A stretch of 64,000 bases of DNA from Candidatus Poribacteria bacterium (GTDB lineage: Bacteria > Poribacteria > WGA-4E > WGA-3G), in the NCBI GenBank assembly GCA_965215265.1, contig OZ244048.1:832001-896000 (forward strand). The letters run 5' to 3'. The position numbers and the translations under genes are program-made. Below are positions 1 through 64,000 of the stretch, in pieces (positions within the stretch are counted from its first letter, which is position 1; the number at the start of each line of letters is the position of its first letter). The notes beneath the pieces are model-generated. The model ran no database searches. It was not told where the DNA came from and saw only the letters and a list, made by a program, of their open reading frames with translations.

Positions 1-768
1 TCAATACCGCCACGTTTCGTGCGCCAGCGGCGCTCGATTTAACTCATCCCGAGACGTGCGCCACTGAGGCAGGAACTTATCCATTAACGCATGAAACAGG
101 TCATTATGCTCACGCTCCAGCAGATGAACCATCTCGTGAACCAGAATATACACCAAACATGAAACCGGTTTTTTCGCCAATTCCAGATTCAGCCAAATCC
201 GTTTCGCTTCAATATTGCACGAACCCCAGATCGTTTTCATTTTTTTTATCCGCACTTCATTGACGTGCACCCCGACTTTCGGCTCCCATTTGTAAAGCAG
301 CGCCGGCACCTGCGCCTGTAGGTGATGCCGGTACCACCGATGCAAGACTGCCTCGCGTGCGGCCCGGTCAGCCCCTGGGCGGACGCTTATACGGATCCTC
401 GTATTGTTAGGCAGCACCACGCTTGGTGGGCAGTCGCGTTCGGTCACATCTAGCCGGTAACGTCTCCCTTCAAAATAGTGGCTTTCGCCCGTCACAAACT
501 CTCGCTCAGATTGGCGTGCCTGCTCGGAAAATGCCGCCTGCCGCCGCTGGATCCAGCCCAAGCGAGAAACGACTGCAGAACGCACCGTCTCATCATCCAC
601 GTGCAAAGGAGCTGACACCCGCACCCGGCCGTCCGGTGGATGGACGCCGATATAGAAGTTTTTTATCTCCTTCCGAACAAGTTCCACGACTGTGCCCTGC
701 ACATCCAGATGCGTCTTCTGACCTGATAAAGGGCGGTCTCCGCCCTTGCCATCACTGTTAATACTCAT
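1..768 (-). CDS. M48/YgjP-like (DUF45) zinc metallopeptidase, type I RM-associated
   Basis: WGSC motif, LNLEL, YILVHEMVHL (HExxH) and downstream H; overlaps the hsdR stop; TGA at 1-3. Confidence 0.9.
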   Translation of the reverse strand: MSINSDGKGGDRPLSGQKTHLDVQGTVVELVRKEIKNFYIGVHPPDGRVRVSAPLHVDDETVRSAVVSRLGWIQRRQAAFSEQARQSEREFVTGESHYFEGRRYRLDVTERDCPPSVVLPNNTRIRISVRPGADRAAREAVLHRWYRHHLQAQVPALLYKWEPKVGVHVNEVRIKKMKTIWGSCNIEAKRIWLNLELAKKPVSCLVYILVHEMVHLLEREHNDLFHALMDKFLPQWRTSRDELNRAPLAHETWRY

Positions 769-3700
769 CTTGATTCTTCACAACTTCGAAAACCGCATCA
801 ACGTCAACTTCGGTGTCTTTGAGTTCTGTTTCGATTGCAGCCTTGATCTCGCGCTCCTTGAGGCTGTGCCCCCGCCAATCCGCCTTTTTTATCGAGGATA
901 TCCCCCGGTGCAAAGCCAACGCTGTCTCTTCTCTAATCTCCTCGGAGATACCCGGCAAATTATCATAGAGTGCCCTCTGTGCATCGCTGTCGAGGCTCGC
1001 TGGATAGTCCATGTTCGTCTGTTCGTTCACCTGATTTATCAACTCCATCAGCTCTTCCAAGTAGGCATTATACGCTATCGCCTTCCGCTTCCGCTGCCGA
1101 ATGAGTTCATCCAGCAACTTTGACATCCTCTCATAGTATTTCGGGTTCATGCCCATTTTGTCAATAATCAGCCGGCGGATGTTGTTCTCAATCGTTTCAG
1201 TGGTGCCCTCTTCGCTTGTCCGGATCCGCTCTGGCAGTAAAGCGATCGCCGCTCGTCCGTGCTCAACAATCAACTCCATCAGCGTCTTCTCCTCAAATGC
1301 CACCAGCGTTTCACTCTCCTCTGCCCGAATGTACGTATCTAATAGGTGCCGCATCGCTGGTTCGTACATCTTCAAGTCAATATAATCGCCACTCGCCAAC
1401 TTAATCTCTTGTCGTACATTCTGGTAGTGAGCCACCTCGGTCTTGATCTGTTCAATCTCTTGTTCATTGTAACCGGCCTCTTGCATTTCGTTAGCAAGGT
1501 TTGCATAGGCACGCACCAAAGCCGCGGTTTGCCTATAGAGCGCTAAACGTTTCTGTTCATTGGCTTTGAGCTGCTCGGCGTTGCCGCTTTCGGTGGTACA
1601 GAAAAATCGCATGTAGGCGGTAGAATCGCGCGGAGGTTCAACTGGTTCGCACAATGCTCTCACCGCCTCGCACGTATCTTCTAGACGTTCACGTGCATGT
1701 TGGATGCGGTTTTTCAAGAGCCCTTTCACATCTGCGGTATCGTAGTTGCTGAAAGCCTCGCCGGTGTAGTCTGCTATCGACTGCTGCAACGACCGGAACA
1801 GGTCTTTATAGTCAATGATATATCCGTATTCCTTGTCTTCCCCGTGGAGGCGGTTGACTCGGCAAATCGCTTGAAACAGGCCGTGGTCCTGCATGTGCTT
1901 ATCAATATAGAGATAGGTCGCCGGTGGCGCGTCAAAGCCGGTGAGCAGTTTATCCACAACGATCAGAAGTTTCATCTGGCCCGGCTCATCAACGAAACGT
2001 CTCTTTACCTCCTTTTCAAAAAGTTCAACCTTACGCACCGCTGAGTCCTCGGATTCGTTGAAGTGGTCCACCAGCATCTCCCGGTAAATCTCATGCTTCA
2101 GCAGCAGCTCGGTGTCCCCCTCCCCGGTCTCCTCCCCTCTTATCTTATCTACTGTCGGGTTGTAAGATGTAACAATCGCACATTTCCCCTTCAACTCAGT
2201 CTCGCGAAATATCTGAAAGAAGCGACAGGCCGAATAGATGCTATCAGAAACCAACATCGCATTGCCACGCCCACTCTTCAGCCGGCCCCGGGTCTGCATA
2301 TCAAGTACAATGTCCGCGACGATTTTATTCAGCCGCTCACGTGTACTCAGCACCCGCCGCATCGTACCCCAACGTCGCATCAACTGTTCCTTCGCAAGCT
2401 CGGTTAAGCCTTGCGTCTTGAGCTCAAACCACTGATCTATTTTTTCTTCAGAAGTAATCTCCTGATCTATGTCACGTGCCTCGTAAAGCAGGTCAAGTAC
2501 AGCGTTGTCTCCGACCGCCTCGTCATACTTATAGGTATGGATATACGGGCCAAAGGTTTCAATGCTCTGTGCCTTGTCGGTTTTGAGCAGCGGTGTACCC
2601 GTAAAACCGATGAGCATCGCCCCCGGCAAAAGCGCCTTCATCGCTTTGTGCAGTTTGCCGGACTGCGTCCGGTGGCACTCGTCGATAAAGACAAAAAACT
2701 CACCGGCTGGGTGAAAATCCTCCGGTAGATTTCCATGAATTTCCTCAAGATAGTTATCAATATCCGTGCTGCTCATCCCTGCAGATGCCCCGAACTTGTG
2801 AATCAACGAACAGACAAGCCACTCGCTCGGGCTCCCCAGCACGTTCACTAGATCGGCTCCGTCTCTCGTACGGTAGATATGCTCCTCTTCAACCCCCTTG
2901 AAAACGCTCTCGATCTGTTCGTCCAATTCAGTCCTATCCGTCAGGATTAACACGCGGCTGTTAGGCACCTTTTCGCGAATCCATTTCGCTAACCAGACCA
3001 TCGTGAGGCTCTTCCCACTCCCTTGCGTGTGCCATAAGATGCCCCCTTCCCGTCGTTTGACACGTTCCTGTGCTGCCTTGACCCCGAAAAACTGGTTATG
3101 CCGGCAGATCTTCTTCTTTCCAGAATCGAAAACAGTGAAGTCGTGGATGAGCTCAAGCAGCCGTGCTTTGCTACAGAGCTGGCCCAGCTCCTGTAGCAGC
3201 GGATTGTCCCCGCTTGTCGTAGACTCTCCGCTATTGGCCGGCGACGCTTTCCACCGCAACCAATATCTTTCCTCAGACTCAATCACACTATAACGTAACC
3301 CTTCGCTCTCGTTGCCCGCCATTAGCAGCTGCACAGTCGCAAAAAACGGGCGGATAAACTCCTCTCCCTGGTTGTCAAGGTTCTGCCGGATGCCTTCGGA
3401 TACCGATACCGTGGAACGTTTCAACTCCAGGACCCCGAGCGCAATCCCGTTCACATAAAGCACGAGATCCGGCCGCTTGGTATGCTGACCCCGGACGGTT
3501 ACCTCCTCGGCGATGCCAAAGTCGTTATTGTCCGGGGTTTCCCAATCGATTAACCAGACTGTTTCCGTCAGTCCGCCTGATTCCGGTTGAATCTTCACAC
3601 CGTAACGGAGCAAGCGGTAAACCGCACGGTTTGCCGCGTAGAGCGTTTGAGTACCGCCAAGTGCAGCCGCTTTATCTACCTCAAATAGCACCTTGTCTAT

Positions 3701-3874
3701 AATCTTTCTGCTGTATTCCTGCTCGCTCAACCAAGCATCAAGCGATTCCTTCTCAACGTTGCGATTCCGCTGACGTTCCCGCCAGTTACCGAGGTAGGTA
3801 TAGCCCAAAGTCTCTTGAAAGAATTCAATAACGCGCTTTTGTGTAATTTCTTCTCGTTGCCCTATCGTCCTCAT
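758..3874 (-). CDS. hsdR: Type I restriction endonuclease subunit R
   Basis: RPDLVLYVNGIALGVLELK nuclease motif, WHTQGSGKS Walker A, DECHR, GFTGTP, KLLTGFDAP, QAICRVNR; start moved to ATG 3874 after GGAGG. Confidence 0.95.
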   Translation of the reverse strand: MRTIGQREEITQKRVIEFFQETLGYTYLGNWRERQRNRNVEKESLDAWLSEQEYSRKIIDKVLFEVDKAAALGGTQTLYAANRAVYRLLRYGVKIQPESGGLTETVWLIDWETPDNNDFGIAEEVTVRGQHTKRPDLVLYVNGIALGVLELKRSTVSVSEGIRQNLDNQGEEFIRPFFATVQLLMAGNESEGLRYSVIESEERYWLRWKASPANSGESTTSGDNPLLQELGQLCSKARLLELIHDFTVFDSGKKKICRHNQFFGVKAAQERVKRREGGILWHTQGSGKSLTMVWLAKWIREKVPNSRVLILTDRTELDEQIESVFKGVEEEHIYRTRDGADLVNVLGSPSEWLVCSLIHKFGASAGMSSTDIDNYLEEIHGNLPEDFHPAGEFFVFIDECHRTQSGKLHKAMKALLPGAMLIGFTGTPLLKTDKAQSIETFGPYIHTYKYDEAVGDNAVLDLLYEARDIDQEITSEEKIDQWFELKTQGLTELAKEQLMRRWGTMRRVLSTRERLNKIVADIVLDMQTRGRLKSGRGNAMLVSDSIYSACRFFQIFRETELKGKCAIVTSYNPTVDKIRGEETGEGDTELLLKHEIYREMLVDHFNESEDSAVRKVELFEKEVKRRFVDEPGQMKLLIVVDKLLTGFDAPPATYLYIDKHMQDHGLFQAICRVNRLHGEDKEYGYIIDYKDLFRSLQQSIADYTGEAFSNYDTADVKGLLKNRIQHARERLEDTCEAVRALCEPVEPPRDSTAYMRFFCTTESGNAEQLKANEQKRLALYRQTAALVRAYANLANEMQEAGYNEQEIEQIKTEVAHYQNVRQEIKLASGDYIDLKMYEPAMRHLLDTYIRAEESETLVAFEEKTLMELIVEHGRAAIALLPERIRTSEEGTTETIENNIRRLIIDKMGMNPKYYERMSKLLDELIRQRKRKAIAYNAYLEELMELINQVNEQTNMDYPASLDSDAQRALYDNLPGISEEIREETALALHRGISSIKKADWRGHSLKEREIKAAIETELKDTEVDVDAVFEVVKNQDEY

Positions 3875-3996
3875 GCAACCTGAGTCCTCCCGTTTACAGT
3901 TTCCATTCGGCGTAACTCGCATTTTTCTCTAAAATTACCGTATCGTACTGTATCATTTTACCAGATAAAAATCAATACGCAAGCATAAACTACAAA

Positions 3997-4036
3997 CAGA
4001 TGCCTATTGAACCCGCAACCGCTAAACGGCTACCAT
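3997..4036. repeat. 40-bp direct repeat (38/40 identical) of 6503-6542 inside the WD40 gene
   Basis: cagatgcctattgaacccgcaaccgctaaacggctaccat vs cagatgcctatcgaactcgcaaccgctaaacggctaccat. Confidence 0.9.
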
Positions 4037-4065
4037 ACACACCCCCGAAAAAAAACAGCAACGCA

Positions 4066-6663
4066 CTACCGCCGTCCTCCTACCTGCCCAAGCAATTGAC
4101 GCAGATAATTCACCGGAATCGCAAAGTTCAGATTCTGACCTGCTATCATAGTTGACACCGTCACACCGATCACCTCACCCCGGCTATTTAACACCGGCCC
4201 ACCACTACTCCCCTTCGAAATTGCCGCATCAATCTGGATCCGTCTGGTACCATCCAACTTCCGTATCCCACTAACGATACCCTTAGAAAATGTGCCTTCC
4301 AAGAACCCGAGCGGATTCCCAGCCGCATACACCGCCTCCCCGACTTCCACCGCATCGCTGTCACCGAGAGGGAGTGCTTGTGTACTAAACTCCGCAACCG
4401 TGAGAATCGCTAAATCCTGTCGTGAGTCCATACCGACGAGCCCTGAGATGCGATAAGCGTGTTCCGTTCCTACTAGCTTCACATAGCCTCTCAGCACCCC
4501 TTCCACGACGTGCAGATTAGTCGCAATCAGGCCACGTCCAACGAAGAAGCCGCTGCCAGTGCTTAAGACCTGCCCGCTCCGATCCTCCATCATAATGAGC
4601 ACCGTGGCGGCGAGTGCCTTCCGCGCTATCTGCTGAGATGCCTGCGGTGTGGACACCCCTGCTCTTGAAGGCAGCACCCCCTGGGGCGTTTCTGGGGAAA
4701 TGAGAGGAAGATTCCAGAGTAGAATAGTGCCATCCCAACTCCCACTAGCGAGTCTCTTCCCATCTGCACTGAACGTTACGCTATAGACATCCCCCGTATG
4801 CCCGGTGAGTGTCGCTTTCTCACGCCCACTCACCGCATCCCATAGACGCACCGTGCTGTCCCAACTCCCACTGGCGAGCGTCCTACCATCTGGACTGAAC
4901 TCCACACTCCTGACCCAATCCGTATGCCCGGTGAGTGTCGCTTTGTGCCGCCCGCTCATAACATCCCATAGGCGCACCGTCTTGTCCCCACTCCCACTAG
5001 TGAGTGTCTGCCCATCCGGACTGAGCGCCACACTGAAGACACTGCCCGTATGCTCGGTGAGCGTGGCTTTCTCACGCCCACTCACCGCATCCCACAAGCA
5101 CACCGTGTTGTCCTCACTCCCACTCGCTAGCGTCCTGCCATCGGGACTGAATTCTACACTGAAGACACTGCCCGTATGCCCGGTGAGTGTCGCTTTCTCA
5201 CGCCCACTCACCGCATCCCATAGACGCACCGTGCTGTCCCAACTCCCACTGGCGAGCGTCTGCCCATCCGGACTGAACACTACACTCTCTACACCGTCCG
5301 TATGCCCAGTGAGTGTCGCTTTCTCACGCCCACTCACCGCATCCCATAGACGCACCGTATCGCCCTCACTCCCACTAGCGAGCGTCTTTCCATCGGGACT
5401 GAATGCTAAATTCGAGTACCACTTATGCCCAGTGAGCGTGGCTTTCTGTTTGCCACTCGCCGCATCCCATAGACGCACCGTCTCGTCATAACTCCCACTA
5501 GCGAGCGTCTTCCCATCCGGACTGAACACTACACTCTCGACATCCACCGTATGCCCAGTGAGCGTGGCTTTGTGCTGCCCACTCACCGCATCCCACAGGC
5601 GCACCGTCGTGTCCCGACCCCCACTAGCGAGCGTCTTCCCATCGGGATTGAACACTACACTCCTGACCCAACCCGTATGCCCAGTGAGCGTGGCTTTGTG
5701 CTGCCCACTCACCGTATCCCATAGGCACACCGTGTTGTGATAACTCTGACTAGCGAGTGTCTGCCCATCCGGACTGAGTGCTACCCTAATGACCCAATCC
5801 GTATGCCCGGTGAGTGTCGCTTTGTGCCGCCACGCTAGAGCTTTGTGCCGCCCGCTCACAACATCCCATAGGCGCACCGTCTTGTCCCCACTCCCACTAG
5901 CGAGTGTCTGCCCATCCGGACTGAATGCTACACTCCAGACAATGCACGTATGCCCGGTGAGTGTCGCTTTCTCACGCCCACTCACCGCATCCCATAGACG
6001 CACCGTCTTGTCCCGACTCCCACTGGCGAGCGTCTTCCCATCCGGACTGAACGCTACACTCTCTACACCGTCCGTATGCCCGGTGAGTGTCGCTTTCTCA
6101 CGCCCACTCACCGCATCCCATAGACGCACCGTATCGCCCTCACTCTCACTGGCGAGCGTCTGCCCATCCGGACTGAATGCTACACTCTCTACACCGTCCG
6201 TATGCCCGGTGAGTGTCGCTTTCTCACGCCCACTCACCGCATCCCATAGGCGCACCGTCTTGTCCCAACTCCCACTGGTGAGCGTCCTACCATCTGGACT
6301 GAACACTACACCCCAGACACTGCCCGTATGCCCGGTGAGCGTTGCTTTCTCACGCCCACTCACCGCATCCCATAGGCGCACCGTCTTGTCCCCACTCCCA
6401 CTGGCGAGCGTCTTCCCATCTGGACTGAACGCCACACTCCGGACACTGCCCGTATGCCCTACAAGCAGGGCCAGTTCTCTGCCGGTAAGCGCATCATAAA
6501 TCCAGATGCCTATCGAACTCGCAACCGCTAAACGGCTACCATCAGGAGAAAACCTTATTTCCTCTATCGTCCCTTTACCGAGACGGGCTATAGCTCCCTG
6601 CGGTAACTTCCATTTCGTGTAATCTTGGGCGCACACGGGCCCGTTCAACCACGTTTTTTTCAT
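4066..6663 (-). CDS. WD40-repeat protein (14 canonical + 1 degenerate repeat) with C-terminal trypsin-like serine protease
   Basis: LTGHTxxVxSVxFSPDGxTLASGSxDxTVRLWD repeats; protease triad TNLHV / DLAIL / GSSGGP; start MKKTW at 6663. Confidence 0.93.
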   Translation of the reverse strand: MKKTWLNGPVCAQDYTKWKLPQGAIARLGKGTIEEIRFSPDGSRLAVASSIGIWIYDALTGRELALLVGHTGSVRSVAFSPDGKTLASGSGDKTVRLWDAVSGREKATLTGHTGSVWGVVFSPDGRTLTSGSWDKTVRLWDAVSGREKATLTGHTDGVESVAFSPDGQTLASESEGDTVRLWDAVSGREKATLTGHTDGVESVAFSPDGKTLASGSRDKTVRLWDAVSGREKATLTGHTCIVWSVAFSPDGQTLASGSGDKTVRLWDVVSGRHKALAWRHKATLTGHTDWVIRVALSPDGQTLASQSYHNTVCLWDTVSGQHKATLTGHTGWVRSVVFNPDGKTLASGGRDTTVRLWDAVSGQHKATLTGHTVDVESVVFSPDGKTLASGSYDETVRLWDAASGKQKATLTGHKWYSNLAFSPDGKTLASGSEGDTVRLWDAVSGREKATLTGHTDGVESVVFSPDGQTLASGSWDSTVRLWDAVSGREKATLTGHTGSVFSVEFSPDGRTLASGSEDNTVCLWDAVSGREKATLTEHTGSVFSVALSPDGQTLTSGSGDKTVRLWDVMSGRHKATLTGHTDWVRSVEFSPDGRTLASGSWDSTVRLWDAVSGREKATLTGHTGDVYSVTFSADGKRLASGSWDGTILLWNLPLISPETPQGVLPSRAGVSTPQASQQIARKALAATVLIMMEDRSGQVLSTGSGFFVGRGLIATNLHVVEGVLRGYVKLVGTEHAYRISGLVGMDSRQDLAILTVAEFSTQALPLGDSDAVEVGEAVYAAGNPLGFLEGTFSKGIVSGIRKLDGTRRIQIDAAISKGSSGGPVLNSRGEVIGVTVSTMIAGQNLNFAIPVNYLRQLLGQVGGRR
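4720..6460 (-). repeat. Tandem ~126-bp coding repeats (WD40 units), near-identical at DNA level
   Basis: Recurrent gagtgtcgctttctcacgcccactcaccgcatcccatagacgcaccgt; about 4799-4881 is identical to about 5177-5259. Confidence 0.95.
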
Positions 6664-6745
6664 TCGATTCTTCTCCCTTTTGTGGATGTCAATTTTCTTA
6701 GATGATATGTTAACACACAACGAGGTAAATCTCAAATTGTGACGG

Positions 6746-7606
6746 CTAGCTGCCGGTGGACACCCCGGCAGACCCCAGCAAACGCCCCAACGTACCACCT
6801 AAAATTTCTGTCTTATCGGATACGGGAACGAACACGCAGTGCCTCCGGAACGCCTCCAGCGCGTGTTGATAGGTCATGAAACGTCTAACGACAGGGTAGT
6901 CCGAACCCCAACAGAGACGCCCAGGTCCGAAATGTTCATAGAGTGCACGGACAATCCAGTGTGTGTCCGAATACGGATAATCCCACGAAACCTGCGAGAC
7001 GTAGGCGAACCCTGACAACTTTACATAGATATTCGGGACCTTCGCTGAGGCGAGCACCTGCTTGAGTTGCGGATACGGGGTGGCTTCGCCTGCTCTCGCA
7101 CCGCCCATGTGGTGGCAGAGGAACGGGACGCTCGGGAACCGTGCCGCTAACTTTTGCAGCACCGGCTGCTGGTGGCTGCCCAGCGCGATGCTGGCGATTA
7201 ATCCCAACTCAGCCGTCATCTCCAAAAACCGTTCGCCCTCATCTGAGAAGAACCAGCTGCCGTCGTCGTCCCCTTTGAGGTAGTGCGTATAACCCTTAAG
7301 CGCGTATCTCTCCGCCGCGGATTTCAGCCGGTCCGCTGCACCCGGTGTATGATATGTTTCCGTCCATGAACAATCCACATCCGCAAACTGGATGAGCCGG
7401 TCCGGATACTGCTTAACACATTCGGCAGCGTAATCGTTGTTATCCGGATTGTGCTCGATGCGCGCACAGATAAGCACCGCCTTATCTACGCCGTGTATGT
7501 CCATTTCGTGGAGCAGTTGTTCGACCCGCCCGCGCTCCTCACTATCAGGCACGGGCGGTTGATACGGCCACCGCGGCCAGGCGTGTGTATGAGAATCAAT
7601 TATCAT
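6746..7606 (-). CDS. Amidohydrolase family 2 protein
   Basis: IIDSHTH metal motif, HHMG, VKLSG, WGSDYP. Confidence 0.9.
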   Translation of the reverse strand: MIIDSHTHAWPRWPYQPPVPDSEERGRVEQLLHEMDIHGVDKAVLICARIEHNPDNNDYAAECVKQYPDRLIQFADVDCSWTETYHTPGAADRLKSAAERYALKGYTHYLKGDDDGSWFFSDEGERFLEMTAELGLIASIALGSHQQPVLQKLAARFPSVPFLCHHMGGARAGEATPYPQLKQVLASAKVPNIYVKLSGFAYVSQVSWDYPYSDTHWIVRALYEHFGPGRLCWGSDYPVVRRFMTYQHALEAFRRHCVFVPVSDKTEILGGTLGRLLGSAGVSTGS

Positions 7607-9158
7607 CTCCATCTCCTTTTTTTCGCGTCGGACGCGTGTTGGCATGCAGCATCAACCTTCCCAGTTCATGTCTGTTCGTCTCTTCCGGTTTGACAATTCC
7701 GACGATTTCGCCGTTTGCCATCACAGCAACCCGGTCGCTGAGTTGGAGGAGTTCATCCAATTCTGAAGACACCAGCAAGACTGCCTTTTCGTGGTTGCGT
7801 GCCTGAATCAGCCGCTCGTGAACGAATCGGGCTGCGTAGATATCCAACCCACGTGTCGGATGTGCCGCAATGATCAACTCGGGGCTACCCGTCAACTCTC
7901 GTGCAACTACCACTTTTTGTTGATTGCCACCAGAGAGCGTTTTTATCGGATGCGTGATGTCACCCACGCGAATCTTATATTTATCTAACACGTTCCTCGT
8001 AAACTGTCCTATAGACTTCCGATCCAGCAGCCCGTGCCTGCAAAAAAGGCTGTCCGTATGAGACCCGATAATCAGGTTATTATCGATGCTGTCGTTCAAA
8101 CTGATGCCGTGCCGGTGCCGATCCGCAGGTAAGTGTGCCACACCTCGGTGCCTCATTTCGGCTGTTGAACTGTTGCTAATAGATTCACCCTTGAACCGGA
8201 TTACCCCTTCGTGAAACTGACGTAATCCAGTCAACACCTCCACCAGTTCGCCCTGACCGTTCCCTTCAACGCCTGCGATACCCACGATTTCGCAGGGAAA
8301 TACCTCAAGGTTAATCGCCTTGAGTAGTTTTTTGCCGGCTTGTGCGTTTAACGTCACGTTTTCCAAGGCGAGCATCGGGTTGACACTTTCCAATGGCGAG
8401 CGTTCTGCCAACGTAGCCCCCCCGATGAGAGGTTCACCAAGCATCAGCTCTGCCAATTGCGTCGGATCGGTTTCAGCAGTAGGGCAGGATGCGACGACTT
8501 CACCCCGCCGCATCACCGTGACGGTATCCGCTATCGCCATCACCTCATCCAGTTTGTGCGTGATGATGATGAGGCTCCGCCCCTCTTTTTTCAGACCGCG
8601 CATACATGCAAACAGTCCCTCAATTTCTTGTGGCGCAAGCACCGCCGTCGGTTCATCCATAATCACAATTTCGGCACCGTGATAGAGAACTTTCAGGATT
8701 TCGACCTGTTGCTGTACCCCAATTGGCAGGGATTCCACCGGGGTATTCAACGCCACTTGGAATCCGAGTTGTGCCGCGAGTTCGGCTATCTCTGTTTCCG
8801 CCTGCTGATAATCCACGAAGACGTTGAATTTGCGAGGTTCCTTTGCAAGTACGATGTTCTGTAGCGCGGTAAAGACACGAATCAGTGTGAAATGTTGCTG
8901 GACCATGCCCAGGCCGAGCTGCATCGCCCGCCGTGGGCTCGTGATAGAAACAGGTTGCCCATCGACCGAGATTTCGCCGGCATCCGGTTGATACAGTCCG
9001 TAGAGAATCTTCATCAAGGTAGATTTGCCGGCTCCATTTTCCCCAACTATCGCGTGAATCTCTCCACGCTGCAGCCTAAAGTCAACGCCACGGTTCGCCA
9101 TGACAGACCCAAACTGCTTACTGATGCCGTGCATGCTGATGATCGGTTCAATTTCCAT
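7596..9158 (-). CDS. ABC transporter ATP-binding protein, double ATPase (nucleoside/sugar CUT2 type)
   Basis: GENGAGKST, MDEPT, THKL, LSGGNQQK, PTRGLD. Confidence 0.92.
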   Translation of the reverse strand: MEIEPIISMHGISKQFGSVMANRGVDFRLQRGEIHAIVGENGAGKSTLMKILYGLYQPDAGEISVDGQPVSITSPRRAMQLGLGMVQQHFTLIRVFTALQNIVLAKEPRKFNVFVDYQQAETEIAELAAQLGFQVALNTPVESLPIGVQQQVEILKVLYHGAEIVIMDEPTAVLAPQEIEGLFACMRGLKKEGRSLIIITHKLDEVMAIADTVTVMRRGEVVASCPTAETDPTQLAELMLGEPLIGGATLAERSPLESVNPMLALENVTLNAQAGKKLLKAINLEVFPCEIVGIAGVEGNGQGELVEVLTGLRQFHEGVIRFKGESISNSSTAEMRHRGVAHLPADRHRHGISLNDSIDNNLIIGSHTDSLFCRHGLLDRKSIGQFTRNVLDKYKIRVGDITHPIKTLSGGNQQKVVVARELTGSPELIIAAHPTRGLDIYAARFVHERLIQARNHEKAVLLVSSELDELLQLSDRVAVMANGEIVGIVKPEETNRHELGRLMLHANTRPTRKKGDGDDN

Positions 9159-9214
9159 TGAGGGTGCTACTCCTAGGTGGTTCTACACTGTGGCCCTGTA
9201 TAACCAGCTCATAG

Positions 9215-10198
9215 CTATCGTTCGTGTGGCACAACGAGCTCACCGGCGATAATCTTCTGCTTGAATGCCTCAACCGTTTCTAAAATGTCATCGGTGAGAA
9301 GCACACGGTTCGCATCATCAACGATGTATTCAACGCCGCCCTCTTTTAGTCCGTAATGTTTCAACCCGCCCGTGAAACTGCCCTCATGAACCTCCTTAAT
9401 CGTTTCATAAACCGAGATGGTTACACCCTTGATGACGCTAGTCAGTACTAATCCGGGGGCGAGATGATTGCCGTTTGAGTCCACCCAGATAATCGGTTTT
9501 TTCTCTGCTTTCGCGGCTTCAAGCACCCCTAGGCCGCTCGCCCCTGCAGCAGCGAGGATAATATCGACACCGCTCTCATACTGAGCAAGCGCTAATTCCT
9601 TCGCTCTCGCCGGATCGTCGAATGCTTGCGGTGTCACCCCCACATAATCCGCCCGGAATTGAATCTCCGGGTTCACCGCCTCTATTCCTGCCTGATACCC
9701 GATTTCAAAAGCCTCAACGAGCGGAATCTTCATCCCACCAATAAAGCCCACGTGCTTTGTCTCTGTTTTGAGCGCGGCAATAACACCGCTCAGAAACGTG
9801 CCCTCATGCACACGGTAGATTAGCGACGCAACGTTCGGCAGTGCAACCACCTCATCTATAATCGCGAATTTTACATCGGGAAACTCCTTCGCCACCCGGT
9901 TAATCGGATCTTGAAAGGTAAATCCGATACCGATAATCAGGTCATAGTTCAGCTTGGCGAGCCTACGGATGGCTAATTCCTTATCGCTACTCTGCCCCGG
10001 ATTAACCTCCGTGAGCTTTAGGTCCCATTCATCTGTCGCTCTTTTCGCCCCTGCATACGCAGCATCGCAGAACGATAGATCGCCGCGCCCACGCACATCG
10101 TAAATTAAGCCGATCTTCAACCTCGCGGATGCGGGTTCCACCATCATAAAACAGATTATCGCAACAGTCAGATAGATGCATGTGTATCGAAATCTCAT
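9215..10198 (-). CDS. BMP-family (PnrA/BmpA-like) ABC substrate-binding protein
   Basis: GRGDLSF, GFIGGM, AAAGASGLG, YGLKEGGV; signal peptide; AAGGAG RBS. Confidence 0.88.
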   Translation of the reverse strand: MRFRYTCIYLTVAIICFMMVEPASARLKIGLIYDVRGRGDLSFCDAAYAGAKRATDEWDLKLTEVNPGQSSDKELAIRRLAKLNYDLIIGIGFTFQDPINRVAKEFPDVKFAIIDEVVALPNVASLIYRVHEGTFLSGVIAALKTETKHVGFIGGMKIPLVEAFEIGYQAGIEAVNPEIQFRADYVGVTPQAFDDPARAKELALAQYESGVDIILAAAGASGLGVLEAAKAEKKPIIWVDSNGNHLAPGLVLTSVIKGVTISVYETIKEVHEGSFTGGLKHYGLKEGGVEYIVDDANRVLLTDDILETVEAFKQKIIAGELVVPHER

Positions 10199-10270
10199 TT
10201 CCAGTTTATACTCCTTACGATTTAGTCTTTCATCTTTTTGATAGACGCGTTTCACGTCAGGGGTCCAGAC

Positions 10271-11131
10271 TTATCTCGGCAAACTCTTGTCTACCGGTTC
10301 ATCGCTTACCGTTTTCGCGCAGCGGAAACCGACGAAATTGGCAGCACCTGTCGGATGCCCCTGGTCGCGAGCGGATACCCGCAGGCTCTTTGCCTTATTG
10401 AACCAAGAGCCGCCACGCACAACGCGTGCGGTTTTCACCGACGGAAAAATCGAAATGATTTCCGAAAAGCTGCTAGCGCCGGCGACAGGATTTTGACGAG
10501 GAGAGACAATATAAAACGTGCTGCTATAGGCATCAAGACACCATTCCCATACGTTGCCAGCCATGTCGTATAAGCCGTAGGCGTTGGCCGGGTAGCTGCC
10601 CACAGCTGCTGTTTTGTCAACGTTTTTGTTATAATTGGCGTGGCTGGCATCAATTGAATCGCCCCAGGGGTATTTTTTCTCGGCTACTCCGCCGCGGGCT
10701 GCCTTTTCCCATTCTGCCTCTGTCGGCAAACGCTTGCCCGCCCACTGCGCGTACGCCATTGCATCGTGCCAACTCACACCGACAACCGGGTGTTCGCCCG
10801 TCGGAGAATATTTAGAAACCCAATCGGGTAAGGCACGATGCTCCGTTTCCTGAATAAATCGCTGATACTGCCCAACCGTTACCTCGTGCGTATCTATATA
10901 AAACGCATCCACGTAAACGTTATGCACCGGCTGTTCGTCTTCATCCGCATTTTCATCGTCGCTTCCCATCTCGAATGCACCAGCCGGAATTAACACCATG
11001 CCCTCCGGCGGTGCCGATGCACCAACCTGGCGAAAAACCTTCACAGAATCATCGCTGCTTGCTAGCAATGCAAACAGCACAACGTTCGCTACTACCAAAA
11101 AAAGTAGAGGCTTTTTTAATAATTTTTTCAT
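10271..11131 (-). CDS. Secreted FGE-sulfatase (SUMF1) domain protein
   Basis: FEMGS, HEVTVGQY, PVVGVSWHDA, RLPTEAEWEKAARGG, YGLYDMAGNVWEW, RGGSW, GFRC. Confidence 0.92.
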   Translation of the reverse strand: MKKLLKKPLLFLVVANVVLFALLASSDDSVKVFRQVGASAPPEGMVLIPAGAFEMGSDDENADEDEQPVHNVYVDAFYIDTHEVTVGQYQRFIQETEHRALPDWVSKYSPTGEHPVVGVSWHDAMAYAQWAGKRLPTEAEWEKAARGGVAEKKYPWGDSIDASHANYNKNVDKTAAVGSYPANAYGLYDMAGNVWEWCLDAYSSTFYIVSPRQNPVAGASSFSEIISIFPSVKTARVVRGGSWFNKAKSLRVSARDQGHPTGAANFVGFRCAKTVSDEPVDKSLPR

Positions 11132-11260
11132 TTTTTTATCGTGCCCTTCCGGCATACATCTCCTCGGCACCTGCCTCTTTGCGTTAAACGCCAGAATTAA
11201 GCAGATACCTTATTACAATGTTAGCACAAAACCACTTTAGATGTCAAATAATATTTAAGT

Positions 11261-11290
11261 TTGACTTTTTTCAGTTTTTGATGGTATACT
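11261..11290 (+). promoter_or_regulatory. sigma70-type promoter
   Basis: TTGACT-N18-TATACT with TG upstream of the -10. Confidence 0.5.
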
Positions 11291-11381
11291 GTATCGCACA
11301 TCGTTAAATTAGCCTTATATCAGTCACCTCTGTTGAGATGATTTCATCAGAGAACAGACAGAAGCTCAGAAGGAGAAACGT

Positions 11382-12071
11382 ATGAAAAGAGTAGCTATCG
11401 GTTTACCTGCCTCGGTAACCCTCACACTCATCCTCTTATCGGGTATGGCCCTGTGCCTTCCCGCGTGGAGTGGTACACAGTTGTGGGATTTTGAAGAAAA
11501 GCACGATGATTGGGAGGTCGCCAACGGCAATTGGAGTATTAAAGGCCCAGGCATCTACCAAGTCGAAAAAGGAGGCAAAGCGGAACACTCCCTCGTTGGT
11601 GAAGAGAAGTGGGATGACTACACCGTTGAAGCGAAGGTCCGCATGGACGAGGGCAATTGGGCAGGTGTCGTTTTCCGCGCACAGAGCGAGATGGAGTATT
11701 ACATCTATTACCTCAACGTCCAGAACAATAAGTCTGAACTGTGGAAACACAGCAAAGGTGCCTGGGATACGCGTGCCGCTATCACTAACAATATCCCCGC
11801 CGCAGGAAAACTCAAGATAGAGAACAAAGAGTGGTTTGATGTCAAGGTTGTCGTTGAGGGCGACACCTTCCAACTCCACATCAACGGTGAACTTCAGTCC
11901 GAACAAGAGGACGGCAGCTATAAAAGAGGCAAAATCAGGGTATGGGCATGGGAAACCGGGGCCAGCTTCGATGATGTCACCATCACCGGAGACAACGTTA
12001 AGGATACGCTTCCCGTGGATGCGCGTCAGAAACTCGCAACCACCTGGGGCAGACTCAAACAGGTTAACTGA
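11382..12071 (+). CDS. Secreted DUF1080/lectin-like beta-sandwich protein with TWGxLK C-terminal tail
   Basis: Signal peptide; WDDYTVEAKV, AGVVFR, ASFDDVTI; ends PVDARQKLATTWGRLKQVN. Confidence 0.8.
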   Translation: MKRVAIGLPASVTLTLILLSGMALCLPAWSGTQLWDFEEKHDDWEVANGNWSIKGPGIYQVEKGGKAEHSLVGEEKWDDYTVEAKVRMDEGNWAGVVFRAQSEMEYYIYYLNVQNNKSELWKHSKGAWDTRAAITNNIPAAGKLKIENKEWFDVKVVVEGDTFQLHINGELQSEQEDGSYKRGKIRVWAWETGASFDDVTITGDNVKDTLPVDARQKLATTWGRLKQVN

Positions 12072-12276
12072 GCACCGGTATGAATCCCACTGAAAACGTG
12101 AAGGTGCATTTATGAAACGGCTCTTTTTTACCTGCATCGGTTTCTGTTTTTTTTCCTCTCATAACGTCTTCCGGTTTTGCAGGGGAGCAGATGCGGTTTT
12201 TCGGCGGCCGGTGTTGGTATTGAGGGATTTGTGAATTCGGACAGGGACGACATTGTGAAGTCAGGTGAGCTATTTT

Positions 12277-14001
12277 ATGAGAAGTATCCGAATAGCCGGA
12301 CTGTTGGCTCTTATTGGGTGTTTTCTCTTTAAAACATACCCTATATTTTGCCAGAGCATCATTGAGGAACTTCAGGGATACCGCACACAATTGGCCGAAG
12401 ATCCAAGTCAAGTCGCGGTACGTCTGAAACTCGCAAAGGTTTACTTGCACATCGAAGCCTATGAGCAAGCTGTGACGGAATATCAGCAAATCCTCGCAAC
12501 CGCACCTATCGGGAGCCGGGGGCGAACCGAAGGTTACTACGGCTTAGGATTGGCATACACTGCACAGGAAAAGTTTGATGAGGCAATTAAATCCTATACA
12601 GATGCGATGGCTAGCGCGCCTGACTGGGCACATCTTTATGCCGCTTTAGGCAGTGTCTACGCAAACATGCACCGCTACGAAGAAGCACTCAGTGCCTACA
12701 AAACGGCTGTCACGCTGCAGCCAGACGATGCAAGAATTCATCATCATCTCGGCAATGTATATAGCAAACGCGGAAGATACGAGGAGGCGATGAGGCATCA
12801 GTTACGCGCAATTGCCATTGAGCCGAAATTGGCTGCAGCACACTATGAAACCGGGCGGCTCTACGCACAAGAAAAAAAGTGGGCTCGAGCCATTGTGGCA
12901 TACCAGAACGCATACGCATACGATGAAGAGCAGCTTGAAATTCTCTACAATCTCGCTCAAGCCTACCGGCGCAGCGGCGACAAGGCAGCATCTCAAGAAC
13001 AGATGGCACTTTTTGAGAAACGGAAGGCAGTGCTGCATCCTATTCATCAGTTACGTGGGGTTCTCCAGCGAACACAAAAGCAGGGCGAACGCGCCCAAGT
13101 TCTCGCCAATATCGGCAGACTTTACCTGAAAAGTGGCGCGTATGAGAAGGCACTCCGCGAATATCAGAAAGCAATCGGGCAAGATGCACAATTGGCAACT
13201 GCCCACAACGGTATCGGCATTGCCTATGCAATGCTCAAGAAATATCCAGAAGCGATTGCTGCACAGCATAAAACCTTAGCACTTCAACCCAATTTCGCTA
13301 AGGCACACGCAGCACTCGGGTTAATCTACTTGATGCAAGAGAAAGCGGACCTGGCACTGCATCATTATCGGCAAGCAGTTGTATTAGAGCCTACGCTCTT
13401 AGAGGCACATCTAAAAATCGGGCTCATTTTGTTGCGCGAAAAGCGATACGCAGCGGCAGCAGAAGCATATCAAGCGATTCTCGCACACAATCCGCGCAAT
13501 GCAGATGCGTATCACAATTTAGGGTTGTGCTATGCACGTCAAGGAAAAACCGAGCCTGCGATCGTCGCGCTTGAAAAAGCAGTTAATCTAGTGCATCACT
13601 TGCAAGAGGAAAGCGGGGCGGCAGTCCAACCAACGTTCCTTAGCGAAACGTACTATCTGCTTGGCGAACTCCACGGTGCACAACGCAACTTTAAACTCGC
13701 AGAGTCAGCATACCTAAATTCAAAATTGCCAAAAGCGTATCATGCACTCGCACAACTGAGCGCGAAACTGGCCAATCAACACAGCGTACCGGAACCTGAA
13801 CGCTTAGAAACTGCTTTCCAGTACGCACAAACAGCAATTCAGTTAAATCGGCATGTCGCGAGTTATTACAATACTCTCGCTCTAATTGCATACCAAAGAG
13901 CCGACTATATTGAAGCAGAGAAGGCGATCCGAAAAGCCGTTGAACTTGAACCGAAAAATCCGAACTATCAAGCAGGACTCAAACACATTTTAAACCGATA
14001 A
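12277..14001 (+). CDS. Secreted tetratricopeptide-repeat protein
   Basis: Signal peptide and many 34-aa TPR units (YYGLGLAY, HHHLGNVY, YHNLGLCY). Confidence 0.9.
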   Translation: MRSIRIAGLLALIGCFLFKTYPIFCQSIIEELQGYRTQLAEDPSQVAVRLKLAKVYLHIEAYEQAVTEYQQILATAPIGSRGRTEGYYGLGLAYTAQEKFDEAIKSYTDAMASAPDWAHLYAALGSVYANMHRYEEALSAYKTAVTLQPDDARIHHHLGNVYSKRGRYEEAMRHQLRAIAIEPKLAAAHYETGRLYAQEKKWARAIVAYQNAYAYDEEQLEILYNLAQAYRRSGDKAASQEQMALFEKRKAVLHPIHQLRGVLQRTQKQGERAQVLANIGRLYLKSGAYEKALREYQKAIGQDAQLATAHNGIGIAYAMLKKYPEAIAAQHKTLALQPNFAKAHAALGLIYLMQEKADLALHHYRQAVVLEPTLLEAHLKIGLILLREKRYAAAAEAYQAILAHNPRNADAYHNLGLCYARQGKTEPAIVALEKAVNLVHHLQEESGAAVQPTFLSETYYLLGELHGAQRNFKLAESAYLNSKLPKAYHALAQLSAKLANQHSVPEPERLETAFQYAQTAIQLNRHVASYYNTLALIAYQRADYIEAEKAIRKAVELEPKNPNYQAGLKHILNR

Positions 14002-14014
14002 GGACACCCTGAGC

Positions 14015-15460
14015 ATGGCATATTCCAGCCTCAGAGAATTCGTGAAAGCCTTAGACCGGGCAGGCGAACTCAAACGCATCAAAATGAGCGTCTCACCAGA
14101 ACTCGAAATTACGGAAATCACCGACCGCGTCAGTAAAGCCGAAGGCCCCGCACTGCTCTTTGAAAACGTCGAAGGCAGTCAGATGCCTCTCTTAATCAAT
14201 ACCTACGGCTCTTATCAACGGATGGGAATGGCGCTCGGTGTTGACGAACTCGCCCAGATTGCTGCCGAGATCGAAGGCATGATTAAACTCGGTACACCTG
14301 AATCCCTCCTCGACAAGGTTAAAATTCTCCGGATGCTATCCCAATTTACCAACTTCCCCCCTAAAACCGTCAAACGCGGTGCATCGCAAGAGATCATACT
14401 CACCGGTGAGGATGCATCCTTGGATATATTACCGCTCATCAAGTGCTGGCCCCTCGATGCCGATAAATATATCACCTTACCACAAGTCTTTACGAAGAGT
14501 CTGCGGACAGGCCAACGAAATGTTGGAACCTACCGGTTACAGAAACTGAACCCGTACGCGTTAGCGATGCATTGGCAAATTCACCACGACGGTGCCGCAC
14601 ATCATCGCGAATACCGGCAAGCCGGTGAGCAGATGCCCGTGGCGGTTGCAATCGGTGGGGACCCGGTCATGTCCTATATCGGCACTGCACCCCTACCCTC
14701 TGGGATTGACGAACTGCTGTTCGCAGGATTCCTCCGAAAAGCGAATGTGGAGATGGTACCCGCTAAAACCATCAACATGCTCGTCCCTGCAGATGCCGAC
14801 ATTGTCATCGAAGGATACATTGAGCCAGGCGAAACCTGCATTGAAGGACCCTTCGGAGATCACACAGGGTTTTATTCGTTAGCAGATGAATACCCAGTCT
14901 TTAACATTACAGCCATTACCCATCGCAAAAAACCGATTTACCAGACTATCATTGTCGGCAAACCGCCCATGGAAGATTGCTACATGGGTAAGGCCACCGA
15001 ACGTATCTTTATGCCCCTCATTAAGACGCAGCTGCCCGAATTGGTGGATATGAACCTCCCGTTATTCGGGGTGTTCCACAATTTCGCACTCATCTCTATC
15101 GACAAACGCTATCCGTTCCATGCAAAAAAGATTATGCATAGCTTGTGGGGACTCGGACAACTGATGTTCAGCAAAATTATCATCGTTGTTGACAAATATG
15201 TCAACGTTCAAAACGTGGAAGAGGTGCTTTTTTACGTTGGGAGCAACGTCGACCCGAAAAGGGATGTCACGATTGTTGAGGGCCCGGTCGATGTACTGGA
15301 CCATGCCGCCCCCCTCATGGGGGCAGGCTCCAAAATGGGAATTGATGCCACAACCAAATGGGCAGAAGAAGGATACCGACGCGAATGGCCACAGGAGATA
15401 CAGATGTCTGAGGATGTTATTGCCTTGGTTAACGAACGGTGGAAAAAGTATGGATTCTAA
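14015..15460 (+). CDS. ubiD: UbiD-family decarboxylase (likely menaquinone biosynthesis type)
   Basis: GPALLFENV, NVGTYR, EGPFGDHTGFY, GKPPMED, KMGIDAT. Confidence 0.92.
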   Translation: MAYSSLREFVKALDRAGELKRIKMSVSPELEITEITDRVSKAEGPALLFENVEGSQMPLLINTYGSYQRMGMALGVDELAQIAAEIEGMIKLGTPESLLDKVKILRMLSQFTNFPPKTVKRGASQEIILTGEDASLDILPLIKCWPLDADKYITLPQVFTKSLRTGQRNVGTYRLQKLNPYALAMHWQIHHDGAAHHREYRQAGEQMPVAVAIGGDPVMSYIGTAPLPSGIDELLFAGFLRKANVEMVPAKTINMLVPADADIVIEGYIEPGETCIEGPFGDHTGFYSLADEYPVFNITAITHRKKPIYQTIIVGKPPMEDCYMGKATERIFMPLIKTQLPELVDMNLPLFGVFHNFALISIDKRYPFHAKKIMHSLWGLGQLMFSKIIIVVDKYVNVQNVEEVLFYVGSNVDPKRDVTIVEGPVDVLDHAAPLMGAGSKMGIDATTKWAEEGYRREWPQEIQMSEDVIALVNERWKKYGF

Positions 15461-16526
15461 AACGATTTACGATGTCGCAGTCATTGGCGCTGGCCCAGCA
15501 GGCGTGCAAGCAGCCGTTTCCGCAAGCCATCAAATGCGTCATGTACTCGTACTACATTCCGGGAAGGTGAGTTTTAGTCGCGGACGCGCCTACTGGTCAA
15601 AATCTGTCGAAATTGAGGATGCCCCCGTCTTCCCCGGCATCATCGGACCCAACTTTGCCAAAGAACTCATGAAGTGGATGGAGAGCCGCCCGGTTGTCGA
15701 CTTCAAACTCGGCACAGAACAACGAAAGGCAGGGATTGAGATTCGTGACGGACTGGTTACCAAACTCACCCGAATAGGTGATATTTTTCAATTGGAAGCA
15801 TCCACGAAGATGCTCAAACGAAATACTGAATTGCAGATGGAGCAATTCCGCTCCCGTACCGTCGTTGTCGCCTCCGGATTTGATGACAAATGGCCAGATA
15901 TTGAATTTGATGTCGATGCAGAGAGACTGTATAAACAATACGCAGCCGTTTTTCGTTATGCAGGCAACCGTAAAGGATGGCACGTCTGTATCCGGTGTGA
16001 TGGCCATCTGCACGTCAATCAACACCTCGCTCTCCTCGGTGTAGGAGACTATATCTATGATGCCGCCGTCGGTGCACAAGATTTTACCGATAAAATTACC
16101 ATTCTCACCAACGGCCGCCCACACGGCATGTCAAACCCTGTACTCAAGCAGATTGCAGAACGCAATATTCAGATCGTCGAGACCAAGATTAAACGGCACA
16201 TCGGGCAGAAAACAGAACTGCTCGGCTTTGAAATGGAAGACGGTTCTGAAATGTACTTTCACGGTTTCCTCGTTGACGAGGGGCTCATCCCCAATACAAA
16301 ATTCCTTGAAAGCTGGGATTACCAGAGAGACGAAGAGGGATTAATCGTCGCCAACGGAGATATGCAAATGTTGGACAACTCTGACGAACCGATTCCCGGA
16401 CTCTTTGCCGCGGGCGACATCGTCTCCGGCGAACGAAACCTCATCGCTACTGCTTTTGCCCTCGGTCAAGAAGCAGGACTATCTGCCTCTGACTCATTGC
16501 GGAAATGGCATGCACCAAAAACCTAA
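15450..16526 (+). CDS. FAD/NAD(P)-dependent oxidoreductase, thioredoxin-reductase-like
   Basis: GAGPAG, CIRCDG (CxxC), GLFAAGD; real start MDSKT at 15450 overlaps the ubiD end. Confidence 0.85.
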   Translation: MDSKTIYDVAVIGAGPAGVQAAVSASHQMRHVLVLHSGKVSFSRGRAYWSKSVEIEDAPVFPGIIGPNFAKELMKWMESRPVVDFKLGTEQRKAGIEIRDGLVTKLTRIGDIFQLEASTKMLKRNTELQMEQFRSRTVVVASGFDDKWPDIEFDVDAERLYKQYAAVFRYAGNRKGWHVCIRCDGHLHVNQHLALLGVGDYIYDAAVGAQDFTDKITILTNGRPHGMSNPVLKQIAERNIQIVETKIKRHIGQKTELLGFEMEDGSEMYFHGFLVDEGLIPNTKFLESWDYQRDEEGLIVANGDMQMLDNSDEPIPGLFAAGDIVSGERNLIATAFALGQEAGLSASDSLRKWHAPKT

Positions 16527-16582
16527 TTGCACTTTTGTCTGTGATACGCCATTTTTCAATCCGGTGAAGGAGAACCTAGATA

Positions 16583-19444
16583 ATGTCACAAGAAAAGCAA
16601 AGGACACTCTACATTCTTGATACGCTCGCAGAAATATTTCGCGCATTTTATGCCATCCGGACGCAACTCATCAGCTCTGTCACCGGTGAACCCACAAATG
16701 CTATCTTCGGGGTTACCAGCACCTTAATCAGACTCCTCTCTGAGTTGCAGGCGACACACCTTGTCGCCGCAATTGATACACCCGGAAAAACCTTCCGTCA
16801 TGAAATGTACGCCGAATATAAAGCAAATCGTACAGCACCACCCGCAGAACTCGTCAGCCAAATTCACCGCATCCAACAGATACTTGAGGCCTTCGGAATC
16901 CTGACGCTCGGTAAAACCGAATTAGAGGCAGATGATATTATCGCATCTGTCACACAGACAGTCCTAGACTCACCCGAAACACAAGATGTTCACGTTACTA
17001 TCGTCTCTAAAGACAAAGACCTTGAGCAACTGCTCTGCGAACGGGTGACAATGCTTGATATTCATAACGAAAACACCATTGATGTCGAAGCACTCTGGGA
17101 AAACAAAGGGATTAAACCGGAACAAGTCATAGATGTGCTCGTTTTAATGGGGGATACCTCTGATAATGTACCGGGCGTTCAAGGAATAGGTCTGAAAACC
17201 GCCGCAAAATTGATGCAACAGTTCGGCTCCATTGACGGTATCTTTGCACACATCGATCAGATTAAGGGGAAACGACGTGAAAATTTAGAGAATGCCCGAG
17301 CACAGATGCCATTATCCAAAAAACTGGTAACGCTCAAACGTGACACCGCTTTAAACTTCTCATTAGAGCAAGCACGCGTCAAACCGCTCAACCTCCAGAA
17401 AATCTTACCACTCTTTCAGCAACTTGAACTCAAACGTTTCGACCAGGTTCTCGCTAAACTCGCACAAGGGAATGCTGCATCGTTTATCCCCGAGAACGCT
17501 CAGTCTTCTACTCGCAAGGGACGCGCCGCCGCACTAGAGCAGAAAACCGACTCTATCCTAGAAAAAGGCGGCTATGACACCGCCGAAACATCGGACTACC
17601 GAGCTGTTGTAACCCTACAGCAATTGGAACAACTCGTCAAAACGCTTGCCGCACAAGAAATCATCAGTCTGGATACGGAGACGGATGGCTTGCATCGCGA
17701 GGCTCAACTTTGCGGGCTCAGTTTTTCGTGGAAACCGAATCAGGGCGTTTATGTTCCCGTCCGCTCACCGCAGCCGGCAACCCATCTCAATACCGAAACA
17801 GTGCTAAGGCACCTCAAACCTATACTCGAAAATCCAGCACTCCCTAAGTGTGGGCATAATCTCAAGTTTGACGCAGGCATCCTCATACGCAACGGCGTTA
17901 AACTCCAAGGTGTCGCCTTTGATACGCTCTTAGCGAGCCTGCTCATCGATGCCCGCAATCCATCACACAATTTAGACATGCTCGCATTGCACCAGTTAAA
18001 CTACAAAACAATCTCTTTTGAGGAATTAACTACCGATGCAGCAGGCACGTCCGAACCGGACCTGTTTAATACTGCAAAAGAGAGAACTTCTATTGATGAA
18101 GTCCCTCTGGAAAAAGCCACCGTTTATGCTGCAGAGGATGCAGATGTCGCGCTGCGGCTCTATCATTTCTTCGCGCCTCAGTTAGAAGAGATGGAAATAA
18201 CAAAGTTAGTGCGTGAGATAGAATCGCCTCTCGCCCCTGTGCTCGCAGAGATGGAGTATAACGGCATCGTCTGCGACACGGAGGAATTAAAACGCCAGAA
18301 CCGTGTTATTCAACAACTCGTTGAGGAACGGCAAAGAAAGATATATAATATAGTAGGAGAGCCGTTTAACATTGATTCTCCGGTGCAGCTCGCGGATGTC
18401 CTTTTTACCAAACTTAATTTCAAACCTGTCAAGCGGACAAAGAGCGGGAAAGTCTCAACTGATGTGACAGTCTTAGACACGCTCTCCCTCAAAGAAGATA
18501 TCAATGCACCTAAAACAAGTGTACCGAGACTCATCATCGAATATCGTCAATTTCGCAAACTGCAGAGCACCTACGTGCAGCAGCTGCAACACGCCGTCGA
18601 CAAAAAGACAGGGCGCATTCACACCCACCTCTATCAACTCATGACAGCCACTGGACGCCTGAAATCTGACCGGCCCAATCTACAGAACATTCCCGTACGA
18701 ACCGACATTGGACGGCAGCTACGCCTTGCATTCAAGGCACCGGCAGGATATAAACTCATCTGTGCTGACTACTCACAAATTGAGCTCCGTATTCTCGCAC
18801 ACTTTAGTGAAGATGAAAGCCTGCTTGAAACGTTCGCGCAAGATTTAGACATTCACACTGCCGTCGCATCGCAGGTGTTTGACGTACCAATCCACGCTGT
18901 CACGCGGGAACTCCGCGATAAAGCGAAAAGCATCAATTTCGGCATTATCTATGGGGTGTCTCCGACCGGGCTCTCACGCCGGATTAAGGGGATGAACGTC
19001 GCAGAAGCCACGCAACTTATTGATGATTATAAGACGCGTTTTCCGGGAATCAACCGGTTCCTCCACCAATGTATCCAAGCAGCATTAGACAACGGCTATG
19101 TCACAACTCTGACAGGTAGACGACGTGCTATCCCTGAAATCTATGCAGCTGCACGAAATCAACGGAGCCAAGGCGAACGCCTCGCAATCAATACCGTCGT
19201 ACAAGGGACTGCCGCCGACTTGATGAAAGCCGCCATGGTGCGTGTACAACAAAGAATAGACCGGGATCAGCTGCCCTTGAAGATGCTTCTCCAAATCCAC
19301 GACGAATTGGTGCTTGAAACACCAGAGGCGTTAGCTGAGGAGCACGCCGATATCGTCTGTGAGGAGATGGAGAACGTCCTACCATTGCGGGTACCCCTCC
19401 GGACCGAAGCCGGCATCGGCGATAATTGGATGGAAGCGAAATAA
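16583..19444 (+). CDS. polA: DNA polymerase I
   Basis: 5'-3' exonuclease (YKANR, EADD, GDTSDN); 3'-5' exonuclease (DTET, HNLKFD, YAAED); polymerase DYSQIELR, KSINFGIIYG, QIHDEL. Confidence 0.97.
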   Translation: MSQEKQRTLYILDTLAEIFRAFYAIRTQLISSVTGEPTNAIFGVTSTLIRLLSELQATHLVAAIDTPGKTFRHEMYAEYKANRTAPPAELVSQIHRIQQILEAFGILTLGKTELEADDIIASVTQTVLDSPETQDVHVTIVSKDKDLEQLLCERVTMLDIHNENTIDVEALWENKGIKPEQVIDVLVLMGDTSDNVPGVQGIGLKTAAKLMQQFGSIDGIFAHIDQIKGKRRENLENARAQMPLSKKLVTLKRDTALNFSLEQARVKPLNLQKILPLFQQLELKRFDQVLAKLAQGNAASFIPENAQSSTRKGRAAALEQKTDSILEKGGYDTAETSDYRAVVTLQQLEQLVKTLAAQEIISLDTETDGLHREAQLCGLSFSWKPNQGVYVPVRSPQPATHLNTETVLRHLKPILENPALPKCGHNLKFDAGILIRNGVKLQGVAFDTLLASLLIDARNPSHNLDMLALHQLNYKTISFEELTTDAAGTSEPDLFNTAKERTSIDEVPLEKATVYAAEDADVALRLYHFFAPQLEEMEITKLVREIESPLAPVLAEMEYNGIVCDTEELKRQNRVIQQLVEERQRKIYNIVGEPFNIDSPVQLADVLFTKLNFKPVKRTKSGKVSTDVTVLDTLSLKEDINAPKTSVPRLIIEYRQFRKLQSTYVQQLQHAVDKKTGRIHTHLYQLMTATGRLKSDRPNLQNIPVRTDIGRQLRLAFKAPAGYKLICADYSQIELRILAHFSEDESLLETFAQDLDIHTAVASQVFDVPIHAVTRELRDKAKSINFGIIYGVSPTGLSRRIKGMNVAEATQLIDDYKTRFPGINRFLHQCIQAALDNGYVTTLTGRRRAIPEIYAAARNQRSQGERLAINTVVQGTAADLMKAAMVRVQQRIDRDQLPLKMLLQIHDELVLETPEALAEEHADIVCEEMENVLPLRVPLRTEAGIGDNWMEAK

Positions 19445-19615
19445 TCGTCCACGTTTGAAGATGCCAGTGCACAAAAAACAGTGGAAGCAACTGATAACCA
19501 CACTTGTTGTCTATACACAAGAGATATTCAAGAAATTTAATACGGTATTATACACCGTAATATTGAAACACCGAGGTGTAAAAAATGAGCGTTAAACAAT
19601 AATTTGAATTTAAAG

Positions 19616-19644
19616 TTGACAAATAGTAAAAATTATAGTATCAT
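19616..19644 (+). promoter_or_regulatory. sigma70-type promoter upstream of the RRM gene
   Basis: TTGACA-N17-TATCAT. Confidence 0.7.
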
Positions 19645-19987
19645 GTTAAGTGTAAGGGAAATGTGGTAATATCTGCTAGAAACGTTACGAGTAGTGTTTT
19701 GACAGTTTTACAAGTTGGAAGCGCGAACCTGCTTCTTTTCAAGTAGTGTGACGCGTTCTTCGACGAGAGATTGATGAAATCTGCGTATGGATAGGAACCC
19801 GCCTGTTTTTATAGAACAGACAAATTCAAAGGCAAATCCATCCATACAAAAAATGCCAATCTACGCTTGCTGCCAAATGCCTGCCCATAGAAAGTGGTTC
19901 TCGCCTGCATGCTGCAGGCCCGCAGAATACTGACAGTGCTCAGTTTCTCATTTTCCCATTATTTTCAATTCCAAAAGGAGAAACGAG

Positions 19988-20260
19988 ATGAATATCTACG
20001 TTGGCAATGTGCCATACGCAGCGACAGAAACCGATATGGAAGAACTCTTTGGACAATACGGACCTGTGGCAACAGCCACAATTATTCGTGACCGGTACGA
20101 CGGTCGCTCCAAAGGGTTTGGCTTCGTTGAGATGGAAAATCAAGAGGATGGTGAGCGAGCGATAAAAGAATTGGATGGCCAAGATATGATGGGACGTCCG
20201 TTGAAAGTCAACCCTGCACGTCCTCGTGAAGAACGTCGGTCCCCGCGTAATTATGATTAG
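19988..20260 (+). CDS. RRM RNA-binding protein (Rbp family)
   Basis: RNP2 IYVGNV, RNP1 KGFGFVEM; AAGGAG RBS. Confidence 0.95.
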   Translation: MNIYVGNVPYAATETDMEELFGQYGPVATATIIRDRYDGRSKGFGFVEMENQEDGERAIKELDGQDMMGRPLKVNPARPREERRSPRNYD

Positions 20261-20335
20261 TAGCCCTTAAATACCGTGTAAGGGTTGCCTAGGTAGGCAC
20301 GAGTTACCTTAAACAAATTCGCGGTTAACAAATTG

Positions 20336-20390
20336 TGCCCCAGTCTGGAGCCATTTACAACTGGTTCCACCTGGGGCATTTCTGTTTTTT
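20336..20390 (+). terminator. Hairpin plus U-rich tail, probable intrinsic terminator
   Basis: tgccccag...ctggggca with inner tggagcc/ggttcca, followed by tttctgtttttt. Confidence 0.6.
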
Positions 20391-20400
20391 GAGAAAATGT

Positions 20401-20424
20401 AAAGCGGGAGCAGTTGCCCCCGCT
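20401..20424 (-). terminator. GC hairpin after the LamG gene
   Basis: Minus strand gcgggggca-ac-tgctcccgc-ttt. Confidence 0.45.
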
Positions 20425-20445
20425 CCAAGGACGTTTAGTGCAAGA

Positions 20446-21219
20446 TTAGTCTTTCCGCTTGAGATGTCCCCAAGTGACAGCAATTTTACCCGCTGGCTCA
20501 ACCGCTACCCCCAACGCAGTCAAACCGTTATTCATGACATCTGCAATATCATCATCGCTTAAAGGGGCATGGAAGATTGCAACCTCGTCCATTACCCCGG
20601 TGTACCAGTTGCCATCGCCATCCCAGACACCACAGCCCCCGATATTCACGTTAAAATCGGAACGCCCGTGGTTCGGCCAATTCCCTGTTACCTCCGTCGG
20701 AGTCCCATCAACATAAACTTTCGTGAACTCCCTTGTCGCAACTGCCGCAACATGGTGCCATTCACCAGGCGGATGTTCGTACGGGTTATTGTTAATACCC
20801 GCTGTGGGCGTCCACAGTGCAACAGTGGTTGGATTAATAAAACCGAATTCAGGAGAATCGTTCTGGCCTACCAATCCAATACGGTTTGCGGTGATGTTAC
20901 CAGGTTTAAGCCAAGCAACCAACGTAAATTCACGTACGCCATTTAGGAGTTTTTGGTTGGTATTGACGCAGTTGCTGGCACCATCGAATGCCAAGGCACC
21001 GCCAAAACGACCTTCTACCCAAACCGGCGCATTCACAATTGTACCGTCATTACCGTTGCCCGATGAGTCCACAGCCGTACTCCCTGTACCGTCATCAAAC
21101 AGCCAAATGCCCACAACGCTACTTGGGTCAATTGCAGCAAGACTACTGTTGACAGCGACAAAACTGATAAACATCAGACTCAGACTGAACAAGACAGCTA
21201 TTAAAACGTTAAATTTCAT
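20446..21219 (-). CDS. Secreted LamG (concanavalin-like) domain protein with TWGxLK tail
   Basis: WLFDDGTG..DSSGNGNDG, GRFGGALAFDG, WHHVAA, GVMDEVAIF; ends AVEPAGKIAVTWGHLKRKD. Confidence 0.9.
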   Translation of the reverse strand: MKFNVLIAVLFSLSLMFISFVAVNSSLAAIDPSSVVGIWLFDDGTGSTAVDSSGNGNDGTIVNAPVWVEGRFGGALAFDGASNCVNTNQKLLNGVREFTLVAWLKPGNITANRIGLVGQNDSPEFGFINPTTVALWTPTAGINNNPYEHPPGEWHHVAAVATREFTKVYVDGTPTEVTGNWPNHGRSDFNVNIGGCGVWDGDGNWYTGVMDEVAIFHAPLSDDDIADVMNNGLTALGVAVEPAGKIAVTWGHLKRKD

Positions 21220-21334
21220 TTTACTCCTCTCGCTTTCTTAAGAGATTTACCCTGCTTCAAGGCGGGTATTTATCATATCATAGAACCACATCATAAACGC
21301 TTGCTCCAGCAATTTCTAACGCAGGAGTGTACCA

Positions 21335-21558
21335 CTGTTTTTGAGCAGCACGCGTATCTCGCTGTGGCCGGTGGAAACTTCAATAGATTTTCACATATTT
21401 TGCACAAAATTGCAAGTTCCTTATCCACAACGGAAACGAGGATTCGTTGATTTTCTGCCCCGGAATGCATCTCTGTTTTTGAGCAGCACGCGTATATTGT
21501 TGTGGACGTTAGAAACTCCAATATATTTTCACATATTTTGTATAAAATTGCAAGTTTT
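21335..21558. repeat. Two ~85-bp imperfect direct repeats (period 138 bp) in a divergent promoter region
   Basis: ctgtttttgagcagcacgcgtat...attttcacatattttg.a.aaaattgcaagtt at 21335 and 21473. Confidence 0.9.
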
Positions 21559-21565
21559 TTTATTC

Positions 21566-21594
21566 TTGACATTTAAATGCTCAAAAGGTATCAT
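21566..21594 (+). promoter_or_regulatory. sigma70-type promoter
   Basis: TTGACA-N17-TATCAT. Confidence 0.65.
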
Positions 21595-21661
21595 ATAAAA
21601 AAATAGAATAGAGAGGACATAACTATTATTCCAACCGATTCGCTTGGGATTGTAACCGAAA

Positions 21662-23674
21662 ATGAAAAAAAGAGTCATTATTGCACCGTTTCTAGTCATC
21701 TTTTGTTCAATACTCATCAAATCTCCCGCTGCGTTTGCAGTCGATTTTATCACCCTAGTCCGCGAATTTGGCGGCAAAGGGGCAACAGCCGGAGCATTTG
21801 GCAAAGAAATTCACATCGCTTTCCAAAAAAATATCTACGTTAGTGATACGAAACACCGACTCATACAGAAATTATCTCCAACCGGGGAATTCCTTTTCCA
21901 AATACCGGCAGACCCGGAATCTCACGAAAACATTTTGCGCAAACCACAGCATCTCGCTGTCGATAACGCAGGAAATATCTACGTCGCAGATCTAACCGCA
22001 CATCATATCCCTGATACAACTGAGCTGAAACTCTATATATTCGCGCCGTGCGTTCACAAATTCAGTCCAAGCGGGGAACTGCTAACTACCTACTTCGTAG
22101 ATGCCGTGAACGAACGTCCCCGCGTCGTTTTAACCGGTGCACTCATCGTTGACGCAGAAGGGAAAACGGCGTTTGGCATTCAACCGCGCGGGCATGACAG
22201 AGCCCTCCGTGTAGCTATCAATGCACAAAACCAACTCTACATTTTGGATGCACAACGCGGGCGTATCCATAAATTTGATGCCGACGGCGAAAAATTGAAC
22301 ACCTTCGGACGATACGGGGCAGGCGACGGCGAATTTGACACGGATGCATCTGACATCGCCATTGATATGAGAGGCAACGTCTTGGTTGCCGACACCGGTA
22401 ATCATCGCATCGTTAAATTTAACCCGGACGGAAAATTTCTGCAGAGCTTCGGACGAAAAGGACGCAACAACGGCGAATTCACCAAACCTATCGCACTCGC
22501 CGCCCTCCCAACAGGCGAGATTCTGGTTAAAGATGCCAGTCAATTTCGACGTAAAGTCGGTGGACTACCCGAAGTCATTGCACTGTCCCCAACACTCACG
22601 CAACTCTCCGAGGTAACCCCCGGGCAAACTGAACTGGCCGAAATGATTACAAATGCAACCCAGCCGCAATACGGCCCCTTTACACAAAACCCAGCCGCAA
22701 CAACTAACCTTACCTCATTGAACCGGCGCATCAGACTACTAGAGGAAGCAGAATATAGACGCTACTACGACGAGGAAGGCGATGAGGAAGATAAAGCAGA
22801 ATTGGCTCAAGAACTCAAACGAAAGGACATCCGCTTGTCCCTTTTACATAATGTTATCTCACGCATTCAGAAGTTTGACAGCAACGGTAGGTATACAGGG
22901 CGAATCATTTACGAAACCGATCAGCTCAGCGAGGAAAAACACGACCTCGCTTTTCTGGCACTTGATCCTGCAGGGCATCTCTATCTCCGAGATCCGAGCG
23001 AATTTACCATCGCGCAATATGCAATCACTGGATTTACTATTAAGCCTTCACACATGAACGGGTTTTATAGCGCGCGCGCCGCTAATCTGGATAACGAGTA
23101 CCTTGAAGATTATGAAGACATTGATATCTCAACCGATGTACAAGATCAACTCAGTCAATTGGAATTCAAAAATCTATTGGGCTGGACGTATAGCCTTTCT
23201 GAACGGTGGCAACTCACATTTCTAGACGAATTTACCTACAGCGAACAGGATGAACGGTATGTGACGCCCGCTAAGATAGAGGATAGTTACGATTTTGATA
23301 CGCAAGCATTGGAAAATGCATTCGCTGCAAATCTGAAATTCATCACGAACTCCAATCCTTACCGGTATAAAGAGCTCAACCTCTCTATCGGCCGCGTAGA
23401 TGGAACCTCCGATTTGACGCAAGACGCCCTCTTTCCAGAACTCAATCGACAGCACCGAAGTGACACTGGCGACGCAAACTCCACCGTCATTGAATTCAAT
23501 TGGGATATTTGGACAAAGACAAATCTATGGCTCCGCTACGCTGACCTGAATCCCGCAGAAACCAGTCGTAATTTTGTCCGGCGGTTTTACGATGTCTCCG
23601 GGGATCTTTACGAGGTCTTCGGAAGCCGCAATCAGGCACGGCAATTCTTAGGCGAACTCACCATAAAGTTCTAA
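21662..23674 (+). CDS. Secreted NHL-repeat protein with putative C-terminal beta-barrel-like region
   Basis: PQHLAVDNAGNIYVAD, FGRYGAGDGEF, VADTGNHRIVKF; ends GELTIKF. Confidence 0.8.
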   Translation: MKKRVIIAPFLVIFCSILIKSPAAFAVDFITLVREFGGKGATAGAFGKEIHIAFQKNIYVSDTKHRLIQKLSPTGEFLFQIPADPESHENILRKPQHLAVDNAGNIYVADLTAHHIPDTTELKLYIFAPCVHKFSPSGELLTTYFVDAVNERPRVVLTGALIVDAEGKTAFGIQPRGHDRALRVAINAQNQLYILDAQRGRIHKFDADGEKLNTFGRYGAGDGEFDTDASDIAIDMRGNVLVADTGNHRIVKFNPDGKFLQSFGRKGRNNGEFTKPIALAALPTGEILVKDASQFRRKVGGLPEVIALSPTLTQLSEVTPGQTELAEMITNATQPQYGPFTQNPAATTNLTSLNRRIRLLEEAEYRRYYDEEGDEEDKAELAQELKRKDIRLSLLHNVISRIQKFDSNGRYTGRIIYETDQLSEEKHDLAFLALDPAGHLYLRDPSEFTIAQYAITGFTIKPSHMNGFYSARAANLDNEYLEDYEDIDISTDVQDQLSQLEFKNLLGWTYSLSERWQLTFLDEFTYSEQDERYVTPAKIEDSYDFDTQALENAFAANLKFITNSNPYRYKELNLSIGRVDGTSDLTQDALFPELNRQHRSDTGDANSTVIEFNWDIWTKTNLWLRYADLNPAETSRNFVRRFYDVSGDLYEVFGSRNQARQFLGELTIKF

Positions 23675-23680
23675 AAATCT

Positions 23681-23715
23681 CTGACCTGACACCATCTCAC
23701 ACCATCTGACACCAT
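23681..23715. repeat. Short tandem repeat, (ct[g/c]acaccat)x3
   Basis: ctgac ctgacaccat ctcacaccat ctgacaccat. Confidence 0.8.
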
Positions 23716-23748
23716 AGAAACTTTATAAACACCTACGGATATAACATA

Positions 23749-24714
23749 ATGGAATTCAGAGCACTCTACCCTGAAGAATTAGAAGCGTGGTTTGATCACG
23801 TCACACATGTGTTCTCAGGAAACAGGCAATATTTTGTCAACCATTGGGAAAACGACCCGTGGAAAGATATAGAAGGCATCCGCGTCGCCGTTGACGCTGG
23901 AAAAATTGTGAGCACCCTCCGCGTCTTCATCCGCCAGATGTTCCTCCATGGCGAACCACTCCCTGTCGGAGGCATCGGCGAAGTCAGCACACAGACCGAA
24001 TATCAGCGACGGGGACTCGCCACACAACTTCTCAAGGATGCCATCCGTTTTATGGAAGAACGCGATATCGCACTCTCATCTCTACACGGAAGCCAGCGCA
24101 TCTATTCTGTTGAAGGCTGGGAAAAAATCCCGCGCTTTTATGCACGAGAAACTTTTGCAGCCAAAACAGCTCAAACCGCACAGTGGAACATCCGACGAAT
24201 CAACTTCCAATCTCAAACCGAACTCAACCAAATTGCCACGCTTTATGATGGATACGCTCGAAAATTCAACGGCACATTCGTTAGAGATGACAAGGCGTAT
24301 TGGACAGATTGGGTGAAAACTGAATCACCCAATACATGGGGGGCAGAAAAAGACGGCACCTTTGAAGCCTACGTCTCAGTTACACACAACGAACGCCTAA
24401 ATATTGAAGAATTCGCTGTTGCTGAGACGCTATTTGCACAAGATAAAGGCAAACACCTTTTTGAAACTCTAATCCGTGCTATAATTGCTGAGATGGATGC
24501 AGAATCGATTGAAGTTGTCTATCCAGCACCTATCGCTAACGGTTTTAATGCCCCGGCGATTGAGGAACATAGCAGCGCGATGTATCGCGTCATTCAACCT
24601 ACCGCACTTTTCGATTCCTTCGATTCAATTCCGAGCCTGTTACACAATCAACCGCAATCTTTGGCACAAGGCATCAGGTCGCATCATATCTTTTGGTATA
24701 CCGATGGATTTTAG
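23749..24714 (+). CDS. GNAT family N-acetyltransferase (Eis-like N-terminus)
   Basis: GGIGEVST.TEYQRRGLAT acetyl-CoA motif. Confidence 0.85.
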   Translation: MEFRALYPEELEAWFDHVTHVFSGNRQYFVNHWENDPWKDIEGIRVAVDAGKIVSTLRVFIRQMFLHGEPLPVGGIGEVSTQTEYQRRGLATQLLKDAIRFMEERDIALSSLHGSQRIYSVEGWEKIPRFYARETFAAKTAQTAQWNIRRINFQSQTELNQIATLYDGYARKFNGTFVRDDKAYWTDWVKTESPNTWGAEKDGTFEAYVSVTHNERLNIEEFAVAETLFAQDKGKHLFETLIRAIIAEMDAESIEVVYPAPIANGFNAPAIEEHSSAMYRVIQPTALFDSFDSIPSLLHNQPQSLAQGIRSHHIFWYTDGF

Positions 24715-24805
24715 AGATGAATGCAGAACAGATAAAAATCGCAAAACTGCGTGTTGGCGTTATGGGTTGTAGGCAAAAATAAATGAGCAATTAAATTGAC
24801 ACATA

Positions 24806-26173
24806 TCACTTGATGATGCCTTGCTGCTTTAATCTCGCAATCAATTTCGCCTGTGTGCCTTGTCCCTTCGTCGAATTACATGCTCCACAGAGCAGCTGCA
24901 GGTTCTCCTCATGGTCCGTTCCACCTTGTGACCGCGGTATGATGTGATCCACTGTCATGTTACGAAACGGAAAATGCATCCCACACCCATTACAGAAGCC
25001 CTCTTGCTTGCCATACAAAGTGTGCTTGTGTGTGCGGTAATTCGGCAGCTTCTCACTCCGTTTAGGGATGTCAGTGCGATGGATAACACGCCCGAGTAGT
25101 CCTACCTCTTTCTCCAATCGTAGCCGGACGAGATCAACGGCTTTCGGTGAGATATCAATACCGAGCCACTGTCTTCCCAGTCGCTCTGCCGCTACACACG
25201 TCGTCGCACAGCCACAGAAGGGATCTAGTACAACATCCGCTTCATTGGTGCTCGCCTTGATGATACGTTCTAATAAAGCGACAGGTTTTTGGGTAGGGTA
25301 GCCGGTGGATTCCTTTGCTCTCGCATTGAGTGCACCGATCTCTGTCCAATTATCCAATGCAGGACGCCCTTTAGATTCATCCGCATAACGTTTATAGTTC
25401 GGAATCTTGACCCGGGAACCTGGGGTGATGCTCTCGTGGACGATGCGCCCTTCCGCTAACCATTGGCGTGCCTGCTCTTCACTCATCCTCCAATTTCTTG
25501 TAACGCCCAAAAATTCGTAGCGATGCCCTCCAGTGCCTGGCGCATTCAAATCAGAAGCACGAAAGCGTCGCCCATGTTCGTCTGTATAAGTGTAATGCGA
25601 TTTCAGATAATCTTCACTCAGCGGAGTATATTGAAGATTGAATTTGGAGGCAGGCAATCCGTAAAACAGGATAATATCATGTCCTCTACCAAAACGGGAT
25701 TTAACATTATTTTTCGTGCCCGTCGCTGAATTCCACACAATTTCATTCTTAAAGTTTGCTTTCCCAAACACGGCATCCATCAACCCTTTGAGATAATGGC
25801 TGGCGGTCGGATCGCAATGCAGATAGATACTGCCGCTCTGTTTCAAGACGCGTTTCATCTCTAACAACCGCACCGCCATCATGATCAGGTAAGACTTCAT
25901 ACTTTTCCCGTGTGTCAACTCAGCGGCGTGAATCGCTTGATACAACGCGGGCTCCCGGTCGGCAATCTCGCCATGCCATGCATTATCCACATCCGACAGC
26001 GTCCACGTGTCTTTAAAAGCGGCACCCGCTGCCTTGCTACCGATAGGTGCAGCATAGCTCCGATTGGAATTAAAGGGCGGATCCAGATAAATCAGATCCA
26101 CTGATTCCGTATCTAAACCCCGAAGAATCAGCAAATTATCATGAGAGAAAATGGTTCGGTTTGCGAAATTCAT
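24806..26173 (-). CDS. Beta-class amino-DNA methyltransferase fused to a C-terminal HNH endonuclease
   Basis: DLIYLDPPF, YPTQKP, VLDPFCGCAT; C-terminal CNGC...DHIIPRSQGG...NLQLLCGACNSTKG; start could be 26191. Confidence 0.9.
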   Translation of the reverse strand: MNFANRTIFSHDNLLILRGLDTESVDLIYLDPPFNSNRSYAAPIGSKAAGAAFKDTWTLSDVDNAWHGEIADREPALYQAIHAAELTHGKSMKSYLIMMAVRLLEMKRVLKQSGSIYLHCDPTASHYLKGLMDAVFGKANFKNEIVWNSATGTKNNVKSRFGRGHDIILFYGLPASKFNLQYTPLSEDYLKSHYTYTDEHGRRFRASDLNAPGTGGHRYEFLGVTRNWRMSEEQARQWLAEGRIVHESITPGSRVKIPNYKRYADESKGRPALDNWTEIGALNARAKESTGYPTQKPVALLERIIKASTNEADVVLDPFCGCATTCVAAERLGRQWLGIDISPKAVDLVRLRLEKEVGLLGRVIHRTDIPKRSEKLPNYRTHKHTLYGKQEGFCNGCGMHFPFRNMTVDHIIPRSQGGTDHEENLQLLCGACNSTKGQGTQAKLIARLKQQGIIK

Positions 26174-26481
26174 AATTGATTTATTGCTACCCATTATATC
26201 AGGTATACCTCTCAACATATTCACCAACTTAATAAACGTCCACGACACCTTTTTGCAGTTCGGTGAGTAAGCCGAGGTTTCAACGCCATCCCAAGCGTCT
26301 CATTCTAAAAGTGGATTATAGAGTGTTTCTCGTTAAATAATGGGATAGTGGGTTTTCCTAAGTATCGCTTTTGACTCTTTTGTGTTAAGTATAACATAAG
26401 TCGCCAAAAATGTCAAAAAAAGCTGACCAAAATTTACGATTTATGCTGAACTCAAACTGTTTAGCTGCTGCTAAAAAAAAA

Positions 26482-26510
26482 TTGACTTCTAATCCGGCAC
26501 GGTATAGAAT
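26482..26510 (+). promoter_or_regulatory. sigma70-type promoter
   Basis: TTGACT-N17-TAGAAT. Confidence 0.55.
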
Positions 26511-26596
26511 CCTTTCTATAGCAAAAAAGTGAACTCAAAACCTCTTGTTTTCGGTTTTCTGTAGTTTGAAGCTAAGGGACAGAGGAGGATATAAAA

Positions 26597-27595
26597 ATGG
26601 CGAAACTACGTGTTGGCGTTATTGGTTGTAGCGGAATAGGTACGACACATACATCAGGACTAGTCAGTTTGCCGAACGTCGAATTGGCCGCCGGCTGTGA
26701 TTTTGTGCAAAGCACATTAGATGCTTTCAAAGAAAAATATCGGGACAATTGGGATAACATCGCCTTGTATACCAACCATCAGGAGATGCTTGCCACTGAG
26801 GATATAGACATCGTCACGGTGGCGACTTCTGATCACCGGCACGCGGACCTCGTCGTTGATGCAGCAAATGCTGGGGTGAAAGGTATCTTCTGTGAAAAAC
26901 CGATGGCAACCAGCATTGAAGATGCGGACAGAATGTTGGAAGCAACCGAACGAAATGGCACAATTTTATCCATCGATCACACGCGTCGGTGGCAGCCTTT
27001 GTGGCGGCATACCAAAGAAGAGGTTGTTGGTAAAGGTATTATCGGCAATGTGCAATATATCATCGGCACCCTAAGCGGCGGGCGTGCCATGCTCTTCCGC
27101 AACGGCACACATCTCGTCGACGCAATCTGCTACTTTGCCGATTCAGACCCGGAGTGGGTCTCTGCCGAATTAGAAGCTGGCTATGAAGATTATAGCAAAT
27201 ATAAAGGCGATGGCGGGCATGTCCCGGCGACAGAGCCATCAGCACACGGGTACATCCACTTTGCAAACGGCGTACGCGGCTATTATGCAGGCGGTCCGAA
27301 AACAACGCTCTCCGGATTCCGAACTGAAATTGTCGGAACTAACGGCTACATCCTCATCAGTGACAAAGGTGCAACACTACACCAAGGCGATGTAGTCGAG
27401 CCGATCGAGGCACCGACGTGGGATGTTGTGGGCATTCCGGCGGGGGTCCAAGAACTGGTCTGCCTTGTAGCCGAAGGCGGAAAACCTGTCTCCCCTGGGA
27501 CTGAAGGATATAAAGTTGTCCAGATTATCATCGGCTTCTTAACCTCGCAACAGCGTGATAATGGGAAAGTCAAACTGCCATTGTCTAACGGTTAA
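26597..27595 (+). CDS. Gfo/Idh/MocA family oxidoreductase
   Basis: VGVIGCSGIG, CEKPMA, GTHLVD; GAGGAGG RBS. Confidence 0.92.
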   Translation: MAKLRVGVIGCSGIGTTHTSGLVSLPNVELAAGCDFVQSTLDAFKEKYRDNWDNIALYTNHQEMLATEDIDIVTVATSDHRHADLVVDAANAGVKGIFCEKPMATSIEDADRMLEATERNGTILSIDHTRRWQPLWRHTKEEVVGKGIIGNVQYIIGTLSGGRAMLFRNGTHLVDAICYFADSDPEWVSAELEAGYEDYSKYKGDGGHVPATEPSAHGYIHFANGVRGYYAGGPKTTLSGFRTEIVGTNGYILISDKGATLHQGDVVEPIEAPTWDVVGIPAGVQELVCLVAEGGKPVSPGTEGYKVVQIIIGFLTSQQRDNGKVKLPLSNG

Positions 27596-27676
27596 CTTTA
27601 CTCTGGAACACTAAGACGCGAAAACAGTAGGACCATTTACACGAAGGCTGCGTTTGCACCAACGTGTCGAAACGTG

Positions 27677-28774
27677 TCAATCGGCTTTTAAGACAATCGC
27701 GTTCTCAGGTGCCCAATTCAGAGACACCGTATCTCCGTGTTGAAATCGTTTTGCTTCTGCGGTGCCGCTGTTTTGCTGTTGAACGAGCACGGGGGTTGGA
27801 TAGTCTGTTTGCACGGTGTATTGGCGCGTCGTCCCGAGATAACTTTCGTCCTGAATTACGCCGCTTAACAGATTTGTTGAAGTCTCGCCTGCCAAAGGTG
27901 CGATATCAATCCGTTCTGGCCGAATCGCCACCGTGACAGGTTTATCTACTGGTACATCGCTATTGAGCATGCCAATTATCTTGACGGGCTGCTCCATCGC
28001 CAATTCAACTTCTGCTGACTTGTGATGGCAGCGGACAAGCGTCCCCTCAAAAAAATTAGAGGTGCCGATAAAATCCGCTACAAATCGGCTTTGAGGTGAA
28101 TCATAGATCTCAGAAGGCGTGCCGACTTGAAAGATTTTTCCTGCCGCCATCACCGCGATCCGGTCAGACAGTGCCAGGGCCTCGCCTTGGTCGTGCGTCA
28201 CATAGATAAACGTAATCCCAACTTGACGTTGTAGCGTTTTTAGTTCCTGCTGCATCTGCCTCCGGAGCTTAAGATCAAGTGCTGCCAGAGGCTCATCTAA
28301 AAGGAGAATCGTCGGGTGATTAATCAAAGCACGTGCTAATGCCACCCGTTGCTTTTCGCCTCCGGAAAGTTCGTTCGGTTTCCGAGCTCCATAACCCGTT
28401 AACCGAATTAATTCCAGAAAACGTTCCACTTCGGATGCCGTTCGAGTTTTGGACACCTTCTTCATCTGTAACCCAAATGCGATATTTTGCGCCACGGTTT
28501 TGTGTGGAAATAACGCGTAATTTTGAAATACGGTGTTGACAGGCCGGCGATACGGCGGTGTCTGTGTCATTGACTCACCGTTGATGAAAACTTCACCCGC
28601 TGTCGGGTACACAAACCCACCAATAATACGCAACGTCGTCGTTTTCCCACATCCGCTCGGTCCCAGTATTGAGAAGAATTCGCCGCTCTCCACTTGAAGC
28701 GACACGTCATCAACAGCCACCGTGTTACCGAACTGCTTTGTTACTGATGTAAGGGTGATTTGTCCTATTGACAT
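27677..28774 (-). CDS. Polyamine ABC transporter ATP-binding protein (PotA-like) with TOBE domain
   Basis: GPSGCGKTT, RPVNTVFQNYALFPH, LSGGEKQR, DEPLAALDLKLR. Confidence 0.9.
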   Translation of the reverse strand: MSIGQITLTSVTKQFGNTVAVDDVSLQVESGEFFSILGPSGCGKTTTLRIIGGFVYPTAGEVFINGESMTQTPPYRRPVNTVFQNYALFPHKTVAQNIAFGLQMKKVSKTRTASEVERFLELIRLTGYGARKPNELSGGEKQRVALARALINHPTILLLDEPLAALDLKLRRQMQQELKTLQRQVGITFIYVTHDQGEALALSDRIAVMAAGKIFQVGTPSEIYDSPQSRFVADFIGTSNFFEGTLVRCHHKSAEVELAMEQPVKIIGMLNSDVPVDKPVTVAIRPERIDIAPLAGETSTNLLSGVIQDESYLGTTRQYTVQTDYPTPVLVQQQNSGTAEAKRFQHGDTVSLNWAPENAIVLKAD

Positions 28775-29043
28775 ACGCAATGCCACTCGAAACCTATCGC
28801 AGCCTATCTGATGCCCTCTCTTCTCTTCGCGTCCTGTTCCCTTTTCTACTCTCCTACTTCTTAAAAATACCACATTTTCATGGCGAAGTCAACACTTTTT
28901 CAAAACAGTGCTGAGGTATGCTATCAGTTTCTGCACCTCGGCTTGATCTGCTTGCCTTGACCTCCCCCTATTTTTATGATAAAATAATAATACTCGTGCA
29001 AAACGTCAGGGCTCTTGCATTTTGTAGCAGAAGGAGAAATTTC

Positions 29044-30366
29044 ATGGACCACTTACTCACAGCACGCGCACAGATGGCGATGTCCCTTGCATTTCACATT
29101 ATTTTTGCCGCTGTAGGAATGGCCATGCCGCTTTTGATGGTGATAGCTGAAGGGTTATGGCTGAAAACACAATCAAAAGTTTATCTCACACTTGCGAAGC
29201 AGTGGGCAAAAGGAACAGCCATACTGTTTGCTGTCGGAGCCGTTTCTGGTACAGTGCTCTCTTTCGAACTCGGACTGTTGTGGCCGACGTTCATGAATTA
29301 CGCAGGTCCCATCATCGGGATGCCGTTCTCCTTAGAGGGCCTCGCCTTCTTCTTAGAGGCAATCTTCCTCGGTATCTATCTCTACGGTTGGGAACGTGTC
29401 CCGCGCTATGCACATTGGTTCGCCGGCGTAATGGTCCTGGTAAATGGGACGTTATCCGGTATCTTTGTCGTCACTGCAAACGCGTGGATGAACACTCCCG
29501 CGGGTTTCTCAATTGTGAATGGAGTCGTTACAGACATAGACCCCATTGCAGCGATGCTGAACCCTTCTGCATTTAGTCAGGCACTGCACATGTGCTTGGC
29601 GGCGTTTCTCGCTGTGGCGTTTGCAACTGCAGGAATTCATGCATATTACCTCAGGCGGGACACAAGCAACGTTTTCCATCGCAAAGCGTTCGCGATAGCG
29701 CTTAGCGTCGGGGGTGTCATGGCTTTGCTCCAACCGATTTCAGGCGATATCAGCGCCAAACGTCTCGCTAAGCACCAGCCTATCAAACTCGCAGCGATGG
29801 AGGGACAGTGGGTGACAGAACACGGTGCGCCTTTACGCATCGGAGGTATTCCGCTTGAAGCCCTTGAAGAGACGCGATATTCGATTGAAATCCCCAAGGC
29901 ACTTAGTTTTCTCGCCCACTCTGATTTTAACGCCAAGATTATGGGGCTTAAGGACGTACCGAAAGAGAACCGGCCACCTGTTGCAATTGTGCATATAGCA
30001 TTCCAAATCATGGTGGCGTGCGGGATAGTAATGCTTGTCGCCGGATGCCTCGGCGGATGGCTCGCATGGCGCCGGAAACGCCTCCCCACGGAACATTGGT
30101 ACCTACGGTTTGTCACACTCTGCACACCCCTCGGATTCATTGCAATTGAAGCAGGTTGGACTGTGACAGAAGTCGGGCGGCAGCCATGGGTTATCTATAA
30201 TGTGATGCGTACAGCGGATGCGGTAACACCGATGCCAAACCTTATTGTGCCATTCATCAGTTTTACCGTGCTTTACATTTTTCTCTCTATTATCGTTGTT
30301 ATTCTGTTACGTCGTCTCTTTCGCTCAACACTTGCAAAAGCCATGTCGGCAGAAGGGGAAATCTGA
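29044..30366 (+). CDS. cydA: Cytochrome bd oxidase subunit I
   Basis: FHIIF, HQPIKLAAMEG, GWTVTEVGRQPW; AGGAG RBS before 29044. Confidence 0.96.
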   Translation: MDHLLTARAQMAMSLAFHIIFAAVGMAMPLLMVIAEGLWLKTQSKVYLTLAKQWAKGTAILFAVGAVSGTVLSFELGLLWPTFMNYAGPIIGMPFSLEGLAFFLEAIFLGIYLYGWERVPRYAHWFAGVMVLVNGTLSGIFVVTANAWMNTPAGFSIVNGVVTDIDPIAAMLNPSAFSQALHMCLAAFLAVAFATAGIHAYYLRRDTSNVFHRKAFAIALSVGGVMALLQPISGDISAKRLAKHQPIKLAAMEGQWVTEHGAPLRIGGIPLEALEETRYSIEIPKALSFLAHSDFNAKIMGLKDVPKENRPPVAIVHIAFQIMVACGIVMLVAGCLGGWLAWRRKRLPTEHWYLRFVTLCTPLGFIAIEAGWTVTEVGRQPWVIYNVMRTADAVTPMPNLIVPFISFTVLYIFLSIIVVILLRRLFRSTLAKAMSAEGEI

Positions 30367-31451
30367 TGTTAGAACTTGAACTCTGCATCGCCGGCGTGAT
30401 GCTTATTGCCCTCATTCTCTATGTACTCACAGGCGGTGCCGATTTCGGAGGGGGTATCTGGGACCTATTTGCAACAGGCCCTCGTGCCAATGCACAACGT
30501 AAACTTATCACGCAAGCCATTGCTCCCATTTGGGAGGCAAACCATGTCTGGCTGATCGTTATTGTTGTCCTGCTCTTTGTGGCGTTTCCTATCGCTTTCG
30601 CTGCGATAAGTACCGCTTTGCACATTCCCTTAACCTTGATGCTGATGGGGATTGTTCTACGCGGGTCTGCGTTTATTTTTCGTACGTATGACATAAGGAC
30701 GAATATAGAAAACGAATTCGACAGCAACCCGGAAGCAGAGGAATTGGGGACTGCGTACCGCCGATGGAGCCGAGTGTTCGCCGTTGCGAGTATTATTACG
30801 CCTATTATGCTTGGGGTTACATTGGGGGCCATCGCCACCGGTACAATTCACGTCAACGTGGACAGCGGACAGATAGACACTGACTTTATCTCATCGTGGC
30901 TAGCCCCCTTTCCGTTTGCAATTGGCTTTTTTACGTTGACGCTCTGTGCCTTACTTGCTGCTGTTTATCTGCTGTTGGAAACGGAGGAATCGGCTTTGCG
31001 GGAAGATTTTCGGCGGCGCGCCCTCATCGCAGCCGGCAGTGTTGGTGCAATGGCATGGCTCAGTTTTATGCTCTCTGCTGATGGTGCACCCACAATTCGA
31101 CACGGGTTGAGCAGCAGCACCTGGGCACTGTTGTTTCACATATTCACAGCGGCTGTCTCTGTCACTGCTATTTGGGCAATCTGGAAACGTCTGTTTCGCC
31201 TCGCACGGACGCTCGTGGCTATACAGGTTACCCTGATTATCTTCGGCTGGGGATTGGCACAGTACCCGTATCTTGTTACGCCGGACCTCACCTTCTCAAA
31301 AGGTGCCGCACCGGATGTTGTACTGCGGCTTTTGCTGCTTATCATTGGGATAGGCTTTGTTGTCGTACTGCCTGCCTTCTACTATCTTTATGCCGTCTTT
31401 AAAGGGAAAAGACGCTTAAAAGATACGGATAAGCACCTGAACGCCAAATAG
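30366..31451 (+). CDS. cydB: Cytochrome bd oxidase subunit II
   Basis: GGADFGGG, PIWEANHVWL, LRG; coupled to cydA. Confidence 0.95.
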   Translation: MLELELCIAGVMLIALILYVLTGGADFGGGIWDLFATGPRANAQRKLITQAIAPIWEANHVWLIVIVVLLFVAFPIAFAAISTALHIPLTLMLMGIVLRGSAFIFRTYDIRTNIENEFDSNPEAEELGTAYRRWSRVFAVASIITPIMLGVTLGAIATGTIHVNVDSGQIDTDFISSWLAPFPFAIGFFTLTLCALLAAVYLLLETEESALREDFRRRALIAAGSVGAMAWLSFMLSADGAPTIRHGLSSSTWALLFHIFTAAVSVTAIWAIWKRLFRLARTLVAIQVTLIIFGWGLAQYPYLVTPDLTFSKGAAPDVVLRLLLLIIGIGFVVVLPAFYYLYAVFKGKRRLKDTDKHLNAK

Positions 31452-31516
31452 ACCTGAACGCTCTTTCGTCTATAGGAACCCGCTAAAGGCTGCTGCGATT
31501 TACAAACCTTTACAAA

Positions 31517-31726
31517 ACTCGCCAGTGGCAGGATAGGTTTTCTTGTCTCTCCTGCAAGGAGAGACAATGAATACCTTTTACCTGCCACCCACTGGGAGCC
31601 GCTTTATGCTATGCCTAAGGAATCTCCGACGAGATTTACACACGAGCGTAAAATCATAACCTTTGATGGTACAGAGATAGACAAAAATCATTACATACGC
31701 GGTGATAGTACGGAGATATACGAAAA
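31517..31726 (-). repeat. Composite interspersed repeat: 80-bp hairpin unit plus two core copies
   Basis: Perfect inverted repeat ttgtctctcc-tgcaa-ggagagacaa; ccttttacctgccacccactggg; reverse-strand cores at 31624-31687 and 31700-31726. Confidence 0.85.
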
Positions 31727-31779
31727 GATGAGATACACACAAAGACCTGAATGAAGAAAAAAAGGAAGAGCAACGGAAC

Positions 31780-32418
31780 TCAGCGTGTTACCGAGACAAC
31801 CTGTTTAAGCGCGTCTTCTTGTGCTGCCAACGCCTTCAGCTCTGGATTGAGCGTTATCGCGCGTGTCAGTGAATCACTGGCTTTTTCCAGTTGAGTCTCT
31901 AAGGCATAAGCACACGCGAGATTATAGTGCAGCAGCGCAACCTCCGGGAAAGTCTGGAGCGCACGTAGACACCTTTCACGTGCATCAGACGGGCGGTTCT
32001 GGCGGAGATATGCCGTTGTTAAATTGACATACCCTTCGACAATATCCGGTGCCATGTCAATCACTTTTTTAAAGCTCGCTTCGGCTTCTACATATTTCCC
32101 TGCATGCAGATACGCTTGACCAAGATTGTTGTAAGCAGACAGCTCTTTGGTAAAGAAGAGTGTCCGATTTTTATTCCGGATGGCACGCTGATACGCCGCA
32201 ATTGCCTGCTCAGCCTCGCCATTGCGCATCAAAAAAGACGCTTTCCTATAAAGGTCGTTGAATTCGGTTTGGTGGTGCCAAATCCACAGAAACAGCAATG
32301 TCACACCCAAGCAAAACGTCATGCAAATAATTCTGAACGTCTTATTCGTTGGAGCCAGTTCCTCAGGGCTAGTTTCTGTCGACGCGTTTTCTTGAGTCTC
32401 ATTTTTTTCAGGGGACAT
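31780..32418 (-). CDS. Membrane-anchored TPR protein
   Basis: N-terminal TM helix; AYNNLGQAY, HYNLACAYA. Confidence 0.85.
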   Translation of the reverse strand: MSPEKNETQENASTETSPEELAPTNKTFRIICMTFCLGVTLLFLWIWHHQTEFNDLYRKASFLMRNGEAEQAIAAYQRAIRNKNRTLFFTKELSAYNNLGQAYLHAGKYVEAEASFKKVIDMAPDIVEGYVNLTTAYLRQNRPSDARERCLRALQTFPEVALLHYNLACAYALETQLEKASDSLTRAITLNPELKALAAQEDALKQVVSVTR

Positions 32419-32492
32419 AAAATTATCTACCCTCACGTCAAAACGAATAGTTTTGAAAATTGAATTGATATGAAAAATACGAAGTATTCACC

Positions 32493-32614
32493 TTTTCGTA
32501 TATCTCCGTACCATCAAGGGTTTTTGTCTACAGGAGCCCAATGACGCTCTATACCCTTGATGGGGCTGAAATATACAAAAAAACATCAGCCGTGATGGGG
32601 CTGCAGTATACAAA
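32493..32614. repeat. Interspersed repeat cores: inverted pair (MITE-like) plus a third copy
   Basis: ttttcgtatatctccgtaccatcaagggt ... acccttgatggggctgaaatatacaaaa; gtgatggggctgcagtatacaaa. Confidence 0.85.
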
Positions 32615-32636
32615 CTTACACGAATGGAGGCAAGTT

Positions 32637-33692
32637 ATGAAAACTTACGGTTTTGGGATTATCGGGTGCGGAATGATTTCAGATTTTCACTCCGCCGCGA
32701 TAGCTGAATTAGCGCGTGGACACCTCGTTGCTGTCAGTTCCAGAAGTGCCGATAACGCAAAACGGCTCACTGACAGATACAATGTTGACAGCTACGCCGA
32801 TTACAACGAAATGCTCAAACGGGACGACCTGGATGTTGTGTGTATCTGTACGCCCAGTGGTGCACATTTAGAACCTGCAGTCGCTGCAGCTAAAGCAGGC
32901 AAACATGTTATCGTTGAAAAACCCCTTGAAATTACCTTACAACGCTGCGATGGGATTATCGAAGCGTGTGATGAAGCAGGCGTCCGACTGTGTGCTATTT
33001 TCAATTCTCGCTTTACCGAAAGCACACAACTCGTCAAATCCACTATTGAAAGTGGACGCTTCGGTAAGTTAACGTTAGGCGATGCTTATATCAAATGGTA
33101 CCGTTCGCAAGAGTATTACGACAGCGGCGGTTGGCGCGGTACGTGGCATTTGGATGGTGGTGGTGCACTCATGAACCAATCCATTCACGCTATTGACCTG
33201 CTTCAGTATTTCATGGGTCCCGTCAAAGCTGTACAAGCTTTTACCGATACATTAGCACACGAACGCATTGAAGTTGAAGATGCCGCCGTTGCCGTGCTCC
33301 GCTTTGAAAACGGTGCTTTGGGAGTCATTGAAGGCACAACCGCGACATACCCCGGCATGCTTAAGAAAACTGAAATCTCCGGCACAAACGGCACCGTTAT
33401 CCTTGAGGAAGAAGATATTGTCAAATGGGAATTTGACCCCGAACTTCCCGAAGATGCTGAGATTCGGAAAAACTTTGCACAAAAAACAGATACCGGCGGC
33501 GGTGCCTCCGACCCGCGTGCTATTAACCATGCAAACCACCGACGACAGATGGAAAACCTCATTAATGGGTTGGAAACCCACGCATCGCATCTCGTTGATG
33601 GACGTGAAGGTCGGAAAGCTGTAGAGATTATCCTCGCTATCTATCAATCGAGCCGGGAAGGTCGGATTGTCTCCTTACCTTTATCAACATAA
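32637..33692 (+). CDS. Gfo/Idh/MocA family oxidoreductase
   Basis: GIIGCGMI, VEKPL, DGGGALMNQSIHAID; GGAGG RBS before 32637. Confidence 0.93.
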   Translation: MKTYGFGIIGCGMISDFHSAAIAELARGHLVAVSSRSADNAKRLTDRYNVDSYADYNEMLKRDDLDVVCICTPSGAHLEPAVAAAKAGKHVIVEKPLEITLQRCDGIIEACDEAGVRLCAIFNSRFTESTQLVKSTIESGRFGKLTLGDAYIKWYRSQEYYDSGGWRGTWHLDGGGALMNQSIHAIDLLQYFMGPVKAVQAFTDTLAHERIEVEDAAVAVLRFENGALGVIEGTTATYPGMLKKTEISGTNGTVILEEEDIVKWEFDPELPEDAEIRKNFAQKTDTGGGASDPRAINHANHRRQMENLINGLETHASHLVDGREGRKAVEIILAIYQSSREGRIVSLPLST

Positions 33693-33732
33693 CGCGCCTA
33701 ATACCAACGGAGACGATTCCTCCTATGTTTCA

Positions 33733-33932
33733 GGATTCCCTCTCCTCTCCGTGCTCAGGCAGGAGAAGAAGTGGGAATCCCTTTTTTTTGTATATCTCCG
33801 TACCGTCAACGCTTATGTCGTGAATACCTGTGTGTAAATCTCGTCGGAGCCCTTCGATGTTTTGATTATTTTTGTCTATCTTGGTACCGTCAACGATTAT
33901 GTCGTGAGGACTCGTGTGTTGGCAGGTTCGGT
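33733..33932 (+). repeat. Composite interspersed repeat: hairpin plus two ~64-bp units
   Basis: ggattccc...gggaatcc; tgtatatctccgtaccgtcaacg.ttatgtcgtga...tgtgtaaatctcgtcggag; second unit ends ggcaggttcggt. Confidence 0.88.
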
Positions 33933-34012
33933 ATGGTGCCCACCCACCCAATTCCTTTCTAGGTTATGATTCATATATCCACAAATTGTGCAAAGGTGAT
34001 TGTCTAATATTA

Positions 34013-34996
34013 TTACGAATAATCAAACACGATTTTAATCGCCTCATCCTTTTTATTCAACGACATCTCAAATCCACGCTGTGCCTCAGTAAACGGTAAA
34101 TGATGCGTAATAATCGGGGAGACATCAAAGCGGCCTTGCAAGATCATATCCCTCGCTAACGGAAAATCGTTCTGCGCCTCTGGACCGACAGAGCCGATGA
34201 ATCGGAGGTTCTTCCGGAAAAAATCTGCAAAATCGAAGTTATAAACCTCATCATCCGGCACACCAAAAGCGAGAAGGGTACCTTCCTTTTTCAAAAGTTG
34301 GAGGCACTGGTTAATCGTTTCCGTCTGATGTCCAACTACCTCAATAACTAGGTCTGCCATTCTGCCATCCGTAAGTTCCGCTACCACTGCGACCGGGTCT
34401 TCTTGAGCAGCATTAATTGTGTGTGTGGCGCGCATCTGCTTAGATACATCAAGCCGGAAATCAACCAGATCTGTCGTAATCACCGCTCTCGCCCCGAGGT
34501 TGCTCAACATGTGCGTAAAGAGCAGTCCCATCGGACCTTGCCCAATAACCACCGTTACTTGGTTCAACAGGTTCCCCAATTTCCGACATGCCCAGACAAC
34601 AGTGCCAAGCGGCTGAGCCATCAATAGGCAGTCTTTACGTACACTCGTTACTGTTTCTTGCGAAAACGATAAGGGGATTATGGCATTCTCATGCGATAAG
34701 AAATATTCAGAAAGTCCTCCGATATCGCTTGGGAGCGCGAGCACCTCATCGCCCGGCTTAAAACGTTCCGATTTACTCTCAACCACAACCCCTATGGCTT
34801 CATGGATGGAGAGCCCCGCACGGAGCGGATAAGCTTCTTGTGGGGATTCAAGCACGAACCACGGCATATCGCTTCCGCAGATAGCACTATGAACGGTTTG
34901 AATCATCACCATGCCATCTGGATAATCCGCTAAGTCCGGTTTTTCTATCTCAATAATTTCAATCTGACGTGGTGCAACAATTTGTCCAACTTTCAT
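34013..34996 (-). CDS. Zinc-binding (MDR) dehydrogenase
   Basis: ICGSD, HEAIG, GQGPMG. Confidence 0.9.
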   Translation of the reverse strand: MKVGQIVAPRQIEIIEIEKPDLADYPDGMVMIQTVHSAICGSDMPWFVLESPQEAYPLRAGLSIHEAIGVVVESKSERFKPGDEVLALPSDIGGLSEYFLSHENAIIPLSFSQETVTSVRKDCLLMAQPLGTVVWACRKLGNLLNQVTVVIGQGPMGLLFTHMLSNLGARAVITTDLVDFRLDVSKQMRATHTINAAQEDPVAVVAELTDGRMADLVIEVVGHQTETINQCLQLLKKEGTLLAFGVPDDEVYNFDFADFFRKNLRFIGSVGPEAQNDFPLARDMILQGRFDVSPIITHHLPFTEAQRGFEMSLNKKDEAIKIVFDYS

Positions 34997-34998
34997 AC

Positions 34999-35195
34999 TT
35001 TCGTATATCTCCGTACCCTCAACGTCTGTCCTTTTGAAGGCTCGTGTGTAAATCTCGTTTTTTTGTATATTTCAGCCCCATCAAGGGGTTATGTATTGTT
35101 AAATCCGATATAAATCTCGTCGGAGGTTAACTCGGTATAGCATAAAGCGATAAGCCAAAACGGCAGTGGCGAGGCTCACCAATCCTGCCTGCAGG
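34999..35195 (+). repeat. Composite interspersed repeat: two tandem units plus flank
   Basis: Cores at 34999 and 35061; atagcataaagcg shared in inverted orientation with ~31600; ctcgccact on the minus strand. Confidence 0.88.
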
Positions 35196-35225
35196 AATCT
35201 ATAGACAAAAAAGGAACTCCGGTTA

Positions 35226-36197
35226 TCAGAGTGACCGGACAGCCTCTAAGACTTGCGAGTGTATTTTTCCGTTCGTCGCGACGATACCCCGGTTTTCAAC
35301 CATCCGTCTGCCAGCACCAAAATTCAGGAGCGCGCCGTTTGCATCGGTTACCATGCCCCCTGCCTCTTCTACAATAATGAGCCCCGCGGCGTGGTCCCAG
35401 ATGCATTCCCGGTAATCTGGAGACGCAGGATTTGGTAACCGGAGATAGAGCGAAATATCGCCTCGGGCGAGCAGAGCGTACTTCGCTTGGCTGTCCATCT
35501 GAATCGGGGGCACAGTCATCTTGAGTCGATCTGCGATTTCTGCATGTCTATCGCTGTCACCGTGTGTGGATTCAAAACTCTCTGCTAACCGGTCTGCCTC
35601 GTCTCCAACGTGCGCTTCTCCTAAGAAATTGCCGGCGAGTGAATACATCGCGGTCCCTTCGCCACGAACCGCCACAAAGAGGCAGCCGCGTTCCGATTCC
35701 GGCGCATTCAACCGTTGCGGTAGATTCGGACATGCTAAGATACCGAGCGCGACTTCACCATTAACAATTTCGGCTAACGCAATCGCGTACTGGTCGTGGC
35801 GGAGGAAGCCTTTGGTACCATCAATCGGATCGAGTGTCCAAAAGTTTTTCCCCACGCAATCCGTGCCTCGATTAATCCATTCGCAGAGTACTTCAGGCGA
35901 TGCGGAAGAGCATCCTGACTGCACCTGACGGGAGTTAACGTAGTGGACAACACGTTTCAAAAGGTCCGGATTGGCTTTTAGCGATGCCGCATCCTCTTCT
36001 GCAACAATAGCAGTTCCTGGAAACGCATCGCCAATCGCCTTGCAAATAAGTGCCTGCGCCCCGAAATCTGCTACCGTGACCGGGCTCCGATCGGCTTTTT
36101 GAAGAGAATCTGTAGAGACTAATTCAGTTTCAACCTGTTGACAGAGTTGGACAGCTTTTAGTACCGCGGCAACCGCGAGTTGTTTCTTAGATGGCAT
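35226..36197 (-). CDS. 3'(2'),5'-bisphosphate nucleotidase, HAL2/SAL1-like
   Basis: SPVTVADFGAQA, WTLDPIDGTKGFLR, MDSQAKY, ECIWDHAAG. Confidence 0.92.
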   Translation of the reverse strand: MPSKKQLAVAAVLKAVQLCQQVETELVSTDSLQKADRSPVTVADFGAQALICKAIGDAFPGTAIVAEEDAASLKANPDLLKRVVHYVNSRQVQSGCSSASPEVLCEWINRGTDCVGKNFWTLDPIDGTKGFLRHDQYAIALAEIVNGEVALGILACPNLPQRLNAPESERGCLFVAVRGEGTAMYSLAGNFLGEAHVGDEADRLAESFESTHGDSDRHAEIADRLKMTVPPIQMDSQAKYALLARGDISLYLRLPNPASPDYRECIWDHAAGLIIVEEAGGMVTDANGALLNFGAGRRMVENRGIVATNGKIHSQVLEAVRSL

Positions 36198-36202
36198 TTT
36201 CC

Positions 36203-36283
36203 TTTTTTGTATCTTTCAGCCCCATCAAGGGTTATGTATTGTTAAATCCGATGTAAATCTCGTCGGAGGTTAACTCGGTATAG
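36203..36283 (+). repeat. Interspersed repeat unit near-identical to 35061-35140
   Basis: tttcagccccatcaagggttatgtattgttaaatccgat.taaatctcgtcggaggttaactcggtatag. Confidence 0.92.
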
Positions 36284-36358
36284 TCTTTTAAAATCAAAAC
36301 ATCAGTCAGCTCAGCCGATCTATAGATCGCCTTTGATGTTTAGATTGATAATAAAAAT

Positions 36359-37003
36359 TTAAAAAAGTGTCATTCTCGGCAGTTCACCTGCCTCAAGTTG
36401 TTTCCGCCGTGCCTCGGCGATATCGTCAATCACAATTTGCCGCGTCACCCTAAAATTCTCTCCTTCTTGACGCATGACATAAGCCGGGTTAAACGTTGCC
36501 ATAGCAAATGGGGCATACAGCGTATCTGTAAACCAGATACCGCGTTCTTCTGTAATCCGGAACTGCCGATGAATCAGTACTTTCGCCGCAGGGCTTCCCA
36601 TGCATAAAATTACCGAGGGATGGAGGAGGTACAGCTCACCATCAAGCCATTTGGAACAGGCCTTGATTTCTGATGCCTTCGGCGGACGGTTTTTTAGCAC
36701 ACCGCCCCTGAGCCCTGCTGCACGGCATTTAATGATATTGGTTATCCAGAGTTCACTGCGCGTTAATCCATTGATGATCAGCACTTCATCCAGAAAATCA
36801 CCAGCTGGCCCCGAAAACGGAACCGTCGTCTGATTATCTGCCGCAGAAGGCCCCTCTGCAACGATGACCAACTTCGCCTCAGTATCTCCATAACCAAAAA
36901 CGACGTTTGCCCGCGTCTCTGACAACGTGCAATCCGTACAAACGCTTGCCCGTATTTTGAGCGTATTCATCGCTTGATGACGTTCGATGCTGGAATCTGT
37001 CAT
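36359..37003 (-). CDS. Uracil-DNA glycosylase family 4-like protein with variant motifs
   Basis: CTDCTL, PFSGPAG, TNIIKCR, NRPP..SEI.AC; motifs read AEGPS and TFNPA. Confidence 0.85.
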   Translation of the reverse strand: MTDSSIERHQAMNTLKIRASVCTDCTLSETRANVVFGYGDTEAKLVIVAEGPSAADNQTTVPFSGPAGDFLDEVLIINGLTRSELWITNIIKCRAAGLRGGVLKNRPPKASEIKACSKWLDGELYLLHPSVILCMGSPAAKVLIHRQFRITEERGIWFTDTLYAPFAMATFNPAYVMRQEGENFRVTRQIVIDDIAEARRKQLEAGELPRMTLF

Positions 37004-37027
37004 AGTCCGTCTGCTGTTCTATTCTAC

Positions 37028-39601
37028 TTATAAACTACCACCGGATGTTTTCGAGAACCGGATGTTGGCATGAACGAGTTTCTCTGTTCTCCCGAATGTG
37101 ATTCGGCAAATAGGCTTATCCCAACTGTATCGATAATCGCTTCCATAAGCAGACACACCTATCGGCAGATAATCCGCTGGTACATGAATGAAACAGGTCC
37201 CTTCTGCCTGCCGGATCGGTTTGCAAACCAGGAGATAACTTTCACTTTGCGAATCCCACCCTGCAGAGAGAATTTCAACACTTCCTTGGGTATAGTGCAT
37301 ATCTGTCGCAAGCAATTGCGGCGTAGGAAAGGCTTCCCGTAATGAGAGGAGTTTAGCAGAACGCGGTGAGATGTTCAACAACGTGAGGCTGCTAGAAACG
37401 GTGCCCAAGTATTGTCGCATCCAAAAATCATGTACGAGGTAGTCTTTTGATTCCGGCAAACCCAAGGCATCCAAGTCAAAGTAAGCATCATCCTCTTTGT
37501 CGTCCCAATTAAAGATAGCGACGAGGTGGTTTGCCAAGGTTGATTCTCTTATGTTATACGGACCGGATTGCGCGTCCATTTTGAGATGCCAAACACGCGG
37601 GAAAGGGTTCTCATAAAGATCTACAGGGGTGGCCGCTTTACCAAGCAGCGGGAAGAGTTTTGCTAACAGTTCAGCACGGTGCGGTTTGAGAGTTGCGACG
37701 GCATCTCCACAGAAGAGCGCGCCACCGCTTAAGGCTGCCGCAGTCATTTCGAGAATCGCTTCATTGATCGGACGCGGCTCGTCCACCGCAAGTTCGCCAA
37801 AGACGTGACTCCATAACACATTATGCTCACTGAGATGCACCGCGTGACGACTAATTCGGTGCTTAGTCCCCCGCTGACGATGCCAAAAGTGGCTCCCATC
37901 TGTCGGCATGGTGCCTTTCTCGCCACCGACGAGCGGGAAATTCAACGGAAAACCCCCGATGCAGGGCGCAGTAATTACATTGTACCCCGCAACCAGCACT
38001 GCTTTATCAGAAACGCCGCTATCTCGCACAGCATCTTTTACTAACTGGAGCGCTAACCGATAGAGCTGAATAGAGGTGAGCGAACTATCATGCCATCTCA
38101 AATTCCGCGCGGATGAGAGAACCGTGGTGTACCCCGAAAAATCGGCTTTTATCAAATCGTACTTCCATTCGCTGATTATCTGTTTAATCTGTTGACGAAT
38201 ATACGCTTGTGCATCCGGGTGTGAAACGTCTAATAAACCACCCTCTTTTTCACCAGGCATCACCCTACGTACCAAAACTGGGGATGCTGATGCCTTCCGG
38301 GGCCGACCTCGTTTTGAATTGGATAAGAAGTTCTCCCTGCTTTGCAGGGATGAATTCTTACCGCGCGATGAGCGACGGGAGGGAGGAGCAACTTCTTGTA
38401 GGAATAAGCGTGGGTGCTTTTGAAACAATTCAGACTTAACTGCTTCACAAAACAGGTTAATTCGGAGGCTTGTCTTGAAGCCTTTGCTCCGAATTTCGTT
38501 CACCACAGCAGACATGCCGTCTGGAAAATCTTCAGCATTGAGGACCCACGTACCATCGAAGTTGCGGGTACCCTCGATAGCATCCAGATGAATGTAATCT
38601 ATACCGCCAGGGGCACCCGGCTGAAAGAGCGGATTTTGGACAATCAGGTCGGTTTGCTCCAAGATGGATTTCGCAGTCAGATAAGGTTTATCTGGTGCCG
38701 CACCACGTTTCGTGCCCCTTCCAACTTGCGACGCAAGACTCCAGCCACTGATAATCTGTGCAGTCCTTTGTGCCTTATTCTGTGCCGCTAATAGTGCCGT
38801 ATAGTGCTCATAACTTGAGGTAGCATCCTTTGAAAAATTAAGGTAAGCTGACTCCGACGTTATTTCTTCGCCCTGACGACACGAGCGGCCCTCACACTTA
38901 TGATAGAGTGACCACAAGTTAACGCTGGAAACGTCATCAGCCTTTTGGTAACCCACTTGAACGTGGGGCCACCACTGTTCCGTCGTCAGGAAACCAAAGA
39001 CGAAAGCACGTTTGCTCTCCGTATCGTGAAGCACGCCGTTATGACAAAGATCAATGGCATCCTCTTCACTAAGTTGAAAACCGTCATAGAGTTTTTGAAA
39101 TCCACCAGGAACTGTCGGGAGCATATTGAGAAAAATATAATAATTCGATGGGGGTCCTCCTAATTGCAATCCTCCATTCTTCGCTGAAAGCCCTAACAGC
39201 GTTAAACTGTCTAATTCAATCGATGCCTCTTTTAAATTTTCAACTCCCACTTTCAGTTCGATATGCGGTTCGGACAGAGAGCAGCTCACATAGATATTTA
39301 AGCGGATACCTTTTCCTTTCGCTTCGTGAGAAAATCGTACCTGTTGGACGTGTTTATCCGTGGCATCAGGACCAGACGGAACGACATCTGTCATAAATTC
39401 GCACGTCCCAGTGTCCTCTGTTGTGACAACCGAACCATCACCGAGGGTGAGCTTCGTGTATCCGTTCTTGATAATCGTGTACCCTGTTCCATCAATGTAA
39501 TCCCATGTCCCTTTTGAAAGATTGAACTCAATCCGAAATTCCTTGTGGTTTATCACAGCAAGGTTGCCCTGCCGTGAGACTGCTAAATCACTTGCTTTCA
39601 T
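37028..39601 (-). CDS. Alpha-galactosidase-like (GH36/27 clan) protein, divergent
   Basis: FPDGMSAVVNEIRSKGFK, LDVSHPDAQAY, YDLIKADF, VAIFNW, VHDFW. Confidence 0.65.
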   Translation of the reverse strand: MKASDLAVSRQGNLAVINHKEFRIEFNLSKGTWDYIDGTGYTIIKNGYTKLTLGDGSVVTTEDTGTCEFMTDVVPSGPDATDKHVQQVRFSHEAKGKGIRLNIYVSCSLSEPHIELKVGVENLKEASIELDSLTLLGLSAKNGGLQLGGPPSNYYIFLNMLPTVPGGFQKLYDGFQLSEEDAIDLCHNGVLHDTESKRAFVFGFLTTEQWWPHVQVGYQKADDVSSVNLWSLYHKCEGRSCRQGEEITSESAYLNFSKDATSSYEHYTALLAAQNKAQRTAQIISGWSLASQVGRGTKRGAAPDKPYLTAKSILEQTDLIVQNPLFQPGAPGGIDYIHLDAIEGTRNFDGTWVLNAEDFPDGMSAVVNEIRSKGFKTSLRINLFCEAVKSELFQKHPRLFLQEVAPPSRRSSRGKNSSLQSRENFLSNSKRGRPRKASASPVLVRRVMPGEKEGGLLDVSHPDAQAYIRQQIKQIISEWKYDLIKADFSGYTTVLSSARNLRWHDSSLTSIQLYRLALQLVKDAVRDSGVSDKAVLVAGYNVITAPCIGGFPLNFPLVGGEKGTMPTDGSHFWHRQRGTKHRISRHAVHLSEHNVLWSHVFGELAVDEPRPINEAILEMTAAALSGGALFCGDAVATLKPHRAELLAKLFPLLGKAATPVDLYENPFPRVWHLKMDAQSGPYNIRESTLANHLVAIFNWDDKEDDAYFDLDALGLPESKDYLVHDFWMRQYLGTVSSSLTLLNISPRSAKLLSLREAFPTPQLLATDMHYTQGSVEILSAGWDSQSESYLLVCKPIRQAEGTCFIHVPADYLPIGVSAYGSDYRYSWDKPICRITFGRTEKLVHANIRFSKTSGGSL

Positions 39602-39688
39602 ACATGGTTCCTTCCATGGCGTTCATACTTTAGCAATATAGAGTTGTCTTCGCTATCCATCAAATTTCCTATACACATATTGGCTTTA

Positions 39689-39786
39689 TTCGTATATCTC
39701 CGTACCGTCAACGTTTATGTCGTGATTACTCGTGTGTTGGCAGGTTCGGTTTTCTTTATCTCTCCTTATAGGAGAGATAAAGAACC
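39689..39786 (+). repeat. Interspersed repeat unit plus perfect hairpin (possible terminator)
   Basis: cgtatatctccgtaccgtcaacgtttatgtcgtga...ggcaggttcggt; ttctttatctctcct-tat-aggagagataaagaa. Confidence 0.88.
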
Positions 39787-39813
39787 TAACAGACAACAGT
39801 GTCTGTGCGAAGT

Positions 39814-40551
39814 TCAAACTGCCCAGCAGTGAATCAGGAGCGTGGGTTCCTTACCGGTCTGCCGCAGTGAAAAGGTATCATGTGGACTGAGGAAAATCAC
39901 ATCATGTGGTTGGAGTTTTGAAGTCTCTGAAATTAAAGTCACGTCGGCGCACCCATCTTTTAAAACATAAATCGATTCTCTGGCCAACGGTTCGTGGGTA
40001 AACTCGCCACCTATACCAAGTTGAATGTAATCTAATGACAAATGGACAGAACCTTTTTCGGGAGAGACGACACTCCGCCAAGAGGAAGCAGAACCTGAAT
40101 CCGGAAATTTTCCAAAAACCGGACCGCTTCGTGCCATATTAATCACTTGCACATTGCTCCGATGCCCCTGCTGCGGTGTCGGAATCTCATTCGGCGTATC
40201 CCGTTCACCCCGGTACAGTGCCATATCCGGAGGGGCTTGAAAACTGATTAACCGTGCCATCTGCTCTGTCGTGTTGACCGTGCCATGGATTTCACCTGCT
40301 GGCACAAAAATCACATCCTCTGCACTAATTGGCGTATAGACGTTTCCTTGCCGAATTGCGCCACCGCCTTCCAACACCACAATTGCATCTTCTGAAACAT
40401 CGTGATAGTGCTGTGTGAACTCTTGGCCAGGGGCGTGATGCCCATGGTTCAACGTCAACTGTTTAGAACCCATATCCGGGTGCACAACCCGCCAGTTTTT
40501 TCCTTTGCCCATTTGAAACGGCATTCCGCTCTGAAGATTCAGAATTTGCAT
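39814..40551 (-). CDS. Bicupin domain protein
   Basis: HYHDVSED and FVPAGEIHG in domain 1; second degenerate cupin. Confidence 0.8.
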   Translation of the reverse strand: MQILNLQSGMPFQMGKGKNWRVVHPDMGSKQLTLNHGHHAPGQEFTQHYHDVSEDAIVVLEGGGAIRQGNVYTPISAEDVIFVPAGEIHGTVNTTEQMARLISFQAPPDMALYRGERDTPNEIPTPQQGHRSNVQVINMARSGPVFGKFPDSGSASSWRSVVSPEKGSVHLSLDYIQLGIGGEFTHEPLARESIYVLKDGCADVTLISETSKLQPHDVIFLSPHDTFSLRQTGKEPTLLIHCWAV

Positions 40552-41255
40552 GTTTCATCCTTTTTGATTGCACCCCGGCTGTGGAAGCGCGATGCGAACT
40601 CAGCGACGCGATAAAACGATAAAACCGTATCCCCGTAACGTTCCTGCCGATAGCAGTCTAACGTCCCCACCGTCCCTGGAAGACAAGTCTGCCTTGAATG
40701 TTCGACAGCCAACGTACCGTTGGCGTGAAGCAATTCTGCCGATGCAAGTCGTGCTAAACATGCAGAATATAGCCCCGCGTTATACGGCGGATCGAAATAG
40801 ATAAATTCAAATCCAGTAGCAGGACTCGCCACCCATTGGGGAAGGGAAGTTCTCCCCGCAAACGGGGAGGAATCCCCTTTCCTTTTACCTGCCACCCACT
40901 GGGTTGTCTGAACCCGTCGGTTACCAAGTAAGATGAGTGCCTTTTCGATATCGCACTGCAGAAGTTTCACTTGTGAATGCTCACGAGTCAAGCTGCAAAC
41001 TTGAAGGTTGCGTTCAATAATGCGTGTACACCTACGATCGCTTTCAACAAACGTCACATGTTTAGCACCGCGGCTCAACGCCTCAATCCCGATGCTCCCC
41101 GTACCAGCACAAAGGTCGAGAAAGTGGGCTCCAACCATCTGTTCCCGGAAAATGCTAAAAATAGATTCTTTGACTCTATCGGCAGTTGGTCTCACCGTTC
41201 TGCCCTTCGGTGCGATTAAGTGCTTTCTTCTAAATTTACCTGCGATAACCCGCAT
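40539..41255 (-). CDS. rsmD: 16S rRNA m2G966 methyltransferase with ~27-aa in-frame insertion
   Basis: MRVIAG, RPTADRVKESIF, LDLCAGTGSIGIEALSRGA, DPPY, YGDT. Confidence 0.93.
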   Translation of the reverse strand: MRVIAGKFRRKHLIAPKGRTVRPTADRVKESIFSIFREQMVGAHFLDLCAGTGSIGIEALSRGAKHVTFVESDRRCTRIIERNLQVCSLTREHSQVKLLQCDIEKALILLGNRRVQTTQWVAGKRKGDSSPFAGRTSLPQWVASPATGFEFIYFDPPYNAGLYSACLARLASAELLHANGTLAVEHSRQTCLPGTVGTLDCYRQERYGDTVLSFYRVAEFASRFHSRGAIKKDETCKF

Positions 41256-41299
41256 GTTTTCACCATGATGCCCCCCTGCAGCTCACATTGTACAGGACA

Positions 41300-42622
41300 C
41301 TATAACGTGCGTGTCGGGAATAACTCTTCAATAACGGAACCGTCGTTCACGACCCGGATTGGCCGTCCGGAACGTGAGTAGTTTTCCTCATCACCGTTGA
41401 TGCCTAACGCGAAACAGAGCGATGCAAACAGATCTGGCACACCTACAGGTGCAGTCAAGACCTCTACACCCTCTTCGTTCGTGCTCCCGACAACCTGTCC
41501 ACCCCGAATGCCGCCGCCTGCAATAACCGCAGACCAGCCGTTTGTGTGATGGTCCCGTCCGTCGTTCATGTTAATGCGCGGTGTCCGTCCGAATTCACCC
41601 AGCCATAAAACGACAGTCTCGTCAAGCAGATGCCGTTCAGCTAAATCCTTAAGAAGCATTGCAAACGCCGGATCGACGACGCTCAGCAGTTCTTTAGTCC
41701 TATCAAAGTTGTTTTCGTGCGTATCCCATCCGTCCAGACTGACCTCCACAAAACTCACCCCAACTTCAATCAACCGGCGGGCCATCAGGCAGCCTTGTCC
41801 AAACTTGTTCATGCCGTACGCCTCACGGATAGCGATAGGTTCCTCGGTGAGTTGGAACGCACGGATGTTCGCCGAGTTTATCAACTCATCTGCCTTTTTA
41901 TAAATTGCTTCGTGGGCTTCTGTGCTACGTCCAGTACGCTTCGAGATGAAATCCTTCTCAATCGCGTTTAGCATCCGCAAACGTTCCCGAAACCGATGCG
42001 TATCCATCTGCGGTGGGTAACTGAGATCTTCAACCGGTTGCATCGGGTCATTCACCACAAACGGGTCGTGCGTAGCACCCAGGAAACCGCCAGAGTATGT
42101 CGGGGAATTGATATTAACACACTGAGGGAGATTAGAACCGCTATCCTCCAGGTAGTAAGAGGTCAGTGAGCCTAAAGTCGGGTGCCGCACCGCGCCGCCA
42201 GGCGCATAACCGGTGTGGAGCAGATACCGCGCACGTTCATGATTCCCTTCACGAGAAGACATCGAGCGAATGATAGCGTAATGATGCGCTTGCTCAGCAA
42301 CAAGCGGCAGATGTTCGGAAACTTGTATCCCTTCAACACTTGTCGGAATCGCTGCGAATGGACCGCCATTTTTGCTCCCTGGTTTTGGGTCAAACGTATC
42401 TAATTGGCTGGCACCGCCGCTCATAAAAAGTACGATGCAGTGTTTCGCCCGCCTCAGCGCCGCCTCAGGCTGCCCAGAAGCACTTGAACCGAAGTGTTGC
42501 ATCGCAACAAGACCAAGAAAACTGCTGAAACCTTTCTTGAAAAATACTCGACGTGAAATTTCTTTATGCCATAATTCCGGGGTATCATATTCAGGAATCC
42601 ACAATTCTGATTTCATCTTCAT
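41300..42622 (-). CDS. DUF1501 domain protein with Tat-like signal
   Basis: SRRVFFK, GGASQLDTFDPKP, GWDTH, GEFGRTP, GRDHH. Confidence 0.92.
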   Translation of the reverse strand: MKMKSELWIPEYDTPELWHKEISRRVFFKKGFSSFLGLVAMQHFGSSASGQPEAALRRAKHCIVLFMSGGASQLDTFDPKPGSKNGGPFAAIPTSVEGIQVSEHLPLVAEQAHHYAIIRSMSSREGNHERARYLLHTGYAPGGAVRHPTLGSLTSYYLEDSGSNLPQCVNINSPTYSGGFLGATHDPFVVNDPMQPVEDLSYPPQMDTHRFRERLRMLNAIEKDFISKRTGRSTEAHEAIYKKADELINSANIRAFQLTEEPIAIREAYGMNKFGQGCLMARRLIEVGVSFVEVSLDGWDTHENNFDRTKELLSVVDPAFAMLLKDLAERHLLDETVVLWLGEFGRTPRINMNDGRDHHTNGWSAVIAGGGIRGGQVVGSTNEEGVEVLTAPVGVPDLFASLCFALGINGDEENYSRSGRPIRVVNDGSVIEELFPTRTL

Positions 42623-42964
42623 CCTCCTTAAAACCTATACTACCAAATTATGTCGAGCATTGAGTTTTAAGGCATAACCTTAAAATATCACTTCCGTCTT
42701 GTTTTATGGTCTTCGCTTCTCAACAAAAGGGGCCAGCTTCCGTTTCCACTCCAGATGAAGAAGTGAAAAATAATAACGTTATTAAGTCGGGTAGGTGCAG
42801 TTTAGAACCATCCTGGATCCTTCATGCGGAACGGTATGGACCCATCAAATTAATTTGGTATCAGATAATATAATAACATATCTGTGTTTTAAAATCAATG
42901 TTTTGTCTGAATTAAAACAGCCTGCAGAAGCAAAGTTCACGCCTATATTCACGTGCGGTAAAAC

Positions 42965-43735
42965 TCAAATATTTGAATGTGACTGACATCCATCAACGTT
43001 GAGACACGCACCCGTGACAAGGCTTGCGCGCGCTGAGGCGAGGAACACCACGACATCGGCGATCTCCTCCGGTTTACCGAACCGCCCCAACGGCATATCG
43101 CTTTTTACAAACGCAGCCATCGCCTCCGGATCTGCCGCCATCCGCCGCGCCCAACCTCCACCGGGAAAGAGGATAGAACCAGGGGCGATGCTATTCACCC
43201 GAATATTGTCTGGTGCCAACTCCTTAGCAAGCGATTTCGCCATGCTAATTTCAGCAGCTTTCGCAGCGTTATAGGTAATATGACCGCCACCTTCGCGCCC
43301 ATAGATTGACGCTATCATCAAAATCACACCGCTCCCCTGTCTCTGCATCACAGGGATCGCATGTTGGTTTATCCGTGCCGCCGAAACGAGATTCAAATCA
43401 AGCACTTCATGCCACTCCGTATCTGAAATCTCTGCCAAGGCTGTCTTGCGGCTGCCACCAACATTATTAACGACCACATCCAGGCCGCCATATTTTTCGA
43501 TTGTCTCTGCCATAAAGGTGCTAACTTCTGAGTTGTCTGTCACATCTGCCGGCTTCGCGAACACTTCAGCACCTTTTTCTGTCAGTTCAGTCGTTACCTT
43601 TTCGAGTGTCTCGGGGGTTCTACCGCATATACTGAGCCGTGCTCCCTCATCAGCAAATCCGTGTGCAATTGCACGCCCGATACCGCGACTGGCACCTGTC
43701 ACAACCACGACTTTATCCCTCAATCCTAAGTTCAT
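42965..43735 (-). CDS. Short-chain dehydrogenase/reductase
   Basis: TGASRGIG, NNVG, YNAAK. Confidence 0.93.
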   Translation of the reverse strand: MNLGLRDKVVVVTGASRGIGRAIAHGFADEGARLSICGRTPETLEKVTTELTEKGAEVFAKPADVTDNSEVSTFMAETIEKYGGLDVVVNNVGGSRKTALAEISDTEWHEVLDLNLVSAARINQHAIPVMQRQGSGVILMIASIYGREGGGHITYNAAKAAEISMAKSLAKELAPDNIRVNSIAPGSILFPGGGWARRMAADPEAMAAFVKSDMPLGRFGKPEEIADVVVFLASARASLVTGACLNVDGCQSHSNI

Positions 43736-43883
43736 GCTCTTCCTCTTTTCAACGATTTTCTTCGCCGGAATCATGTCTTCCGGCTTACAGATAAACTACT
43801 CTATATTATAACACACACCCATCCAAAATTCCAACGCTAAATTTCATATTGAGACTTCATCCGAATTCTGCTATCATATAAAC

Positions 43884-43997
43884 ATGCGAAAACTGAACAT
43901 GAGAACCGATAATAGAGCCATCTCGGAATACTACGCCACGCTGCAGCAATACACTATCCTTGAGGCAACTTACGAAGGTGCGGTTAGTAGACAATAG
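43884..43997 (+). pseudogene. 37-codon ORF resembling the N-terminus of type ISP / N-6 methylase RM enzymes (truncated relic)
   Basis: MRKLNMRTDNRAISEYYATLQQYTILEATYEGAVSRQ*; preceded by TTGAGA-N17-TATCAT; family resemblance recalled from memory. Confidence 0.5.
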
Positions 43998-44100
43998 CAC
44001 ATCCTACGGTATTGTGGGATTAATCGGATAGGTTGTGTCGGTGAGTATGGAAACAGGACATCTCATTGATAATTTGCCGGAATTAAAATAGAAAATAGAC

Positions 44101-44129
44101 TTGACAATCCGCACCAGCTGTGGTAAAAT
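44101..44129 (+). promoter_or_regulatory. sigma70-type promoter
   Basis: TTGACA-N17-TAAAAT with TGn extension. Confidence 0.7.
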
Positions 44130-44215
44130 ATACTAAAGTTGATACAGTATACAACTAAAAAGTGTGTTAATTGCCAGCATAAAAACAGATAAAACAACAA
44201 GGGGGAAAACAACCG

Positions 44216-44674
44216 ATGGCGTACTATATCACCGATGAATGTATCGGATGTATGGCGTGCCTCACCAATTGTCCGGTTGATGCGATTACCGGTGACCGGA
44301 ATATGTTGCACATTATCGATCCAGACATCTGTATCGATTGTAGCGCGTGCGGGATGGTCTGTCCAGTTGAGGCAATCCGCGACCAGTTCGGGGAAGTCTG
44401 TAAATTCATCCGTCGCCCGACCCATCGCCCGATCGCAGTCATCTATGAAGAGCTCTGCTCCGGATGCGATTTCTGCGTCCATATCTGTCCATGGGACTGC
44501 CTTGAACTCAAGGATCCAGAAACCGGTGAACATGCCGAAAGTTTCTTTGGGATTTGCGAACTGGTCAAACCCAAGGATTGTGTCGGATGTAAATTGTGCG
44601 AAGAGGTCTGTATCAAAGATGCCATTCGCATTGAATCCCCGGTCTTGATAGAACTTGAAGACGCGGCAGGGTAA
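44216..44674 (+). CDS. Polyferredoxin, 4x[4Fe-4S]
   Basis: Four CxxCxxCxxxC motifs. Confidence 0.93.
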   Translation: MAYYITDECIGCMACLTNCPVDAITGDRNMLHIIDPDICIDCSACGMVCPVEAIRDQFGEVCKFIRRPTHRPIAVIYEELCSGCDFCVHICPWDCLELKDPETGEHAESFFGICELVKPKDCVGCKLCEEVCIKDAIRIESPVLIELEDAAG

Positions 44675-44699
44675 CGTGTGAGAGGAGGAAAGGTGCTGA

Positions 44700-45344
44700 G
44701 TGGCGCACACACGTTTCTATAATCCCAGTTTAGTCGTCGTTATCTCCGGCCCCTCTGGCTCAGGGAAAAGCACCGTGATTGACGCGCTTTGCAAAACCGA
44801 TCCAACCCTCAGGTTCGCAGTTTCCGCAACGACTCGAAAGCCGCGCCCCGACGAAGTCGAAGGCACCGATTATCATTTTCTCTCAAAAACAGAATTTAAG
44901 CAGCGGATCCAGCAAGGCGAATTCCTCGAATGGGCAGAATACGGCGGCAATCTCTACGGAACCCCCAAAACTGAAATCGCAGCCGCACACAATGCCGGAC
45001 AAGACACTGTTTTAGAAATTGAGATTAAAGGTGCGTTACAAATCCGGGCACAAAACCTCGCACCAGCACGCAGTCTGCTGCTCTTCATTTTACCACCATC
45101 CTTTGCCGTGCTAGAGAAACGACTCCGCCGAAGAAACACAGAATCTGAGACTGAACTCGCGCGACGTTTGAACATAGCAAAATCTGAACTCACCCAAATA
45201 CAACATTACGATTACTGTATCATCAATCCCGACAGCGGCGTAGCGGAGGCAGTGCAGCAAATACAAACTGTTATCACTGCAGAGCGCAGTCGCATCGATA
45301 CAGAACTAACCAAAATCGTCATCCAAAAGTTCGGCATTACCTGA
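44700..45344 (+). CDS. gmk: Guanylate kinase
   Basis: SGPSGSGKST, SATTRKPR, DYHF, YGT. Confidence 0.95.
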   Translation: MAHTRFYNPSLVVVISGPSGSGKSTVIDALCKTDPTLRFAVSATTRKPRPDEVEGTDYHFLSKTEFKQRIQQGEFLEWAEYGGNLYGTPKTEIAAAHNAGQDTVLEIEIKGALQIRAQNLAPARSLLLFILPPSFAVLEKRLRRRNTESETELARRLNIAKSELTQIQHYDYCIINPDSGVAEAVQQIQTVITAERSRIDTELTKIVIQKFGIT

Positions 45345-45568
45345 TAAGAGACCAAAGAAAAGGGTTGTAGTAGCGGACTCTATCGCCCGGACTTGTCAGA
45401 ACAATCTCCGGAGCAAGATTCCCCTTAGACGAAAAGTGTACCGTTACTATGACACCATCTTATTTAACGAATACATCAAATGAAATTAGATAGGATTGTC
45501 AAGGATTTGCATCCATACTAAAATTTCTGGGAAATTGAAAGATTACTCACCGGTCATCATAGGAAAAA

Positions 45569-46345
45569 ATGAATTATCCGCCCTCTGAATTTCTCAAAAC
45601 TGATTTTGGACATCAAGAATACGATCGGTGGTGTCTAAAGCATGCAAGACACCATTTCTTCGAGTCACCGGAATTTGTAAAAGAGCACTTCCATTTCTAT
45701 GAGAAGGTGTTAGGGCTATCTAAAGATGACAAGATATTGGATGCAGGTTGCGGAATTGGAAGTTATTCGCGTGAATTTGCACGGCGTGGTTATCACGTTG
45801 TCGGCATGGACATGTCGTTCAACTTCCTTTCTGAAGCGGAAAGAATCACGCAGCGCGAAAATTTAGAAATTGAATTTGTTTTGGGGGACTATAATGAACT
45901 GCACTTTGAAGAAATGTTTTCTGTTATTTTCTTTGAGGGGTCATTTTTCTATCCATCCAAGGAACGTTTGATGTCGCTCTTAAACCGACTCTATAAAGCC
46001 CTTACGCTTAATGGCAGGCTTTATTTTGTGCATCCAAATCAATTAATCAGAGAAAAGCAATTTCCGATGGTTAATTGGAGCGAAATTGAGAAAAACGTAT
46101 TTGTGCTACAAAGGGGGGAGTACAACAAAGATGATGGCCTGGAGAGGCACGTTTGGCTAAAAATAGATCTAAAGACGCATAAACATTACAAGTGCCGGTT
46201 TGTTCTTAAGCATCTCTCGCCTGATGAACTCAAAAACTGTTTTGTAGAGGCAGAATTTGCCGATTTCCATTTCTATAGAAAACGTCAGATAGAAGCCTTC
46301 CACCCAGGGAATGATGATGGGTTTTCCGTAGTGGCGCAAAAGTGA
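45569..46345 (+). CDS. Class I SAM-dependent methyltransferase
   Basis: ILDAGCGIG, VVGMDMS; visibly AT-richer than its flanks. Confidence 0.88.
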   Translation: MNYPPSEFLKTDFGHQEYDRWCLKHARHHFFESPEFVKEHFHFYEKVLGLSKDDKILDAGCGIGSYSREFARRGYHVVGMDMSFNFLSEAERITQRENLEIEFVLGDYNELHFEEMFSVIFFEGSFFYPSKERLMSLLNRLYKALTLNGRLYFVHPNQLIREKQFPMVNWSEIEKNVFVLQRGEYNKDDGLERHVWLKIDLKTHKHYKCRFVLKHLSPDELKNCFVEAEFADFHFYRKRQIEAFHPGNDDGFSVVAQK

Positions 46346-46466
46346 TAGCAATAGTCTACAAAATTGAAACGTTTTTAATTTGATTTTTCGTTGATTATAT
46401 TGTATAACTTTATGACAGTGCTAAGTTCACGTTGTGAAACCCGTATTTGAGCCTTACGACTAAAAA

Positions 46467-47729
46467 ATGGAATTCAGAAACCGTACCATTATCCTTGGAG
46501 TTACCGGCGGTATAGCTATTCATAAATCGCTGGATCTGGCAAGCCAGTGGGTTAAGCAAGGCGCGTCTGTTCATACCGTAATGACAGAAAACGCCACGCG
46601 CCTCATACAACCCCTGCAATTCCAGGTTATCTCCCGGAATCCGGTGCTATGCAATTTATTTGACGCAAGCACAGACTGGAAACCACCGCACATAGACCTC
46701 GCAGATCGCGCATCTCTGCTCGCAATTGTACCGGCAACCGCGAACATCATCGGTAAATTGGCAAACGGTATCGCCGATGACGCACTCTCTACCGTTGCTG
46801 TATCGGTTCACTGTCCGATCCTCCTTGCACCTGCCATGAACGGCTATATGTATTACAACCCGCTCGTACAGCGGAACATTGAGACGTTGAAAGCGTATGG
46901 TATTCACTTTGTTGAACCTGCCAAGGGCGAGTTAGCGTGTGGCTACAAAGGCACAGGACGTTTGAATACTGTAGAGGAGATCCTCCAACGCGCCGCAGAT
47001 ATCCTCTCCATCAAGCATCACACAGATATGGAAATTCCGGACGCTGAAACTGTGGTGTTGCCGTCTGACAAAGTCCGTGATTTGCAAGATGCAAGGGTTC
47101 TCGTCACTGCCGGCGCAACGCGCGAGTACATTGACCCGGTCCGCTTTATTACCAACCGTTCCAGCGGAAAAATGGGATACGCTATTGCTGAAGTAGCGAG
47201 AGCCCGAGGCGCAGATGTTCTCCTTATTCATGGACACGCCACGGTTTCTCCGCCCTCCGGCATCAAGACCCGGCACGTCAGCACAACGCTGGAGATGCAC
47301 GAGGCGGTGCTGCACGCTTTCGACGACGTTGATATTGTCATCATGGCAGCCGCGCCTGCCGATTATCGTCCACGCCAACTTGCCGAACATAAAATCAAGA
47401 AGACCTCCGCGCCTTTATCACTTACATTGGAAAGGAATCCAGACATCGCTGAAGCACTCGGTAAACGGAAAATAGACCAAATTCTCGTCTGCTTCGCGGC
47501 AGAGACGCAGGAGCTCCTCGCCAACGCAAAAAAGAAACTCATTCGCAAAAACTGTGAGCTCGTGGTGGCGAACGATATTCTTGCCGAAGGTGCCGGTTTT
47601 GAAACAGATACTAACATTGTGACATTACTAACTCCGGATGGCACGTGCGAACAACTTCCGCGCTGCGCTAAACGAGACGTGGCGGATGCAATCTTAAATC
47701 GCGTAGTTTCCCTAAGAAAAAATAGATAA
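46467..47729 (+). CDS. coaBC: Bifunctional PPC decarboxylase / PPC synthetase
   Basis: [41 protein letters not shown]. Confidence 0.96.
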
Positions 47730-47762
47730 TAGCGAAGCCTTATCGTTTTTATAGACAAAAAC

Positions 47763-48599
47763 ATGACACTCCAGCAACAGGTACGCGACTTTTTCACCGT
47801 AAACCGCATCCATCCTAAAAAACAATTGGGGCAACACTTCTTGATTAATCCGGATGTCCTCACACGCATCCCGGAAACTGCGGAGCTCATAGATACCGAT
47901 GTTGTGATAGAAATCGGTGCCGGCCTGGGCTGCCTCACCGCTGTGCTTCTGAATCGTGCGAAGCAGGTAATCGCTATTGAAGTCGACGCGCTATTATATG
48001 CAGCATTAGCTGCTCAATTTGAAAACGAATCGGTCATCCAGCTTCTACACGCCGACATTCTCAAACTGGAGTTCGATTCGCTGTTAGCTGCACACAACAG
48101 AACCAAGGTTATCGCCAACCTACCCTACAATATTACCACACCTATTCTGTGGAAATTATTAGCACATCACAAGCAGCTGAGTCAGTGCGTGCTAATGATG
48201 CAAAAGGAAGTAGCCGAACGGATAGTCGCTCCACCTGGGGGTAAGGCGTACGGTGCCTTAACGATTGGGACAAGTTATTACGCCGAGGCAGTGTTAGTAG
48301 ACATTCTATCACCCAATAACTTTTATCCGCCCCCTAAAGTCGATTCAGCTCTCTTAAAACTAACAATGCGCGAGAAACCCAAGGTTGAAGTACACAACGA
48401 GGAATTTTTCTTTAAGGTAGTCCGTACCGCGTTTCGGATGCGCCGGAAAATGTTAAAAAATGCATTGATGAGAGGGCACTTCGCATCCGCGGAGGCGTTA
48501 AGTGCCGCTTTTGAAGCACTCAATATAGAACCGCAGCGGCGTGCAGAGACATTACACATTACCGAATTCGCAGCACTCGCGAATCTGTTAGCGCGATAA
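47763..48599 (+). CDS. rsmA: 16S rRNA adenine dimethyltransferase
   Basis: LGQHFL, EIGAGLG, ANLPYNIT, QKEVAER, PPPKVDS. Confidence 0.96.
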   Translation: MTLQQQVRDFFTVNRIHPKKQLGQHFLINPDVLTRIPETAELIDTDVVIEIGAGLGCLTAVLLNRAKQVIAIEVDALLYAALAAQFENESVIQLLHADILKLEFDSLLAAHNRTKVIANLPYNITTPILWKLLAHHKQLSQCVLMMQKEVAERIVAPPGGKAYGALTIGTSYYAEAVLVDILSPNNFYPPPKVDSALLKLTMREKPKVEVHNEEFFFKVVRTAFRMRRKMLKNALMRGHFASAEALSAAFEALNIEPQRRAETLHITEFAALANLLAR

Positions 48600-48742
48600 T
48601 TGCTGGACGATACCAGATGACAAGGATTTGTGTTATTTTTAATTTGACTTTTTTTCAATAAATGTTATATTAAAAAAGAGTGTTTTATGAGAAATCTCCA
48701 TAGCGCATTAGTTTTCCGCAGCGTGCAACAATTTTTATTTTT

Positions 48743-48769
48743 TGAAACCGAATGGAGACAGTTTGCGTT
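48743..48769 (+). promoter_or_regulatory. Candidate ECF-sigma autoregulatory promoter
   Basis: TGAAAC-N17-CGTT about 50 bp upstream of the ECF gene. Confidence 0.45.
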
Positions 48770-48819
48770 ACAAATATAGTCGACTGAAAGAATCCTTATG
48801 AATAAAGGAGCAGATCGTT

Positions 48820-49428
48820 ATGGCGCGCCAGACATCTAGTGATTTATCCGCCGCTGAAGATACCCATCTCGCTGCACAAGCCAAACAAGGTAATGAAGTC
48901 GCGTTTAATCAATTATTTGATAAGCACTATAACTGGGTTTATAGCAAAGCTTACCGGATGCTCGGGAACCGCGAAGATACCGAGGAGGTAGTCATGGATA
49001 TATTCCTCAAGGTTTGGCAGAAGCTAGACAAGTGGGATACAAAGCAAGGAAGTTTCCAGACATGGCTTAATACTGTCGCTCGCAACACTATTATTGATGC
49101 AATACGTAAGCGAGACCGGATTCCAAAACCTGTCATCGGTTCGAATGAAGACGAACTTCCACTGAACGATTACGAGGATACACGCCCAGGGCCAGATCGG
49201 CAGCTTGTAGCACAAGAGGCACAAGATATTTTAGAGAATGCCCTGCTACAAGTGACTAAACCGAATCATCGGATTGCGTGGATGTTACGACACCTTGAAG
49301 GGTACAGTATTGCGGAGATTGCCAGGATTCTTAATCGGAAAGAAGGAACTGTCAAAATTTGGATTTTCCGTTGCACCAATGAATTACGGCAAATTCTGAT
49401 TAACAAAGGAATTCAATGGATATATTAA
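48820..49428 (+). CDS. ECF RNA polymerase sigma factor
   Basis: Region 2 EDTEEVVMDIFLKVW...FQTWLNTVARN; region 4 EGYSIAEIA...GTVK. Confidence 0.93.
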   Translation: MARQTSSDLSAAEDTHLAAQAKQGNEVAFNQLFDKHYNWVYSKAYRMLGNREDTEEVVMDIFLKVWQKLDKWDTKQGSFQTWLNTVARNTIIDAIRKRDRIPKPVIGSNEDELPLNDYEDTRPGPDRQLVAQEAQDILENALLQVTKPNHRIAWMLRHLEGYSIAEIARILNRKEGTVKIWIFRCTNELRQILINKGIQWIY

Positions 49429-49442
49429 TTGGAGGATTACCT

Positions 49443-50117
49443 ATGCGCTTTTGGAAACGATTTATCTCTAATTCCGTGCCTGCAGATGAATCGAAAAAGG
49501 CAGCTATGTTGGAAGCATATACGTGCTGGCTGAAAAACGAAAAGTTATCACGTAAACAAAAACGGCTCCTGAAGGAACTTCCTAACGCCACAGATATTCA
49601 GGCATTGAAACAGCTGGTTGACTTCACTCACTATCGATTTGAGGAGAGAGCCAGCATTAAGCCGAGTCCAGGGGCGAAGGAGCGTGCACGCGCACATCTC
49701 ATGAACAAAATCCGAGGTGAAACCGCGCAGCCTGACCTCACGCCAATAGATGGGTTGAATGTACAACCCAGTTATAGCCCACAAGCTATCGGTAATGAAA
49801 CTACAGATGTACTGCCTATGGCAACCTCTGTACCCAACGAGGATGAACTCAGACGCTGGAACAGTGAGCAACCGTTTGACTTAAACGATCAGGACGAATC
49901 TTCTATGCTGCCACCATACGACACGATTCGCACTTTGTCCCGGTTGCATCTCCGTTTTGAGTTAAAGGATGATGACGTGTACCTCGCGGATTTAGGCAGC
50001 TCCAACGCACCGTACTTGGACGGTGAGCCTGTCGAAAACAGCACAATTATTGACGAAAATGCAACCGTTCAGTGTGGCAAAATTACCTTGAAGATTGTGA
50101 ATATTGATCGTTCATAG
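49443..50117 (+). CDS. Protein with C-terminal FHA-like domain (anti-sigma position)
   Basis: LSRLH...LADLGSSNAPYLDG; GGAGG RBS. Confidence 0.7.
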   Translation: MRFWKRFISNSVPADESKKAAMLEAYTCWLKNEKLSRKQKRLLKELPNATDIQALKQLVDFTHYRFEERASIKPSPGAKERARAHLMNKIRGETAQPDLTPIDGLNVQPSYSPQAIGNETTDVLPMATSVPNEDELRRWNSEQPFDLNDQDESSMLPPYDTIRTLSRLHLRFELKDDDVYLADLGSSNAPYLDGEPVENSTIIDENATVQCGKITLKIVNIDRS

Positions 50118-50135
50118 CTAAGACTAAGAAGACTC

Positions 50136-50175
50136 GTAGGCGGTGTATTAAGGGCAGGCCCCTTAATGCGCCTAC
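50136..50175. repeat. REP-like GTAG palindrome
   Basis: gtaggcg-gtgtattaaggg-cagg-ccccttaatg-cgcctac. Confidence 0.6.
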
Positions 50176-50193
50176 CTGTCTTAAATAATCGTT

Positions 50194-51249
50194 ATGCATT
50201 ATACCGCTTCCCCGGCAGTTTATCATTTTCAACGTGCCGCACACTGTTATCAGCAGATGCGCTATGTTGAAGCAATTCAACACTATCTTGATGGATTAAA
50301 ACTCGACGCGGACCGGCATTATATCTATGCCGACCTCGCTAAAACATACGAGATGCTGGGGAAGTGGGATAGTGCGCTAGCATGCATAGAAACTGCGCTC
50401 CAGTTATCTCCGGATTCGCAGGCTGCGCACCGGCGCAAAGAACGGCTCCTTGAGGAGAAACAGTGCTATGAAACACTGATTTCCCACAGTGGGATCTTGC
50501 AAAACCTTGAATTCCCTCCCCCGGAATTTCTTTCGCGGTTGCAAAAAGAAAGAACGTCAGGACGGGGGACCCAGCACCATTCCCAATGGTCTGTAGCTCT
50601 AGACCGTTTTAACCTCACCTGCGATGCTGCTATGAATGGACAGACCGTCTGGTATATTTCTAGGTTGATTCAACAAATTGACACAGAAATCGGTGGTGTG
50701 TTGAAATGTTATCCTTCTGAACCCGTTTCTGTCCGCATCATTAACAAAAATAGGACTACCGTTTCGCGGCTTTCCATGCCGCAGTGGGCAAGCGGTTGCT
50801 TCGACGGGCAGATTCAAATCACATATTATGCACTTGCCGAACCTGTCCTCGGGGTTTTATACTCCCTCCTCCGGCACGAGTGGGTGCATCTATTGATTCA
50901 TCAGAAGACATGTTTCCGATGCCCGATATGGCTGGATGAAGGACTCGCACAATGCCTCGCACGGCCAATGCTTAAATACGAACAAGATCATGTGAAACAG
51001 TACTCTCAGAACGGCTACCTACTTCCCCCGGACGAACTGAGCCAACCCTTCAGTCAAATGCCTACCAAAAAACGTAAGCTAGCCTACCTTCAATCGAGGA
51101 CCATTGTGGGATATCTCATTCAGCAATTCGGCTTTGCGGCAATCCGCCGGTTGCTTTCTCAAATTGGGAACGGCGTCCATGTTGAGACGGCAATTGATCA
51201 GACGTTTGCAATGTCATTGGCAGAGATTCAGAAGGTAGCCGTCTCATAG
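50194..51249 (+). CDS. TPR plus peptidase MA-like (gluzincin) protein
   Basis: N-terminal TPRs; LRHEWVH...PIWLDEGLA. Confidence 0.85.
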   Translation: MHYTASPAVYHFQRAAHCYQQMRYVEAIQHYLDGLKLDADRHYIYADLAKTYEMLGKWDSALACIETALQLSPDSQAAHRRKERLLEEKQCYETLISHSGILQNLEFPPPEFLSRLQKERTSGRGTQHHSQWSVALDRFNLTCDAAMNGQTVWYISRLIQQIDTEIGGVLKCYPSEPVSVRIINKNRTTVSRLSMPQWASGCFDGQIQITYYALAEPVLGVLYSLLRHEWVHLLIHQKTCFRCPIWLDEGLAQCLARPMLKYEQDHVKQYSQNGYLLPPDELSQPFSQMPTKKRKLAYLQSRTIVGYLIQQFGFAAIRRLLSQIGNGVHVETAIDQTFAMSLAEIQKVAVS

Positions 51250-51340
51250 ATTTTCAAAAAATCCATTGCAGCAAAAACGGATTGTGTTTTTGTCAGGGCA
51301 AGGCCCGCGAACACACCGAGGCTGAGAACACTGCACAACT

Positions 51341-51802
51341 ATGTCGAAATTGGATATCAGTATCCTCATTATTGTTGGGTTAGCGGGGCTGAGTTGTTAT
51401 CGCATGGGATTTACCCGAAGCGTCTGGGGCATAGTTTCTCTCGGTGCCGGTTTCTGGAGTGCAAACCTTTTCTGGCGAAAACTAGCACCCTATATCCACC
51501 GATTTGTGGATAATCCAAACGCGGCGAAATGGCTTAGCATTGTCGCCGTTGTTATTATCACTGCCATCCTCGTGGATATGCTGTTTGAAAGGCTCCGGTG
51601 CGTTTTTGAAACCGGCATTTTAGGATGGCTAAATAAGTTGTTCGGACTCGGTTTCGGCATCGTTTCTAGTGGAATTTTAATTGCCTTCGCGCTCATTCTT
51701 CTCGACATGTATGCCGGCGATTGGTTTAGAACGGAAATTGTGAACTCTCATTTCGCACCCCAACTCATGGATATCGCCCGTCACCTTTGGAAGTATCATT
51801 GA
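51341..51802 (+). CDS. CvpA-family membrane protein
   Basis: LDI...GF.R, LNKLFGLGFG, four TM helices. Confidence 0.8.
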   Translation: MSKLDISILIIVGLAGLSCYRMGFTRSVWGIVSLGAGFWSANLFWRKLAPYIHRFVDNPNAAKWLSIVAVVIITAILVDMLFERLRCVFETGILGWLNKLFGLGFGIVSSGILIAFALILLDMYAGDWFRTEIVNSHFAPQLMDIARHLWKYH

Positions 51803-51870
51803 CAAAAAAACGCCTAACAGATACTGTAAAAATGTTGCCTTAAACTTCTATATACCTTGAAAAAATATAC

Positions 51871-52500
51871 ATGAATAAAGCTATAGAAAAGGTTACCGCA
51901 TTTATAACCCGCGAAAGAAATGGGCTCAAGGAGTTACTCGTATTTAAGCATCCGACAACAGGTATCCAAATTCCTGCGGGAACCGTTGAAGAGGGTGAAG
52001 GGCTCGAAACAGCCGTAAGGAGGGAAGTCGAGGAAGAAACGGGTTTGCAGATTGTAAACGTCGAAAAATATCTTGGCTATGTTGAAAATGAACTAAAAGA
52101 TACAGAAAGAATAATAGCGAAGACAGCCAAGGTTTATATTGAAGCCAGCTTAAACGCGACATCCTACGAGGAAAAATTAACCAGAGAACTTACTGTCGAT
52201 TACCATGCCATCTCCGAGGATTTCACACGCATTTCATACATCGAATACAACAAATTCCCCCAACCCGCCTCCATCCTCTATAACATTACAGGATGGGTCC
52301 AGAGTCAAAATCTAAGTGCCCAAAAAACAAGACATTTTTTCCAGCTAAGTACACAAGAGAAGACAAAGGATGCATGGCAACTAAAAAGCGATAAAGATCA
52401 TATTTTCGAGCCTTACTGGACACCGCTTAAACCCAAACCTCAAGTTGTGGAACCGCAATCCAAATGGTTGGATTTTGTCTACAAGAGGATTTCTACGTAA
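51871..52500 (+). CDS. NUDIX hydrolase
   Basis: GTVEEGEGLETAVRREVEEETGL Nudix box. Confidence 0.9.
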   Translation: MNKAIEKVTAFITRERNGLKELLVFKHPTTGIQIPAGTVEEGEGLETAVRREVEEETGLQIVNVEKYLGYVENELKDTERIIAKTAKVYIEASLNATSYEEKLTRELTVDYHAISEDFTRISYIEYNKFPQPASILYNITGWVQSQNLSAQKTRHFFQLSTQEKTKDAWQLKSDKDHIFEPYWTPLKPKPQVVEPQSKWLDFVYKRIST

Positions 52501-52572
52501 AAATTCTTTAATTTAGTACGGTATTATTTGCTCAACGGTGAGCAAACGGATAATTTTAATAGGAGGAAGCAA

Positions 52573-53475
52573 ATGCAACGAACCGTTTTTTTAGGCGAAC
52601 ATGAAGTCACTTTTCCAGGACCCACTTTAGGCGAACTTCGGGATTGTAATGCTGTGGTGGATTCTGCAGCTGGATTGCACCAACAGATAGAGTCCGACGG
52701 ATATTTGCTCGTTCGCGGTTTAATTGACAGGCAAAAGGTTGCCGCTGCACGTCGTGCGATTCTTGAATACGCCGATGGAAATGGAAAGGATAACGTTTTC
52801 AAGCCGGGAACCGACATCATGGATGCCTTTGCAGGTAAGGGAAGCCCTGGTCGGACTATGGGTGCGCCCGCCGTTACGCATCATCCGGATGTCCTCGCTG
52901 TCTTAGAAGGCGACGAACTTTTCCACTTCTTTCGCAACTTTTTTGGCGGTGATACCCGAACGTTTGATTACAAATGGCTCCGGTTTATCCGCCCTACTGT
53001 TTGGTCTGGACCTCATTTTGATGTTGTTTATATGGGGAGAGGTTCAAAACAGTTGCACACCTGTTGGGTCCCATTCGGCGATGTACCTGCCACGATGGGG
53101 ACACTCGCAGTCCTCGTTGGTTCACACAGTTTACCCAGTTTTGCAAGAATTCGCGATACTTACGGTAAAACCGATGTAGATAAGGATGGGACACCAGGGC
53201 ATTTCGGCAGGGATCCGATGGAAATTAGCGAAAAGTATGGCGGAGAATGGCAAACAGCGGATTTTGAGATGGGCGATGTTATCATCTTTACAATGCACAC
53301 GATGCACACCTCTACCAAGAATCTTTCGGATAGATGGCGTATCAGCTGCGACATCCGTTTTCAGCCGGCGGCAGACGCTATCGACGAACGGTGGATAGGC
53401 AAAAATCCCATTTCGCACACAGGAAGCCAGAAAATTTCGTTTGAAGAAGCGAAAAAGCAGTGGGGACTTGAGTAA
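52573..53475 (+). CDS. Phytanoyl-CoA dioxygenase (PhyH) family 2OG-Fe(II) oxygenase
   Basis: HFD...GDVIIF..TMH...RISCDIRF. Confidence 0.9.
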   Translation: MQRTVFLGEHEVTFPGPTLGELRDCNAVVDSAAGLHQQIESDGYLLVRGLIDRQKVAAARRAILEYADGNGKDNVFKPGTDIMDAFAGKGSPGRTMGAPAVTHHPDVLAVLEGDELFHFFRNFFGGDTRTFDYKWLRFIRPTVWSGPHFDVVYMGRGSKQLHTCWVPFGDVPATMGTLAVLVGSHSLPSFARIRDTYGKTDVDKDGTPGHFGRDPMEISEKYGGEWQTADFEMGDVIIFTMHTMHTSTKNLSDRWRISCDIRFQPAADAIDERWIGKNPISHTGSQKISFEEAKKQWGLE

Positions 53476-53567
53476 AAGGGAGTAGAAATAGTTCGTATTT
53501 TTCACAGCGAACTCGCGGTTTGTTGCCAATAGGCAGATGGTGTATATTGCTAAATGCAAAACCGGAT

Positions 53568-54743
53568 TTAGCAGAACAACGCCCGCCGAATCTGCCGAAC
53601 TGCCTGACGAATCCTATCTTCGTTCTCTACCAGCGCAATCCGTACATAGCCTTCACCGTTGTGTCCAAAACCTGCTCCGGGGGAGACGCAAACCTCTGCA
53701 TCATTGAGGAGTTTCATTGCAAAGTCCATAGAGTTGAGATGTTTCCATGGATGCGGAATCGGTGCCCAGAGGAACATGGATGCCTTTGGATTCGGCACTG
53801 TCCAGCCGATCCGGTTTAAGGCACTAACCATCACATCGCGGCGCTGCTGGTAAACCGCAGCGTTTTCTTGGACGACATCCGCTGGTGTACGAAGTGCCAT
53901 AATAGAAGCCACTTGGATCGGCGCGAAAATACCGTAATCGTAATACCCTTTAATCCGGGCGAGTGCACCAATAATTTCACGATTCCCTACAGCGAAACCA
54001 CATCGCCAGCCTGCCATGTTGTAGGATTTAGAGAGTGAGAAAAACTCAACGCCGACATCCTTCGCACCACGTGCTTGTAGAAAACTGGGTGCCTTATACC
54101 CATCAAAAACGATATCCGCGTACGCCAAATCGTGGATGACTATCATATCCTGCCGTTTGGCGAAATCCACTACCTCTTCAAAGAACGCCAATTCCGCAAC
54201 TGCTCCAGTTGGGTTATGCGGGAAACTCAATATCAATACCTTCGGCCTCGGCCAAATATCACGGGTAATTTCATCCAGAGTCGGAACGAAATGATTTTCC
54301 TCTGTTAAGGGGATGCTGACAACGCTCCCACCCGCGAGGACAACACTGTAGGTATGAATAGGGAATGTCGGATTTGGCACCATCGCCAGGTCGCCTTCGT
54401 CAAGCAACGCGAGTGCCAGATGCCCCAACCCCTCCTTCGTTCCGATTACTGCAATGGCCTCCGTATCCGGATCTATATCCACACCGAACCGCCGTTCATA
54501 ATGCCAACTCACTTCCCGTCGAAGATTGAAAATGCCGCGCGATGCAGAATAGCGATGATTCCGTAATTCTTGTGCTGCCTCACACAGCTTATCCACGACA
54601 GGTTGTGGGGTCCGTTGATTCGGATTCCCCATGCCCAAATCGATAATATCTATGCCTTGCTGCCGACGTTCGTGCGTTAATTGCTTAAGTTTACCAAACA
54701 TATATGGCGGCAGTCGATTCAAGCGTTTTGAAAATATGTTCAT
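53568..54743 (-). CDS. Class I/II aminotransferase (AlaC / LL-DAP aminotransferase-like)
   Basis: DLGMGNP, GTKEG, PHNPT, DLAY, SLSKSYNMAGWR. Confidence 0.92.
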   Translation of the reverse strand: MNIFSKRLNRLPPYMFGKLKQLTHERRQQGIDIIDLGMGNPNQRTPQPVVDKLCEAAQELRNHRYSASRGIFNLRREVSWHYERRFGVDIDPDTEAIAVIGTKEGLGHLALALLDEGDLAMVPNPTFPIHTYSVVLAGGSVVSIPLTEENHFVPTLDEITRDIWPRPKVLILSFPHNPTGAVAELAFFEEVVDFAKRQDMIVIHDLAYADIVFDGYKAPSFLQARGAKDVGVEFFSLSKSYNMAGWRCGFAVGNREIIGALARIKGYYDYGIFAPIQVASIMALRTPADVVQENAAVYQQRRDVMVSALNRIGWTVPNPKASMFLWAPIPHPWKHLNSMDFAMKLLNDAEVCVSPGAGFGHNGEGYVRIALVENEDRIRQAVRQIRRALFC

Positions 54744-54795
54744 CTTTTTCTATGCTTTGCACGCGCTAAGTTATTTTTTTTCACACACAATGATT

Positions 54796-55575
54796 TTAAA
54801 TGCGCGTAACTCTTTTTTTTGCCTCTGCAGCCGCGTTGTGTGCTTGCCGGGTCGGTTCTGGCAAACGATAACCACCGCCACAAGCAAAACAGAAAGCTAT
54901 TGCCGAATTCAAACCGATGCGATGCCCGATTGAGACGTAGACTACCCGAATTTTTGATCGGGTACGGACAGCGGCACCGATAACCTCGCCCTGATTTTTG
55001 ATAGAATTTCCACCGTTCCCGATTGCCCGGCGACTAGTGTCATATAGATATTCATAAGCGCCGCGTTCCGCGTCAGGTTCTTCGTGTCGTCCCCACAAGC
55101 GGGATTTCGCACACCCAATCGTCGGTTTGTCCAAAATTAGCCCTAGGTGCGATGCAATGCCAAACCGCCGGGGATGCGCAATGCCGTGTCCATCAACGAT
55201 AACAAGGTCCGGCTCCGTTTGCAACTGTGAAAAAGCCGCTAAGAGCGCAGGCACCTCCCGAAATGACAGCAACCCCGGGATATAAGGAAAACGAACAGGG
55301 CTTTCAACAACCACCCGTTCTACTTCCTCCAATGCGGGAAAACTGAGGACCACCACAGAGGCGAGAGCTAGCTCCTTTGAGATAGGATTTTTCACGTCCG
55401 AAGAATCAGCACGTTTGCCTTTACGTACTAGATTCCGCAGTCCAATGTCCACACCGGCCACAGTCGCAATTGTTGAAAACCGGTCTGTCTGAATCACCTG
55501 TGTGCACAAGTTGTTTTGGAGGTGCCGCGCTTGTTCAGGGGTAACGTCCCATGAATGTAGAACGTGGTATTGCAT
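54796..55575 (-). CDS. nfi: Endonuclease V
   Basis: AGVD, PYIPGLLSFRE, DGHGIAHPRRFGIASH, GCAKS, YRLPEPTR. Confidence 0.95.
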   Translation of the reverse strand: MQYHVLHSWDVTPEQARHLQNNLCTQVIQTDRFSTIATVAGVDIGLRNLVRKGKRADSSDVKNPISKELALASVVVLSFPALEEVERVVVESPVRFPYIPGLLSFREVPALLAAFSQLQTEPDLVIVDGHGIAHPRRFGIASHLGLILDKPTIGCAKSRLWGRHEEPDAERGAYEYLYDTSRRAIGNGGNSIKNQGEVIGAAVRTRSKIRVVYVSIGHRIGLNSAIAFCFACGGGYRLPEPTRQAHNAAAEAKKRVTRI

Positions 55576-55633
55576 CACTGCCGCTGTTCGTTTTTACGGA
55601 TGCGTTTCTAATAACATGATACCAGAAACTGCA

Positions 55634-55798
55634 TCACTTGTCAAATCTTTTTTCCGTCGCCTTTTCAATATCGACGGTTCTAGGCTTTGAGATACGCTGG
55701 ATGCCTGCAAAAAAGGCGTTCAGCATCAAATAACCACTACCGATGCCTATGAGGGCACCCAAGCCACCTATAATCAACTCAATTCCGTTAAACATCAT
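55634..55798 (-). CDS. Small (54-aa) single-TM protein, absent from the ORF track
   Basis: GGAGG RBS; MMFNGIELIIGGLGALIGIGSGYLMLNAFFAGIQRISKPRTVDIEKATEKRFDK*. Confidence 0.7.
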   Translation of the reverse strand: MMFNGIELIIGGLGALIGIGSGYLMLNAFFAGIQRISKPRTVDIEKATEKRFDK

Positions 55799-55975
55799 GT
55801 ATGCCTCCTATTGTCTCAATCTGCTGATTTCTACCGTACACCGTAGGTGGGTACATCAAATCGTCCTTGCCGGGCGGCAGATTAACACCTTCTGCCGCAA
55901 GTGTTAATCAAAATAAACGATGACTCCGTGAACTGGTTTCAGATCTGCTCACTTATACAATGATATTATTAGATT

Positions 55976-55992
55976 AGCAAGAATTGTGCCAA
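55976..55992 (-). promoter_or_regulatory. sigma54 (-24/-12) promoter
   Basis: Minus strand TTGGCAC-AATTC-TTGCT matches the TGGCAC-N5-TTGCW consensus. Confidence 0.7.
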
Positions 55993-56192
55993 CGGTGAAC
56001 AAGATAAATAGAACGTGAGATAGGGCTGGTGTATCTCATTGGACACAAAAAGACTGGTAATTTGAGGATGAGGTGTGGTAAAATAGAAACATACATCAAA
56101 CGACATGTTGCATCGTAATTCACGAAACTACGCGCTATCTTAAAAACAGACGTTCATTTTAATTTTACGGTAAAGTCATTAGGAGCAAGTAG

Positions 56193-56768
56193 ATGTTATA
56201 TTTGGACTCGCTAGACAATTACACGCAAAACAGCACACAAAATCATTTCGCCATTTGCCATGAGGACGTTAAAGGGATTCGCACCATCCGGGAACTTACA
56301 CCCTCTGTGGAATTATTAAAAAAATGGGATGCGCAGCTAATTGAGTGGGAAGACTTCCGAGGCGCGTTCAAAACCGAGCTCCGGCAAGAGTACAATAAAG
56401 GGGATGACAGCCGACTCAAGGGGCTCGCGAAATACTCTATTGAAAACGAGGTAATCCTCTATTCCCCTGAACCACCCGGCGAACAGACGTATCGGGCAAT
56501 TTTAGCAGAAGTGCTTAACGCCATCTGGGAGAACACGGGAGTCACTATCCGAGCCATCGACTATGCGTCAAACAGCTCGCTCGCTCCCGCACACCGTCAA
56601 CAGATGGAAAAGATTGCACACACCTGCGAGCATTATGAGCAGTTAGAATCTACTGAACGCCGCAAGTCCTGCCTGCAATGTAAGTATTTAGATATAACCC
56701 TCTATACATGCGAAAAATTAGTCAAGCCGGTTATACAGTACGAATGGAGCGAACCACGCCCCCTTTAG
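56193..56768 (+). CDS. DUF488-like protein with Cys-rich C-terminus
   Basis: ELTPSVELLKKW...WEDFRGAFKTEL; C-terminal CEHY...CLQC...CEK. Confidence 0.6.
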   Translation: MLYLDSLDNYTQNSTQNHFAICHEDVKGIRTIRELTPSVELLKKWDAQLIEWEDFRGAFKTELRQEYNKGDDSRLKGLAKYSIENEVILYSPEPPGEQTYRAILAEVLNAIWENTGVTIRAIDYASNSSLAPAHRQQMEKIAHTCEHYEQLESTERRKSCLQCKYLDITLYTCEKLVKPVIQYEWSEPRPL

Positions 56769-56790
56769 TCATAGCGATAGTGGACTCAAC

Positions 56791-57534
56791 CTACATATCC
56801 CCTCGTCGTATTTGTGCCAATAATTCAGCAATAACGGACGGCACGAGGTTGGCAATAGAATCGCCCCCTTCAAGTTGACGGCGTACTGCCGTTGATGACA
56901 TGTCCGCATAAATCTCCGGCAACATGATAGATGAAATGTACTGTGCATAAGGACGGACCGCCGGCTGCGCCTTAAAACTCGCTATTGTCTCCACATCCGC
57001 TTCAGCGCGATTCGCCACAATGAAACGGCACCCCGAAAACAGTTGCCGCAATTCGCCATCAAAGTCGGTGTAATACTTCGGCTCAAAAATCCGGAGGAGC
57101 GTGTCATATCCTACAAGAAAATGGAACTCAGTTTGCGTCGGATACAGAATACTTAAGGCGGTAATTTTGTCAATGTACCTGCCGTGACTTGAAGCACCCA
57201 CAGAAAATCCAGGTTTGTCTGCCGCATACCGTCTGAGCATAACGAGCCGCGCAGCCAGTGGCAAACCGAATACCTCTTTGTCTACATTCGCCTTTGCCAG
57301 CAGCAGCAGCAGCTCATCTAAGTGAAACTGCGAAATTACCTGCTCCATGAATGCTGTATGTGCGACAGTCAACGGATTGAAGGCACCTGAAAAAATGCCT
57401 AGCTTCTGACCGGGTTGGCGAATTGATGGATTTGAACGGTGAACTAACTCTATGCACGGAGATGCCGTAGGGTCCAATCGGCAGAAGAGCTTCTCAAACC
57501 TTTCATAGTCAGCGGCGTTAAGACCTTTCATCAT
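56791..57534 (-). CDS. Nucleotidyltransferase, NMN/NaMN adenylyltransferase-like
   Basis: GAFNPLTVAH, GYDTLLRIFEPKYY, SSTAVR. Confidence 0.85.
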   Translation of the reverse strand: MMKGLNAADYERFEKLFCRLDPTASPCIELVHRSNPSIRQPGQKLGIFSGAFNPLTVAHTAFMEQVISQFHLDELLLLLAKANVDKEVFGLPLAARLVMLRRYAADKPGFSVGASSHGRYIDKITALSILYPTQTEFHFLVGYDTLLRIFEPKYYTDFDGELRQLFSGCRFIVANRAEADVETIASFKAQPAVRPYAQYISSIMLPEIYADMSSTAVRRQLEGGDSIANLVPSVIAELLAQIRRGDM

Positions 57535-58399
57535 CTTCTGATTTTTTCGCGGCTTGCCAGATTTTCTCAAGTTCTTCAAGATTATAGTCTTTAAAGGATT
57601 TGCCGCCGCTTTCTAATTCAGACTCCATCCATTTAAAGCGCGTCGTAAACTTGCGGTTTGCTTTCCGTAACGCCTCTTCTGCCTGAACGTCGACAAACCG
57701 ACACAGATTAACGACAGCAAACAGCAAATCGCCGAGTTCCATCTCTACCTCGCCCGGTTCATCAGTTTTGAGACTCCCCTTGACTTCTCGGATTTCTTCA
57801 TCAACCTTTGAGATAACGTCAGTAAGTTCATCCCAATCAAACCCGACACCTGCCGCGCGTCGTTGTAATTTCTGTGCCTTGTACAGCGCTGGCATCGCAT
57901 CTGGAACACCATCAAGAACAGAGCGTCTATCTTCATAACCGCGCTCTTGCCGTTTAATCTCCTCCCAATTTTTGATAACCGTCTCTGCATCATCTACCTC
58001 AGTATTCCCAAACACATGCGGATGCCGACGAATCAGTTTCTCAGTGATGGCTTCAATCACATCGTAAACATTAAAGTGCTCGCTTTCATACGCAATCTGT
58101 GCTTGGAGCATTACATTCAGGAGCAAATCGCCGAGCTCCTCTTTAAGTTTTGCTGGCACTTTGGCATCAATCGCTTCTACAACCTCGTAACTTTCCTCGA
58201 TGAGCGTCGGTTTTAACGTCTCATGCGTCTGCTCCCGGTCCCACGGGCAACCGTTTTCGCTCCGCAACGCCGCGATGATGTCAATAAGGACTTCAAATTT
58301 TTTGGAAGCTGGAGTACTATCAGACGGCCCGCCGTAAATACTGTCTAAATTGCGTAGGAGGTTTCTGATACTGTCGGAATCGAAAGGTTCTTTTTTCAT
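57518..58399 (-). CDS. mazG: Nucleoside triphosphate pyrophosphohydrolase
   Basis: GCPWDREQT, EELGDLL, KLIRRHPHVF, GFDW, ELGDLLF. Confidence 0.96.
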   Translation of the reverse strand: MKKEPFDSDSIRNLLRNLDSIYGGPSDSTPASKKFEVLIDIIAALRSENGCPWDREQTHETLKPTLIEESYEVVEAIDAKVPAKLKEELGDLLLNVMLQAQIAYESEHFNVYDVIEAITEKLIRRHPHVFGNTEVDDAETVIKNWEEIKRQERGYEDRRSVLDGVPDAMPALYKAQKLQRRAAGVGFDWDELTDVISKVDEEIREVKGSLKTDEPGEVEMELGDLLFAVVNLCRFVDVQAEEALRKANRKFTTRFKWMESELESGGKSFKDYNLEELEKIWQAAKKSEDDERS

Positions 58400-58433
58400 A
58401 CAGTTTTCCTTAATCCCAAATTAAGAGGTAAAT

Positions 58434-59132
58434 TCAGGCAATTCCATTATCCTGCAGGGCTTCTAATTGAATAATGAGCTGCCCGAGTTGCATCCGCAGG
58501 AGCAACGTATAGATTTGTAGAAGTAGTGCAACCTGTGCCTCTGTTGGTAATTCGCTGGCGTGAATCATTGAGAAGAATTTGTCTGCACGTTCGCGAACTT
58601 GTGCAGCTTGTTCAATATTAATGTCTTCAGCCTCTGTTGTACTCTCCTTGATGAACTGCCAGATCCGGTCCTGAATCTCCAACATATAATTTTTAGACAT
58701 GACGGTGCGCGCACGCTTCGCAGAATCCACCCAGATCGTATTTGCCTTCCAATTCAACATAAAAGCGATACCGTTGATAATCACATCGCGAAGGTTATCC
58801 TCACCGGATATAAGTTCCTCAAACTTCGTAATTCCCTCAGCCTCTGCAGAGAAAGTACGCACGCGAGTATACTCCTTCAGATTACTGAGCATCAGTTCGT
58901 TTTCAGTGATGAGATTCCACAATTCTGCACTTGTTGAAAGCAGCACTTCCACCTGATTACGAACTGTGTACGGCAGCTCCGCGCGGATGCAGTAGTAGTG
59001 GACACTGTGGAGCCGACTCCGAAATTGATGCAGGTTTTCCGTTGACTGAATTTCTAGTGAGAGAGCAATCTTTGGGAGTAGTTCTTTTTGAATCTGGTTT
59101 AAAAGTTCATCAATAGGGCGTTCAGCATTCAT
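58434..59132 (-). CDS. Hypothetical alpha-helical protein
   Basis: Long ORF co-oriented with mazG; TTGACA-N17-TAGGAT just upstream of ATG 59132. Confidence 0.75.
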   Translation of the reverse strand: MNAERPIDELLNQIQKELLPKIALSLEIQSTENLHQFRSRLHSVHYYCIRAELPYTVRNQVEVLLSTSAELWNLITENELMLSNLKEYTRVRTFSAEAEGITKFEELISGEDNLRDVIINGIAFMLNWKANTIWVDSAKRARTVMSKNYMLEIQDRIWQFIKESTTEAEDINIEQAAQVRERADKFFSMIHASELPTEAQVALLLQIYTLLLRMQLGQLIIQLEALQDNGIA

Positions 59133-59387
59133 ACCTATTATCCTAACAGATTTTCTTAGGAATGTCAAACGTTTTTTACCCGTGGTGCCAACATTACAAC
59201 CCTTTATAGCAGTGCAGTGCAATTCCTGACTCTCAATGCCGGTAGAACGATTTACCAAGCACGATGCCCTTCTTCTGTTGCATTGGCACGCCTTGTTTAT
59301 AGAAACGTATTGCCTACCATCTCCTGCAATTTGGCACCCAAACGAAAAAACTTGACATCCATGGACAATTTATGCTAAAATTAAGGC

Positions 59388-59936
59388 ATGATGAAGATGA
59401 AATTGACTGCTTATCTGCTAATCATTGTGCTGTTAAGTGCTATTGTCACAGTTGCGAAGGAGCAAGCCCCAAAAGTAGGCGATGAGGCACCCGATTTTAC
59501 ACTTGAAGATGTAGAAGAGAACGCGCACACCCTAAAAAAGTATCGCGATAACGTCGTTTTTCTGATTATGGGCAACCGGAAGATTCGGAAGGAAGATAAT
59601 AGATGGGCGGAGGCGTTCCAAAAGGATTATCAGAAAAACAAGCGAGTTATTGCCTATATTGTCGCCGATTTGCGGAGTGTCCCAGGCTTCATACCCAAAT
59701 CCTTTATCCGCAACCAACTCAGGAAAAATCCGCCTCCCGTAACCTTCCTTCTTGATTGGAAGGGGCGCGTGCACCAACGCTACCAGACAGCCAAGGATAA
59801 ACCGAATCTCTATCTAATTTCGCCTGACGGGACCATCGTCTTCCATCAAAAAGTCAATTTCAAACCGAAAATTTATGCCGAACTCAAAAAACAGATCGAC
59901 GCGCTTTTAGTGCACGCAGACCGAGACGCACAGTGA
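59388..59936 (+). CDS. Secreted thioredoxin-fold (redoxin/YtfJ-like) protein lacking cysteines
   Basis: VGDEAPDFTLED, LLDWKG, YLISPDGTI. Confidence 0.75.
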   Translation: MMKMKLTAYLLIIVLLSAIVTVAKEQAPKVGDEAPDFTLEDVEENAHTLKKYRDNVVFLIMGNRKIRKEDNRWAEAFQKDYQKNKRVIAYIVADLRSVPGFIPKSFIRNQLRKNPPPVTFLLDWKGRVHQRYQTAKDKPNLYLISPDGTIVFHQKVNFKPKIYAELKKQIDALLVHADRDAQ

Positions 59937-60006
59937 GCAGATTTATATCGCTCAGCACTGCTGCCTTCTGATAAATATTATGCCTTCAACCGGGACGGAG
60001 AAAACC

Positions 60007-60237
60007 ATGATTCAACGTGCTAAGATAGCAGTCTATCTGTCTAATCCACTGTTTTCCTTTATTGGCGGCGTGTTTCTCGAAGGGTTGGGCTTATGTGCAC
60101 TCGCGCTCGCCGGAAAAAACCTTTTCCTTTTTCAACTGTTCGTGTTTGCGGTAGCAATTGGCGGATTCGCCACCGCCTTGTGTGGGGTAGTCAATAGGAA
60201 AGTGGGGCTTTCAGTGGCAATCCTCCGTCGTGTCTAG
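60007..60237 (+). CDS. Small membrane protein
   Basis: Two hydrophobic segments, GGAG RBS. Confidence 0.55.
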   Translation: MIQRAKIAVYLSNPLFSFIGGVFLEGLGLCALALAGKNLFLFQLFVFAVAIGGFATALCGVVNRKVGLSVAILRRV

Positions 60238-60730
60238 GGTGCTAACCCAAAAGTCTCACAAAATAACGGTTGCTAGAGACACCCTCGGCACACCTCTCAA
60301 TTCGCAGGAGACGTGACTCATTTTACCACATCTCCTACTTAAGAAAAAAAACGAAAGTGAACATACATTCCCCCTTTTGAATCCAAAACAGGGATAAACC
60401 TGAAGCAGCCTGAATCGCCTTAGGGCTTCTCGTTTTTCGAGTGAAGGGCAACGCGAGACAGATTTGCCATTGAAATCTGAAAATTGCCCTTTTGAAATAG
60501 AATTTTTTATAATCATACACCCTAAATTATCTTTTGTCACATTAAAAATTGAGAAAAAAAGCGTTTTTTTTCGGAGAAATCATCATTTTTCAACATTTTA
60601 TGCTAAAAAAATACGAATAAGGGTTACGCGTTTTTTAGTCTATAGGGACTAAAGAATCCCCCGGATAACCGACGCTGTGCTGCAAGACGGAACACTACTA
60701 CCCTCTCCACCTGCAAATTCTATTCACGCG

Positions 60731-61969
60731 CTACGTATGCCGAATTGCCTCAATTGGAGCGAGTTTGGCGGCATTGCTGGCAGGATAGTAACCGAAGAAG
60801 ATTCCGACAGCTGCACCCGCGCCAACAGCAATCATTACGGCGTTTAATGTTATCACAGAGGGCGGCCAGACATCCGGCAGGAATTTATCGGCTCCCCATG
60901 ACAACCCTTGACCAAGGAGTGCGCCTAATGCTATGCCGCAGAGACTGCCGAGCAGGCATAAAACGACAGATTCGGTGAGAAACTGCAGGCGGATGTCAAA
61001 CGCTTTCGCACCCACAGCTTTCCGGAGCCCGATTTCTGGAATGCGTTCGCTGACTGAAACCAGCATAATGTTGAGAATGCCGATACCGGCTACAATCAAC
61101 GACACTGAAGCGATAACAACCAATATCATCTCTACGATGAAAATAGCGGTTTTGGCATCTGCGATGCCCTTCTTAGCTGACCACGTTCGGAAAAAGGTCT
61201 CGTCTCCGCCGTGGTTGCGCATAATAATGGTTTTTACCTCTTCCAGGGCTTGCTCTACCACCAGTGGACTTTTCGCGCGCGCCATGATAGCCCCAACGTT
61301 TTTGCGCCCCCAGAACCGTGTTTGGGCTGTCGTAATCGGAATGAAAATCATGTTATCGTCACTCCTACCGGCCTCCAGCCCATCGCCTCGGCTCTCCATA
61401 ACACCGACGACGTTAAAGCGGGAGTTGTTAATGCTGATTTCTTGACCGACCGGATTCGAGCCTTGAAATTGCTCCTTCCATACTTTTGCACCGATGACAC
61501 AGACTTTACTCCAGAACCCCATATCTGAATCTGCGATAAACCGGCCCACTTCCGTTGGCCATCGGCGCAGCTCTTGATATTCAACCGTTGTTGCCCTCAT
61601 GTAGGTCTGCTTATGTTTCCCCTCCACTTCAAGGTCTATATAATAACTGGTTTCCACTGTTGCAACTTCAACGGAGGGACATTCATTCTGAATATCGCGT
61701 AAATCTTGCATCTCCAAGCGATGGGGACTCGTGTTGCGCTGCCATCTGCCGTTGCGCTCTACCCACCCCGGGCGATAAACGCCGAACATACTGGGCCCAC
61801 CGATTTTCTCAACCTCGCTCATGATAAGTTTTTCCGCACCCGCGCCAAAAGACATCATTGCAATCACACCGGCAATCCCAATGGTAATGCCTAAGAGTGT
61901 TAGAATCGTTCTGAGTTTACTACTTCGGAATACCGAAAAAGCGGATATCAAATTTTCTAATATCTTCAT
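60731..61969 (-). CDS. MacB/FtsX-type ABC transporter permease
   Basis: RTILTLLGITIG, GILNIMLVSVSERIPEIGLRKAVGA, PA..AA.L.PIEA. Confidence 0.93.
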   Translation of the reverse strand: MKILENLISAFSVFRSSKLRTILTLLGITIGIAGVIAMMSFGAGAEKLIMSEVEKIGGPSMFGVYRPGWVERNGRWQRNTSPHRLEMQDLRDIQNECPSVEVATVETSYYIDLEVEGKHKQTYMRATTVEYQELRRWPTEVGRFIADSDMGFWSKVCVIGAKVWKEQFQGSNPVGQEISINNSRFNVVGVMESRGDGLEAGRSDDNMIFIPITTAQTRFWGRKNVGAIMARAKSPLVVEQALEEVKTIIMRNHGGDETFFRTWSAKKGIADAKTAIFIVEMILVVIASVSLIVAGIGILNIMLVSVSERIPEIGLRKAVGAKAFDIRLQFLTESVVLCLLGSLCGIALGALLGQGLSWGADKFLPDVWPPSVITLNAVMIAVGAGAAVGIFFGYYPASNAAKLAPIEAIRHT

Positions 61970-62504
61970 TTTCAACCTCAATTTCCTACCCTATCCTGAG
62001 CAGGCGACAACATGGATCGGAAAAAAACGGGTCTCTAAAATTTTCGTTGTATAAATTCACAAATTGTGCTATATTTAACCATGCGGTTTTTACGGATTCA
62101 GCACGGCTGACAGGTGCTATTTCTATAGAATACCATGAAATCTTTTCTGTGTGCAATGTTTTTTTTATCGGTAATCCCGGTTCTTTACTCTATGGAAAAA
62201 CTATTCCCGGACGAGGACACCCGCGGTGCTACAGACAGCAACTTGATAGACATGTGAAGGCGACACCTATAAAGACTGCAAGGCACAGTGGCAAAAACAG
62301 TAGATATGGCATGTGAAAACGTTAGAACTGTTCAATCCCGAACGTGTGCATTCACTGCAGGACTACAATACAACGGATTTTCTCTCTTCAACTGCCAACG
62401 TAGCAGATGTTGGAGACCCAGCAGGGGTGCTTCCGTCTCTGCATCAGTTTCACCCAGGTGCAACAATCTGTCAATTTCTGTCAATTAAGTAAGGAGTTTG
62501 GGGC

Positions 62505-64000
62505 GTGTCTATAACAGTTAAACAGAGCTCGGACAGGATCTTGCATCGTTGGCAAACTACGGAACGTGGTGAGGGCACGTGGATACAATTGCCTGCCACC
62601 GCGTTGCAAACACGGTATCGACTCCATGCCATGGAACACACCTTTAGCGATGTAGACACAGCCGCAGCAATTCAGCTAGCACTTCAGCAGTGGGAAAGGC
62701 AAAACGAGACGGCGTTTCCTCAGTACTATTTAATTGCGCAGCCGCATGCAGATGCACCGTGCTATCATATAACGGACTATGTAAAGCAGTGCGTGGCAGG
62801 GGAACTTGCAATCGGCGAGCGATTGCGTGGAAGAACGGTGCTGCGCCTTCATCAAACAGAGGAAGACGCAGCAGACCTGTTGAGCCACAGCGGCGTTTCG
62901 GCTTTTATTGAACAGATCTTGGTGCGTTACCTAAATAGTTACAAAAAAAAAGAGTTAATCGGGTTTACATGTGAACTGCCCCGGTTTCTCTCAATATGGG
63001 CGAACGATCCGGCAACAGTGCCGTGGAGTCCGACTCTATCGGCTGATGAGACATCTCCCATTATAGAAAAACAGTCATCCACTTTTTTTTCTGCGTACCT
63101 CCCTCTGGTGTTTTATGAAACTTACGATACGTCTGCGGTCCGGAGCGCGTTTTGGCAAACAGTCACGAAACGTTTCGCCTCGTGCTTCTTAGGAGGTTTG
63201 CGAGATTTCTGCCATCAGCAAGGACTGCGGTTTGCGTTAAGCTTACCGGCAGCTGCGAAAGCGTTGGAGTTTGAGTTGGGAACGATGCTCGCACACGTCG
63301 ACTGCCCGATTCTTGAAACGACAGAATTAGAGACACCGAGACGTTTCGTTGTCGCGAAATGGATTTGTAGTACAGCGCGCCAAGCAGGTATGTTACGGAA
63401 GGGTTCACATAAAGTGGAGCAAACCTTTCAAGATGCGGCCCTCGGCTTTAATTTGTGGTTCTCAACGGACAGAAGACAGAACGATACGAAAGATAGAGAG
63501 CAGAAGCTGTTGACGCACCTGCTAACGATGGGGTATCCAAAGAGACCTCTCCTAATGATCTCGCCAACGCAGAGCATGTGGACGAAACCTGATGAGAAAT
63601 TGTGGAATACTCTAACAAAAGCGTGTGGCTGGCTGTGCGACACAGTGACATATTTGGGGTACGATGTACGGATTGTTTCAGAGCTCGAGTTAAGTGAGGC
63701 AAAGGTGCGGAGGCATCCGCCGCGTCTCTGTTTCGGCACAGCTCCGGAAGATATCTATCGCGTGGTGCTCCTTCCAAGTTGTATCTCACTTCAAGAAGAG
63801 ACGGTGGCTTGTCTACGAGCATTCACGAAAGCGAAAGGCAAAATCATAGCGAATGAACCTACCCCGTATCTGCTCAACGGACGGATTGGCTTAGAACCGT
63901 ATCCACTGGAACAACTCATTTATAGTCGGCGTACAAGCATTCTCCGGGGGCCGTCAAATGAACGGGCGGCCGCACTCAAAAAGTACCTCCGAAAATGGGT
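62505..64000 (+). CDS. Large protein truncated by the window edge, divergent GH106 (alpha-L-rhamnosidase)-like
   Basis: AAGGAG RBS, GTG 62505, frame open to the end; DLLS..FIEQ..Y, IGFTCELP, VPWS, YLPLVF, VRSAFWQTVTKRF...LRDFCHQQGL. Confidence 0.7.
   Translation, partial: MSITVKQSSDRILHRWQTTERGEGTWIQLPATALQTRYRLHAMEHTFSDVDTAAAIQLALQQWERQNETAFPQYYLIAQPHADAPCYHITDYVKQCVAGELAIGERLRGRTVLRLHQTEEDAADLLSHSGVSAFIEQILVRYLNSYKKKELIGFTCELPRFLSIWANDPATVPWSPTLSADETSPIIEKQSSTFFSAYLPLVFYETYDTSAVRSAFWQTVTKRFASCFLGGLRDFCHQQGLRFALSLPAAAKALEFELGTMLAHVDCPILETTELETPRRFVVAKWICSTARQAGMLRKGSHKVEQTFQDAALGFNLWFSTDRRQNDTKDREQKLLTHLLTMGYPKRPLLMISPTQSMWTKPDEKLWNTLTKACGWLCDTVTYLGYDVRIVSELELSEAKVRRHPPRLCFGTAPEDIYRVVLLPSCISLQEETVACLRAFTKAKGKIIANEPTPYLLNGRIGLEPYPLEQLIYSRRTSILRGPSNERAAALKKYLRKW

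Follow-up and report, generated by a model that had tools for sequence, protein, structure and literature searches.

A genome-wide family of small modular palindromic repeats, probably mobile and non-autonomous, in a Candidatus Poribacteria sponge symbiont

What are the short repeats that occupy successive gene spacers downstream of cydB in this Candidatus Poribacteria genome, and how did they come to lie there? Within the window, by which we mean the whole 64-kb stretch of DNA analyzed, both strands were searched for the 27-nt core TTTTYGTMTATYTCMGNNCCRTCAASG with up to 3 mismatches. Ten matches were retrieved, compared with a mean of 0 and a maximum of 0 in 100 shuffles, and all ten are confined to positions 31661-39713. 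Two further diverged cores bring the total to 12: one at 32590-32614(-) (its end set at 32616 in the map of parts), with 88% identity to the neighboring core, and one of a third core type beginning at 32521(+), which had previously been overlooked. An earlier inspection of the letters, hereafter the sequence-only reading, had proposed a local cluster of at least 11 core copies and none in the remainder of the window. Both the count and the confinement were upheld, with no further core retrieved from the rest of the 64 kb by either the mismatch search or a third-type search; the core starts given at that time were off by 0 to 2 nt, as judged from the exact match positions.

The cores are combined with other motifs in varying arrangements. 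Downstream of cydB, a minus-strand composite (31500..31740, strand given as that of its cores) holds cores at 31661-31687(-) and 31700-31726(-) and, from repeat and motif searches, a hairpin 3' stem or tail at 31624-31640. The 5' stem of this hairpin is split (…CGCCA^GAGCC…) by a nested 71-nt palindromic "GGCAGG" element (31525..31595), the end motifs of which are multi-copy in the genome. Read contigs of three DNA runs (X5, X6, and X8) join 31524 to 31596, the form without the 71-nt element, although this joined form may stem from other copies because the joint is flanked by repeated sequence on both sides. The divergent gap between a TPR gene and a GFO/IDH/MocA gene contains four cores (32493..32616), two on the plus strand (32493-32519 and that from 32521) and two on the minus strand (32555-32581 and 32590-32616), each facing the gene of its own side. 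Two tandem plus-strand units occupy a convergent gap (33785..33932), where cores at 33785-33811(+) and 33869-33895(+) are accompanied by a tail at 33833-33849 and a GGCAGG-type left end at 33920-33932, both located by motif searches. The spacer between the inositol-monophosphatase (IMPase) and zinc-ADH genes is filled by a plus-strand composite (34998..35213); its core at 34998-35024(+) is separated by a single base from the start codon of ADH (34994-34996, minus strand), a second core at 35060-35086(+) is nested after …AAATCTCGT, and motif searches place a tail at 35109-35125 and a loop motif at 35137-35150, with a degenerate inverted core end, identified by eye only, near 35196-35212. In the UDG/IMPase spacer, the plus-strand element at 36204..36340 (core 36204-36230, 6 nt from a start codon; tail 36252-36268) includes a 55-nt stretch with 98% identity to the copy at 35086-35140. 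A core (39687-39713), a GGCAGG-type left end (39738-39750), and a small hairpin make up the plus-strand element at 39687..39790, which sits 86 nt upstream of a minus-strand glycoside-hydrolase-like gene. The remaining module, at 40824..40934(-), is a GGCAGG-type palindrome lying in frame within a methyltransferase ORF (40539-41255(-)); it contains an exact 23-nt repeat of 31574-31596, and a run of 14-mer repeats covers 40824-40906. The tails named in the sequence-only reading proved to be real, multi-copy sequences: the genome holds 348 copies of TGTAAATCTCGTCGGAG when up to 2 mismatches are allowed (none for the reversed control pattern; in the window at 31624, 33833, 35109, and 36252), 195 of TGGCAGGWTMGGT when 1 is allowed (control, 22; 31526, 33920, and 39738), and 22 of ATAGCATAAAGMGG (control, 6; 31599 and 35137).

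The basic unit spans about 60 nt and consists of a T-run with YGTM (TTTTCGT…), the 27-nt core, a linker, and a terminal …AAATCTCGT. A complete element is an imperfect palindrome of about 170 nt that reads core, linker, central hairpin, linker, and inverted core, the central hairpin being ATCTCGTCGGAG, a loop, and CTCCGACGAGAT. Since two inverted units flank the central hairpin, the whole forms a long palindrome with 27-nt terminal inverted repeats, which are imperfect because the middle parts vary between core types. When neighboring cores no more than 400 nt apart were paired, 130 pairs were convergent and 9 divergent, and 66 of the 130 spanned 160-180 nt. Elements also nest in each other's hairpin stem, with 29 cores preceded by ATCTCG and 4 by TCTCCG.

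The host genome (G000) is a single-contig, 4.83-Mb metagenome-assembled genome (MAG) of a sponge symbiont, and the family extends throughout it. A mismatch scan retrieved 396 cores (reversed-pattern control, 0), the third core type gave 339 matches (control, 0), and the union of all types amounts to 688 cores; the family (396 cores, or 688 with the third type) makes up ~1.4% of the genome. The repeat map was built with 14-mers, 11-mers being too permissive (28% of the genome covered). Gaps from core to core have a median of 1971 nt and a mean of 12205, and 306 of the 396 cores are mostly intergenic in a genome that is 14% non-coding according to a simple ORF caller. The local clustering first described is thus genuine, but the cluster in the window is one of 25 with at least 8 cores, about 13th in rank, within a genome-wide family. 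The suggestion of local hopping was likewise borne out in part: the closest-matching partner lies less than 5 kb away for 13% of cores (1% in permutations) but more than 100 kb away for 79%, and local hopping or duplication contributes as a minority signal. Tandem arrays of 5 × 122 nt and 3 × 60 nt also occur. Their "spacers" are identical, and the spacing of cores elsewhere is irregular, on which grounds a CRISPR array was rejected. An integron attC array or CALIN was set aside as well, given that the flanking genes form a syntenic block conserved in the congener G001 and that CCRTCAAS/STTGAYGG, compared by eye, misfits the RYYYAAC…GTTRRRY boxes.

Comparison with relatives bears on how the elements arrived. 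The congener G001 (same genus) has the same order of GH, UDG, IMPase, and ADH genes, with spacers of 18 nt (UDG/IMPase) and 67 nt (IMPase/ADH) versus 161 and 229 nt in G000, and the core is absent from these orthologous spacers. Taken base by base, the difference would fit either insertion in G000 or deletion in G001. Inside the genome, the sole clean empty/filled pair consists of paralogues, one of which carries an insert of ~86 nt interrupting an ORF. The in-frame module of the methyltransferase (Cons_hypoth95, RsmD-like) corresponds to residues ~108-138, which are missing from the orthologues of G001, G002, and G004 (3/3 checked); these align to residues 1-107/113 and then from 139/147/148 onward, with 6-21 nt between, and the Pfam match of the ORF is split into two stretches. 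From these shorter congener spacers, the empty/filled paralogues, and the in-frame module, the elements look like insertions. The sequence-only reading had called for a search for empty orthologous sites; the orthologous operon spacers of G001 lack the elements. No target-site duplication was evident by eye in ~30 composites or in the empty/filled paralogue pair.

The distribution of the family is patchy. The hairpin motif was counted in 176 Poribacteria genomes. G000 has 302 copies, G004, which belongs to another genus, has 298, and G001 has 8; every other genome has 0-12 (controls, 0-6), and no count among the remaining 173 genomes is clearly above background. Units of G004 and G001 have the TTTTCGT terminus and the ATCTCGTCGGAG hairpin in common with G000 and differ in their inner cores. 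The core pattern itself, searched in 40 relatives, gave two single 3-mismatch matches, the level of the reversed-pattern control. In IMG/VR, 19 single matches to a 16-mer from the hairpin were retrieved, probably at chance level, and two 22-mers had no match in JGI metagenomes. With ~300 or more copies in each of two genera and 8 in a congener, this distribution would mark a recent repeat expansion or transfer. In at least two Poribacteria genera, elements whose inner cores differ have the TTTTCGT and ATCTCGT^CGGAG sites in common.

We consider it likely that the repeats in the window form a single cluster of a family that is spread over the whole genome and restricted to this lineage, that its members are small non-autonomous elements of a mobile type, and that an orientation filter has acted on them after insertion. 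The elements would have entered intergenic spacers, including those within conserved operons, and occasionally coding sequence. New ~60-nt units and the second, 71-nt palindromic element would insert preferentially in the hairpin stem of resident copies, giving rise to nested and tandem mosaics. After insertion, copies with type A or B cores, the main types, would be retained where they face the downstream gene, and an element reaching a start codon would almost always do so with a core bearing GGAG on the mRNA strand. The non-autonomous, modular BIME/MITE-like nature put forward at the outset is borne out by the congener spacers, the empty/filled pair, the nesting, and the lack of a transposase in the families searched.

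Orientation and position relative to genes carry the proposal of a filter. The mRNA-sense orientation of type A/B cores runs in the direction of the flanking genes in 242 cases versus 74 against it (p ~1e-21), and the A/B end of composites points toward the downstream gene in 61 versus 22, whereas the third core type has no orientation bias (119 versus 124). Cores are enriched in co-directional and convergent gaps, with 53 in convergent versus 26-27 in divergent gaps. As regards replication-strand bias, cumulative GC skew gave no clean two-arm pattern. An ATG of an ORF of at least 80 amino acids lies 0-4 nt past the A-run in 45 of 396 cores and within 30 nt in 95 of 396, versus 3 of 396 in the control direction. 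At 0-4 nt, abutment depends on core content: 33 of 267 cores with GGAG, 16 of 266 with neither motif, and 2 of 155 with CTCC (GGAG versus CTCC, Fisher odds ratio 10.8, p 2.7e-5). At 5-30 nt the classes are alike (33/267, 32/266, and 25/155, respectively). Gene starts were taken from the simple ORF caller except for four genes compared with orthologues, and in all four of these the orthologues align from residue 1. The 16S rRNA carries the canonical anti-Shine-Dalgarno end. Because the GGAG of the element falls 12 nt before the ATG (at -16) and the genome's own peak at -10 to -13, it would act as a Shine-Dalgarno site at less than the best distance. Had elements inserted between a native Shine-Dalgarno site and its ATG, the older motif should lie at their far boundary; with boundaries crudely placed, such a motif was found in 4 of 41 elements, where the background is 15%. 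We infer that the GGAG-bearing end may serve the abutted gene as its ribosome-binding region, and the GGAG dependence of abutment makes this a testable case of a repeat end in that role.

Several other explanations were weighed against these observations. That the cluster is an assembly artefact is barely conceivable: short-read contigs do break at repeats, yet contigs from 4/4 independent runs of four studies cross the gene-core junctions at the same places (e.g., 34007-35068), which also settles the misassembly raised as a possible refutation in the sequence-only reading, and the depth of repeat bins at 10- to 40-fold that of unique bins is expected of a multi-copy repeat. It is very improbable that the core is a promoter or operator motif that was inherited vertically and serves a large regulon. 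Although the core is often near gene starts and contains TTGAYG, sigma-70-like sites are not enriched (12 versus 11.1 expected), the spacing from TTGAYG to TATAC, read from the sequence, is 9 nt, and the 45 elements ending 0-4 nt from an ATG leave no room for a transcript start; moreover, copies also occur in convergent gaps and inside ORFs, and the orthologous spacers of the congener lack the core. We give a small chance to the view that the repeats are RNA or DNA structural elements under selection, as proposed for REP, BIME, and ERIC, with operon hairpins that stabilize, process, or attenuate mRNA, so that function would explain both polarity and clustering. The polarity of type A/B cores to transcription and the enrichment in co-directional and convergent gaps would agree with such a function, as would terminator-like sites (22 in the region versus 9.3±3.2 expected) and the folding of composites as long hairpins far better than shuffles (mean -50.7 kcal/mol, z -4.0, n=71). 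Orientation-dependent effects on mRNA are described for ERIC, BIME, Correia, and BOX elements in PMC3049150. Half units and the window's own spacer, however, fold no better than shuffles (two of the four strings in one of these foldings being consensus-like rather than exact copies), and the central stem lacks compensatory changes, with C-G and A-T seen once each at two variable positions among 89 hairpins. In addition, the strand that usually lies antisense to genes has more G-T than A-C pairs in central hairpins (70 versus 28) and is also the more stable one in 38 of 48 composites. An Rfam 15 scan of 31000-41500 returned one chance-level match (E 0.51); without an Rfam match or compensatory changes, the structured-RNA motif family entertained in the sequence-only reading is not supported. 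Insertions into coding sequence and the patchy phylogeny are also left without explanation by a structural role.

A further account, itself rather improbable, would make the repeats derivatives of IS200/IS605- or RAYT-type elements (Y1 tyrosine/HUH), REP/REPIN- or PATE-like and moved as single strands by a transposase since lost from the genome. It would suit the hairpin-based architecture with no visible target duplication and the nested insertion at one defined site beside a hairpin. The YGTM termini (complement GTAGACG), which read CGTC in units of G004 and G001 and in the third core type, recall the GTAG/CGTC tags of REPs described in PMC3733652, and the relatives that carry related units have Y1_Tnp genes, with 34 matches for G001 and 3 for G004. 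Across the whole of G000, a search of five families retrieved no cognate transposase: Y1_Tnp (PF01797), TnpB, rve, and IS110 had 0 matches, with control genomes responding for PF01797, and DDE_Tnp_1 and DDE_3 were represented by weak or broken fragments only, none beside cores. Copy numbers are also opposed, at 34 Y1 matches with ~8 units in G001 and 0 with 300-690 units in G000. Six IS200/IS605 ends from G001 and G004, compared with G000 by blastn-short, matched near cores no more often than shuffled queries, and the RAYT or IS transposase with matching ends that the sequence-only reading had proposed to look for was not found among the families searched in G000. The hairpin motif is absent from the ends of the nine Y1 loci examined, where the single unit present is not terminal but internal, within the tnpB gene carried by two copies of the same IS. 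Element size differs too, at ~170 nt with loops of 25-40 nt versus 20-40 nt with loops of 4-5 nt for REPs in the same paper. Another candidate mover, the YhgA/Rpn-like PD-(D/E)XK "Transposase_31" family, was rejected: it is the most multi-copy gene family of the genome, with 23 copies, of which 0 lie within 300 nt of a core, and it occurs in 132 of 176 Poribacteria genomes, most of them without the repeat. On the reading that we prefer, as the searched transposase families are neither intact nor adjoining, the present copies of these non-autonomous repeats may be fossils or may be moved by an unrecognized enzyme. Bolder, and in our judgment unlikely, is the conjunction of an unrecognized mechanism that would read the TTTTCGT terminus and the ATCTCGT^CGGAG stem site with a GGAG end acting as a portable translation-initiation region that, as the element spread, took the place of the original ribosome-binding sites in dozens of conserved genes.

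The family is of the REP/BIME/MITE kind and new among them, and a literature search, limited in coverage, returned no such repeat family described in this candidate phylum. In keeping with MITEs, the elements have terminal inverted repeats, span ~60-170 nt without coding capacity, number 396-688 cores, and are present or absent at homologous sites (the paralogue pair, the G001 spacers, and the in-frame module); neither a matching transposase nor an autonomous parent sharing these ends was found among the families searched in G000. Regarding PATEs, the ends are not homologous to the LE/RE of the IS200/IS605 elements of G001 and G004, and regarding REPs and REPINs, a RAYT gene (PF01797) is absent from G000. 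The BIMEs of E. coli are bacterial interspersed mosaic elements composed of REP/PU units plus other motifs. Like them, the present repeats combine a small number of short motif types into varied mosaics between genes, occur in hundreds of copies, and have palindromic units that alternate in orientation in transcribed spacers and at 3' ends; unlike them, they have larger units (~60 nt, or 170 nt for the composite) and a long hairpin loop, their sequence is unrelated, and the genome lacks a RAYT. To our knowledge, start-codon abutment is no described feature of BIMEs. Neisseria intergenic mosaic elements (NIMEs) consist of RS units flanked by dRS3. They resemble the present family as large, clustered intergenic mosaics in which a short, conserved, palindromic motif bounds the units and is also an insertion site, with a CGTC-type tag and no known dedicated transposase, but differ in motif sequences and sizes, and the repeats here also form separate palindromes of 170 nt whose 27-nt ends are inverted. 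Correia elements (CREE/NEMIS) of Neisseria duplicate a TA target, whereas no duplication was seen here, and modular nesting and a ribosome-binding-site-like end are particular to this family. Rickettsia palindromic elements (RPEs) are palindromic repeats that also occur in frame inside protein-coding genes. The copy in the methyltransferase (40824-40934) is one verified case of the same behavior, although most copies here are intergenic.

Further likenesses come from two papers. Within PMC3733652, dRS3 is classed among CGTC-1 REPs and RPEs are named as CGTC REPs, and the GTAG/CGTC REP is a 20-40 nt unit in which a terminal unpaired tag is joined to a stem of 8-9 bp with a loop of 4-5 nt and a short tail; the present units have a YGTM tag after a T-run but measure ~60 nt and have hairpin loops of 25-40 nt, or about 12 nt as seen by eye and in folding. 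Correia elements and other bacterial MITEs (see also PMC3049150) match the family in size (100-170 nt), in having terminal inverted repeats of ~26 nt, in numbering hundreds of copies, and in folding into long hairpins; they are co-transcribed with neighboring genes and can alter downstream gene expression, as may hold for the present elements. PMC3049150 describes BOX of Streptococcus pneumoniae as modular (boxA, boxB, and boxC), variable in module number, and stably folded, all of which applies here, and reports orientation-dependent effects on downstream genes and termini resembling the insertion sequence ISSpn2; sequence and host phylum are unrelated, and no parent IS was found in our data. 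For a candidate phylum whose members are uncultivated symbionts of sponges, the family adds a large, well-delimited set of small interspersed repeats, and since short-read assemblies break at every copy, knowing it helps to assemble and compare these genomes.

The repeat family is real, statistically overwhelming, and genome-wide rather than local. Across the single 4.83-Mb contig of the Candidatus Poribacteria genome (G000) whose positions C1:832001-896000 form the window, the core pattern TTTTYGTMTATYTCMGNNCCRTCAASG was matched 396 times at up to three mismatches (216 forward and 180 reverse; reversed-pattern control, 0). A third core type, TTTYGTMTACWGSAGCMCNAT, gave 339 further matches at up to two mismatches (control, 0), and the union of core types comprises 688 cores. 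Core-holding repeat runs total 67 kb, or 1.39% of the genome. The cores are heavily clustered: the gaps between them have a median of 1971 nt and a mean of 12205, half of the gaps are shorter than 2 kb where 15% would be expected, and 360 of the 688 cores sit in 25 clusters of at least eight cores. The sequence-only reading had described a locally clustered family that might spread by local hopping or gene conversion. Its cluster is real but is one of the 25 (rank ~13th), in a family whose 396 to 688 cores span the genome. Likewise, the best-matching partner lies within 5 kb for 13% of cores, compared with 1% in permutations (maximum 3.3%), but more than 100 kb away for 79%; local duplication is therefore a real but minority route.

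Within the 64-kb window, TTTTYGTMTATYTCMGNNCCRTCAASG was found 10 times at up to three mismatches, always between 31661 and 39713 (maximum of 0 in 100 shuffles), bearing out the absence of cores from the rest of the window. The copy originally counted as the 11th, on the minus strand at 32590-32614, belongs to the diverged cores of family D3, and a 12th core, of the third type, starts at 32521. The tails noted beside the cores are genuine multi-copy modules, and elements do fill most gaps, being present in six of the seven intergenic gaps from cydB to the cupin gene. By Pfam, the neighboring genes encode CydB, a TPR protein, a GFO/IDH/MocA oxidoreductase, a zinc alcohol dehydrogenase (ADH), an inositol-monophosphatase-family protein (IMPase), UDG, a melibiase-like protein (weak match), a cupin, and a Cons_hypoth95 methyltransferase. 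Contigs from all four independent runs, representing four studies, cross the gene-core junctions, which speaks against the local misassembly raised earlier; the arrangement is therefore no assembly artifact.

The cores are organized into palindromes. We define the core strand as that reading TTTTYGT… and the E strand as its complement, ending …ACRAAAA. Among neighboring cores no more than 400 nt apart, 130 pairs are convergent and 9 divergent; 66 of the 130 convergent pairs measure 160-180 nt across, and a second peak, at 220-260 nt, represents pairs with a nested insert. The order of a complete element is core, ~24-nt linker, (A)AATCTCGTCGGAG, 25-40-nt loop, CTCYGACGAGATT(T), linker, and inverted core. 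The end cores are inverted repeats in their outer and inner parts, not in their middle parts, and on the same strand CTCC is found at one end and GGAG at the other. Units also occur singly and as head-to-tail arrays of 5 × 122 nt and 3 × 60 nt (G000:C1:1578933-1579543 and 1494070-1494250), whose near-identical whole units suggest recent tandem amplification. ATCTCG directly precedes 29 cores and TCTCCG another 4, which places new units at …ATCTCGT^CGGAG, within the stem of a resident hairpin, and the mirror image, …^ACGAGATTT, is present at many right flanks. The hairpin stem also hosts a second palindromic element, TGGCAGG…CCTGCCACCCACTGG, which is 71 nt long, as at 31525-31595 in the window. 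A joined form without this 71-nt copy appears in contigs of three runs and may derive from other copies.

Several comparisons provide evidence that these elements are insertions. The gene order GH, UDG, IMPase, ADH is common to the window and the congener G001, where two spacers in the block measure 18 and 67 nt compared with 161 and 229 nt, element-filled, in the window. In a pair of paralogous coding sequences ~90% identical, one carries an ~86-nt insert, a half element that terminates the ORF. In the methyltransferase ORF, the GGCAGG-type module contributes ~31 additional residues in frame, missing from the orthologs in G001 and two other relatives (G002 and G004). Together with the lack of Y1_Tnp, TnpB, rve, and IS110 matches in G000, these cases uphold the earlier proposal of a non-autonomous element, and the family is best explained as non-autonomous, mobile-type modular palindromic elements.

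The distribution among relatives is patchy, as is more readily expected of a mobile family than of a conserved regulatory site. The core pattern yielded two single 3-mismatch matches in 40 relatives, equal to the control level and counted as absent. The hairpin motif TGTRNAWCTCGYCRGAG, counted at up to one mismatch across 176 Poribacteria genomes, has 302 occurrences in G000 and 298 in G004, which belongs to another genus of the same family (control, 2 in each); G001 has 8 and the rest 0-12 (controls, 0-6). Units of G004 and G001 share with those of G000 the TTTTCGT terminus, the ATCTCGTCGGAG hairpin, and tandem and palindromic layouts, with inner cores quite unlike those of G000.

The suggested search for a RAYT or IS transposase found no mobilizing enzyme among the families covered. 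In the G000 genome, Y1_Tnp, TnpB, rve, and IS110 had no matches, with controls responding in each search; DDE_Tnp_1 returned four fragments of ~24 bits each and DDE_3 broken fragments, none beside a core. The most multi-copy gene in G000 is the YhgA/Rpn-like PD-(D/E)XK "Transposase_31" (23 copies, some in tandem, e.g., C1:3218098-3221736, locus L045). As a mobilizer it was rejected: none of the 23 copies has a core within 300 nt, and the gene family is found in 132 of 176 Poribacteria genomes whether or not the repeat is present. Y1_Tnp (IS200/IS605-type) matches number 34 in G001 (e.g., L101-L106) and 3 in G004, with none in G000, but the ends of the IS copies in those two genomes bear no relation to the repeats. 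The sole unit at nine Y1 loci examined lies within the tnpB reading frame (2022-2098 of loci L104 and L106), a G001-type unit in two copies of one IS. Other multi-copy families in G000 are restriction-modification genes (Type ISP, Eco57I-like, and N6_N4 methylases, 3 to 10 copies each) and FGE-sulfatase, WD40, and LRR proteins (loci L037, L052, L055, L056, L058, L062, and L064).

Cores of the main types, A and B, are oriented relative to genes. Gene calls outside the window rest, except where stated, on a crude greedy caller that takes the longest ORFs of 100 aa or more. In 242 gaps the E strand of A and B cores runs in the same direction as the genes on both sides, and in 74 it runs against them (p ~1e-21), whereas the third core type is unbiased (119 vs 124); composites place their A/B end toward the downstream gene in 61 cases vs 22. 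The bias is equal on either arm of the GC skew, the arms being poorly resolved. No clean origin/terminus pattern emerges from the cumulative GC skew of G000, whose genes lack leading-strand bias on skew-derived arms (1751 vs 1903).

Start codons often adjoin one element end. An ATG opening an ORF of 80 aa or more lies within 30 nt past the A-run in 95 cores, compared with 3/396 in the opposite direction. Distances are bimodal: 45 of 396 cores fall in the 0-4 nt range, only 11 in the 5-9 nt range, and 17 in the 10-14 nt range; at larger distances, a separate AGGA/GGAG is often seen by eye between element and ATG. When the 688 cores were classed by E-strand content, an ATG at 0-4 nt followed GGAG in 33/267, neither motif in 16/266, and CTCC in 2/155 (odds ratio 10.8, p 2.7e-5), while at 5-30 nt the classes were alike (33/267, 32/266, and 25/155). 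The start codons are real in all four genes checked (ADH and three others), whose orthologs align from residue 1, and the 16S rRNA of G000 ends in the canonical anti-SD. From these data we infer that insertions reaching a start codon survive mainly where the ribosome-binding region can be supplied by the element end instead, so that a subset of copies has probably taken over this role. The spacing of the element's GGAG is nevertheless sub-optimal for such replacement, at -16 from the ATG vs the genome's own peak of -10 to -13, and avoidance of an anti-SD-like CUCC beside the start codon would produce the same statistics.

A structured RNA motif family, the other possibility in the sequence-only reading, was not supported by the checks run. 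When folded, complete composites form long hairpins with a mean of -50.7 kcal/mol (z -4.0 vs mononucleotide shuffles, n=71), but such folding is inevitable for any palindrome. Among 89 hairpins, no compensatory substitutions were found in the central stem, where pairs comprised 932 Watson-Crick, 70 G-T, 28 A-C, and 38 other; the two variable stem positions showed C-G once and A-T once. Half units folded no better than shuffles (four strings: two exact copies and two consensus-like), the ADH spacer of the window gave z -0.72 as mRNA, and Rfam gave no match for the repeats.

As small interspersed mosaic repeats, the elements resemble BIMEs, the Neisseria mosaic elements built on dRS3, Correia elements, and BOX, and the in-frame case within a coding gene recalls RPEs. 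As described by Di Nocera et al. (2013, PMC3733652), REPs fall into GTAG- and CGTC-tagged super-families, CGTC REPs are without a dedicated transposase, and the CGTC-1 units of Neisseria are grouped in intergenic regions of mosaic structure. A YGTM tag is present at the termini of the G000 elements, but size and loop lengths fall outside that definition. ERIC, BIME, Correia, and BOX have orientation-dependent effects on transcripts, according to Croucher et al. (2011, PMC3049150). No account of such a repeat family in Poribacteria was found in the non-subscription literature searched.

Three further repeats were observed in the window. A tandem array at 4733-6459 (period 126/378 nt, ~4.5-8.7 copies, 78-88% matches) is presumably a repeat-domain coding region with no relation to the family. 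At 38324-38350, the GH-like ORF 37028-39601(-) contains a small hairpin-like sequence surrounded by a short stretch of high-multiplicity 14-mers, which may be another in-frame palindromic module within a coding gene. A short run at 60565-60599 consists of 14-mers that each occur at least six times in the genome.
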